DNA of 38,934 bases from a virus. Taxonomy: Duplodnaviria > Caudoviricetes. Each line of letters opens with the position of its first letter. Positions within the stretch are counted from its first letter, which is position 1. The notes under the pieces were generated by a model. That model was not told the DNA's origin and searched no databases. It saw only the letters and a program-made list of their open reading frames with translations. The stretch lies in the IMG/VR virus record IMGVR_UViG_3300007520_000038, positions 1-38,934 of that record. One strand, written 5' to 3'. This document shows positions 1-38,934 of the stretch, piece after piece. The position numbers were made by a program, and so were the translations under genes.

Positions 1-55
1 CACGGCATGTAATACGCTTGACAGCGTTTTCATCTCTACCTACTATTTTGACCAT
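1..55 (-). CDS. 5' part of a small protein running off the window (MVKIVGRDENAVKRITCR...)
   Basis: ATG at 55 with AGGAG SD at 63-67; frame open to the window edge. Confidence 0.45.
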   Translation of the reverse strand, partial: MVKIVGRDENAVKRITCR

Positions 56-65
56 GGGTAGTCTC

Positions 66-614
66 CTATGAACAGATAACGAGTAGCTGGTTAATCGTGT
101 TTTGATACGCGCGGGCGTACTCATCGTCGCATACGTCGCGGTTTATTATGAGATTGTTTATCAAACTGTTGAGTAGATACTGAACGTCTCGTTCCGCAAA
201 TAGCCGTTCACCGGTATCTCCGGGGGTCGACCAGTGCTCAGAATACTCATAGCCTGGGTTTCCTCGCAGGAAGGCGAGTTCGCCCTCAGTAAGGTTCTTA
301 CGCTTTTCCCTATAAGCAGCTACTGGCATTTGAAATACATACTCGTGACTGACAGTCCGTCGCGTAGCATACGCTTCCTCATCAGAGAGGTGAATGAGCT
401 CTTTGAACCCCATAGCTTGAGCAATAGGACCTTCGCGTTTCGTATTGCGAGAAGCACGAGTGCAGCGCTCGATCTGCTCTTCTTCACCGGCACAGTAGTC
501 ATCCTCAGGACAATCCTCCTGGAAAAGATACTTACCGAAATCAGTCTCATAATAATCGCGAGCGGTCTCTACGATATCAGATCCCCAACGTTGGATTGCC
601 TCTTGCTTATTCAT
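66..614 (-). CDS. hypothetical protein
   Basis: ORF 66..743; likely start is ATG 614 (MNKQEAIQ) after a GAGGAG SD, overlapping the upstream stop. Confidence 0.7.
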   Translation of the reverse strand: MNKQEAIQRWGSDIVETARDYYETDFGKYLFQEDCPEDDYCAGEEEQIERCTRASRNTKREGPIAQAMGFKELIHLSDEEAYATRRTVSHEYVFQMPVAAYREKRKNLTEGELAFLRGNPGYEYSEHWSTPGDTGERLFAERDVQYLLNSLINNLIINRDVCDDEYARAYQNTINQLLVICS

Positions 615-789
615 CGTCAAACATCTCCTCACATTGGTCATAATCATGTATTCCGTCAAGATACCCCCGGGACCATTCATTTGCGAGGGCCTCAGTATTG
701 TACGGGTTCTTTGCAGCGATATTTCTATCAAAACACGTGGCATTAAACCCAGTATTATACGCGGATACTTCCGGCCAATTATGATCCAT
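607..789 (-). CDS. small protein, possibly Rmf/CrpP-like fold
   Basis: AYNTGFNA...NPY...EWSRGYLDG resembles the GY-x-AG...PY...W-x-x-G[WY] pattern; start ATG 789 after AAAGGA. Confidence 0.45.
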   Translation of the reverse strand: MDHNWPEVSAYNTGFNATCFDRNIAAKNPYNTEALANEWSRGYLDGIHDYDQCEEMFDDE

Positions 790-940
790 AATCGTCAATC
801 CTTTGTTGAACTTTGGTAAGGTTAGCATCTAACTGCGTGGCGGTCGAATAGTGTTTCAGTTCAAACGCCAAGACTATTGCGCGCTGAAGGTTGGGCACCA
901 CCTTTAGATCTAATTGATGTTCCGCTTCCGTTCTTTTCAT
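779..940 (-). CDS. hypothetical 53-aa protein (MKRTEAEHQLDL...), below the ORF-track cutoff
   Basis: Translated by hand; fills the gap between the early promoter and the next gene; no SD, ATG about 7 nt after the -10 box. Confidence 0.5.
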   Translation of the reverse strand: MKRTEAEHQLDLKVVPNLQRAIVLAFELKHYSTATQLDANLTKVQQRIDDYGS

Positions 941-946
941 AGTCAT

Positions 947-975
947 GTTATAGACTACTTCAACATAAAGAGCAA
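947..975 (-). promoter_or_regulatory. early sigma70-type promoter TTGCTC-N17-TATAAC
   Basis: Exact 17-bp spacer; same family as four other promoters in the window. Confidence 0.7.
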
Positions 976-979
976 CTGC

Positions 980-1318
980 TTATGATAAATTCTGCAGTTT
1001 AATTGTTTTTGTGTTAGATGGGTAAAACGATCTACGTAAGATCCGGAATGCATTCTCTACATCTCGCGTCATACCAGCGAGTACGATGAAATCGTATGAT
1101 TTACCCGTACACGTTTGCTTGAGTGATTCTACTGTGGCGTTACGTGTTATAAACTCCGACTCCACCATGTCTTCGTCGAAGTGGAGAACTGTCTTATGAC
1201 GTCCGCGTAGTTTATCTACTACCGCTTGCGCAATAAACGTTTTCCCGATATTTCGTCCAAGTCCATCGGCATCAATCTCGGGTGTAATTAAAATATATTC
1301 TGTCATGTTATCCTTCAA
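980..1318 (-). CDS. hypothetical protein with a degenerate P-loop-like segment
   Basis: GRNIGKT followed by hydrophobic strands and YDFIVL; tightly packed in the operon. Confidence 0.6.
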   Translation of the reverse strand: MKDNMTEYILITPEIDADGLGRNIGKTFIAQAVVDKLRGRHKTVLHFDEDMVESEFITRNATVESLKQTCTGKSYDFIVLAGMTRDVENAFRILRRSFYPSNTKTIKLQNLS

Positions 1319-1502
1319 TACTAATAAAATCCCGCGCAGATATCCAGGCGCGTACTGGGTCAGTTCTAAGCCTACTTAAGCGGCGGCCTGAGGAAGAGCA
1401 GATAACACAAAACATCGACCCGACTATTTCCAGTCGAGCATCAGGATATCTTTCTTGTACTACTGCTATGCTGCGTAGTCTGAGCGGTCCTGTAGTATCC
1501 AT
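1308..1502 (-). CDS. hypothetical protein
   Basis: TAATG overlap with the upstream gene. Confidence 0.6.
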   Translation of the reverse strand: MDTTGPLRLRSIAVVQERYPDARLEIVGSMFCVICSSSGRRLSRLRTDPVRAWISARDFISIEG

Positions 1503-1765
1503 TAGTCTACGCGCGTTTCGGCATCAGAAAGCATATAAATAAGCTCTTCGCGAATAGCCGCACGGCAATCTCTAATAACAGCAACTCGTCGTGTTATAGA
1601 ATTAAACCGAGCCTCAGACTGAATATCAGGCCGCGCCTCGGTGAGTTGGCCCCTGGAATTGGTACCCTCAACATGGTATGCAGTAGGATCTCCAGATCCT
1701 ACTTTTTCAAGAGCTGCTAACGCTGACTCAAGAACAGATCGTTTATTATCGGTATAAAATCCCAT
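1502..1765 (-). CDS. hypothetical protein
   Basis: AAGGA SD, ATG start, operon packing. Confidence 0.65.
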   Translation of the reverse strand: MGFYTDNKRSVLESALAALEKVGSGDPTAYHVEGTNSRGQLTEARPDIQSEARFNSITRRVAVIRDCRAAIREELIYMLSDAETRVD

Positions 1766-1796
1766 AATTTATTCCTTATATGTGGTTGAATAAGTA

Positions 1797-2576
1797 TTAG
1801 ACATTGATAACTTTCCATTCATATGGGGTCTTAACCTCACCGGGGTACCCGAGTGGATTAGCAACTAGATGAACACCGTTATCAGGATGAACAAATTCCA
1901 TTCGGTCGTGAGTATGTCCGAAAGCCCACAGGTCAATCTTATCTGCGTACTCTTCCATAATACTGTCACATGAGGTCGCGAAATACGGATTTAGCGCATC
2001 ACCTGCGTATGAACCCCGTTTACACGCTTCGACAGTTGGCATAAAGTGTGTAAACACAATGTTGTGATCAGCCGTTGACTCACGTAGAGCATCGTTAATG
2101 CTTATTTTTTCCTGTTTACAAATCTGACGCATCAGATCGAGATTCATTTTATGATTACCGTATTTAATCAATCTGAAATCAGCGAGCTGGTTTTCAATTA
2201 CGGTTGGTGAAGTATCATAACCATCAAGATGCCCAGTAGTCCACAATGTGGATCCAATGAACTTATATGTCTTACCCTCAAATTCATAATCGTACGAATC
2301 GCCTCCAAGAAGGAGTTTTACGTTTTCGTAGTCTTTCCCGATAAACATATATCGTAAATCTTGATATGCATGTCCGTAGTATTCGTGGTTGCCGAAGGTT
2401 GTGAATACCGGCTTTTTAAACCACATTTGCAGTTTGGCAATACCTTCTGTCCACGTACCTATATCTCCCACAGCTAAGACAACATCATACGTATCATGGT
2501 CTGGAAGATTACGCTCCAGCCATTGAATGTTACGATAGAATTCAGTATGCAAATCCGAGCAGGTTAGTATTCTCAC
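1797..2576 (-). CDS. calcineurin-like metallophosphoesterase
   Basis: SDLH, VGDI, GNHEYY, THF and FGHTH motifs; probable GTG start at 2576 after GAGGT. Confidence 0.9.
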   Translation of the reverse strand: MRILTCSDLHTEFYRNIQWLERNLPDHDTYDVVLAVGDIGTWTEGIAKLQMWFKKPVFTTFGNHEYYGHAYQDLRYMFIGKDYENVKLLLGGDSYDYEFEGKTYKFIGSTLWTTGHLDGYDTSPTVIENQLADFRLIKYGNHKMNLDLMRQICKQEKISINDALRESTADHNIVFTHFMPTVEACKRGSYAGDALNPYFATSCDSIMEEYADKIDLWAFGHTHDRMEFVHPDNGVHLVANPLGYPGEVKTPYEWKVINV

Positions 2577-2582
2577 TAAATA
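2576..2582 (+). promoter_or_regulatory. late-promoter-like CTAAATA for the antisense endonuclease
   Basis: TAAATA core about 19 nt upstream of ATG 2601. Confidence 0.5.
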
Positions 2583-2600
2583 CCTCATAAGGAAAAAGAA

Positions 2601-3254
2601 ATGGAAAAATGTTTTATTTATGTTGCGCGTAATTATCTTAACGAGAAAGTATATATTGGTTATTCTAGCGGATCATTAAAACAACGAATGTATCAACATA
2701 AATATTATGCGTTTACGCAAAATGCAAAAACTAAATTTGCTAAAGCGTTACGTAAACACGGTTGGGAAAACTTTACTTGGGAGATTATATATGAGTCTTG
2801 GGATAGAGTTCACTGTTTAGAAATAATTGAAGATCAATTCATAGCACAATACGGTTCCCTTAATTCAGGATACAACTCAATGCAAGGTGGATTTCGTGGA
2901 CCTATATTAAAAGGTGTAGCTAACGGAATGTTTGGTAAGACTCATACAGAAGAAGTTAAACGAGCACAAGGCGAACGAGCTAAGCTACACTTTACTGGTA
3001 AAACCTACGAAGAACTCTACGGAAGTACAAAGGCTCAAGCGCTTCGTAAACATAGGAGTGAAACTTCTAAAGGAGTTAATCATAAAGGTGTAAATAATCC
3101 ACATTTCAAACCCGAAATAATTAATATCAAACACACATTAGGACAAACATTTTCAGGTAACCGTTCTCAAATCAAAGACGTATGTCATATTCCAAAACCA
3201 TATATTGTTCGCATAATGAACAACAAACCATATAAGGGGTGGTCTTTAGCCTAG
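2601..3254 (+). CDS. free-standing GIY-YIG (Seg-like) homing endonuclease with NUMOD3 motif
   Basis: FIYVARNYLNEKVYIG, conserved R (LKQRM), GYN, NGMFGKTHTEEVK. Confidence 0.88.
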   Translation: MEKCFIYVARNYLNEKVYIGYSSGSLKQRMYQHKYYAFTQNAKTKFAKALRKHGWENFTWEIIYESWDRVHCLEIIEDQFIAQYGSLNSGYNSMQGGFRGPILKGVANGMFGKTHTEEVKRAQGERAKLHFTGKTYEELYGSTKAQALRKHRSETSKGVNHKGVNNPHFKPEIINIKHTLGQTFSGNRSQIKDVCHIPKPYIVRIMNNKPYKGWSLA

Positions 3255-3451
3255 AAGTCATATTCAATCGATAAGTAATACTCCGCGAACTTATGTTTGG
3301 GTTCTCGTGGATCATTTTTTAACAGATTCAGAATATCGAGAATATCCTTAGCATCATCCGGATCGAAGTATGCCTCGTCGCCATACTTCCCCTCAAACTG
3401 AAGATAATTTCTCAGTGATGTTTTAAGTTTCTCTAGGTTTGTGGTGATCAT
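3251..3451 (-). CDS. hypothetical protein
   Basis: ORF; stop overlaps the endonuclease stop (CTAG). Confidence 0.6.
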   Translation of the reverse strand: MITTNLEKLKTSLRNYLQFEGKYGDEAYFDPDDAKDILDILNLLKNDPREPKHKFAEYYLSIEYDF

Positions 3452-3637
3452 CGTTCTTGTACCTTTTAAGCGTTTTAAGCCGCTCTTGTATTTGGTTAAG
3501 GGTTACAGGACTAAAGTCCCAGCAATCAACTCCGACGTCGAGGCTTTGATCTGTACCTGGGAGTGATCCGTGGCTATGGCCATACAGCATTATAGCGCCA
3601 TAATGTGATCTATTCCACACTCGCATAGCATAATGTG
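3423..3637 (-). pseudogene. C-terminal remnant of a second metallophosphoesterase
   Basis: HYAMRVWNRSHYGAIMLYGHSHG...DVGVD present; N-terminal DxH/GD/GNH motifs absent; no good start. Confidence 0.65.
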
Positions 3638-3750
3638 TTGAGTTCAGCTGCAACTCGTGTAGCTGTATCCTCATCCTGGTATGCTGCGACGTTATGGCTG
3701 AATGAACCTTCAAAGGAACTATACTGCCCTATAACCATATAAATTTTCAT
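3610..3750 (-). CDS. 46-aa ORF (MKIYMVIGQYSSFEG...), probably truncated by a deletion
   Basis: TAATG-coupled start; runs out of frame into the phosphoesterase remnant. Confidence 0.45.
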   Translation of the reverse strand: MKIYMVIGQYSSFEGSFSHNVAAYQDEDTATRVAAELNTLCYASVE

Positions 3751-4016
3751 TACACATCTACCTTATAAGAGGATATATCGTCTTCGGATATATTATATGC
3801 AACCCGGAGGCTTTCAAAAATTGAGTTGGCTACTGGTTCAGAATGACCAGCAATACACGCGCACTCGAGTACAACGTCCACATCAGAGAGATAGGCCTCG
3901 ACACGCTTCCGGGTGTCCTTGGCCAGGATCTGACGAACAGGGGTACCATCCTTTTTGTGGTAGGTGGAGCTGTTATGAGAGCCGTCGTTGTGCTTGCGAT
4001 AATCGGCGTGGCGCAT
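3750..4016 (-). CDS. hypothetical early protein
   Basis: GGAG SD; directly downstream of an early promoter. Confidence 0.65.
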   Translation of the reverse strand: MRHADYRKHNDGSHNSSTYHKKDGTPVRQILAKDTRKRVEAYLSDVDVVLECACIAGHSEPVANSIFESLRVAYNISEDDISSYKVDV

Positions 4017-4042
4017 AATTCGTCTCCATCATTTGATAGCTA

Positions 4043-4071
4043 CTTATAGCCTACTTCGTAAGCGTTTGCAA
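4043..4071 (-). promoter_or_regulatory. early promoter TTGCAA-N17-TATAAG
   Basis: 17-bp spacer; GTAGGC before the -10 box, similar to sister promoters. Confidence 0.7.
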
Positions 4072-4191
4072 CTTCTTTTTATCGCGTTTAGCTTTATCTC
4101 GTTTAATCAGTTTACGTAAATAAACGATTTCCTCAACAGTTAAATTCTGCTTATTATGTAGAGTGCCTTCAATTCCGTGATATGGTGCCAT
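4051..4191 (-). CDS. 46-aa basic hypothetical protein (MAPYHGIEG...)
   Basis: Translated by hand; AAAGGA SD; fills an intergenic gap. Confidence 0.45.
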   Translation of the reverse strand: MAPYHGIEGTLHNKQNLTVEEIVYLRKLIKRDKAKRDKKKLQTLTK

Positions 4192-4192
4192 T

Positions 4193-4378
4193 TTAAAAAT
4201 CCTTTACTGTCATATCTTTCCAAGTGTATTTGGGTTCACCTACTCGTGGATATGGTTTCGACATCATCCACTCCTCTTGTCCACAATCACATATACGGAC
4301 GTAACCATCACGAATATATGCAAATTTATGTCTATGTATTAACTCGCGGAGTGCCTTAAAAATATTACGCAGTTTCAT
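4193..4378 (-). CDS. small protein with H...CxC motif
   Basis: HRHKF...RICDCGQEEW; GAGGA SD before ATG 4378. Confidence 0.55.
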   Translation of the reverse strand: MKLRNIFKALRELIHRHKFAYIRDGYVRICDCGQEEWMMSKPYPRVGEPKYTWKDMTVKDF

Positions 4379-5027
4379 GACCAATATCCTCAAGGTATTT
4401 CAAAAATTCAATGAACCACGGCTTGATGGGTTCTTTAAAAACTTGCAAAATTCCGTCTGCTGGGGATATTATAATGACTACTTGCTTCGGAATCAAGTCA
4501 ATTCGCCGAGTTCTTTCGGCGAACATATAACCATAACCAGAAGTTTGATAGAAGTAGCTGTGAATCCATTCTTTACGTTTCTCGTTATTTGCTTGTTTAA
4601 AATCAATTACAGAGTTAACTCCATCAAACTGTCCAATAACATCACAACGTCCAGCAATTTTTAGCTGGTCAGAATAGAGTGGAGTTTCTAATGCGTACAC
4701 ATCTCCGAACCGAGTGTCGATGCACTCCTGTACAGATTTGAATCTTCGTTTTAATTCTAAGTTATGTCCAAACTCTATCGGTTGTCCTAGAATGTGTTGT
4801 TCTGCAAGATTATGGAGCGCGGTTCCAAACTGCCCGGCTTTGTTTTTAATACGATCCGCTTCTACAACACCTACAGCGTCAATCCATTTCTGGAGACCTT
4901 CTTTTCCATATTCAGCTAGGACTGTGGTCATACTTAAATATGAATTGCCCTCTGGAGTCACATATCGTCGTTTGCCGTCTATATTCGTTGACACCATGTC
5001 TGATTTATATTGTATGTTTAGTTTCAT
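4365..5027 (-). CDS. PD-(D/E)XK (Cas4-like) exonuclease of T4-like phages
   Basis: R-x-YVTPEG, SMTTVL, GTALH, AGRCD, IDFK and QTSGY motifs; start ATG 5027 after GAGGT. Confidence 0.88.
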   Translation of the reverse strand: MKLNIQYKSDMVSTNIDGKRRYVTPEGNSYLSMTTVLAEYGKEGLQKWIDAVGVVEADRIKNKAGQFGTALHNLAEQHILGQPIEFGHNLELKRRFKSVQECIDTRFGDVYALETPLYSDQLKIAGRCDVIGQFDGVNSVIDFKQANNEKRKEWIHSYFYQTSGYGYMFAERTRRIDLIPKQVVIIISPADGILQVFKEPIKPWFIEFLKYLEDIGHETA

Positions 5028-5035
5028 AATAACCT

Positions 5036-5098
5036 CTAAATAGTACTGATCGCGGTGTTGACGCACCCACCAGTCCTAACCCGTAGAGGAGGCTTAGC
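5036..5098 (+). promoter_or_regulatory. late promoter CTAAATA plus a structured 5' leader of the endonuclease
   Basis: CTAAATA at 5036-5042; nested stems ACTG/CAGT, GGTGT/GCACC, and CTAA/TTAG around the GAGGAGG SD. Confidence 0.45.
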
Positions 5099-5818
5099 AT
5101 GAATATTTATGGACAAACACCATACACATACTTACTTTACTGTATACCGTTAGATAAAATATATTATGGTGTCCGTGTAGGTAATCGGGTTTCGCCAAAA
5201 GAAGATCTTTGGCATGTATATTTTTCTAGTTCTACGCGGATCAAAAAGTTGAGAATCCAATTTGGTGATGCTGCCTTTGTTGCTAGTGTACGTAAAACAT
5301 TTAATTCACGCGAACGTGCGTTTATATGGGAAGAAAAGGTACTCGAGAAACTATTTTCCAAGCACCGAAGTAAATTAATTAATGTTAAAATAACAAGCTC
5401 TAGTTTTTGTAATAATCCTGGGTATACGCAGAGTGTTGATCATATACGTAAACGCGCTGACGGTCTTCGTAAACGTTGGGATGATCCGGATTTTAGAAAA
5501 GCACAGTTAGCACTAATTAGACAACCGGAGCGACAGGCTAAGGTAATTCAAGCCGTTAAAGACCGGTGGAAAGACCCTAAACGTCGCGAAGCTCTTACTG
5601 AACGAAACAACAAGCGTTGGGCAAATGCGCAAGAAAAAGAACGACATATAATGTTAAAATCGAAAACCTATAGAATTATTCTTCCGACTGGCGAAGAGCG
5701 TATAATACGCAACTTAACAAAGTTTGCAAAAGACAATTCTATAGGTTTAGGGTCATTACAAAAAGCTAAACGCTTAAATACGTGTGTTGCTGGATATTAT
5801 GTTAGTTTGCTTATATAA
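5099..5818 (+). CDS. free-standing Seg-like (GIY-YIG variant) homing endonuclease
   Basis: PYTYLL...KIYYGVR...YFSSS, WEEKVL; basic helical K/R-R-W repeats in the C-terminal half. Confidence 0.8.
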   Translation: MNIYGQTPYTYLLYCIPLDKIYYGVRVGNRVSPKEDLWHVYFSSSTRIKKLRIQFGDAAFVASVRKTFNSRERAFIWEEKVLEKLFSKHRSKLINVKITSSSFCNNPGYTQSVDHIRKRADGLRKRWDDPDFRKAQLALIRQPERQAKVIQAVKDRWKDPKRREALTERNNKRWANAQEKERHIMLKSKTYRIILPTGEERIIRNLTKFAKDNSIGLGSLQKAKRLNTCVAGYYVSLLI

Positions 5819-7634
5819 GCCTCAATAGCGAAGTATTATTCTGAGATTCGTATTTGATCGAAGCCTCTATCCATGATTTTACGAATCCTGACCGAACAAT
5901 ATCTTCAAGTCTAAACTCGATTGAGGAAATATCCTCCATTAATTTGATTATTTCATAGAATGTTCTATGACCTGATCGTTCATCTTCAAATTTTAGATCT
6001 GTTTGCCGGAGATCTCCACAGAAGATAATGCGGGTGTTTTCACCGACTCGTGTACATAATGTGTTTAGTTCGTTCCAACCCATTGATTGACATTCATCTA
6101 CAATAATAACGGTATCGTCGTAGGTAGTGCCGCGTTCAAAAGACGTTGAGTTAAATTCGATAATACCGTTTCGCGTTTGTATGTCATATGCATCGCCCCG
6201 ATCATATAAGTCGGCACAAATTGCCTTATATGGGGCTTCAAATACTGCCATTTTTTCTTGTTCATTGCCTGGTAGAAATCCAATAGATCTCGAGGCAACT
6301 GCACTTCTAAAGATAGCGACTTTTTTATACTCGCCGCGAGATACTGCTTTAAGTGCTAGATACATTGAAAGATAAGTATTATGTGTAACAATCCAATTAT
6401 CTGTTATATAGAGATGTTCAGGGTGATCAACAGAAATACATTGAGCCTCCTTTACTCCTATAAACTCTATTTGCTTAATTGCAAGATTTAAAAATTCAGA
6501 GTATTGGTTCTTATACTTGCAGCGAGCTTTTTTTCGAGAAAGAAAAAATAAATCTGACGGTACTTTAACTCGTATACGACAAGTATAATTAGGTGCACCG
6601 ATTTTCTTAACACCATTATAGGTATAACTTGTATCATCTCTATATTTAATTGAACATATACCCCCTAGACTACGAATAATATCTGTAAAATCATTTGCTA
6701 ATTGTTTACTTGTTGTCGTAAACGAAGCTCCGCCTGTTTTTTCCGCACATCCATCACTATCCATTAATCCTCTGATTAATTCTAATTTTTGCGTAATAGA
6801 GGCTTGTTTATAAATATCTGGTATAAATTTAGAATAACTTGTACAATTTAAATTTAAATCTGATATAATTCGCCTATATTTATTTAAATATTGTCCCTCT
6901 ATTCGTGCACCCTGAAGAACTAATTCCGATACTATACCATAGCTTACTCCATCACTTTTAGGAGTAAGTTTATACCCGTCTACACTGATAAGCTGTCCTA
7001 CCCGGGTTATTATTTCTTCATCAATAGAGGAAAAGGAAGGTTGAGTTGTGAGGGAACCATCTCCAATTAAAATACCTAGTAACCATGGATCTAGAGGCAA
7101 ATCAATATCCGGGGTTTCAATCGGTATGGGTAATTGTATTTTTAGCGGATGTATTCCTTTAAACTCCATTATCTCCTTAAGGGATAAAACTCTCCACATA
7201 TCATCTCTAGATTTATCTTTTATATAATCCTTTTGCGGCTTTCGACCCCAGGAATAGTTATACACCCGCCAAAGGTGTTCATCACAACATTCTGTAGAAC
7301 GCCCGTCTGAGAAAGTTATTTTGTAGATTGCTTTTTTACCTTGCGGAAATATCCCGTTTATTAGACTGATAGTTCCATCTGGCATTGATAACTGTTGCCC
7401 TAAGACAACATCACCCATTTTTATCCACCCAGTTGGCGTTTTAATAAGACTGTCTAACGGCTGTGCCTTGCCTGTACCTGCGAAGCCGTGTAAGTTAAGA
7501 TGTTGACCGAGGGCGAATTGTGCAAATACAATATCTTGTGTATCAGTTAATCCTTCAATTTTTTTGAGTACTAATGCACTCTTAATATTACCTGCTTGGT
7601 CTCTTTTCGAGCGTCGGGTTGAAGCTGCGGCCAT
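5811..7634 (-). CDS. phoH: PhoH-family ATPase containing an intein
   Basis: Exteins GFAGTGK|TYL, RSAV...IGFLPG...EK, SFERGTT, IVDECQ, TRVGENT, GDLRQTDL, IVRSGFV. Confidence 0.92.
   Translation of the reverse strand: MAAASTRRSKRDQAGNIKSALVLKKIEGLTDTQDIVFAQFALGQHLNLHGFAGTGKAQPLDSLIKTPTGWIKMGDVVLGQQLSMPDGTISLINGIFPQGKKAIYKITFSDGRSTECCDEHLWRVYNYSWGRKPQKDYIKDKSRDDMWRVLSLKEIMEFKGIHPLKIQLPIPIETPDIDLPLDPWLLGILIGDGSLTTQPSFSSIDEEIITRVGQLISVDGYKLTPKSDGVSYGIVSELVLQGARIEGQYLNKYRRIISDLNLNCTSYSKFIPDIYKQASITQKLELIRGLMDSDGCAEKTGGASFTTTSKQLANDFTDIIRSLGGICSIKYRDDTSYTYNGVKKIGAPNYTCRIRVKVPSDLFFLSRKKARCKYKNQYSEFLNLAIKQIEFIGVKEAQCISVDHPEHLYITDNWIVTHNTYLSMYLALKAVSRGEYKKVAIFRSAVASRSIGFLPGNEQEKMAVFEAPYKAICADLYDRGDAYDIQTRNGIIEFNSTSFERGTTYDDTVIIVDECQSMGWNELNTLCTRVGENTRIIFCGDLRQTDLKFEDERSGHRTFYEIIKLMEDISSIEFRLEDIVRSGFVKSWIEASIKYESQNNTSLLRLI
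6378..7466 (-). mobile_element. class-3 intein (363 aa, Ala1, WCT triplet) with LAGLIDADG endonuclease
   Basis: AQPLDS start; block B CCDEHLW; block F AQCISV; block G IVTHN/T; LLGILIGDG and LIRGLMDSDG. Confidence 0.9.
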
Positions 7635-7687
7635 GTATAATCCTTTTTGTTAAAGTAAGAATCATAACAAAAAGTCATCAGTGGTTA

Positions 7688-7924
7688 TCATTTTGTATTA
7701 ATGGTGTTACCTTGGCCGGAGCCTCTTTTAATTCCTTTCAACAGATCGTTAAACCCGTTTGAAATCCTAAGTGAACCGACACCAGAAACAAGTGCTGGAG
7801 CCGATCTAATTATTGTCATAAATTCAGGATGCGCAACAAGAAATTCTTCAAGCTTCGAATAGCTTGTGAAGAACTCATCATGCTCCACTTCATTTGTTTT
7901 ATTCTGCAAGGTATATGTTGGGAT
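7688..7924 (-). CDS. conserved small T4-like protein (FmdB-like MPTY N-terminus)
   Basis: (I)PTYTLQNKTNEVEHDEFF...LEEFL...APALVSG; SD AAGGA sits in front of an in-frame ATC at 7924. Confidence 0.65.
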   Translation of the reverse strand: MPTYTLQNKTNEVEHDEFFTSYSKLEEFLVAHPEFMTIIRSAPALVSGVGSLRISNGFNDLLKGIKRGSGQGNTINTK

Positions 7925-8048
7925 TTTCGGTATCCTTTATAATTTCACGCTTATGTTTTTGTTCACGACTATGCTTCGCCTGCTCACGCTCACGCTTGAC
8001 GTTGTGAAACCTGTCGTCTTTATCGAATTTTCGGAATGTTTTACCCAT
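7899..8048 (-). CDS. small basic hypothetical protein (MGKTFRKF...)
   Basis: ATG 8048 just after the upstream stop. Confidence 0.55.
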   Translation of the reverse strand: MGKTFRKFDKDDRFHNVKREREQAKHSREQKHKREIIKDTENPNIYLAE

Positions 8049-8052
8049 TGTC

Positions 8053-8469
8053 TCAATCAAAAATAGTAGGAAATACTTCACGAACGTCTTCTATGCTAAA
8101 CGTCGTATAAGGCCAAACTTTATTTTTCATGTTTAAAACAAGCGCGGCATCATGTGGATGTATATATTCCAACATCGCAATAAAAAGTGCTTGTCGTTTA
8201 TTCGTTGGGAGGTGATCATACCCACCACCGTTTACAAAAATCTTCAAACGCCTAATTTCCGCCCACAATGAGTTATGGGTGTTTATATCGTTATGTGATG
8301 TAAAGGGTGGATCGTCACTAGGTAAATTCGTAGTCACTGCAGGATTAATCCAATAGTATAATATTTGTTGAATAGAATCCGGGACTGTTTTGAGAGAAGC
8401 TTGTCTATCAAAGGTGTTTGTAATCGAGTCGAGTGCATTAAATATTTCATACACGGCAAATTTTGACAT
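8053..8469 (-). CDS. conserved T4-like hypothetical protein
   Basis: LP-x-x-DPPF, LWAEIRRLKIFV, KRQALFIAMLEYIHPHDA pattern typical of the gene following rnh. Confidence 0.8.
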   Translation of the reverse strand: MSKFAVYEIFNALDSITNTFDRQASLKTVPDSIQQILYYWINPAVTTNLPSDDPPFTSHNDINTHNSLWAEIRRLKIFVNGGGYDHLPTNKRQALFIAMLEYIHPHDAALVLNMKNKVWPYTTFSIEDVREVFPTIFD

Positions 8470-8480
8470 TTATGGTCTCA

Positions 8481-9437
8481 TTAAAAATCGCTGATTGAAG
8501 ACATCAGCTTTGTTAAGTTATATTTGTAAAAATAATCAAAGAGGCTTCTTGGCCCTTTAACTATCGGCTCCTTATATTTATCGATAATGGCGTCCTGAAT
8601 TTCTTCAGGTACCTCTCGTAGATCTATAAGGGGCTTATTACGTTCGAGATACTGTTGTTTTCCAAGGACAAAAAGGGCGGTTTCTCGCTCTTTAATAACA
8701 TCTTTTTTGACGTTAAACTTTATAAAATGTTTTTCTAACTCGGTTTCATTATCCCAATCTGAGACAGTAACGTTGAGCATAAAGGACATACGGGCTTCTG
8801 TTAGCGCCACTTGCCGTTTGGTATCGTCTTGTAATGCGGTATCTTCAGAAAGTATATTAGGGATGCCATCGCCACTATCACCTCTAATGATGTGTTCATG
8901 TAGGAATAAAAGTGGGTTTGCCGCTTTGACGATTTTATTATCTACTGGGTGATAAATTACGCAGTCGGTATAAACCTGAAGCTGCTTGAAATCCTTATCG
9001 GTTGATATAATTAAATTAGGTTGATCAGAGTAACGTATTGCTAGGGTTGCAATAACATCATCCCCTTCAGCTCCGTCTATCTCAATCACTCTATATTTCG
9101 TATATGTCCGCACTTCTTTTTTGAAATCAGCAAAGAATTCGAAGACTGTAGTCCAATCAATATGCGTTAGAGCTTCTCTATCTGCTTTACGATGTGATTT
9201 ATACGGTTTGAAGAAGTCTTTACGCCACAGATGTCTATCGTCAGCAGCGAATACTACTTCTCCATATTTACCTTTGTATCGAGAAGTAACGGCGCGAACG
9301 GTATTTAAAATCATATACCTACATGCGTCAGGGTCAAAGACTTTAATCTTCTTTCCGTTTTCATCTAGATCATCTGTCTCCCTCATAGAGGCATGCAGAT
9401 TTATGAAAAAAATGTTAGACATATCAAAAATTATCAT
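8481..9437 (-). CDS. rnh: T4-type RNase H / 5'-3' exonuclease
   Basis: IIFD, WRKDFFKPYK-x-x-R, EGDDVIA, STDKDFKQL, GDSGDGIPNI. Confidence 0.93.
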   Translation of the reverse strand: MIIFDMSNIFFINLHASMRETDDLDENGKKIKVFDPDACRYMILNTVRAVTSRYKGKYGEVVFAADDRHLWRKDFFKPYKSHRKADREALTHIDWTTVFEFFADFKKEVRTYTKYRVIEIDGAEGDDVIATLAIRYSDQPNLIISTDKDFKQLQVYTDCVIYHPVDNKIVKAANPLLFLHEHIIRGDSGDGIPNILSEDTALQDDTKRQVALTEARMSFMLNVTVSDWDNETELEKHFIKFNVKKDVIKERETALFVLGKQQYLERNKPLIDLREVPEEIQDAIIDKYKEPIVKGPRSLFDYFYKYNLTKLMSSISDF

Positions 9438-9446
9438 ATAAGCTTT

Positions 9447-9794
9447 CTAGTTTCCTTGAGTTGCGCGAACCTGTTCAAGCACAACTTCAGTTAGTTCTTC
9501 TTTGTAGTTTGTAAATGTATTAAACACGTCTACAAAGGTGTTGAATTCATCTTCGAAACTATAATGGTCTGACATAATAGATCGCAAGAGGCTTTCCAAA
9601 ATATTCATTTTCTCGTCAGATGGGTCTATACCGATCTCTATAAAGGAAGTATATATGTTTGGAATGATATAATCAAGCGTATCTTCGATTGTTTCGAGTT
9701 TTAATCCTATTAGTCTCTCAGCGACGTCGTATGGGTTTTTTGTTATACGATTATTGTCACTGGGGAACATGATGACGTTATTAGCTGAATCCAT
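9447..9794 (-). CDS. acidic hypothetical protein (NVIMFP N-terminus), late-controlled
   Basis: AAAGGAG SD; RBS-occluding hairpin upstream. Confidence 0.75.
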   Translation of the reverse strand: MDSANNVIMFPSDNNRITKNPYDVAERLIGLKLETIEDTLDYIIPNIYTSFIEIGIDPSDEKMNILESLLRSIMSDHYSFEDEFNTFVDVFNTFTNYKEELTEVVLEQVRATQGN

Positions 9795-9840
9795 ATCGTC
9801 TCCTTTACTACTGTACTATTTAGTCAAAGGAGACGATATG
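9792..9840 (-). promoter_or_regulatory. perfect 15-bp inverted repeat covering SD and ATG, with late promoter CTAAATA in the loop
   Basis: CATATCGTCTCCTTT (9792-9806) / AAAGGAGACGATATG (9826-9840); promoter at 9817-9823. Confidence 0.8.
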
Positions 9841-9854
9841 CGGTAGGCATCTCC

Positions 9855-11024
9855 CTACTTGATGATTCGAACGATAATCACTTCTTCAGAAGTGCGATTT
9901 TTAGCTTCAACTGGCGTACCTTTGACTGAGTCGAACGACTTCTTTAGAGTAGTCTTAGGTTGCGATGCCATGGCCTTTACAGTAGCCGCAGCTCGACCTG
10001 CTCGCTTGGTCTTAGATTCGTCTTCATTGTAGTTAATGATTGACGTACCCTTAATCGAAAGCCCCGCGGCACCCTTAGCGTACAACACCGTCAGTAGATT
10101 ATACTTGGTGTTGTAAAGAACCGCAACTTGAGCGCCAATAATACCGGAAGGATTCTGACTGATAACGCCAGTATCGTCATCCGAAGGCTTATACTTTAGA
10201 CCAGATACCGCTTTGGTTTCACGCTTGGCGCTCGTAAGTGCGAGGCGAACCGATTCACGCTTCAGTTGTGCATCCGTCTTCGGCTTGGCCTGCTTTTCAG
10301 AAGCCCATGTGGAAGCTGCATCGAGTAGATTGGTCCAGAACGGCACCTGAGTCTTCAGAGTTTCCTTGGAGTAGTCTGCAGGATTCTCTGCATACTTTTC
10401 AACCGATTCTTTGAAGCGCTCAACAAGACGACGTGCATGTCCAGGCTTGATGTCCATCTCTTTGAAGATTTCGAAGAACTTCAAGTCTTTGAGTTGCTTT
10501 TCGTTCGTCCAAACTTCATCGGCAAGATCGTCAAATGCGACGAACATCTCATTGGCTTTGTTGTCGGTGCGCTCTTGAATCGAGAGTACAATGCCTTTCT
10601 CTTCGGCTTCAGCAACTCGCTCTTCACGAATCGTGTAACCTTGAGCAATCAGGGTTGTAACCTTCTCTTCCCATCGCGTAAGAACGTCGTATGGGAGAAT
10701 AATCTCACGCTGCAGCATCCGAGCGATGACGAGTACAGAATGTTGCCAGAATCCTTTTTGTGAAGCGGCTCGCTTCATCGCAGCGATATCGGCTTTGCTG
10801 TAGTCGCGCGCTTTCATCTCGGCAAAGAGTGATTCGATATGCGCATCAGGCTCTTCGACTGTATTATACCAATTCAAAGCGGCGGTCAGACCCGATGCAG
10901 AGAAGTCAGACTTGATCTCAGGTTCCGATCCGTATCCTTTGATAGCGATCGATTTCGCTGCCATAGGGCCGACGCGAATAGTAGGCTTTTTGGTCTTTTG
11001 AAGTTTACGAGCGGCTCGTGCCAT
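9855..11024 (-). CDS. conserved T4-like hypothetical early protein
   Basis: ALNWYN; C-terminal IIGAQ...YNTKY...GLSIKGTSIINY; strongly biased codons; AGGAG SD. Confidence 0.85.
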   Translation of the reverse strand: MARAARKLQKTKKPTIRVGPMAAKSIAIKGYGSEPEIKSDFSASGLTAALNWYNTVEEPDAHIESLFAEMKARDYSKADIAAMKRAASQKGFWQHSVLVIARMLQREIILPYDVLTRWEEKVTTLIAQGYTIREERVAEAEEKGIVLSIQERTDNKANEMFVAFDDLADEVWTNEKQLKDLKFFEIFKEMDIKPGHARRLVERFKESVEKYAENPADYSKETLKTQVPFWTNLLDAASTWASEKQAKPKTDAQLKRESVRLALTSAKRETKAVSGLKYKPSDDDTGVISQNPSGIIGAQVAVLYNTKYNLLTVLYAKGAAGLSIKGTSIINYNEDESKTKRAGRAAATVKAMASQPKTTLKKSFDSVKGTPVEAKNRTSEEVIIVRIIK

Positions 11025-11050
11025 GTGCTATCTCCTGTTTCTATTTAACA

Positions 11051-11079
11051 GTTATAGGCTCTTTACGTAGATGGTGCAA
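11051..11079 (-). promoter_or_regulatory. early promoter TTGCAC-N17-TATAAC
   Basis: 17-bp spacer; precedes the 389-aa gene. Confidence 0.7.
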
Positions 11080-13147
11080 CTTGATTCAGCAGTTCGGTCC
11101 ATTTATGTTGGACTGTTGCCCAGGAATGTTTGTTTCTTATATACTCACTCGCCTTTGCAAGCTTCGTTAAATCGTATCGTTCAGCTATATGTTTGATAAC
11201 CTTCGTAAGATGAGCTGTAAACAAATCTACGTGGATTTCTGGATTTGGTACGAATGGATATATATGTGTGAGGCCACCAGAAGTTTCCGGAAGGGCGCCA
11301 AGTGAGCTGTGAACGCAGAAGTTTCCAGTTGCCATTGCTTCAATAAGAGCTAGACAGTTATGACTTACAAATGTTTCTGTTACATAGGAATGATCTACCT
11401 CAACTTCAAAGTTGTATACCATTCCGCTATAATCAATAGGTTGTTGAATCTTATCTTTTTCTCGAAATTTTAACCCGATTAAGTTTTCATACTTTATACA
11501 TTTACTTTTTTGTTCAATATCATTCCAACTTACAGTGTATGCCTTGACTTTAGGTGTTTCACACACGGTTGCAAATTTACCTAAATTTGTTAGTATTTGC
11601 GTTGCTCCGTGAATGAGAGAAATAGATATTGATTGAATTGTTTTTCGGTTGTGTTTATTAGTGTGCCCATCAGCTGCAAAATATCCATTTAAAAATTCTT
11701 CTTGAATCGCGAACGAACAATCCCAAATAAATGACGGTACCCTTTTATCTCTGCTGACGCCAATCGTACCTCTAATGAAGTTCGCCCATATTTTATTATG
11801 CGCTGTAACCACTCCACCGTTTTCAGATGTTTGCTTATCTACTCCTCCAAAAAAATCAATAAAGCGTGCAACGTTATCTGTTTCAGATACGTGGTGTGCT
11901 AGCGTTAGCGTTCCAGCTTTTGAAGCATGTCCATCACCAGCCATTAACCCGAGAATATATGCAAACTCAGGTGTTATTTTCTGCCGATTTAGTACTTTTT
12001 TATAAGAACTATATGTATTACGAATACTAGTAATTTCATCTAATTCATTAACGAGATTATGTTCACCCTGCATGTAATCATATATATTAATATATTCAAG
12101 ATTCTGTTCGTGTTGTTTTACTCGTAATAACACTTCTGTTTGTTTATTAAAGTCTTCTGCATTTTTCCAAACTGTATTATATATTTTTTTAGTGTCTGAT
12201 TTACTATATTTAGCCGTTTTTTGCTTATGTATAATTCCCGTGTATAATGGATGTTCGTTTGTAAAGTATACTGTTTTATGTACTCCAATAGGTTTGAATC
12301 CATAGAGTTTTCCGTTATACTCCCTACTAAATGTTTTTGTTACTTTACGAAAAACCCCAGTGTGGGAAAGCACTTCATCTCCAATTTGAATATCTTCGAT
12401 GTTTTTAACACCAAGTTTAGTAAGTATATTAGTGCCTGCTAGCTGGCAACTCGTTTCAGGCCAAATCGACGGGAATGCAAAAACATGAGATTGTTTAAGG
12501 GCTTCAAGCACTTCTTCGTTTGATACAGTACCGTGGTATGTAATACCTGGATGATCTATACACTCTTGAAATAAGTGTTGATATTGTTGGTTTCGACTAC
12601 CCCAACCGTATATTTCAAACGAACTATACACATCAAGGGTAATATAGATGCCCTGCTCTTGTAGTTGAGTGTATAGAGTTTTAAACACCGGGAGTAGAAT
12701 AGCTAGGCCTCGGTGAGGTGTAGTATGGTATATTAACTTGATCGGGTATTCTTTTCGACCTAATCCGATTTTAAACTTATTATTTAAAATCGGCTTTAGA
12801 TCATAATCGATGTTAATTGAGTTGGGAATTATTACAGTGTTGTACGCTCGGGCATCGGGTAGATAACCCTTTTCGAGGAACTGTTGGTGTTGCCAATACG
12901 AAACAAACACCTGAACATCGAAATTGTATAAACTTGTCTTTAAATGCTCTGTTTCCGGGTCTCCGGGCAAATCATGAGCATAGTACACCGAATGCCGATT
13001 TTCGTCAAAATCACGAACTCTCGAGAAATAAAAATCTATGTTTTCAAGATGTTCTGGGTGCTTTTCTACGAGGAAATCATGAAGTCTCCCTTTTAGAAGT
13101 TCAGTACCACCCTTTGCGTTCGCAGATAGTTCGTCTGTTTTGATCAT
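11063..13147 (-). CDS. GT-B (GT4-like) glycosyltransferase containing an intein
   Basis: GGTE, HDL, YHTTPHRGL, FAFPSIWPETS|CLALIEAMATG...GALPET. Confidence 0.88.
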   Translation of the reverse strand: MIKTDELSANAKGGTELLKGRLHDFLVEKHPEHLENIDFYFSRVRDFDENRHSVYYAHDLPGDPETEHLKTSLYNFDVQVFVSYWQHQQFLEKGYLPDARAYNTVIIPNSINIDYDLKPILNNKFKIGLGRKEYPIKLIYHTTPHRGLAILLPVFKTLYTQLQEQGIYITLDVYSSFEIYGWGSRNQQYQHLFQECIDHPGITYHGTVSNEEVLEALKQSHVFAFPSIWPETSCQLAGTNILTKLGVKNIEDIQIGDEVLSHTGVFRKVTKTFSREYNGKLYGFKPIGVHKTVYFTNEHPLYTGIIHKQKTAKYSKSDTKKIYNTVWKNAEDFNKQTEVLLRVKQHEQNLEYINIYDYMQGEHNLVNELDEITSIRNTYSSYKKVLNRQKITPEFAYILGLMAGDGHASKAGTLTLAHHVSETDNVARFIDFFGGVDKQTSENGGVVTAHNKIWANFIRGTIGVSRDKRVPSFIWDCSFAIQEEFLNGYFAADGHTNKHNRKTIQSISISLIHGATQILTNLGKFATVCETPKVKAYTVSWNDIEQKSKCIKYENLIGLKFREKDKIQQPIDYSGMVYNFEVEVDHSYVTETFVSHNCLALIEAMATGNFCVHSSLGALPETSGGLTHIYPFVPNPEIHVDLFTAHLTKVIKHIAERYDLTKLAKASEYIRNKHSWATVQHKWTELLNQVAPST
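11357..12448 (-). mobile_element. intein (364 aa) with LAGLIDADG endonuclease
   Basis: CQLAGTNI start; FTNEHP block B; VYNFEV...VSHN/C end; ILGLMAGDG and FLNGYFAADG. Confidence 0.92.
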
Positions 13148-13431
13148 TACGGGAAGCGAACCTCTAGAAGGTTATCCCAGCGGAAGTTTCTAAACGCACC
13201 AATGTCTGTATCGAATACAACCTGGTTATCCGGATTTGGCGTCTTGACAGTATCGGTGGTTTTCTCATATGTCGAGGTAATCAAAGCAGGGTTGAGAGTA
13301 GCGTTCATTTGACGGATCGTACCATCTACCTTGTTGAACGCAATTGCAACAGGAGTCTCTGATGCTCGTAATAGCTCTAGTACTTTTTCTTTATATAGAT
13401 CTTGATTAGAAGTTGTCGCGTTTGTTTCCAT
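13147..13431 (-). CDS. DUF2693/WYL-like SH3-barrel phage protein
   Basis: FNKVDGTIRQMNATL...VVFDTDIGAFRNFR. Confidence 0.75.
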   Translation of the reverse strand: METNATTSNQDLYKEKVLELLRASETPVAIAFNKVDGTIRQMNATLNPALITSTYEKTTDTVKTPNPDNQVVFDTDIGAFRNFRWDNLLEVRFP

Positions 13432-13678
13432 AGTTTTCACCCATTATGTTGTTTGCTGTTATAAATTGTTGCAGTTCAGTATATCCACCGATGTAATTAC
13501 CATCAACGACTACGATAGGGAGCGTCTTTGCAAACGGATATATTCGAACTACTTCTGCTCGAGAAATATCTTCTCCGATTAGTATTGAATCGTAGGCAAT
13601 TTCTCGAGACTCAAGTAGCGTTTTTGCCTTGACGCAATAGATGCATACCGGCTCAGCTCTCCAATATAGTTTGATCAT
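13406..13678 (-). CDS. glutaredoxin (NrdC-like)
   Basis: CIYC, TLPIVVVDG-x-YIGGYTEL. Confidence 0.9.
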   Translation of the reverse strand: MIKLYWRAEPVCIYCVKAKTLLESREIAYDSILIGEDISRAEVVRIYPFAKTLPIVVVDGNYIGGYTELQQFITANNIMGENYGNKRDNF

Positions 13679-14066
13679 TATAAACGATTTGTCCTTGTGT
13701 TTCAATTTTATGCGGGAACTGTGTTCGATCTATTACAGAATATTCTAACGATACTGGTTCGAACACATTAAAGAACGAAATTACAGTTTGAGGATCGTAT
13801 CCCTTACATGAATAGAGATCTGCTTTGACAAAAGGTTTTCCGTTATTATTCCAGAAATGTGCAGTGAAATGTGAAGTCGTTATCATTGCGAATACAGACA
13901 GACCCTCGTTGCAGGGATCGTCGCAATATTTGGCCACAGGAGGAATGAATACTTCCATGTCTATCGCTTTGATGATATCTCGAACCCAAGCCTCTGTCAG
14001 AGCTGTATCCGTAGGGGGATGAGTAATCTCCGCATCTATCATAAGATGCTTGTGTATTTTTGCCAT
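13653..14066 (-). CDS. speD: S-adenosylmethionine decarboxylase proenzyme
   Basis: HKHLMID, GLSVFAMITTSHFTAHFW (Ser pyruvoyl site), DLYSCK; start ATG 14066. Confidence 0.85.
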   Translation of the reverse strand: MAKIHKHLMIDAEITHPPTDTALTEAWVRDIIKAIDMEVFIPPVAKYCDDPCNEGLSVFAMITTSHFTAHFWNNNGKPFVKADLYSCKGYDPQTVISFFNVFEPVSLEYSVIDRTQFPHKIETQGQIVYNDQTILES

Positions 14067-14164
14067 ATTGGTTCCCGTTAAAAAGATCAAGAAAAGCGAC
14101 AATCACGAGTTACTATTGTCTCTGCTCATATAGAAAAATCTTATGGGAACGCAGCATATATTAT

Positions 14165-14614
14165 TTAGTTAAGCATCCTTTGCCATGTGGGAATTACCAT
14201 CCCTGCGACGCCAATTATATCACCTTCGCGTGATAGTGGCCACTTTACAACATTTAAAATATGTTCGCCACCGTGTATATCAACATATGTTTCTTGTAGT
14301 TCGACGTGTTCGTGTGATTCCATAACAGCTTTATCGTTTATACCATATTCTTTCGACGAATCGTTATGCCACATTTCAAAGTCTAATTTTGTATTGTATT
14401 CTTCAACAGTTACTTTATATTCAGTCTCGTATGCTGGATTTACGTATATCATTCGCGTATCGTAATCTTTAATCCAAGCAGGATACGGGCAACATGAAAT
14501 GAAAGATATTAGTTCTGATGCACGAGAGTCTAGGAAAAACGGAGCGACGGCCAGCCGTAATTCCATTTGTTCTAATGACTCAATGTTTAGAGTGATTTCT
14601 CCAGGCATCAACAT
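14165..14614 (-). CDS. stand-alone PAS-domain protein (PAS_4-like)
   Basis: PAWIKDYDTRMIYVNPAYE...DFEMW...NDKAVM...KWPL...IIGVAG. Confidence 0.8.
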   Translation of the reverse strand: MLMPGEITLNIESLEQMELRLAVAPFFLDSRASELISFISCCPYPAWIKDYDTRMIYVNPAYETEYKVTVEEYNTKLDFEMWHNDSSKEYGINDKAVMESHEHVELQETYVDIHGGEHILNVVKWPLSREGDIIGVAGMVIPTWQRMLN

Positions 14615-14696
14615 ACACTGCTTTTCTTTCTAATTGTTTCGGTTACCCGGTGGGAATTCCCTCATAATCAATTAAAGTGTCTTCGCAAACGTGCGC

Positions 14697-15017
14697 TTAT
14701 TTTGCGACTTCAGATTCTTCGTCTTCAGGGGCCTCGTGCGCATCGCCATGCGGCCACTCTTGTTGTAGGTGAGGTAAATGCGCATTCGCGTTGTTATTCA
14801 TTTCCCAAAGATCCTTTGAAGTATATCCGTCTGGACGCTGATCTGATTTAAAGTGGATAGTTGCAAATAGGTTCGGGATTTTACTATCATCATCGTCTTG
14901 ATCGGGTTGATCAGGATCATGTAGAACTGGAAGGATCGCGTCCGGACCTTCTGATACTGATACTAAGCCATCAGACTTAAAGTCGGCGAATGATGGTACT
15001 TTGCGTGTATTTGTCAT
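14697..15017 (-). CDS. acidic late protein, possible internal head protein
   Basis: CTAAATA upstream; N-terminal SFADF...VSE resembles T4 capsid-targeting leaders. Confidence 0.65.
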   Translation of the reverse strand: MTNTRKVPSFADFKSDGLVSVSEGPDAILPVLHDPDQPDQDDDDSKIPNLFATIHFKSDQRPDGYTSKDLWEMNNNANAHLPHLQQEWPHGDAHEAPEDEESEVAK

Positions 15018-15057
15018 AAATTATTTCCTATATTTTTAATGTATCGCATATTATATA

Positions 15058-15498
15058 TTATTTAGTAACTTTAAGCAACTCTTCTCGTAGCGTAGAAACG
15101 TGCGTTCCATGTATGCGTGTTTGCACAATATTATTGTAAAAATCGTCACGAAAAAGCACATTGTTATCAATCTGATACTTTAATTCCATATAATGCAACT
15201 CACCCTTTGCTTTACAAAGTCTAATTATTTCACGCTTGAAATTTTCTTTGCCGAATATTTCGATATCCTTTTTAAGATTCTCAGAAGAACCCCAATACTC
15301 AGCCCAGTCACTCTGCTTTATCTCTTTACGCTTACGTACTTTACCCTTGAGTGGCGGGCGCGTTACTGTTTTCCATAGTCTCTTCTGTCCGACGTATTTT
15401 TTATCATTAATTAGATTTGTAATTACATAGATAAAACCTATATAACCTTCACCATCTTCAATAATAAAATCGCGACCTGTAATAGTCCAATTAATCAT
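15058..15498 (-). CDS. short conserved GIY-YIG-type nuclease
   Basis: GFIYVITNLINDKKYVGQK, SDWAEYWGSS, NFKREII, FYNNIV. Confidence 0.8.
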   Translation of the reverse strand: MINWTITGRDFIIEDGEGYIGFIYVITNLINDKKYVGQKRLWKTVTRPPLKGKVRKRKEIKQSDWAEYWGSSENLKKDIEIFGKENFKREIIRLCKAKGELHYMELKYQIDNNVLFRDDFYNNIVQTRIHGTHVSTLREELLKVTK

Positions 15499-15637
15499 TA
15501 CTCGCTTCAATCTTTATAATAGTATTAGAATTGCAAATAGGACAGAATGTTGGTTGTCTTTCTTCACTAGTCTCTACAACTGTAACTACAAAAACACTAT
15601 CACAGGCAGTACAATTGTACATGTTTCTCTGAGACAT
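15491..15637 (-). CDS. 48-aa zinc-ribbon protein (CTAC...CPIC), below the ORF-track cutoff
   Basis: Translated by hand; AAGGAG SD; overlaps the start of the next gene. Confidence 0.7.
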   Translation of the reverse strand: MSQRNMYNCTACDSVFVVTVVETSEERQPTFCPICNSNTIIKIEASND

Positions 15638-15662
15638 TGATTACTCCTTTGTTATTATATAT

Positions 15663-18638
15663 TTAGGGAGTATCTTCGTGAGGTACTACAGTCCAAATAT
15701 GTCGCTTTATTTGAGTATTATATACATTGCGATGGTACTCGCTATTTTCATTCCCCTGCCAATGATCCATTAAACCTTCAAAACGACTCGACGCCCATTC
15801 TTTTACAGTCTCATGCTTCTCGAGTTTCCACTTCTGCTCCTTATCAATAAGAAACTCATGCTCGTCTGCATATCGCGAATGTGGTTTTATATAAAGACCC
15901 TTATTATATCCGACTGGTAGCTTGAAGTGTATTATGTGCTTATCGTATGTATTCTTTACCGTGCTCAATGTTGAGGTAGCGGGGGTTAATGTTGTACGTT
16001 TAACAGGATTCATTGGAATAGGGCGCGGAGATTGCTTCTTTTTAAATTCAACTGTCTTTATATTAAACTTCTTTCCAAAATCAGCTGGTGTATTAGTGTT
16101 CAAAGATGCAGAAGTGAATGCAGGCATATGTATTACCCTATTACCATGTTTAAAATGTTCAGAAGGATCAAACCCCACCCCTGAATACACATGAGCTTCA
16201 TGATCAAGCGGCTTACTATGTTTGTGAATTATTTTAGAAAGAGTTCGTGCATAATCGAGCATTACAGGACGACGATCTGTTACGTCTACTGATATAAGAG
16301 TATGGTTAATATGCTCACTTTGAAAACGAGTATAATTTTCTATAGATTCTTTTTCAACTTGAGTAGGTACAAAGGCGTGGTTGCGCATCATTACTGCATC
16401 ATGTTCGGCGGCCTTGGCGTGGTGTGCTGCGCGTGATATCTTATTAGCGGTGATATTTCTTGCGCCGATGTTTGCATCAATAGTTTTGTTTGCGAACATC
16501 TTTGGATCATGCTCAAGTGCTTCAGTTATTGGTTTTTCAACATGAGGAGTAACAGTCCACACATGGCGTGGAACAAATGTTATGTTATGGCTGATGTCTG
16601 GATTACGCGTTCTGAACGTTTCATGCTTTGTAATTTTCCATGTTTGATTCCGATCCAACAGATATTCATGTTCAAAAGGTAACATGGAATGCGGAGCAAT
16701 ATACGCGCCACGAGTATATCCCGGTGGGAGTTCAAAGTGTATAATATGGTGAGCTTCATCTCGCTTACCCCAACCAAAACCTTTTGCAATAGTGTGCTGT
16801 ATACTAGTGGAAGTAAACGTAGGGGTATGAAGAGTATCTCCTACCTTTGCAAATCCCGATACCAAATGTGGATGTGTTGTACCAGCATACGTATGTATCG
16901 TATGATCTTGAGGAGTTGTATACTGTTTGATTCCCTCAGATACGTCTCGAACCAGATTAGTTAGCTGATGATCACCAAGCCCTGCAGCTGAGTTGTTAAT
17001 CCGTTTGGAATCCTTTGTGTATGCCTCAAGTTGCGGGTGTATCAACAGGGTCTCAGGTTCCCCTTTATATAAACTTATATGAGGTGTCTTTGCAATTACC
17101 CCATTATGTAGAAGTGATTTATGTTCTATAAACTCAGGTGATTTTGGCATTTTGTGTAGATGTTCTTTAGTCCACGCAACAGGATCTAGATGTGGATGTG
17201 CATCATTGAAGTATGCTTCTCCATCGTGGGTTACTTCTTCTTTGACTGTATCCGCTTCATGTGGCGTTACATGCCAAACGTGAACATTTTTCTCCCCATT
17301 ATTGAATACCGTCTTGTCTTGGAGTTTAAACTTTTGATCGTGATCAAGTACTAATTCGCGTTGTAGTTTAAATAACTTATTAGCCTTGCCGCCGAAGTAT
17401 GCGCCTCTCGCATATCCCTTTGGAAGATGGAAGTGTAAAACGTGGCAATGCCCCAGCGCTTGGGCGGCAATTTGCCAAGATACCTGCGGGTTTAAACTAG
17501 TAGAAAGATACGCCGGACTATGGAATACTCCATCCGCAGCATCAAAATGACTAGAAGGATTGAATCCAATACCAGAATATGTGTGTACATCGTGATCTAA
17601 AGCAAGGTCTTTTTTAAATATTGATTTTAATCTCTTGTGATGTTCTTGCGACTGTTCATCTATTATATAATTAGGGTTTTTTGCTTTAGTTAATAGCCGC
17701 GTGTTGATAATTGTATCCCCATGCGTGTACACATCTATAGCGTTGTTATCCTTCGCAGTGTATTTCGAATCATGCAACTTTATTAGTTGGTTATGTTGCT
17801 TTACAATACTAGGATGTTCAACAATAGACTTATACGCAGGTAGTGTATCAGCTAAGCTCGCAAGCCACGTTTCATCAGACTGATACCCCATTGGAGGATC
17901 GGCGTGGAAATGCTTCTTTAATTGTGCCTTTGAAAGCGGCTCATAAAGCTCTTTTACAGCTTCAGTTGGTGTATGAGGTACTACAGACCAAATCGTTCGG
18001 GTATGACGTACGTTCGTTTTAGGATGTGTGCCGTGTGTATGTGCAACATCAGTCAGTTTCCATTGTTGGTTTCGATCCATTAGCATTTCATGCTCGCCAG
18101 TATACCGTGAGATTTGAGCTATATATCGAGCGTGTTTATAGCCTTCTGGTAGCCGAAAATGTAATATATGTGTGTGTTTAATTCCTTTGTCGTGTATTAC
18201 CCGTTGAAAGTTGTCGTGTTCTGTTGCTATACTGGGGTCTATGGAAGTACTTATGAAGTGGTTTACCCGCATTATACCCTTCCCATGCTCAAATGCATGA
18301 GTAGGATTGAACTCGCCGAGACCTGCATATACGTGGTGTGTATGTTGCAGCGGTGCTAGTCCATGCTGTATCGCCTCTGATAATGCGTTCGCAGTAGATG
18401 TGTATAGTGGACTAGGAACGTCGGCACGCAGTTCCTTATTCAAATTAAAGCTTGTTTTAGTATATGCTTCAATTGCACGATTATGTATGGGGGTAGATTT
18501 GGGGTGTAGCTTTGAGAGGTGTAGATGCTCTTCCTCGTGTGAGGGATTGATATTGTAGCATGCTGGCTCACACGATTTGAAATCAACAAATGACGTATGC
18601 TGTGGATTATGTTCGAAGGCTTCTATAATATCTGTCAT
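15663..18638 (-). CDS. polyprotein of four ADP-ribosyltransferase (VIP2/Alt-like) domains
   Basis: Four copies of YT..[IL]N / H-x-Y[SA]G / S[TA]S / HF-x-LP-x-GY / [EQ]xE motifs with VKE and ITE linkers. Confidence 0.85.
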   Translation of the reverse strand: MTDIIEAFEHNPQHTSFVDFKSCEPACYNINPSHEEEHLHLSKLHPKSTPIHNRAIEAYTKTSFNLNKELRADVPSPLYTSTANALSEAIQHGLAPLQHTHHVYAGLGEFNPTHAFEHGKGIMRVNHFISTSIDPSIATEHDNFQRVIHDKGIKHTHILHFRLPEGYKHARYIAQISRYTGEHEMLMDRNQQWKLTDVAHTHGTHPKTNVRHTRTIWSVVPHTPTEAVKELYEPLSKAQLKKHFHADPPMGYQSDETWLASLADTLPAYKSIVEHPSIVKQHNQLIKLHDSKYTAKDNNAIDVYTHGDTIINTRLLTKAKNPNYIIDEQSQEHHKRLKSIFKKDLALDHDVHTYSGIGFNPSSHFDAADGVFHSPAYLSTSLNPQVSWQIAAQALGHCHVLHFHLPKGYARGAYFGGKANKLFKLQRELVLDHDQKFKLQDKTVFNNGEKNVHVWHVTPHEADTVKEEVTHDGEAYFNDAHPHLDPVAWTKEHLHKMPKSPEFIEHKSLLHNGVIAKTPHISLYKGEPETLLIHPQLEAYTKDSKRINNSAAGLGDHQLTNLVRDVSEGIKQYTTPQDHTIHTYAGTTHPHLVSGFAKVGDTLHTPTFTSTSIQHTIAKGFGWGKRDEAHHIIHFELPPGYTRGAYIAPHSMLPFEHEYLLDRNQTWKITKHETFRTRNPDISHNITFVPRHVWTVTPHVEKPITEALEHDPKMFANKTIDANIGARNITANKISRAAHHAKAAEHDAVMMRNHAFVPTQVEKESIENYTRFQSEHINHTLISVDVTDRRPVMLDYARTLSKIIHKHSKPLDHEAHVYSGVGFDPSEHFKHGNRVIHMPAFTSASLNTNTPADFGKKFNIKTVEFKKKQSPRPIPMNPVKRTTLTPATSTLSTVKNTYDKHIIHFKLPVGYNKGLYIKPHSRYADEHEFLIDKEQKWKLEKHETVKEWASSRFEGLMDHWQGNENSEYHRNVYNTQIKRHIWTVVPHEDTP

Positions 18639-18641
18639 GTC

Positions 18642-21600
18642 TTATTTATCATGCGGCTTTAGAGTAATAATTTGATATTTACTATGGGAAATTCGACCCG
18701 CAAGGTGGGCCGCCGTCCGGAAGATAGCACCATGTACGTTTTGCACGTGATGTACTTTCCATGTTTGCCCTTTATCTAATAGATATTCATACTCTGTATG
18801 ATGCATTGAAGCGTGTTCGCCGAGATATGTCCCACGATTGTATCCCTTCGGAAGATGGAAATGTAGAACGTTTCTCACACGATCGTGTATAGCTACTCCT
18901 GGAGCAAAGTGTCGGGCTGAAAATCCAGCGCCGACGTTTAAATCGATACTAGTGGATGTAAATGATGGCATATGAATTACTGTACCTATCTCAGTTGGGA
19001 CGTGTCTTGAAACGCCTGAATACACATGATGCTCACGATCTAGCGGTGCATTAGTTCTCGAGATTTCTTTTGAGATATTTGCTACAGTTTTATCAAGTCC
19101 GGATCTATCCTCAGAATCGGTACTCTCTGGTTCAAGTAGATGATAATTAATATGTGATGAGATGTGAGTGTATGTATCTCGCAATGTTGGACTTTTAAAG
19201 TGATTGTGTAAATCGGATAGATGGTCATGTTCCTCTTGACGACGACCTTGCTGATCTGCCTTTAATTGTCTTACTAGCGTATCATGCTTATCCTCCCAAC
19301 TTGACGAACGTCCGACTGCAATTCGTCGATTTAAATCTACACGAGGGTTATGCTCGTACGCCTCTTTAATAACTTCATCAGTATGGGGAACGAACGTATG
19401 TATATGCATCGTCCGGGGTCCGGCTCGCCCAGGACTCTCATGCGACGCACTCGATACATATTTCCATTTTTGATTGCGATGCAATAGAAATTCTTGTTCG
19501 TCGGTGTGTTGCCACCCGCGATGCCCTATATAACTACCTCTCTTATATCCCTCTGGAAGATCAAAGTGTATGATGTGGTTACTTCGCTTTGTAGATATAA
19601 AGTTAGAGGCCTGTTCAACATTTGCAGACGTCGACATATAAGCTGGGGTATGTACTGTTGCCCCAGGTTGCATGTCTCGTACAGGATTCCAATTTGTAGT
19701 ACCAGAATAGAAATGACCTCGACGCTTTAATGGCTTCGCGGTTTCCATCATTTTATCAAGTTTTGCTACTTGAGATGATACATGTTCCTTTTGAGACTCT
19801 GTTAGACGTCCGTGGCCCGCTATTTTAAACTTAGCACCGTGTGCTTCTAAAAGCACTCGATTAATCGAGCTACTATCTTCAGTATAGGAAAGAAGCGACC
19901 ACGCATGATCTTTTGACGATGTTTTAATTTGGTTGTATTTGGTGAGATGTTTAGCATGAGCACGCACTACATCTGAATATTTTTTTACTTTTTTTCTAAT
20001 CTTTACCGGATGGTCAACATGACCCCAGTTTGTAGGCTCTGTACCTTGTGCGAATAGACCTGCCATTATTTCTGGGTCATGCTCAAACGCCTCTTTAATA
20101 GTTTCATCGGTGTGAGGAACGAACGTATGTATACTAAACTTTCCCCAACGGCATTCTTTATTAAGTGTTTGTGAACCAGTATATTTCCACTTTTGGCCTC
20201 GGTTTAATAGATATTCATTTTCATCGCCAGCTTCACTGTGTTCTCCTATATAGATCCCGTGAGGGTATCCCGTTGGTAGATGGAAGTGTATGATATGTTT
20301 AGCAGAAAACTCCGTAGCGTGATTTATACTCGCACTTGTAGACATAAAGGCTGGTGTGTGAACGGCACTACCAATAGTTAATTTCCTAATCGGATTCCAA
20401 TGACCAGTACCTGAATAGAAATGTCCATCAACCTTTAACGCTCTTGCATGTTTTGTAAAGATGTTATCAAGCTGGTTCGTCGTTGTATAAACATTCTTAG
20501 CGTCCCAATGCGGATCATCGTAATACGCGTGGGGTGTTTTTGACATCGGCAAATGTTCAAACATATTATTATGTTTGCCTTTTGCAATATTTATTAAACG
20601 TCTGTTGAGTGGGTCTGACATTTCGGAAGTATACAACGCTATCGCTTCAGCATGTGCTTTAGTTATACGTCCCTTCATAGTATTATGCTTCTCAAGATGG
20701 TATATGTGACCGGTGACCGGACCGTCTATCGATTCGTAGTCTCTGTATAGGCCTGCATGGTCTCGTTTTGTTTTTTTAGATGCACCTTTAGGTGGGTCTG
20801 TGAAGACTGCTTTCATCGTTTTAGGGTCATGTGTAAACGCCATCTCTACAATTGGCTCAGTACTATGCGGCTTTACAGTAATAACACGAACAGGCTTATA
20901 GGGACCAGGGGTGACCTTTACAGCGTGCACCCGCCACGTTTGTCCATGATCAAGCAATACCTCATGCTCTTCCACATGAGACGAATGATGTCGCATATTC
21001 ATAGCTCGGTTGTACCCAGCTGGTAAGTGAAAATGTATAACAGTCCCGCCGGCCGCGAATTTATTCGCGACATCCAAACTATGACTAGTTGAAACAAATG
21101 CAGGTGTATGAATTAGTGTACCAACTATATCAGCTTTGCGCCCCGTTGGATTCCATGAACCTGTACCAGAGTAGATATGATGCTCATGCTTAAGAGGCGC
21201 GATTGACGCGAATGCTGTTTTTATTGCGTTATATCGCTCAGGTGCTTTCGAATAATCACTCTTGGCTAAGAAGGTTTTATCTTTCGCGATGAGCGCGTTG
21301 TTGATGGCGGTGGATGATAACGTATATGCGTTTAGCGCTGAAGCTATAAGAGGTGAAACACGCGGGTGTGGTGTGACAAACATAGAAGCTAGCTTAGCAT
21401 CTATCTTATGAGTGATACTCTTTCCAAGTAAAATATTTTTCACGTTCGCGTCTGTATGAGATCGTAGCGCTTCTTTTATTTGTTCAGTGTGAGGAACAAC
21501 AGAGATTACGTGATACCCATTGTTCTGGTTAGCGGTACGTATTTTAGTTACTTTCCATTTCTGATTGCGTTTTAACAGGAACTCCTTTTCCGCGAGGTGG

Positions 21601-22970
21601 AAACTATGCCCGGCAATATATCCACCGTGTGTAGATCCCTTAGGGAGATGGAAGTGTATGATAAAATTATGTGAAAATCCCCTCGATCTTTGTGCTGATA
21701 ATGAGGTAGAAGTATACGTGGGAGTATGCAGTACGTCCCCGGCTTTCAGGTGGCGTAAATCCCAGCTACCTATACCAGAATACGTATGTATATCTTCCGG
21801 AAGAGGTTTTGATAGCGCATGGAGGTCGCGGTCGAGAGCATGTACTGAGGCTATATGCTTTGGAGTAGAGAAAGCCTGTATAGGAAACGGCTTTGCCGGG
21901 CCGAAATGCGTCAATGCAAAGGCTGATTGATTTACGTTTTGGGCTCCCGATGAAAGAGTATAAGCTGGAATAGGATCCTTCAGACTCGAACTTGAAGTGT
22001 TACGTTCACCGTAATGATTAAGTAGTCTCGCATGTTGTTCAGTAGCGTCGTCACTTGCGATATACGTGAGGGCTTTGAGTCCATCTGCTAGTTTTAATCC
22101 TTTAATCCTGGAGAACGACCTCTGGGAACGGAAAGCATGTGACGTGTGCTCTGTTTGCTCTACCACATGGGGCGTATCGTGAGGAACAAGCGAAATAAAC
22201 TTAGCTACACTCTTTACTTTAGTACCTGAATGTGCATGTTCTATACCGACTGTGTGATGTGTTACATCATGTACTTTCCATTTCTGGCCTTTGTCGAGTA
22301 GAAATTCTTGTTCTCCGGGATACTGCGAGACTGCAGACACGTGAACGCCCTTTGAATATCCCTCTGGTAGATGGAAGTGTAATATTGTACGTTGTCTATC
22401 AAGTTTGCCGTTTTTAGTAGTCGCCCATGCGCGATTAAATGCTGTTGTTGGCTGTAAACTAGTAGAAGTATACGAGGGCATGTGTAACGCATCCCCCTTT
22501 TTAATGGTGTCGAGGGCCGTCCATTCGGAAGAAGCGCCAGAGTATACGTGTGTTTCGCGCGGCATTGGTTTGCTATGCTGGGTAAATTCATGCGTTAGTG
22601 CGCTAATCGTATCTTCGTGACGTAGTGTTCGGGCCTTGAACCGGTCGTCGGCTTCGTATGGTTCTCGTTGCCTACCATTCAGTAGAAAGGCATTTGTACC
22701 ATAGGAATCTACCGTCATTCGATGAAACCCGGGTGTTTGGGATCCTGGATGCAGACCAGCATGAGTTCTCATTTCTGAATCTTCAGCCCTCGAAGCATTC
22801 CACTGCTCGTCTTTTAGTTTGGCCTTGCTATCTGTATATTTACTTAAACGACCGTTAACAGCGTTATATATTCTATTTCCAACTGCAGACTGTATATTCG
22901 GATCGTATACGCGCGGCAGATGCTTCTTTGGATTGAACTCGTATCCTTCTTGCAGGGGTGTGTGAACCAT
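18642..22970 (-). CDS. polyprotein of six ADP-ribosyltransferase (VIP2/Alt-like) domains
   Basis: Six copies of H-x-YSG / STS / HF-x-LP-x-G / ExE-x-LL...Q-x-W with VVE, IKE and IVE linkers. Confidence 0.87.
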   Translation of the reverse strand: MVHTPLQEGYEFNPKKHLPRVYDPNIQSAVGNRIYNAVNGRLSKYTDSKAKLKDEQWNASRAEDSEMRTHAGLHPGSQTPGFHRMTVDSYGTNAFLLNGRQREPYEADDRFKARTLRHEDTISALTHEFTQHSKPMPRETHVYSGASSEWTALDTIKKGDALHMPSYTSTSLQPTTAFNRAWATTKNGKLDRQRTILHFHLPEGYSKGVHVSAVSQYPGEQEFLLDKGQKWKVHDVTHHTVGIEHAHSGTKVKSVAKFISLVPHDTPHVVEQTEHTSHAFRSQRSFSRIKGLKLADGLKALTYIASDDATEQHARLLNHYGERNTSSSSLKDPIPAYTLSSGAQNVNQSAFALTHFGPAKPFPIQAFSTPKHIASVHALDRDLHALSKPLPEDIHTYSGIGSWDLRHLKAGDVLHTPTYTSTSLSAQRSRGFSHNFIIHFHLPKGSTHGGYIAGHSFHLAEKEFLLKRNQKWKVTKIRTANQNNGYHVISVVPHTEQIKEALRSHTDANVKNILLGKSITHKIDAKLASMFVTPHPRVSPLIASALNAYTLSSTAINNALIAKDKTFLAKSDYSKAPERYNAIKTAFASIAPLKHEHHIYSGTGSWNPTGRKADIVGTLIHTPAFVSTSHSLDVANKFAAGGTVIHFHLPAGYNRAMNMRHHSSHVEEHEVLLDHGQTWRVHAVKVTPGPYKPVRVITVKPHSTEPIVEMAFTHDPKTMKAVFTDPPKGASKKTKRDHAGLYRDYESIDGPVTGHIYHLEKHNTMKGRITKAHAEAIALYTSEMSDPLNRRLINIAKGKHNNMFEHLPMSKTPHAYYDDPHWDAKNVYTTTNQLDNIFTKHARALKVDGHFYSGTGHWNPIRKLTIGSAVHTPAFMSTSASINHATEFSAKHIIHFHLPTGYPHGIYIGEHSEAGDENEYLLNRGQKWKYTGSQTLNKECRWGKFSIHTFVPHTDETIKEAFEHDPEIMAGLFAQGTEPTNWGHVDHPVKIRKKVKKYSDVVRAHAKHLTKYNQIKTSSKDHAWSLLSYTEDSSSINRVLLEAHGAKFKIAGHGRLTESQKEHVSSQVAKLDKMMETAKPLKRRGHFYSGTTNWNPVRDMQPGATVHTPAYMSTSANVEQASNFISTKRSNHIIHFDLPEGYKRGSYIGHRGWQHTDEQEFLLHRNQKWKYVSSASHESPGRAGPRTMHIHTFVPHTDEVIKEAYEHNPRVDLNRRIAVGRSSSWEDKHDTLVRQLKADQQGRRQEEHDHLSDLHNHFKSPTLRDTYTHISSHINYHLLEPESTDSEDRSGLDKTVANISKEISRTNAPLDREHHVYSGVSRHVPTEIGTVIHMPSFTSTSIDLNVGAGFSARHFAPGVAIHDRVRNVLHFHLPKGYNRGTYLGEHASMHHTEYEYLLDKGQTWKVHHVQNVHGAIFRTAAHLAGRISHSKYQIITLKPHDK

Positions 22971-23000
22971 CTTCTACCTATAAATTTAATACATATAGGC

Positions 23001-23008
23001 TATTTATG
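23001..23008 (-). promoter_or_regulatory. T4-type late promoter CATAAATA
   Basis: One mismatch to TATAAATA; immediately after a terminator, 30 nt before the ART polyprotein start. Confidence 0.7.
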
Positions 23009-23010
23009 GC

Positions 23011-23034
23011 AAAAAGAAAGACTCCGAAGAGCCT
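23011..23034 (-). terminator. Rho-independent terminator
   Basis: AGGCTC-TTCG-GAGTCT followed by TTCTTTTT (C-UUCG-G loop). Confidence 0.85.
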
Positions 23035-23042
23035 AACTTTAT

Positions 23043-23378
23043 TCAAATTTTATCTTGATCAAGAAATCTTTGAAGTACTAAGGCTGTCTCAATAATATCT
23101 GATCGGTTGCCCCACTCAATCGCATGAGCGATTGCAGATTGCTTTTGATGTTCCAATACCTTATACGGAACGTCGGCAGAAATAATTAACTCAGACTTCA
23201 ACCCGCGGAACATTTCAGACATAAAATATGCATCGTCTGACATTCCATACATTATATCAGCTAGCTGAGCTTCGTCTGTGGCGTAGCTGTCATCCTTTAG
23301 AAAGAAATCGTATTGCCAGGTACCGTAACCTGATGCCCAGGTTTCACGGAATTTATACCAAACTGGAATATCGCTCAT
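23043..23378 (-). CDS. hypothetical protein
   Basis: AGGAG SD before ATG 23378. Confidence 0.7.
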   Translation of the reverse strand: MSDIPVWYKFRETWASGYGTWQYDFFLKDDSYATDEAQLADIMYGMSDDAYFMSEMFRGLKSELIISADVPYKVLEHQKQSAIAHAIEWGNRSDIIETALVLQRFLDQDKI

Positions 23379-23388
23379 AATATCTCTC

Positions 23389-23646
23389 CTAAAACCAAGC
23401 GGTTTGTTCAATGTATTCGCTTTGTCCAGCGTCTACGAAAAAGTATGTTTGATAGCTAAGAGCGGTCGATACACACTGTGCCAGCTGCTTACCAGCTGCC
23501 TCTTTATCGTCGAACGACCAAATCAAATTCCGAACCGTATCCGGGTCAATACCGTTGATCCGGTAAGAAGCTTTATGTTCTGGAGGAAGTTCCTCATGGC
23601 GAAGAATGCGATATCGACCAACGTATTCTTGATACTTCTCGGACAT
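23389..23646 (-). CDS. hypothetical early protein
   Basis: GGAGG SD; follows an early promoter. Confidence 0.7.
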   Translation of the reverse strand: MSEKYQEYVGRYRILRHEELPPEHKASYRINGIDPDTVRNLIWSFDDKEAAGKQLAQCVSTALSYQTYFFVDAGQSEYIEQTAWF

Positions 23647-23671
23647 CTCGTGTTCCTCCATCTGATGACCA

Positions 23672-23700
23672 CTTATAGTCTATCTAATGGAGGAATGCAA
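23672..23700 (-). promoter_or_regulatory. early promoter TTGCAT-N17-TATAAG
   Basis: 17-bp spacer; intergenic. Confidence 0.7.
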
Positions 23701-23704
23701 CTGG

Positions 23705-23917
23705 TTAAGACGGGAGAAAGGCGTTAGGTACGATGCACCATTGTGGTTCACCATCCACCATTTCTTTGTCGAGCCTGATGGGGCCGTAATTAGAGACGGT
23801 ATTTGCCATCATTTGTTGAAATTGATCATACGTCATATTTCCAAATATGTATTGTAAATCAATAGTCATTTTTCTCGATACAACCGCGTCAACGTCTGCA
23901 GCGGGGACGAACTTCAT
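23705..23917 (-). CDS. hypothetical protein
   Basis: TAATG-coupled to the MazG-like gene. Confidence 0.6.
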   Translation of the reverse strand: MKFVPAADVDAVVSRKMTIDLQYIFGNMTYDQFQQMMANTVSNYGPIRLDKEMVDGEPQWCIVPNAFLPS

Positions 23918-24318
23918 TAGCATTTCTTTCCATCAGCTTTAAGCCGATTAGCGAGTTGATGATCAGGGCGCGTCTTGTTAAAGTTTAGCTTTTCCTCAAT
24001 AGCGCCGCCGAGATCGAGGCCTCGTGCCCCTGCTAAGTCTAGTGCTCTAATAATTGCATCAGCCAGTTCTACTTCCAACATCGAACGGTGAGGTAGTTTA
24101 TCATCCATGAGATTTTTACGGACACCTTCCGCTGCTTCTGCAATTTCTGTTACTATAAGCATTAGTAGATTTAAGGTGTCGCGGAGTGGTCGCCCGAATT
24201 CATCACACCCTCGAAGATCTTGTTTCGTGAATGGATCTGTCCACCAACCTGCTTCAACGTTATTGTTGTGTACAAGAGTCGCAAGCTCGTTGATGACTTG
24301 GTAATTTATTTGTGTCAT
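23917..24318 (-). CDS. MazG-like nucleotide pyrophosphohydrolase
   Basis: LIVTEIAEAAEGVRK...EVELADAIIRALD, K-x-x-FN-x-x-R. Confidence 0.85.
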   Translation of the reverse strand: MTQINYQVINELATLVHNNNVEAGWWTDPFTKQDLRGCDEFGRPLRDTLNLLMLIVTEIAEAAEGVRKNLMDDKLPHRSMLEVELADAIIRALDLAGARGLDLGGAIEEKLNFNKTRPDHQLANRLKADGKKC

Positions 24319-24333
24319 ATTATATTTCCTGTG

Positions 24334-25434
24334 TTAAAGTTTAAGGCCGGCTAAAAAGTCAGCTGTGATATCTTGTTTTACTGCACCAACCTCATAGGAA
24401 GTTATCTGCACTTCTTGTGGAGCTGGTTGAACATCATTACCAGATATCCAACGTTGCGTCCACGGTAGGGGGTTTACGTTCGTTACATCGTAGAGCTTAG
24501 GGTATCCTGCCCCGTTGAGTACTTTATTTGTTCTCCACTTGACAAAGCTACTCAAAAGCCCTTCATTTAACCCGAGCATTGATCCACTCGCAAAGAGTGT
24601 AGTTGCCCAGGATATTTCTTGTTCAGCTGCTGCCTCTATAATAGACATGGAATTATCTTCATCCATCTTACGAATCAGCGCAAAATCTTTATCGTCTTTC
24701 GGTAGTGCCTTTAATAGGTGTTGAGTAACACCAAGATGTAGATTCTCATCACGACAAATTAGCTTGATAAGTGTTGCGTTTCCCTCCATACGATTTGTTT
24801 CAGCGAACGCCCACGAACACGCGAATGAAACATAGAACCGAATACCTTCAAGTGCAGTAACTGCAACCAACGCTCTCCAGAAGGATCGCTTGTGTTCAAA
24901 TTCATCATAGTCGGGAAATAGTCCGTTTTGGAACATCATACGCTTCGCGTTCCAAAGGATCAAGTCGTCATAGTGCTTGACAATATCCATAGCACAATCA
25001 ACCACAGGCTGAATTTCAGTAATAGCATCAAAAATTGGAGTAGCGTCTGAATAGACGCCTTCAATGATATACTGGTATGTTTTATTATGTATTTGTTCGT
25101 AGAACGGCCAAGTGCAAATCCAATTTTCCATCTCTGGAGTCGAACAGAGCGGTCCGAATAGTTGTGAAGGCGCTCGCTCTTGAATAGAATCGAGAATGGT
25201 TTGTCTACTTAGGTTATATGTAAAGATTAGCTGCTCTGGTTTTGTTAGTCTTTTCTTGAAGTCTGCCCGATCAGGGTATATTTCAATCTCGGACGGTCGC
25301 CAAAACTTTCCAATCTGTTCTTCGTTAACACCGGAAATAAAAGGATACTTGTCGATATCATATCGAACAATATCAACTGTGTCCCCAAAGAATAGCTTCC
25401 GTACTTTATCACCTTTAACTTCGAATACTGACAT
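24334..25434 (-). CDS. nrdB: class Ia ribonucleotide reductase beta subunit
   Basis: FWRPSEI, QTILDSIQ, EQIHNKTY, LEGIRFYVSFACSWAFAE, RDENLH, APQEVQITSY; TAATG start at 25434. Confidence 0.95.
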   Translation of the reverse strand: MSVFEVKGDKVRKLFFGDTVDIVRYDIDKYPFISGVNEEQIGKFWRPSEIEIYPDRADFKKRLTKPEQLIFTYNLSRQTILDSIQERAPSQLFGPLCSTPEMENWICTWPFYEQIHNKTYQYIIEGVYSDATPIFDAITEIQPVVDCAMDIVKHYDDLILWNAKRMMFQNGLFPDYDEFEHKRSFWRALVAVTALEGIRFYVSFACSWAFAETNRMEGNATLIKLICRDENLHLGVTQHLLKALPKDDKDFALIRKMDEDNSMSIIEAAAEQEISWATTLFASGSMLGLNEGLLSSFVKWRTNKVLNGAGYPKLYDVTNVNPLPWTQRWISGNDVQPAPQEVQITSYEVGAVKQDITADFLAGLKL

Positions 25435-26507
25435 TATACTGAACAACAATCCTTTTCTGCGTCTTCTAAAATGAAAATAGCTTCGTTATCTTTTTCACCT
25501 GAGTTATCATTAGTGTTGAGATAATACAGCGACTTACCTCCCCACCGATAGTGATTAACAACATCTTTAACCATAACCGACATCGGTAGTTTACCATCAG
25601 GGTAAAATGCTGGGTTGTATGACGTATTAACACTCATCCCAGAATCCATCCACTTTTGAATAACAGCGGCAATTTTTAGATATCCTTCAGGTGATTTTTG
25701 ATCCCAAAGTAGATCGTACGCATTCTTGAGTTTACGCGACTCGGGAACAACCTGAGTAAGAATGCCATCTTTACTCTTCTTGGAAGAGATAATACCGCGA
25801 GCAGGTTCAAAACCATTTGTGCTGTTGCTTGTCTGAGATGAAGACTCAGTTGGCATCTGACACATATTCGGGTTATTTCGAACTCCAGATATTTTAGCAC
25901 GTTCTCTGTTTTTATTCCAGTCTAAACGCTCAACAAAAGGAGTTAACTCATCTACGGCTTTCTTGCGAACGTCTTGCGGCATCATACCTTGCTTATATAG
26001 AGTATCCTCTACGCGACGGCAGGGCCCCCACTTCTCTGCACGTTCGATTGAGCCTTCAATCGCACCGTACGCGTGAGCTTCCATCCACTGATCAACAGTA
26101 TCAAGACATTCTGGAGTTGCGTCTTGATACTTGAATCCTTGCTTTGCCATCCAGTATGCGAAGTTTGTAATACCGACACCAATTGAGCGGAAATCGATAG
26201 TACCTTCGCGTGCTGCTTCAATAATATAATCTTGATATGAAATAAGCTCATCAAGGGCGTAACCAGCAAGCTTGACGTATTTGATAAGATCTTCTTTTGT
26301 CTTAATAATACCATAGTTAACTGCAGATAATGTACAGAGAGAAATACGCGCATCTGTATCATCGAGAGACTTCATTGGTACAGTATTCTGCATAACTTCC
26401 GTGCAGTTATGCACTAAGATCTCATTAGCAAAAAAGTTTTCATTATCTTCAACAGTAATATCATACACTGCTGCTTTTCGTGTTATTTTTTTAATTTTTA
26501 ATGTCAA
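25434..26507 (-). CDS. nrdA: ribonucleotide reductase alpha subunit, C-terminal part, preceded by the C-half of a split intein
   Basis: HN|CTEV, LCTLSAVN, MPTESSSQTSNSTNGFEP, KSLYYLNT, C-terminal cysteines; TTG start. Confidence 0.93.
   Translation of the reverse strand: MTLKIKKITRKAAVYDITVEDNENFFANEILVHNCTEVMQNTVPMKSLDDTDARISLCTLSAVNYGIIKTKEDLIKYVKLAGYALDELISYQDYIIEAAREGTIDFRSIGVGITNFAYWMAKQGFKYQDATPECLDTVDQWMEAHAYGAIEGSIERAEKWGPCRRVEDTLYKQGMMPQDVRKKAVDELTPFVERLDWNKNRERAKISGVRNNPNMCQMPTESSSQTSNSTNGFEPARGIISSKKSKDGILTQVVPESRKLKNAYDLLWDQKSPEGYLKIAAVIQKWMDSGMSVNTSYNPAFYPDGKLPMSVMVKDVVNHYRWGGKSLYYLNTNDNSGEKDNEAIFILEDAEKDCCSV
26406..26507 (-). mobile_element. split intein C-half (34 aa)
   Basis: KIKKI...VYDITVEDNENFFANEILVHN followed by Cys+1. 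Confidence 0.92.
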
Positions 26508-27381
26508 TAGATTTTACCTTTATTTTTGTATTCTTTTTATGTTTGAAAATTGTTATGTCGTACCCTGTAAAGCTATCACAAAACGCATATGCTATTTTCG
26601 GAAGATTACCAGTATTAATATACTCACTAAATCTAAAGGCGCTCCCGAAGTGTGGATAGTTATGCTCACTAACTATATCCCGCTGGAATTGTCTTATTGA
26701 TATAAACTCACCATTATCAATATATTGCTTTAACAAATCTAAAATTTGTTGATCAGTTATACTACTATAGTTGTTGTTTAATATACCAGTACTGCATATT
26801 GATCTGTTTTTACGTTCAGCTTCAGAATAAACTCTACCTGTTAAATGGTGTATCCATTGCCCGGATAAAACATTAGGATGTGTATTTGACACCGATCCTA
26901 CTATGCAACGAGTATCGATATCCCGTACAACTATTTTGCCAGTTCTTGCTTCAGAAATCTTCTTTCTGCCTTCAGCAGTTTGCCATCCGTGTTTTTTTCT
27001 AAATTCTGCAGAATTTGTTTTTATCCAAGCATATCCAACCTTTATACTTTTAGTTATTCTTAGATGTGATATATCACCCCGGCACTGCTTGTTCCCCTTT
27101 ACCCCGTTTAGCATAAAGCGTACTGCTAATACATCTTGTCTACAATTATATGCTTTATATCTAAGTTTATGTGCAAAAAGATGTTCTTCTGGTAATAGAA
27201 CTACGAGATTGTGCATATCATTAGTTCCACCTATTGATCGAGGTACAATGTGATGTATCTCGGTATATATATTTTGCTTTGATATTCTGAAATCAGTTTT
27301 ATTACGCGAAACTAATCTTGAACGTACAGTAGTCGTCTGACAGTAGTGTATAAACCTTCGGTATAGTTGATCGTAATTCAT
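26491..27381 (-). CDS. free-standing HNH homing endonuclease (MobE-like) between the nrdA halves
   Basis: MNY-x-x-LY, YTEIHHIVPRSIGG-x-x-x-x-x-NLV-x-L-x-x-EEH-x-x-AH. Confidence 0.9.
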   Translation of the reverse strand: MNYDQLYRRFIHYCQTTTVRSRLVSRNKTDFRISKQNIYTEIHHIVPRSIGGTNDMHNLVVLLPEEHLFAHKLRYKAYNCRQDVLAVRFMLNGVKGNKQCRGDISHLRITKSIKVGYAWIKTNSAEFRKKHGWQTAEGRKKISEARTGKIVVRDIDTRCIVGSVSNTHPNVLSGQWIHHLTGRVYSEAERKNRSICSTGILNNNYSSITDQQILDLLKQYIDNGEFISIRQFQRDIVSEHNYPHFGSAFRFSEYINTGNLPKIAYAFCDSFTGYDITIFKHKKNTKIKVKSIDIKN

Positions 27382-27383
27382 TT

Positions 27384-27432
27384 AAACTCCAGAACTTCTA
27401 AACATATAACTATATTTATAGTTCTGGAGTTT
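27384..27432 (-). promoter_or_regulatory. 13-bp inverted repeat occluding the HNH SD, with late promoter TATAAATA inside
   Basis: AAACTCCAGAACT (27384-27396) / AGTTCTGGAGTTT (27420-27432); promoter at 27413-27420. Confidence 0.85.
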
Positions 27433-27436
27433 TATG

Positions 27437-29074
27437 CTATGTAATTACTAATTGATCCTGTGTATCTAAATACTGCGCTTCAACATACCCGCGATTTTTT
27501 GTAAAGATTTTATGTTCAGGTGTGCAATATATTTTTTTGCCCGTCTCTTCATCTTCTATTTCAAAGAGTTCCGCCTCCGGGTCTGTTAATGACGCAGCTA
27601 AAATCGATTTATACTCTGAACCCTGCTCTTTAATATTATAAGACAATACCTCAACCGAGTTTCCAGCTTGAATGAGCGTAACAACATCTTCCAGCGACAT
27701 ATCAAGCAGCTCTTCACGATATCTAATCTGTAAAATAGTATCACCCACGAGACATAGATTTGTCATTCGAACAGGAGCTCGTTCAGACACATACATACTT
27801 TGGTTGTTTGCATTGTCCACATTCATAATATAAATGCGACCTGTATCTTTACGCTCTTGCAATAGGAGGTTGAAGAACTCCGATGCCTTTACTCGATCTT
27901 TATTGACCTTCGTGGACCGTTCGTATTTCTCATATAGCTCTTTAAACTTCTCGTCGCTCTCGTAAAATGCATCGATAAGCCCTGGGGTCTCTCTATGTGA
28001 AGGAGACATAAGAGTAATAGATTCGCCATTTAACAGCCGCTCATAAAACATACGATTAACTTGAACGACGTAGTCAACACCACGAGCACTTGAATCGTCA
28101 GCGCCCTTGTTATTCTTTAGCGTGAGCATATCCATAATCTCACGAGACCATCCGAGGATATTAACTGTCGCGGCGCCTGACCGCATCCCGCCTTGAGACG
28201 CAGATTTAGTTGCACCTTGTAGGAATCGGATATAGGGTGTCTTACCCGTATGATATGCGTATCCGTCATTTACGTCGTCGCCAAGATCGCGGATGGATGT
28301 AGTGGATACCCCAATACCAGCCCGCTTGGAAATATATTTTACAATAGCGGTTGCACCAGCAGTAATACCGTCGAGCCCGTCAGCAATGTCAATCAATACG
28401 CAAGAGCTAAATTGCTTCGTACGAGTGCGAACGCCAGCAATGAGTGGAGATGCTAACGAAATATAGAATTTGGATGTCGCGTCGTAGTATTCCTTAATCC
28501 AATTCATACGATCAGGGAAACGCTCTGTGTTGTGGAAGATGGTTGCGGCAATCAGAATAAACGCAACCTGAGGAGTTTCAAGGAACTCACCCGTATGTCT
28601 ATTCTTTACAAGATATTTACCACGGAATTGCTCCATACCTGCATAAACAATAGTATCGTCACGTTGGTGATCAACAATGCTGTCGAGGTATTCAAATTCT
28701 TCTTCAGTATACCAGTCGAGTAGTTCAGAGGTATAAAGCTTACGATCAACGTTTTCTTTGACAATATCATACAGCTTCTTCGGTTGATACTGTCCGTATA
28801 CTTCCTTACGCAACTGATAGTTAACAAGGCGACCTGCTACGTATTGATAGTTTGGAGCCTCTCCAGTAATAAGTTCAGCGGCTGCCTTTACAAGTGTTTC
28901 TTGAATATCGGAAGTTTTCATACCGTTAAAGAATTGCAGCTGAGACTTTAATTCAAGTTCGGAAACAGATACTCCGGCAAGTCCTTCACAGGCAGCTTCA
29001 ACTACTTTGTGAATCTTCGAAAGGTTTAAATCCTCCTTTTCGCCGTTTCTTTTAACTACTTGTATATCAATCAT
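27437..29074 (-). CDS. nrdA: ribonucleotide reductase alpha subunit, N-terminal part, ending in the N-half of a split intein
   Basis: ATP cone VVKRNG, ETPQ, QFSSCVLI, SQGGMRSGAAT, TGRIYIMNVD, RMTNL|CLVGDT. Confidence 0.95.
   Translation of the reverse strand: MIDIQVVKRNGEKEDLNLSKIHKVVEAACEGLAGVSVSELELKSQLQFFNGMKTSDIQETLVKAAAELITGEAPNYQYVAGRLVNYQLRKEVYGQYQPKKLYDIVKENVDRKLYTSELLDWYTEEEFEYLDSIVDHQRDDTIVYAGMEQFRGKYLVKNRHTGEFLETPQVAFILIAATIFHNTERFPDRMNWIKEYYDATSKFYISLASPLIAGVRTRTKQFSSCVLIDIADGLDGITAGATAIVKYISKRAGIGVSTTSIRDLGDDVNDGYAYHTGKTPYIRFLQGATKSASQGGMRSGAATVNILGWSREIMDMLTLKNNKGADDSSARGVDYVVQVNRMFYERLLNGESITLMSPSHRETPGLIDAFYESDEKFKELYEKYERSTKVNKDRVKASEFFNLLLQERKDTGRIYIMNVDNANNQSMYVSERAPVRMTNLCLVGDTILQIRYREELLDMSLEDVVTLIQAGNSVEVLSYNIKEQGSEYKSILAASLTDPEAELFEIEDEETGKKIYCTPEHKIFTKNRGYVEAQYLDTQDQLVIT
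27440..27754 (-). mobile_element. split intein N-half (105 aa)
   Basis: CLVGDT block A; CTPEHKIFTKNRGYVEA block B; stop codon soon after. Confidence 0.92.
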
Positions 29075-29227
29075 TTAGCGTATATTTCCTATCTCAAAAA
29101 TGTATTCGTCTGCGTGATTGCTCAAGCATAGTGTTTAAAGTTTGTTATTGTGGCTCTCATGGTGTAGAGGCCGATACAGCATATTTATTGTATATTATAG
29201 GAGTTTAATTGCGGAAATCAAACTCTT

Positions 29228-29497
29228 TTATCGTGTTTTGATGTTTCTTATATCACCATGAATAGAAAGCATCAGCGAAGCGTTCTTCGCTTTTTCTAAA
29301 GATGTTACTGTGATTGGGTCGAAATGCCTAGGGGCATGATCTGGTCCGTGTATAGTCCACACAGACTGGAAGGTTGATTGCCCGGCACCCATTACAGGTC
29401 GCAATCTATGTTCGATATTTGCAATATGTTCACCCGCTACGTGGACTCTTTGCATATGTATACTATCAGGATGTCGTGAAAGTACTACTTCGTTCAT
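29228..29497 (-). CDS. hypothetical protein
   Basis: GAAGGA SD; downstream of an early promoter. Confidence 0.65.
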   Translation of the reverse strand: MNEVVLSRHPDSIHMQRVHVAGEHIANIEHRLRPVMGAGQSTFQSVWTIHGPDHAPRHFDPITVTSLEKAKNASLMLSIHGDIRNIKTR

Positions 29498-29523
29498 ATG
29501 TTATATCCTTCAACCGACACGGT

Positions 29524-29552
29524 AGTATAGTAGTGTATTACGCACAATGCAA
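29524..29552 (-). promoter_or_regulatory. early promoter TTGCAT-N17-TATACT
   Basis: 17-bp spacer; intergenic. Confidence 0.7.
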
Positions 29553-29580
29553 GTATATTACGCACAATGCAAGTATATTA
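29536..29580. repeat. perfect 20-bp tandem duplication (CGCACAATGCAAGTATATTA x2, with a preceding TATTA)
   Basis: Directly visible at 29541-29560 and 29561-29580. Confidence 0.95.
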
Positions 29581-30519
29581 TGTTTTCCATGGAGTATCTA
29601 TACTCCTAATATTAGCGTGAGGGTCTGCCTCAGTGCTAGACCAGGAGTGTGTCGGTAGGTCGTGTGTAAGATTTCTAAACCGAGTTATTCCATCGTGAAA
29701 TTTTTCCGGCCCTAGTGCGCTATGTTCCAGCGCCGCTCCGATAGCAGCATGTAGGTCTGTATCTCCAGGATAATGCTGCTTGGCGGATGACATCGCGCTG
29801 CTAAGGCTGCTTCTGATACTATATGCTTTTCTAGATGCGGCTGTATTTTGTAGATATCTTTCCTTCACATCAACAGCTGCATTCCACCGATCAGCTTGCC
29901 CAGTTTCGCCTGGAAATTCTTTTGCCATACGATGCGCGTTCGTGACATGATCGAGTGCGTGTTGTTGAGTTTCAAAAGTTCTGTCGCCAGTATCATGACC
30001 GGGAAACTTATGGTCAGCGTCTGTCGTATCATTTGTATAGCGAGTTAATTCGCCTGTTTGGTGATGAGTTTGCACATACATCCCAGAATCGTCAGGTGAT
30101 GCGTAGTGCTTTCCAAGTTCAGATGCAGTTAGTGGTTTCCACGATCCAGAGTTGAAGTGTCCGTCAAGCGTCGGCTTTACTACATAGTGATTACCGCCAC
30201 GACGAAAGGAGTTTGCTTTTCCGGTACGTTTACCCATTACGCCTATATGTTCACCATCAATCGAAATGTTGTGATATCCAGAAAGATCGTAATCTTTAAA
30301 TTTCTCATCTTTGATACGAGTAAGCTTTGCCCCGAGAGCTGTAGCTATCGCCATCTCTGTAATAAGAGTTTCCGTTATTTGAGATAACTCAGATTCTGGT
30401 GCAGTTGTTGTAGGTTCTTCTGGAGAAGAACTATCTTCTGGAGTACCCATTTCAGTAGCATCAATTTGTTCAGCTGTCATTAGATTCTGCATATCTTGTA
30501 CGAAATTTCTAAAGCTCAT
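29578..30519 (-). CDS. late protein, probable internal head protein with acidic propeptide
   Basis: MSFRNF start after GGAG; acidic S/P/T/E leader ending QITE-TLITE-MA; tandem late promoters upstream. Confidence 0.75.
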   Translation of the reverse strand: MSFRNFVQDMQNLMTAEQIDATEMGTPEDSSSPEEPTTTAPESELSQITETLITEMAIATALGAKLTRIKDEKFKDYDLSGYHNISIDGEHIGVMGKRTGKANSFRRGGNHYVVKPTLDGHFNSGSWKPLTASELGKHYASPDDSGMYVQTHHQTGELTRYTNDTTDADHKFPGHDTGDRTFETQQHALDHVTNAHRMAKEFPGETGQADRWNAAVDVKERYLQNTAASRKAYSIRSSLSSAMSSAKQHYPGDTDLHAAIGAALEHSALGPEKFHDGITRFRNLTHDLPTHSWSSTEADPHANIRSIDTPWKT

Positions 30520-30535
30520 TTTATTCTCCACGGAC

Positions 30536-30553
30536 TATTTATATCTATTTATA
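30536..30553 (-). promoter_or_regulatory. two tandem perfect T4 late promoters TATAAATA
   Basis: TATTTATA on the + strand at 30536-30543 and 30546-30553. Confidence 0.8.
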
Positions 30554-30574
30554 GAAACCGTGTATACAACATTG

Positions 30575-31522
30575 CTAAGTTGCCATTGGCATATATAATT
30601 TTGAACCTGATTGATAGTTGTTTAGTGCAAAGCTAGACATTGTAAAATCGTCAATATGCACTATAGCTGGATCAATAACAAGTGAAGGTGGGGTAAAAAC
30701 TTCACTTTCACTTTCTCGGCGAATTATTTCGAGACATTCATCTATGTGATTGTTGTATATATGTGCGTCTCCTATACAAAACTTGAGCTGCCCTGGTGTT
30801 AATTTAGTAACTTGAGCTACCATTAGTAGTAATAGAGCATATGAAGCAAGGTTAAAGGGGTGACCTAGACCTGCATCATTACTTCTGATTTGTACTAGAA
30901 GGTTTAATTCAGGTATAGTATATTGATGCTTCAACGTAGTTACAAACTGAAATGAGTAATGGCATGGCGGTAGCGCTACCTCTGATGAGCTTTGCTCTGA
31001 CGGATTCCATGCAAGTATAAGATGGCGGCGACTATGTGGATCAGCTTTCAACCCTTCAATTACACGATCAAGTTGATCAATAGCCGATACATTTACTGAT
31101 CGTTGTAGTACGTATCCGTCTGCGGTCTTGTGATCATGCACCTGATATTTCGGCCAAGCTCGCCACATCTTACCGTAAACATTACCGAGGTCTTCGTCGC
31201 CCCAGTAAGACGCGAGCGCATTTTCAGTCCAGATCGTCGTTTTTGCCTCTAACTCTTCTCGCGGCTTTCCGAAGGTTATTTCAGCGAGACGTCTCTCAGA
31301 AGATGACCCTTCGATAAACCATAGTAGTTCCCCGAGAACAGATTTGAATGGTGTTTGTTTCACTGTCAACAGTGGGAATTCTTCCGCTGAAATCATCCCA
31401 TAATCTGTAACTTCTCCAAACGAGCTAGTAGTTCCTACGTTCGTTCGATCCGGTTTCTTATATCCATTCAGGAAAATATTCTTTATAAACTGAGCGTATA
31501 CATAATCATATTTGTTAATCAC
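30575..31522 (-). CDS. td: thymidylate synthase (ThyA type)
   Basis: DRTNVGT, FPLLT, ELLWF, SRRH, LPPCH, RSNDAGLGHPFN, GDAHIY. Confidence 0.95.
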   Translation of the reverse strand: MINKYDYVYAQFIKNIFLNGYKKPDRTNVGTTSSFGEVTDYGMISAEEFPLLTVKQTPFKSVLGELLWFIEGSSSERRLAEITFGKPREELEAKTTIWTENALASYWGDEDLGNVYGKMWRAWPKYQVHDHKTADGYVLQRSVNVSAIDQLDRVIEGLKADPHSRRHLILAWNPSEQSSSEVALPPCHYSFQFVTTLKHQYTIPELNLLVQIRSNDAGLGHPFNLASYALLLLMVAQVTKLTPGQLKFCIGDAHIYNNHIDECLEIIRRESESEVFTPPSLVIDPAIVHIDDFTMSSFALNNYQSGSKLYMPMAT

Positions 31523-32553
31523 TTATCTTTTCTCCATCTTGTGAGGTGTGTCTTTGCTATCAAGCCGTCGAACGTGTTAGAGTCGATTACATCCTTTACA
31601 TATTGTGGTGTAAGGCCTTGTAAAATAAACTCGTTTACATCTTTCCCATACTTTGACATACGAGCAGGCCAAATACAGACATTATATCCAGCATCAATTG
31701 CTTTTTCAATTTTTTGAATTATTTGGACGTTGCGTGGTTCATTATCGTATACGAAGCAAGTCTTAGCCAAGTTGATGTTACCGAAAGAAACTAAATCTGC
31801 AGGCGTTACATCCGACCCAGTCATCGCCAACGCGTTTTCTATAAACAACGAATCGATCGGTCCTTCGAGGACATAGGTTTTACTATTCGGATTAACGGAG
31901 TCGAGACCAAATATCTTAGGGATGTTTTCATCAAACCTAATTGTTATATACCGCAATGTTGATTTTGGATTTATACTTCTACCTTGACATCCGGTTATAT
32001 TCCCGTCTCGGTCTGTCATAAACAAGATAATCCGCGGGTCGAATTTAGCCTTGCTGATTATTTTATCGGGGATTATAGTATTAATCCACTCCGTGAAGTT
32101 CGCTGAAAAATATATCTTATAATGTAGATTACTTGGTATCTTTCGTTCTACGATATACTTCTTCGCAGGATGGTTAACTGGAAGTGCCGATATTTTTTGT
32201 ATTGTTTTGAGATTCGGAGTATACTTGTATTTTGGCTCCTCTACAGGAGCGACATAATCATGCTGTTGAAACTGCTCCATGCTATAGTCGCGAAACATAA
32301 CAGAATCAAAGTCTTTAAGAAATACGAAGAACTTGTGTGAGTAGGAGCAGTTATGACAGAACACATTATACGAACCTTCTTTTTGAAAGAAGTAAAACCG
32401 AGTTTTTGTTTTATCTGTTTTTGAATCGCCACATATCGGACATCTACAAATGTAGACGCCCCGACCTTTATGCTTGAAGCGACCGAGACGACTAGAAAGA
32501 AGTGATATGTATTTTTGATCAAGTATTGCGGTGTTGTTCATATTATAACTCAA
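31519..32553 (-). CDS. 61: DNA primase (gp61)
   Basis: RCPICGDS...CHNC zinc finger, QGRS, LRYITI, VLEGPIDSLF, YDNEPRN, KDVNE. Confidence 0.95.
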   Translation of the reverse strand: MSYNMNNTAILDQKYISLLSSRLGRFKHKGRGVYICRCPICGDSKTDKTKTRFYFFQKEGSYNVFCHNCSYSHKFFVFLKDFDSVMFRDYSMEQFQQHDYVAPVEEPKYKYTPNLKTIQKISALPVNHPAKKYIVERKIPSNLHYKIYFSANFTEWINTIIPDKIISKAKFDPRIILFMTDRDGNITGCQGRSINPKSTLRYITIRFDENIPKIFGLDSVNPNSKTYVLEGPIDSLFIENALAMTGSDVTPADLVSFGNINLAKTCFVYDNEPRNVQIIQKIEKAIDAGYNVCIWPARMSKYGKDVNEFILQGLTPQYVKDVIDSNTFDGLIAKTHLTRWRKDK

Positions 32554-32596
32554 AACTATTTCACATATTATATGATACTCTCCGCATGAAAGCTAG

Positions 32597-32923
32597 CTAT
32601 ACGAGAGCTTTAACCCAAACTGATAGAGCTATTGTAACGATTGTCCAGAATCCACCGCCTATTATTAACATCAGTCTACGAATCGTTTTTTCTGTAGAGC
32701 GTTCAGATGTAATGTCGGATAGAGATTTACTATGGGAAATGAGTTGCGTTTCAACGGCAAGAAGGTCTACTAACCTACTCTCTATCAAGAGAATACGGTT
32801 TCCGTCGAGGGATTGTCTTAGGTGTAGCTCAGCTGTCCGTTCGTCTAGGCGCTTGAGCGTATCAACAACCAGGCGGCGGTATACTGTCCAATCGTCAAGT
32901 TCAGAGCTTTGAGTTGTCGACAT
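32597..32923 (-). CDS. coiled-coil protein with a single C-terminal transmembrane helix
   Basis: RR-LMLIIGGGFWTIVTIALSVWV-K. Confidence 0.65.
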   Translation of the reverse strand: MSTTQSSELDDWTVYRRLVVDTLKRLDERTAELHLRQSLDGNRILLIESRLVDLLAVETQLISHSKSLSDITSERSTEKTIRRLMLIIGGGFWTIVTIALSVWVKALV

Positions 32924-33049
32924 CGCAATTTTCCTGTGCAGTTGAATGGTTTGGAGACCAGCATGTCGAAAGATAAAGCGCCCTTTCCCTCTTACTAAGA
33001 ATCATTGGCTCAAGGTTATAATTGAGTCGACGTGAGAGCTCTTCAATCT

Positions 33050-33057
33050 TATTTATA
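33050..33057 (-). promoter_or_regulatory. late promoter TATAAATA
   Basis: Perfect consensus upstream of the membrane-protein gene. Confidence 0.55.
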
Positions 33058-33099
33058 GTTTTTTTGAGTGAGTGATAGCATGACATATGATATATATCA

Positions 33100-33648
33100 C
33101 TATATTTTTTTAGGCTCAGAGTTTATTTTTCGGCGTCGAATCGCGGACAACACTATGTCAGCTACATTAGACCTGTCGGAACGAACACCTGGCTCTCCAG
33201 CAGGTCCGACTCCGGCCCCGGCAATAGCGCCTCCCCCGACACCATTCATTTCTTCTGTTAAATGCTTATGGAAAAATTGATCTTCAGAGAAGTGTCCATA
33301 TCCTTCACTATCATTCTTTTTAATATGGTATTTTTTATCACCGGTTCCCCCCTGAGAAAGAGAAACAAATCCATGCTTTCCTTTATGTTCACCGGAGGAT
33401 ATAATGACCTCGTCACCTGTAGATACAGAGCGCTTCTCTTCAGTAATATTTGATGTTCTTGACGCTACATGGTCCTTTATTAGCGCATTTACCGAAGTAC
33501 TTGTTTTATTACCCATAGGTGTAGTAATTTGATATTTACCATCCTCTGCAGTTGTCACACGTAATGATCTAGATTTGTCATTAAAATGCACCATCTTAGT
33601 TTTGTCGTCTAAATCGTCTATACGCGATACTAAATGAGTGTGAGACAT
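33100..33648 (-). CDS. late protein with a KOW-like segment and Gly-rich tail
   Basis: GDEVIISSGEHKGKHGFV; NITE-E and HLTE-EMNGVGGGAIAG...GEPGV. Confidence 0.7.
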   Translation of the reverse strand: MSHTHLVSRIDDLDDKTKMVHFNDKSRSLRVTTAEDGKYQITTPMGNKTSTSVNALIKDHVASRTSNITEEKRSVSTGDEVIISSGEHKGKHGFVSLSQGGTGDKKYHIKKNDSEGYGHFSEDQFFHKHLTEEMNGVGGGAIAGAGVGPAGEPGVRSDRSNVADIVLSAIRRRKINSEPKKI

Positions 33649-33992
33649 GATGCAACCTTCGAGTCTGTTGTTATTGTATTGGTGGGAAACCCGCCAATCG
33701 TAGCGGGTAGTCTGTTTACTAGTGTAAGAAACGGCAGCAGTTCTTTAAGGTAATCTACAAGTTCAAATACAAGTAAATCAACAGCGGCGTCTCCGAATAC
33801 ATTAAGAATAATAATAATATGATTTAGAATAAGTCGATACTTTAATTCTCCACTCTTTCGATATACGTTAAGTAGTCTCCGTATTAATAGAAATCTCCTA
33901 AGATCTTCTTGAAAGTCGAGATCAGTAGCTGCTATATCGTCATAATATGTAGCAGCTACTGATATAAAGGTTTCTCGGGTGATGTATATCAT
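33630..33992 (-). CDS. conserved T4-like hypothetical protein
   Basis: FQEDLRRF...IRRLL...GELKYRLILNHIIIILNVFG. Confidence 0.8.
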   Translation of the reverse strand: MIYITRETFISVAATYYDDIAATDLDFQEDLRRFLLIRRLLNVYRKSGELKYRLILNHIIIILNVFGDAAVDLLVFELVDYLKELLPFLTLVNRLPATIGGFPTNTITTDSKVASCLTLI

Positions 33993-34028
33993 ATTATTGA
34001 GGTACTCGTATTGATACTAAAGTGAAAT

Positions 34029-34466
34029 TTAAGCTACAGGACCTACTATATTTGAATTCATCGAGGTTGCGCCGAGGCCGTTAGTACCTGTAACAATGCT
34101 ACGAATAAACTTCCCGACATTACCGACAGTAAGAACATATGTTGCACCTGTGGCAGCGGCTATGTCAGTGAAGGGTCCTGCTGCAGTGTCTGCGACCTGC
34201 CATTGGCGTGTGAATGCTGGTGATCCAACCCATGTACCGTTAGTACTTGTGAGTGTAGAAGTAGCAGTTAGTGTACCTGAAACTACGGGAGCGACAGTAG
34301 AATACGCTCCAAGATTCGGGTTCCCCATAGCAATAAGAACTTCTTCTAGTCCGCCTGGTTGTGTATAAACCCAACCTTCTGCTGTAAGTGCAGTGTTTGC
34401 TTTTTGAGCTGTAGTCAGATACTTCGGCTTATCTGTCGCTACGCCTGTTTTACCCCATAATGCCAT
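34029..34466 (-). CDS. MALWG-family virion protein with Ig-like domain
   Basis: MALWG, GWVY...EVLIAM, RQWQ...DIAAATGATYVLT..VGKFIR; CATAAATA at 34492-34499. Confidence 0.8.
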   Translation of the reverse strand: MALWGKTGVATDKPKYLTTAQKANTALTAEGWVYTQPGGLEEVLIAMGNPNLGAYSTVAPVVSGTLTATSTLTSTNGTWVGSPAFTRQWQVADTAAGPFTDIAAATGATYVLTVGNVGKFIRSIVTGTNGLGATSMNSNIVGPVA

Positions 34467-34494
34467 ATCAATTCTCCTTTAATGTTTCTTTTAT

Positions 34495-34983
34495 TTATGG
34501 TTTCGGAAAATGAGTTTCATGTATCTCACGTAATACGGCATGCTGCTTCGACACTTGTAGTAGTTTAATTTGGTCATGATCAGTCATCCGCGGGTCTGCG
34601 GCCGCGGCATGTATCGTTTTTCCTAGATTATCTATATGATACCCGATTAGTATTGCGGGGTGATCTCGCATCATGTTTGCATTGTTGAGATGGTGAAACG
34701 CAGCATGGTGAGATGCACCTTTGATGGTTCTAAATTTATCATTCGTCGCACCGGCAAGGTTTGTCACCATATATCGGGTGTTATATTTTCGTCCATGGTT
34801 TGGTACTACTTTTCCGAATATTGTCTTATAAAATTCAGGGTAGTCTTGTATACGTTCGATATTTGCGATCACAGCATTACTATGGTGAATCTCCCACGAT
34901 CCGCCGCCAATATTCTTTACATGGTATCGTCTATCACCCGCCAATGAGAGCCTCTCTAACTTTATTAATGAGTGGATTCTCAT
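34495..34983 (-). CDS. His-rich hypothetical protein
   Basis: ORF in the late block. Confidence 0.6.
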   Translation of the reverse strand: MRIHSLIKLERLSLAGDRRYHVKNIGGGSWEIHHSNAVIANIERIQDYPEFYKTIFGKVVPNHGRKYNTRYMVTNLAGATNDKFRTIKGASHHAAFHHLNNANMMRDHPAILIGYHIDNLGKTIHAAAADPRMTDHDQIKLLQVSKQHAVLREIHETHFPKP

Positions 34984-35791
34984 GCGTATTGACTGTAATC
35001 CCGTCTAATACTTGCTCAAATATAATCTCAGCCTTATCTCTCAGCAATGGAGGAAGGCCTCTAGAGAATGTTTCTCTATCTCCATTAACGACCGCTTGTC
35101 GTAGTTGTGTTGCAGAAATATTTTCATTCAAGATGGCTCCGTCGCGTGATAGCGAAACAACAGAAGCGGATTCAAACACAAAATCTGAACCGTTATATGT
35201 TTCTACTATGCGAGTATAGTCCCCTGCTTGATCTGCGCCGGTGACCCAAATAAGAGTATCGTAGGACTCTGCTATTGATTGTAGTAGTGTAATAGGGTTA
35301 CTGAATAATTCCTCGCGAACGTCTACAATATCACCGAATGCTTCTGTGATGATTGAATGCTTTTGTGTATTGGTTAGTGGGTTATTTCGATTATTTGTAG
35401 GTGAGAGAAATAACATCGGGTGACCGTTTTCACGAGCGGCGACGTCGCGCGCCTCTGAAACGAGTCTTTGATGGCCTATAGTTGGTGGATTCATACGCCC
35501 GAAAACAATTACAGCAGTTTTACTCTCAACAATCTGTCCGTGTGATGTTACACGCCTAATAGGTGGATGTAGAGTTACTTCATTCCGCTTTCCGCCTTGA
35601 TGAGTTCTAGTCTTCGATTGCTTCTTCTCTTTGAGAGGTGTCGTAGGATCAGCATCAGACGCTGTAATTAGCTTCTTTTCTTTCGGCTTCACTGCTACGT
35701 TCGGCATTTCCCTTACAGGTTTAACCTTAACGGGATTTTTCTTTTCCGTATCTTCAGTAGGTTTATCTTTATCAGTTGGTTTTGTACCCAT
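34934..35791 (-). CDS. cytidylyltransferase-like (HxGH) nucleotidyltransferase with Lys/Pro-rich leader
   Basis: VFGRMNPPTIGH, NPL, GADQ, ISATQLR. Confidence 0.85.
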   Translation of the reverse strand: MGTKPTDKDKPTEDTEKKNPVKVKPVREMPNVAVKPKEKKLITASDADPTTPLKEKKQSKTRTHQGGKRNEVTLHPPIRRVTSHGQIVESKTAVIVFGRMNPPTIGHQRLVSEARDVAARENGHPMLFLSPTNNRNNPLTNTQKHSIITEAFGDIVDVREELFSNPITLLQSIAESYDTLIWVTGADQAGDYTRIVETYNGSDFVFESASVVSLSRDGAILNENISATQLRQAVVNGDRETFSRGLPPLLRDKAEIIFEQVLDGITVNTHENPLINKVREALIGG

Positions 35792-35814
35792 TATTTTACC
35801 CTATTAATGTTATA

Positions 35815-35822
35815 TATTTATG
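35815..35822 (-). promoter_or_regulatory. late promoter CATAAATA
   Basis: Follows a terminator; same layout as at 23001. Confidence 0.7.
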
Positions 35823-35830
35823 GTTCTTGT

Positions 35831-35858
35831 AAAGAAAAAGCTGGGGCGAACCCCAGCT
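35831..35858 (-). terminator. Rho-independent terminator
   Basis: AGCTGGGG-TTCG-CCCCAGCT followed by TTTTCTTT. Confidence 0.9.
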
Positions 35859-35901
35859 GAGTTTTCAAAGACAAAGGAGAAAACCAGTCTTCGATAGTTC
35901 T

Positions 35902-36141
35902 TTATGCAGCTCGAGCAATGAATGATGGCGTCCAGCCAGCATATCCCATCCCTTCATCGAGACCTTTAGCAGTTGCCACAGCTAGCCCTAGCTTCGTAAA
36001 CTGACTTAGTCTGAGCCCGGTAGCAAGCTCTTCAATAACATAGGACGATTTTACTACGTTGCTCGGGGATGCATACTTATTAACGGTATACATTTTACCT
36101 TTCCATACAACGTTCTGGGGATCATACTCTACTGAACTCAT
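35902..36141 (-). CDS. hypothetical protein downstream of gp41
   Basis: ATGA overlap; C-terminal GMGYAGWTPSFI. Confidence 0.7.
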   Translation of the reverse strand: MSSVEYDPQNVVWKGKMYTVNKYASPSNVVKSSYVIEELATGLRLSQFTKLGLAVATAKGLDEGMGYAGWTPSFIARAA

Positions 36142-37529
36142 TTTATTCCTTTAAACCTCTCTGCTTTATCATTTAAACGTTTACCAGTTGGTGTATTATC
36201 CATGACGGGTGTATCTGTGTCATGGAATTTCTGTATTGCAGGATCATCGATATCGTATATTCGCATATTATCAGTATCAACGCCAACAATAAATCGCGGC
36301 TTATAGTTTATATTTCGATGTCGGTTTTTCTGTTGAATAAATAGCATCATATTTTTCGCCTTAAGTTCCCTAGGTGCCACACCAACTAGTACAAAGTCTG
36401 CTACGAATAGAGAACCGAACGAATCAGCAACGTCTGACATATCGGGATCTGAGTTCTCGACTGCCCCGCCTCTGTTTAGTTGTTGCCCTGATAGAAGCGC
36501 TGCGTTCGCTCTATTTGCAAACCCTCGTAGTTCTTCAGATATTCCCTGTAGTTTTGTATTCGAATTATCACTTGACCCTGAACCTCGTGCAGAGACACAT
36601 ATCCCAAGATAGTCAATACAGATAAGATCTGGTATAAAGCCTTCTTTTAGTTTTAGTTCAGCTAGTAATGCTTCGAAGTCAAGTATTGATGCTGATGCAG
36701 TTGGGAACTCTTTAACAACCAGGCGTGATTTTGCGCGAACTTTAATGAGTTCAAGTTGCCGCATATATCTGGATTTATCGACCCCAATGAGATCATCCAT
36801 ATCGATGTTGAGTAGGTTTGAGTCGATACGTTGACGTATCTTGTTCTCAGACTCCTCAAGTGTGATATATAGTACGTTTGAACCACGCATATAGGTGGAC
36901 GCAGCAATATTACACATCAACAAGGTCTTACCTACGTGTGTACCTAGTAGCAGTGTGTTTAGAGTCTTGCGAGGAAATCCACCGTTTGTAATCTCGTCGA
37001 TTATATCAATACCAGTGGCAACTCTAGATACTTCTGAGTTATACCATTCGTATTGTGATTCAGCATTTTTGATATAATCATGCCCGAGGTTAACGTTAAA
37101 ATCAATCGCAAGTGCATCGGATAGAATCTGCGGAATAGCAGTAGTCGTTAACCGCTTTTCATTCCCGTTTGAGATCTGAATAGCAGTATTGAGTGCATTG
37201 AATAACGCACGCTCTTTAACAAAGTCTTCTGTTTGTTGAACTAACCACTCTTGATTCGCAGTAATGTCAGCCGAGTTTATAATGTTATTGATGAGTAGTT
37301 TTGTATCATCATACATATCTTGACTGATACCGTTTAGCTTCTCCACTTCAATATTGAGTACTTCTGGAGTAGGGCAAGCCCCATACTTTCTGAAATAGCT
37401 ATCAGTAATTAAGTATAGGGCTTGACTTGGCTTATCAGTGAAATAGTCTTTTTGTAAAAACGGAGTAACTTTTCGTGTATATTCAAGATTAGTCGTTAGA
37501 CTCTTCAGAATTAGTTTCTCGTCCGTCAT
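36138..37529 (-). CDS. 41: replicative helicase (gp41)
   Basis: GGFPRKTLN, GTHVGKT, VLYITLE, VKEFPT, IDYL, SEELRG, QLNR, SDVADSFG. Confidence 0.95.
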   Translation of the reverse strand: MTDEKLILKSLTTNLEYTRKVTPFLQKDYFTDKPSQALYLITDSYFRKYGACPTPEVLNIEVEKLNGISQDMYDDTKLLINNIINSADITANQEWLVQQTEDFVKERALFNALNTAIQISNGNEKRLTTTAIPQILSDALAIDFNVNLGHDYIKNAESQYEWYNSEVSRVATGIDIIDEITNGGFPRKTLNTLLLGTHVGKTLLMCNIAASTYMRGSNVLYITLEESENKIRQRIDSNLLNIDMDDLIGVDKSRYMRQLELIKVRAKSRLVVKEFPTASASILDFEALLAELKLKEGFIPDLICIDYLGICVSARGSGSSDNSNTKLQGISEELRGFANRANAALLSGQQLNRGGAVENSDPDMSDVADSFGSLFVADFVLVGVAPRELKAKNMMLFIQQKNRHRNINYKPRFIVGVDTDNMRIYDIDDPAIQKFHDTDTPVMDNTPTGKRLNDKAERFKGIK

Positions 37530-38577
37530 CTTCAATTACACTTTCTGCTTTTTCTTCTAAACGGCCACCATATTTGAAAAGGTCGCCGCAAACTTTATCA
37601 ATATCTTTTAGGAAGTCTGTAGTAAAGAATCTCTCTGGATCCTTATAGATAGCTTTTTCGAAGTGAGTTGAATCGTCTGGTAACCTGAACTTGTTACCGA
37701 CCTTTGAAATAAGCCCGCCGCGTTCTGCAATCTCAAGCAGTCCGTAGTATTTGTCGAGGCCTGTTTCATATCGTAGGCGTAGTTTAACGATAGCCTTCTC
37801 TTTCGCAAAGCGATTTTTAAAGTTTTTTGCAGAAATAATCGAACCCAATACTGGGCCTGATTGTTGTCCGTCTTTGTCTTGTGCCTTTGACAGCATGACA
37901 ATAATATCAGCTGCGTAACGTGCACCACCTCCACCAGATAGTTCCTGTGTAGGGAACATACCCATTGACGTATATGTGTGGTTTGTGATAATCATTGGAA
38001 TCTTAGCACGTGCAAGTGGTACAGTAATAGCGCGGAATGCACCACGCATCAGCTGTGCTCGAGTCATATCGCGAGTATCTTTACCTGCCTCGATGTCTTC
38101 AACTTCTTTGGATGTTGATAGGTTACCGAGTGAGTCGAGAACCATGATAAACTTTGGTCGAGTCTTTTCAGGTCGTGCTTGATATGCCGTACAAAAGCGT
38201 AGTACGTGTGTACGGAACTTTTGAATAGTTTGCACGTCAACGATGATGACTCGTTTTGAGTCAATGCCACGCTCTTCTAACATTTCTTTTGTAATGGCTG
38301 ATTCGGAGTCGTATAGAATTACGCCTGCGGTTGGATCGCTATCTAAATGCTCTTGTACAATCCCAAGCTGAAAGAAGGTCTTTCCGGTTGTTGATTCACC
38401 TGCAAGCATTAAGCGTTTTGTGTTTGGAATTCCGTTAAATATTGAACCTGATAATAGCGCATTTAGCGCATAACATCCAGTGTCATAATAAGCGGAAAAT
38501 TCCGACGAAGAACCTCCAGCCATGTGGGTATCTTCGTCTTTCATCTCTTTCAAGATGTCGGTAAAAAAGTCTGACAT
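37489..38577 (-). CDS. uvsX: RecA-like recombinase UvsX
   Basis: LNALLSGS, AGESTTGKT, DSE, LDSLGNL, DMTRA, TNHTY, SGG. Confidence 0.95.
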   Translation of the reverse strand: MSDFFTDILKEMKDEDTHMAGGSSSEFSAYYDTGCYALNALLSGSIFNGIPNTKRLMLAGESTTGKTFFQLGIVQEHLDSDPTAGVILYDSESAITKEMLEERGIDSKRVIIVDVQTIQKFRTHVLRFCTAYQARPEKTRPKFIMVLDSLGNLSTSKEVEDIEAGKDTRDMTRAQLMRGAFRAITVPLARAKIPMIITNHTYTSMGMFPTQELSGGGGARYAADIIVMLSKAQDKDGQQSGPVLGSIISAKNFKNRFAKEKAIVKLRLRYETGLDKYYGLLEIAERGGLISKVGNKFRLPDDSTHFEKAIYKDPERFFTTDFLKDIDKVCGDLFKYGGRLEEKAESVIEDDGRETNSEESND

Positions 38578-38647
38578 TTATATCCTTTGTTTGATTACAT
38601 CTTGGAAAATCGCAAGACGGCTAGACGGAACATCTCATCTAGCATTA

Positions 38648-38655
38648 TATTTATG
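38648..38655 (-). promoter_or_regulatory. late-promoter-like CATAAATA overlapping TATAAT upstream of uvsX
   Basis: CTCATAAATATAATG on the minus strand. Confidence 0.45.
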
Positions 38656-38657
38656 AG

Positions 38658-38934
38658 TCAATAATCGAATAAGTCAGATAGATCCGCGACCTTTTCAATA
38701 TTCCAACCGGCGGCGTCAGTTAGTGACTGCATTGGTTTGATAAAGGCCTTTTCGAACATGGTCCGATAATCGATATATGCTTCTAGTTTTAACTCTGGAG
38801 GTAGCTCGTAGGGAGCACCAATAACATTTGAGTTAGTGGGGTTCGGGAGAATCAAGTGACAATACTTGATTTTAGACCCCTCCTCGATAAGAGGATACTT
38901 TGAATCAAGGTTATGCAATCGTAGCATTCTATTA
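38658..38934 (-). CDS. 43: C-terminus of family-B DNA polymerase (gp43), partial
   Basis: GSKIKY..L..PNP...IDY...FEKAF..P...GW......LSDLF; position upstream of uvsX. Confidence 0.9.
   Translation of the reverse strand, partial: NRMLRLHNLDSKYPLIEEGSKIKYCHLILPNPTNSNVIGAPYELPPELKLEAYIDYRTMFEKAFIKPMQSLTDAAGWNIEKVADLSDLFDY

Follow-up and report, generated by a model that had tools for sequence, protein, structure and literature searches.

Two tandem arrays of ADP-ribosyltransferase-fold domains lacking the strand-1 arginine, with predicted head-protease sites between domains, in an uncultured T4-like phage

Two adjacent genes of an uncultured T4-like phage (Caudoviricetes) encode chains of six and four units with an ADP-ribosyltransferase (ART) fold, and the ten units appear, from their sequences and residue markers, to belong to a clade of ART-fold domains without the strand-1 Arg. 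Because a T4-type head-protease motif precedes each domain, the products are likely to be packed, cut and injected as separate effectors. We assign a probability of roughly 0.55 to the full reading, in which packed polyproteins undergo gp21-type cutting and are injected as separate enzymes whose probable role is the ADP-ribosylation of different host proteins. The stretch of DNA analysed, referred to as the window, is 38,934 nt long and corresponds to IMG/VR record IMGVR_UViG_3300007520_000038.

Organization of the two genes

An earlier note, made from the letters of the window, had described two open reading frames with 6+4 units, and both were found on the minus strand where it had placed them (Table 1). 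All ten units end in PH, as it reported, and its ten motif sites (low base of the Glu codon at 22947, 22158, 21471, 20844, 20091, 19362, 18621, 17949, 17238 and 16521) were recovered. The units are real, but their size had been given as 230 to 270 aa and the actual range is wider, 209 to 285 aa. Pairwise identity among the ten is 22 to 41%; the pI exceeds 8 in eight of them, and the His content is 7 to 12%. Units A4 and A5 share only 41% identity as proteins, despite the near-matching DNA of the junctions that follow them.

Table 1. Position and description of the features of genes A and B in the window
Feature	Position	Strand	Description
Gene A	18642..22970	-	1442 aa: 8-aa leader and six ART-fold units
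Gene B	15663..18638	-	991 aa: 6-aa leader and four ART-fold units; start 3 nt past the gene A stop
Gene A leader	22947..22970	-	Ends in L-Q-E at 8; predicted propeptide, by analogy with T4 Alt ITE-6
Unit A1	22158..22946	-	263 aa, E-Q-E; V-V-E at end (predicted cut)
Unit A2	21471..22157	-	229 aa, E-K-E; I-K-E at end (predicted cut)
Unit A3	20844..21470	-	209 aa, E-H-E; I-V-E at end (predicted cut)
Unit A4	20091..20843	-	251 aa, E-N-E; I-K-E at end (predicted cut)
Unit A5	19362..20090	-	243 aa, E-Q-E; I-K-E at end (predicted cut)
Unit A6	18645..19361	-	239 aa, E-Y-E; C-terminal, without trailing motif
Gene B leader	18621..18638	-	6 aa, I-I-E at end; length and form as in the T4 Alt propeptide (ITE-6)
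Unit B1	17949..18620	-	224 aa, E-H-E; V-K-E at end (predicted cut)
Unit B2	17238..17948	-	237 aa, Q-R-E, the sole Q-x-E unit; V-K-E at end (predicted cut)
Unit B3	16521..17237	-	239 aa, E-H-E; I-T-E at end (predicted cut)
Unit B4	15666..16520	-	285 aa, E-H-E; two long beta insertions; C-terminal, without trailing motif
Promoter-like motif CATAAATA	23001..23008	-	T4 late-promoter-like, putative late function; 37 nt upstream of the gene A start
UUCG hairpin and T-run	23019..23034	-	Terminator-like; just upstream of CATAAATA
A5/A6 junction DNA	19345..19404		87% identity over 60 nt to the A4/A5 junction (20074-20133)

Contigs from three runs contained no stop-creating change other than, in one of them, the loss of 1 nt at 17968, and no cassette-skipping joints were seen. 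Genes A and B are surrounded not by head genes but by those for replication and nucleotide functions (nrdA/B, RNase H, PhoH); T4-like replication genes are present in the window and the head module is absent from this fragment.

The T4 alt gene has TATAAATA at the place equivalent to that of CATAAATA, likewise after a UUCG hairpin. Of the 15 minus-strand copies of ATAAATA, 9 are found no more than 60 nt ahead of a gene (P = 2e-8), an enrichment of position alone, as overall numbers were not raised (19 compared to 15.7 expected). Terminator-like hairpins were not above shuffles (6 found, 6.8 expected), and a sigma-70 scan stayed at chance level. Late transcription may start from CATAAATA, with gene B presumably co-transcribed with gene A.

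ART fold and active site

Units were called ART domains on the basis of the Pfam PF03496 cut-off, applied unit by unit. The ART assignment made in the earlier note held in this profile check for all ten (E 1.5e-11 to 2.5e-8), and Pfam returned ART-type families only for proteins A and B. It held also in a structure check, where the model of unit A5 matched the Certhrax, VIP2 and C3 folds (E 5e-11 to 1e-9); structural alignments with toxins of the VIP2, C3 and Certhrax type gave 11 to 20% identity. With these and the iota-type toxins of PF03496 the units share the fold, S-T-S and E/Q-x-E; unlike them, they have no strand-1 Arg, show no recognizable secretion or cell-binding parts and occur in a phage setting.

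The [EQ]xE hallmark was seen as E-x-E in nine units and as Q-x-E in one (B2). Overlooked at first reading was the strand-1 Arg of R-S-E, which is replaced by Ser in eight of the ten units and by Ala in two. Among 164 family units this position is occupied by Ser in 155, Ala in 6, His in 2 and Thr in 1, and never by Arg, and no conserved Arg/Lys column near the site was found in these units as a substitute. The catalytic Glu is kept in all 164, with E or Q at -2 in every case (E-x-E in 157, Q-x-E in 7); the first Ser of the strand-2 S-T-S is present in 163, and several His columns are highly conserved. The strand-1 Arg positions NAD (PMC8120803) and matters for catalysis by iota toxin (PMC10747272), and E-x-E is associated with arginine acceptors (PMC3102197).

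Loss of the helix-3 Arg was considered as a second special feature and dropped: active T4 Alt, in which the strand-1 Arg is kept, has no helix-3 Arg either, so that only one NAD contact is special in the window units. The 'ten separate injectable ARTs' of the earlier note need a qualifier: fold, S-T-S and E/Q-x-E are there, but the Arg that positions NAD is missing in every unit. The 'variable N-terminal halves' that it suggested may set different host targets are less than halves: the variable N-terminal part spans only about 40 to 70 aa, and the loops near the active site are as variable. From the residues that are retained, we judge it somewhat more likely than not that the freed units ADP-ribosylate host proteins. 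Transfer would go mostly to arginine, with B2 (Q-x-E) probably using another acceptor, and would rely on an NAD site reshaped by the absence of the strand-1 Arg.

A clade without the strand-1 arginine

An unrooted tree was built from 363 of 405 domains, sampled for their similarity to the window units. Of the 297 non-Arg domains, 293 grouped on one side of a single split (FastTree support 0.997), and the Arg state changed 5 times on the tree, compared to at least 55 times in 200 shuffles. T4 Alt fell on the Arg side, among Arg-type domains (weak internal support). The family profile matches only residues 405-510 of Alt, a protein of about 680 aa with a single ART domain, and full-length homology is absent.

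The family units form 80 groups at 42% identity. Many stand-alone single-domain units were found by a full HMMER scan, and their absence from a word-index search is for that reason a limit of sensitivity. Among 50,697 GenBank phage records, no match was found for protein A or unit B4, and no cultured phage with this family; a single-domain relative gave weak matches there, to MuF-type ARTs only. Bacterial and archaeal genomes yielded 34 pattern matches, none of which was confirmed as a relative, and the ESM Atlas returned generic PF03496 clusters only. A match to phrog_802 was confined to the ART core. The label 'head maturation protease' (PHROG phrog_595) was rejected since the match covers no more of that profile than its ART part, as happens with MuF-ART fusions, which have been described (PMC9503650).

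A clade-wide and ordered loss of the Arg, together with a replacement residue that is itself conserved and with conserved His columns, would also fit a reading in which packing and cutting were the same and the Arg-less pocket bound or turned over another NAD-like molecule, or became complete only with a host partner or target. Candidate molecules would be ADP-ribose-derived defence signals, and NAD-capped or other nucleotide substrates; the packaging of phage ADP-ribose-handling proteins against soluble signals has been proposed (PMC9503650). We consider this the less probable outcome: the arginine-linked E-x-E (PMC3102197) is retained in nearly all units, the absence of the helix-3 Arg from active T4 Alt leaves a single special NAD contact, and 80 unit groups are easier to reconcile with many macromolecular targets than with a single small molecule.

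Predicted cleavage between units

The [ILV]-x-E that the earlier note had seen before every unit is present at all ten, far above chance. For 27 family proteins, the window's two included, [ILVM]-x-E was found no more than 12 aa after the terminal Pro at 130 of 137 internal junctions and in 0 of 27 C-terminal units, compared to 11.3% of 12-aa windows taken at random. In proteins that came up later and had no part in defining the motif, 27 of 29 junctions were positive in a 42-aa window; with the same window, Arg-type ART arrays were positive at 33 of 64. Position -2 varies freely, Ala comes next after the Glu in 82 of 130 cases, and the conserved stretch continues beyond the Glu as A-x-x-H-x-P, which is more than the known requirement of gp21. 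The motif is loose: [ILV]-x-E occurs 16 times in A and 12 times in B, and its frequency inside units is about 0.8 per 100 aa.

The T4 protease gp21 cleaves after L/I-X-E and acts in the prohead (PMC9026906), and T4 Alt is cleaved at ITE-6 and LTE-619 (PMC5694885). E619 of Alt lies 43 aa past the last Glu of its E-M-E, and the eight internal sites of the window lie 37 to 49 aa past the corresponding residue (family median, 46 aa). In the AlphaFold model of the gene B product (mean pLDDT 79, pTM 0.37), four separate domains are seen, and pLDDT falls below 50 at residues 1-6, 225-231, 462-471 and 701-707, as it does away from the linkers at 480-530 and 722-734.

The capsid loading and cutting proposed in the earlier note are well supported, though indirectly, by the junction-specific site, its Alt-like position, the low-confidence linkers, the tagged relatives described below and the promoter-like motif. 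Taking sequence, model and analogy together, we hold it probable that the polyproteins are packed in the capsid and cut apart. The leader would very probably anchor the entire chain in the core of the prohead, and therefore one tag would carry 4 to 6 cargoes. The head protease would then probably cut the exposed linkers and spare motifs within folded cores, and separate units of 23-33 kDa would be injected with the DNA.

Several other [ILV]-x-E sites in T4 Alt are uncut, and packaging of the N4 virion RNA polymerase involves no processing (PMC5512222). The chains might likewise be packaged and function like beads on a string, either intact or cut in part, the motif being a leftover of a duplicated leader, or a recombination or folding element. 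The conservation beyond the Glu would fit this, as would the DNA common to two junctions (Table 1) and the mapping of swaps to the junction, as for a recombination handle. A leftover, however, would not retain hydrophobic-x-Glu at nearly all internal junctions with -2 free; the motif is lost in every C-terminal unit, and the site, located in low-confidence linkers, is homologous to a gp21 cut that has been reported. We therefore regard uncut chains as unlikely.

Leaders and capsid targeting

Within the first 15 aa, [ILVMF]-x-E is present in 26 of the 27 family proteins. Aromatic residues of the type seen in the T4 internal proteins (IP) are absent from both window leaders and from the 6-aa leader of T4 Alt, and IP-type tag patterns were matched by only 10 of the 27 polyproteins. 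A strict leader of the capsid-targeting type was found in 31 of 87 single-domain Arg-less relatives, compared to 0 of 22 Arg-type arrays, and in one such relative 2 of 10 leader positions differ from those of T4 IPII/IPIII.

Head genes were also sought. Both gp21 and gp23 were found in one of five records, the complete genome G002, which carries two single-domain genes of the Arg-less type. The polyprotein contigs yielded no gp21 gene: G001, a syntenic relative that is only 42% complete, gave no match, and the window is without the head module. Inspected by eye, the flanks in G001 and G006 held nothing that was obviously a head gene. Contigs of 180-240 kb exist for polyproteins P0002, P0007, P0010 and P0019; scans with P0007 and P0021 did not lead to the contigs of these two, and scans with clade markers returned fragments only. 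Among the other genes of G001 are those for NAD synthase and NADAR.

Loss of the NAD-positioning Arg and the basic, His-rich character of most units could alternatively indicate catalytically dead decoys, or a DNA-binding core filler comparable to basic internal head proteins and retained for its fold and charge; this is improbable, as filler would not need a Glu that is invariant, and a Ser that is nearly so, across units with only 25-40% identity. Weaker still is the proposal that the proteins are not virion cargo and act late in the infected cell, uncut or cut by free protease, which would suit their location among replication and nucleotide genes and leaders without IP-type aromatic residues, but the T4 alt and ip genes also lie outside the T4 head cluster, the Alt leader has no aromatic residue either, and gp21 acts in the prohead (PMC9026906).

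Comparison with known systems

T4 Alt, a head-packaged R-S-E ART of the Alt/VIP2 clade, resembles the window proteins in having an ART fold with E-x-E and no helix-3 Arg, a 6-aa leader ending in hydrophobic-x-Glu (I-I-E in B, I-T-E in Alt), a second site at equal spacing just past the ART domain and a TATAAATA-type motif after an upstream UUCG hairpin. Alt differs in being a single ART domain in 682 aa with the strand-1 Arg kept, whereas here there are 4 to 6 domains per chain, all Arg-less; its C-terminal cut frees a propeptide, whereas here the predicted cut would free the next domain. T4 IPI-III also begin with a short leader that has a gp21-type site at its end, and near-copies of the IPII/IPIII leader occur on many single-domain relatives. 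However, the T4 proteins carry one leader per small protein, while here one leader serves several cargoes, and the window leaders retain the cut motif only.

Polyvalent proteins likewise combine many effector domains per chain, including tandem ARTs, with proposed packaging, processing and delivery (PMC5512222). One of them, the Pseudomonas aeruginosa prophage protein WP_023121221.1, has 12 ART copies, and processing of such multi-effector proteins has already been proposed (PMC5512222). Their ARTs are of the H-Y-D clade and built-in metallopeptidases are held mainly responsible for their processing (PMC5512222), whereas in Pfam A and B show no functionally diverse domains, H-Y-D ARTs or metallopeptidase. 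Several VIP2-like ARTs per phage protein occur also in MuF-fused and other R-S-E multi-ART head proteins (for example P0051, P0060, P0063 and P0118, of which three match head-morphogenesis families). In contrast to the window proteins, the Arg is kept in these arrays, ARTs are mixed with other domains, T4-type leaders are missing (0/22) and the junction [ILV]-x-E is inconsistent (33/64).

The earlier note knew of no phage system with this design. Neither such an array nor the Arg-less clade was found in the literature searched, in which supplementary tables may list such proteins; the novelty is somewhat narrower than claimed, since tandem ARTs of another clade and multi-effector processing are in print (PMC5512222).

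Discussion

A single leader-bearing gene, duplicated in tandem, is the likely origin of the arrays. Two family proteins, P0005 and P0008, have four units in common at 95 to 99%, with one unit inserted and one replaced, and the breaks fall at the Glu site. We infer that gain and swap of whole units at this site may constitute an arms-race cassette system. More tentatively, the head-packaged Ser-Ser-Glu clade might be widespread with its own chemistry or cofactor use, and its polyproteins in some T4-like phages might be swappable magazines directed against changing host targets or defences. One tag would then bring in up to ten effectors, which the head protease would free and which would strike at the moment of injection, and cassettes would be traded between phages like those of polymorphic toxins.

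If packing, cutting and injection as separate enzymes are true, the trim-the-propeptide logic of T4 would be extended to a true polyprotein strategy in tailed phages, in which one tag and one protease deliver many injectably small enzymes. The large ART-fold clade without a supposedly class-defining Arg would represent a new solution to NAD binding or a new chemistry. The polyprotein layout would also be a hint for design, in that several proteins may be loadable into a phage head from one gene. Finally, the targets of the 80 or more unit types, taken as a library, would indicate which host proteins and defences phages must disable first.

Two genes encoding arrays of ART-fold units

The earlier note had described two open reading frames (ORFs) with six and four diverged units; both were found as claimed, and all ten of its cut sites were confirmed. 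Cuts at these sites give ten units (A1 to A6 and B1 to B4) of 209 to 285 aa, with a mutual identity of 22 to 41%. The ADP-ribosyltransferase (ART) fold was borne out as well: the PF03496 cut-off was passed by all ten, VIP2 was the top solved structure for the ten-unit profile (E = 2e-14), and a model of unit A5 (mean pLDDT 69.9, residues 1-46 under 50) matched Certhrax, VIP2, CDTa and C3. The model of the whole gene B product contained four domains, and its pTM of 0.37 suggests that they have no fixed arrangement. Its pLDDT fell below 50 at residues 1-6, 225-231, 462-471 and 701-707, which are the four motif sites, and also away from them, at residues 480-530 and 722-734. The N-terminal parts of the window units were 19% identical, compared to 31% for the cores; the insertions that follow the S-T-S helix and those of the last hairpin were equally variable, so that the N-terminal part need not hold target choice.

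We consider it most likely, at a probability of about 0.55, that polyproteins A and B would be synthesized late, that a leader (a short N-terminal stretch ending in hydrophobic-x-Glu) would dock each chain in the prohead core, that exposed linkers would be cut, and that ten separate domains of 23 to 33 kDa would be injected and, once freed, would ADP-ribosylate host proteins. The array would work as the head-packaged ART Alt does with the prohead protease gp21 in T4, multiplied; it is not an Alt ortholog.

Features of the window and of related virus genomes
Feature	Location	Strand	Description
Gene A	window 18642-22970	minus	1442 aa, six units
Gene B	window 15663-18638	minus	991 aa, four units
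ATAAATA	window 18643-18649		in gene A's final codons and stop
1-nt deletion	window 17968		in B1/B2 linker
His-rich ORF	window 29578-30531	minus	~313 aa, candidate head cargo
nrdA	window 25434-29074	minus	two ORFs
Glycosyltransferase; PhoH	window 11063-13147; 5811-7634	minus	intein-like inserts
PAS-domain gene; S-adenosylmethionine decarboxylase	window 14165-14614; 13653-14102	minus	downstream of array
Related array	L001 5917-10376		three ORFs
Single-domain Arg-less genes	L005 9577-11368; L004 606-1100		
Adjacent paralogs	L015 (G001) 6848-9956		candidate internal head proteins
NAD synthase; NADAR protein	L016 1280-2077; L015 1832-2377 (G001)		

A missing strand-1 arginine

The strand-1 Y-R of VIP2 and Alt aligned with Y-S in the window units, a feature absent from the earlier note; the units keep the fold of the R-S-E ART class but not its Arg. 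This Arg positions NAD (PMC8120803) and is important for catalysis by iota toxin (PMC10747272), and E-x-E is predictive of arginine acceptors (PMC3102197). A homolog search yielded a family of 27 proteins, genes A and B included, with 3 to 10 units each and 164 in total. The strand-1 position was Ser in 155 units, Ala in 6, His in 2, Thr in 1 and Arg in none. By contrast, 163 units kept the strand-2 Ser and all 164 the catalytic Glu, and the -2 position was E in 157 and Q in 7. The helix-3 Arg was absent too, as it is from active Alt.

A tree was built from 363 of the 405 domains (42 were left out for gaps). A single split (support 0.997) set 293 of 297 non-Arg domains apart from 65 of 66 Arg/Lys domains, Alt falling on the Arg side, with 5 changes compared to at least 55 in shuffles; the Arg-less clade is provisional, since domains were sampled for their similarity to the window units and the tree has no root. 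Activity cannot be assumed. That the freed domains do other chemistry is a rather unlikely alternative, with the missing Arg on its side and the kept E-x-E on the other; ADP-ribosylation of host proteins by the units is somewhat favoured.

Cut sites at the junctions

Within 12 residues past the terminal Pro, mostly at 6 to 9, the motif [ILVM]-x-E was present in 130 of the 137 internal junctions of the family, compared to 0 of 27 C-terminal units and 11.3% of random windows. The following residue was Ala in 82 of these 130, and the middle position was free. Of the junctions in later-found proteins, 27 of 29 had the motif (42-residue window), compared to 33 of 64 junctions of Arg-type arrays, whose ARTs have the strand-1 Arg. 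T4 gp21 cleaves after L/I-X-E (PMC9026906) and the cut sites of Alt are ITE-6 and LTE-619 (PMC5694885). Alt E619 lies 43 residues past the last Glu of E-M-E, and the eight internal window sites lie 37 to 49 past the same Glu, so that by position the junction is the homolog of a reported gp21 cut.

The motif is loose (16 such tripeptides in A, 12 in B), and all six between Alt's two cuts stay uncut; exposure must therefore decide where cutting occurs. No gp21 gene was found on any contig that carries a polyprotein. It is improbable that the chains, like those six tripeptides, stay uncut, set against the recurrence of the motif at the junctions; packing and cutting of the polyproteins are judged likely.

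Leaders and head cargo

The B leader has 6 residues, like that of Alt, and the A leader 8; both lack the aromatic residues of the tags of IPII/IPIII, internal head proteins of T4, and 10 of the 27 polyproteins matched IPII/IPIII-type tag patterns. A profile scan over 1.84 billion proteins gave 5203 hits (E <= 0.001). Among the best 150 of these, a strict tag was found in 31 of 87 single-domain Arg-less proteins and in 0 of 22 Arg-type arrays. One single-domain relative had a leader two positions off that of IPII/IPIII. The complete genome G002 (202 kb) carried gp21, gp23 and two single-domain Arg-less genes of this kind; G001, which shares synteny with the window around a polyprotein of four units, had further tagged genes. 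The domains might be packed as dead filler, the strand-1 Arg being lost; the invariant catalytic side argues against decay, and we regard this as very unlikely. Even less credible is that the proteins are not virion-borne; the aromatic residues that their leaders lack are absent from Alt's leader as well.

The single-domain Arg-less genes form a large set (database proteins P0041-P0171 and two genome stretches), many with T4-type capsid-targeting leaders, and are possibly an undescribed clade in their own right; the one on stretch L004 adjoins terminase-like and portal-like genes, as read by eye. G001 also encodes a NAD synthase, a NADAR protein and five or six adjacent paralogs with a common N-terminal leader, about 20 aa long, and a hydrophobic-x-E after it; the five paralogs that were scanned matched no Pfam family, and the set may be internal proteins of the head that use another tag. 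The His-rich window ORF matched no Pfam or PHROG family; its start is capsid-targeting-like, and ATAAATA occurs twice upstream.

The virus and a probable late promoter

The window, a 38.9-kb fragment of a virus, occurs in three runs that bear the label freshwater metagenome. T4-like genes on it are those for UvsX, helicase, primase, thymidylate synthase, nrdA/B, RNase H and PhoH. Helicase and marker gene comparisons revealed no close cultured relative: cyanophage helicases were about 41% identical, and the marker gene was 23-31% identical to those of Caulobacter, Sinorhizobium and Pseudomonas phages. Intein-splicing matches flank the break in nrdA, where an HNH endonuclease gene has its own ATAAATA; this arrangement resembles a fractured gene bearing a split intein. 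The inserts in the glycosyltransferase and PhoH genes carry a LAGLIDADG endonuclease. The PAS-domain gene stands alone.

Gene A is preceded at a distance of 37 nt by the motif CATAAATA, which has a UUCG hairpin upstream of it; T4 alt shows the same layout, and the motif is probably a late promoter. ATAAATA was not enriched overall in the window, but 9 of 15 minus-strand copies were followed within 60 nt by a gene (p = 2e-8). The copy at the end of gene A is 11 nt before gene B, and the D-K-stop ending is common to many family proteins.

History and recurrence of the arrays

The units fell into 80 groups at 42% identity, with numbers and orders varying among proteins. Proteins P0005 and P0008 had four units in common at 95-99% identity; one had an extra unit and the last units differed, both breaks falling at the Glu site. 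Two gene A junctions shared 60 nt at 87% identity. We infer, as the simplest history, that a tagged single-domain gene was duplicated in tandem, the cut site being kept at each joint. In the related array on stretch L001, ORFs two and three appear to be one gene split by a frameshift. The B1/B2 linker deletion, in the contig of one run and in P0034, P0035 and P0037, would release B1 as a 227-aa protein, with B2-B4 then lacking a leader; it is either a natural variant or an assembly error.

Precedents are phage ARTs that are packaged, fusions of MuF to ART (PMC9503650) and a prophage protein with 12 H-Y-D ART copies for which processing was proposed (PMC5512222), where Alt/VIP2 ARTs are stated not to occur in polyvalent proteins. 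Such arrays were not mentioned in the passages covered of PMC7824862 or PMC7411985. Neither gp21-punctuated ART arrays nor the Arg-less clade were described in the literature searched, whose coverage is incomplete and leaves relevant supplements outside. The earlier note knew of no described phage system with this design, which holds to that extent for the gp21-punctuated array; tandem ART copies, with processing proposed, are in print.

Between their domains, four Arg-type multi-ART proteins (P0065, P0069, P0086 and P0135) carry short repeated linker motifs of their own, for instance H-D-Q-K-S-H-G-N-W or D-x-G-F-D-P-x-Q-P-R, which suggests that other phages have a parallel cassette design. 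Arg-type multi-ART head proteins were present among the profile-scan hits; the design thus recurs.
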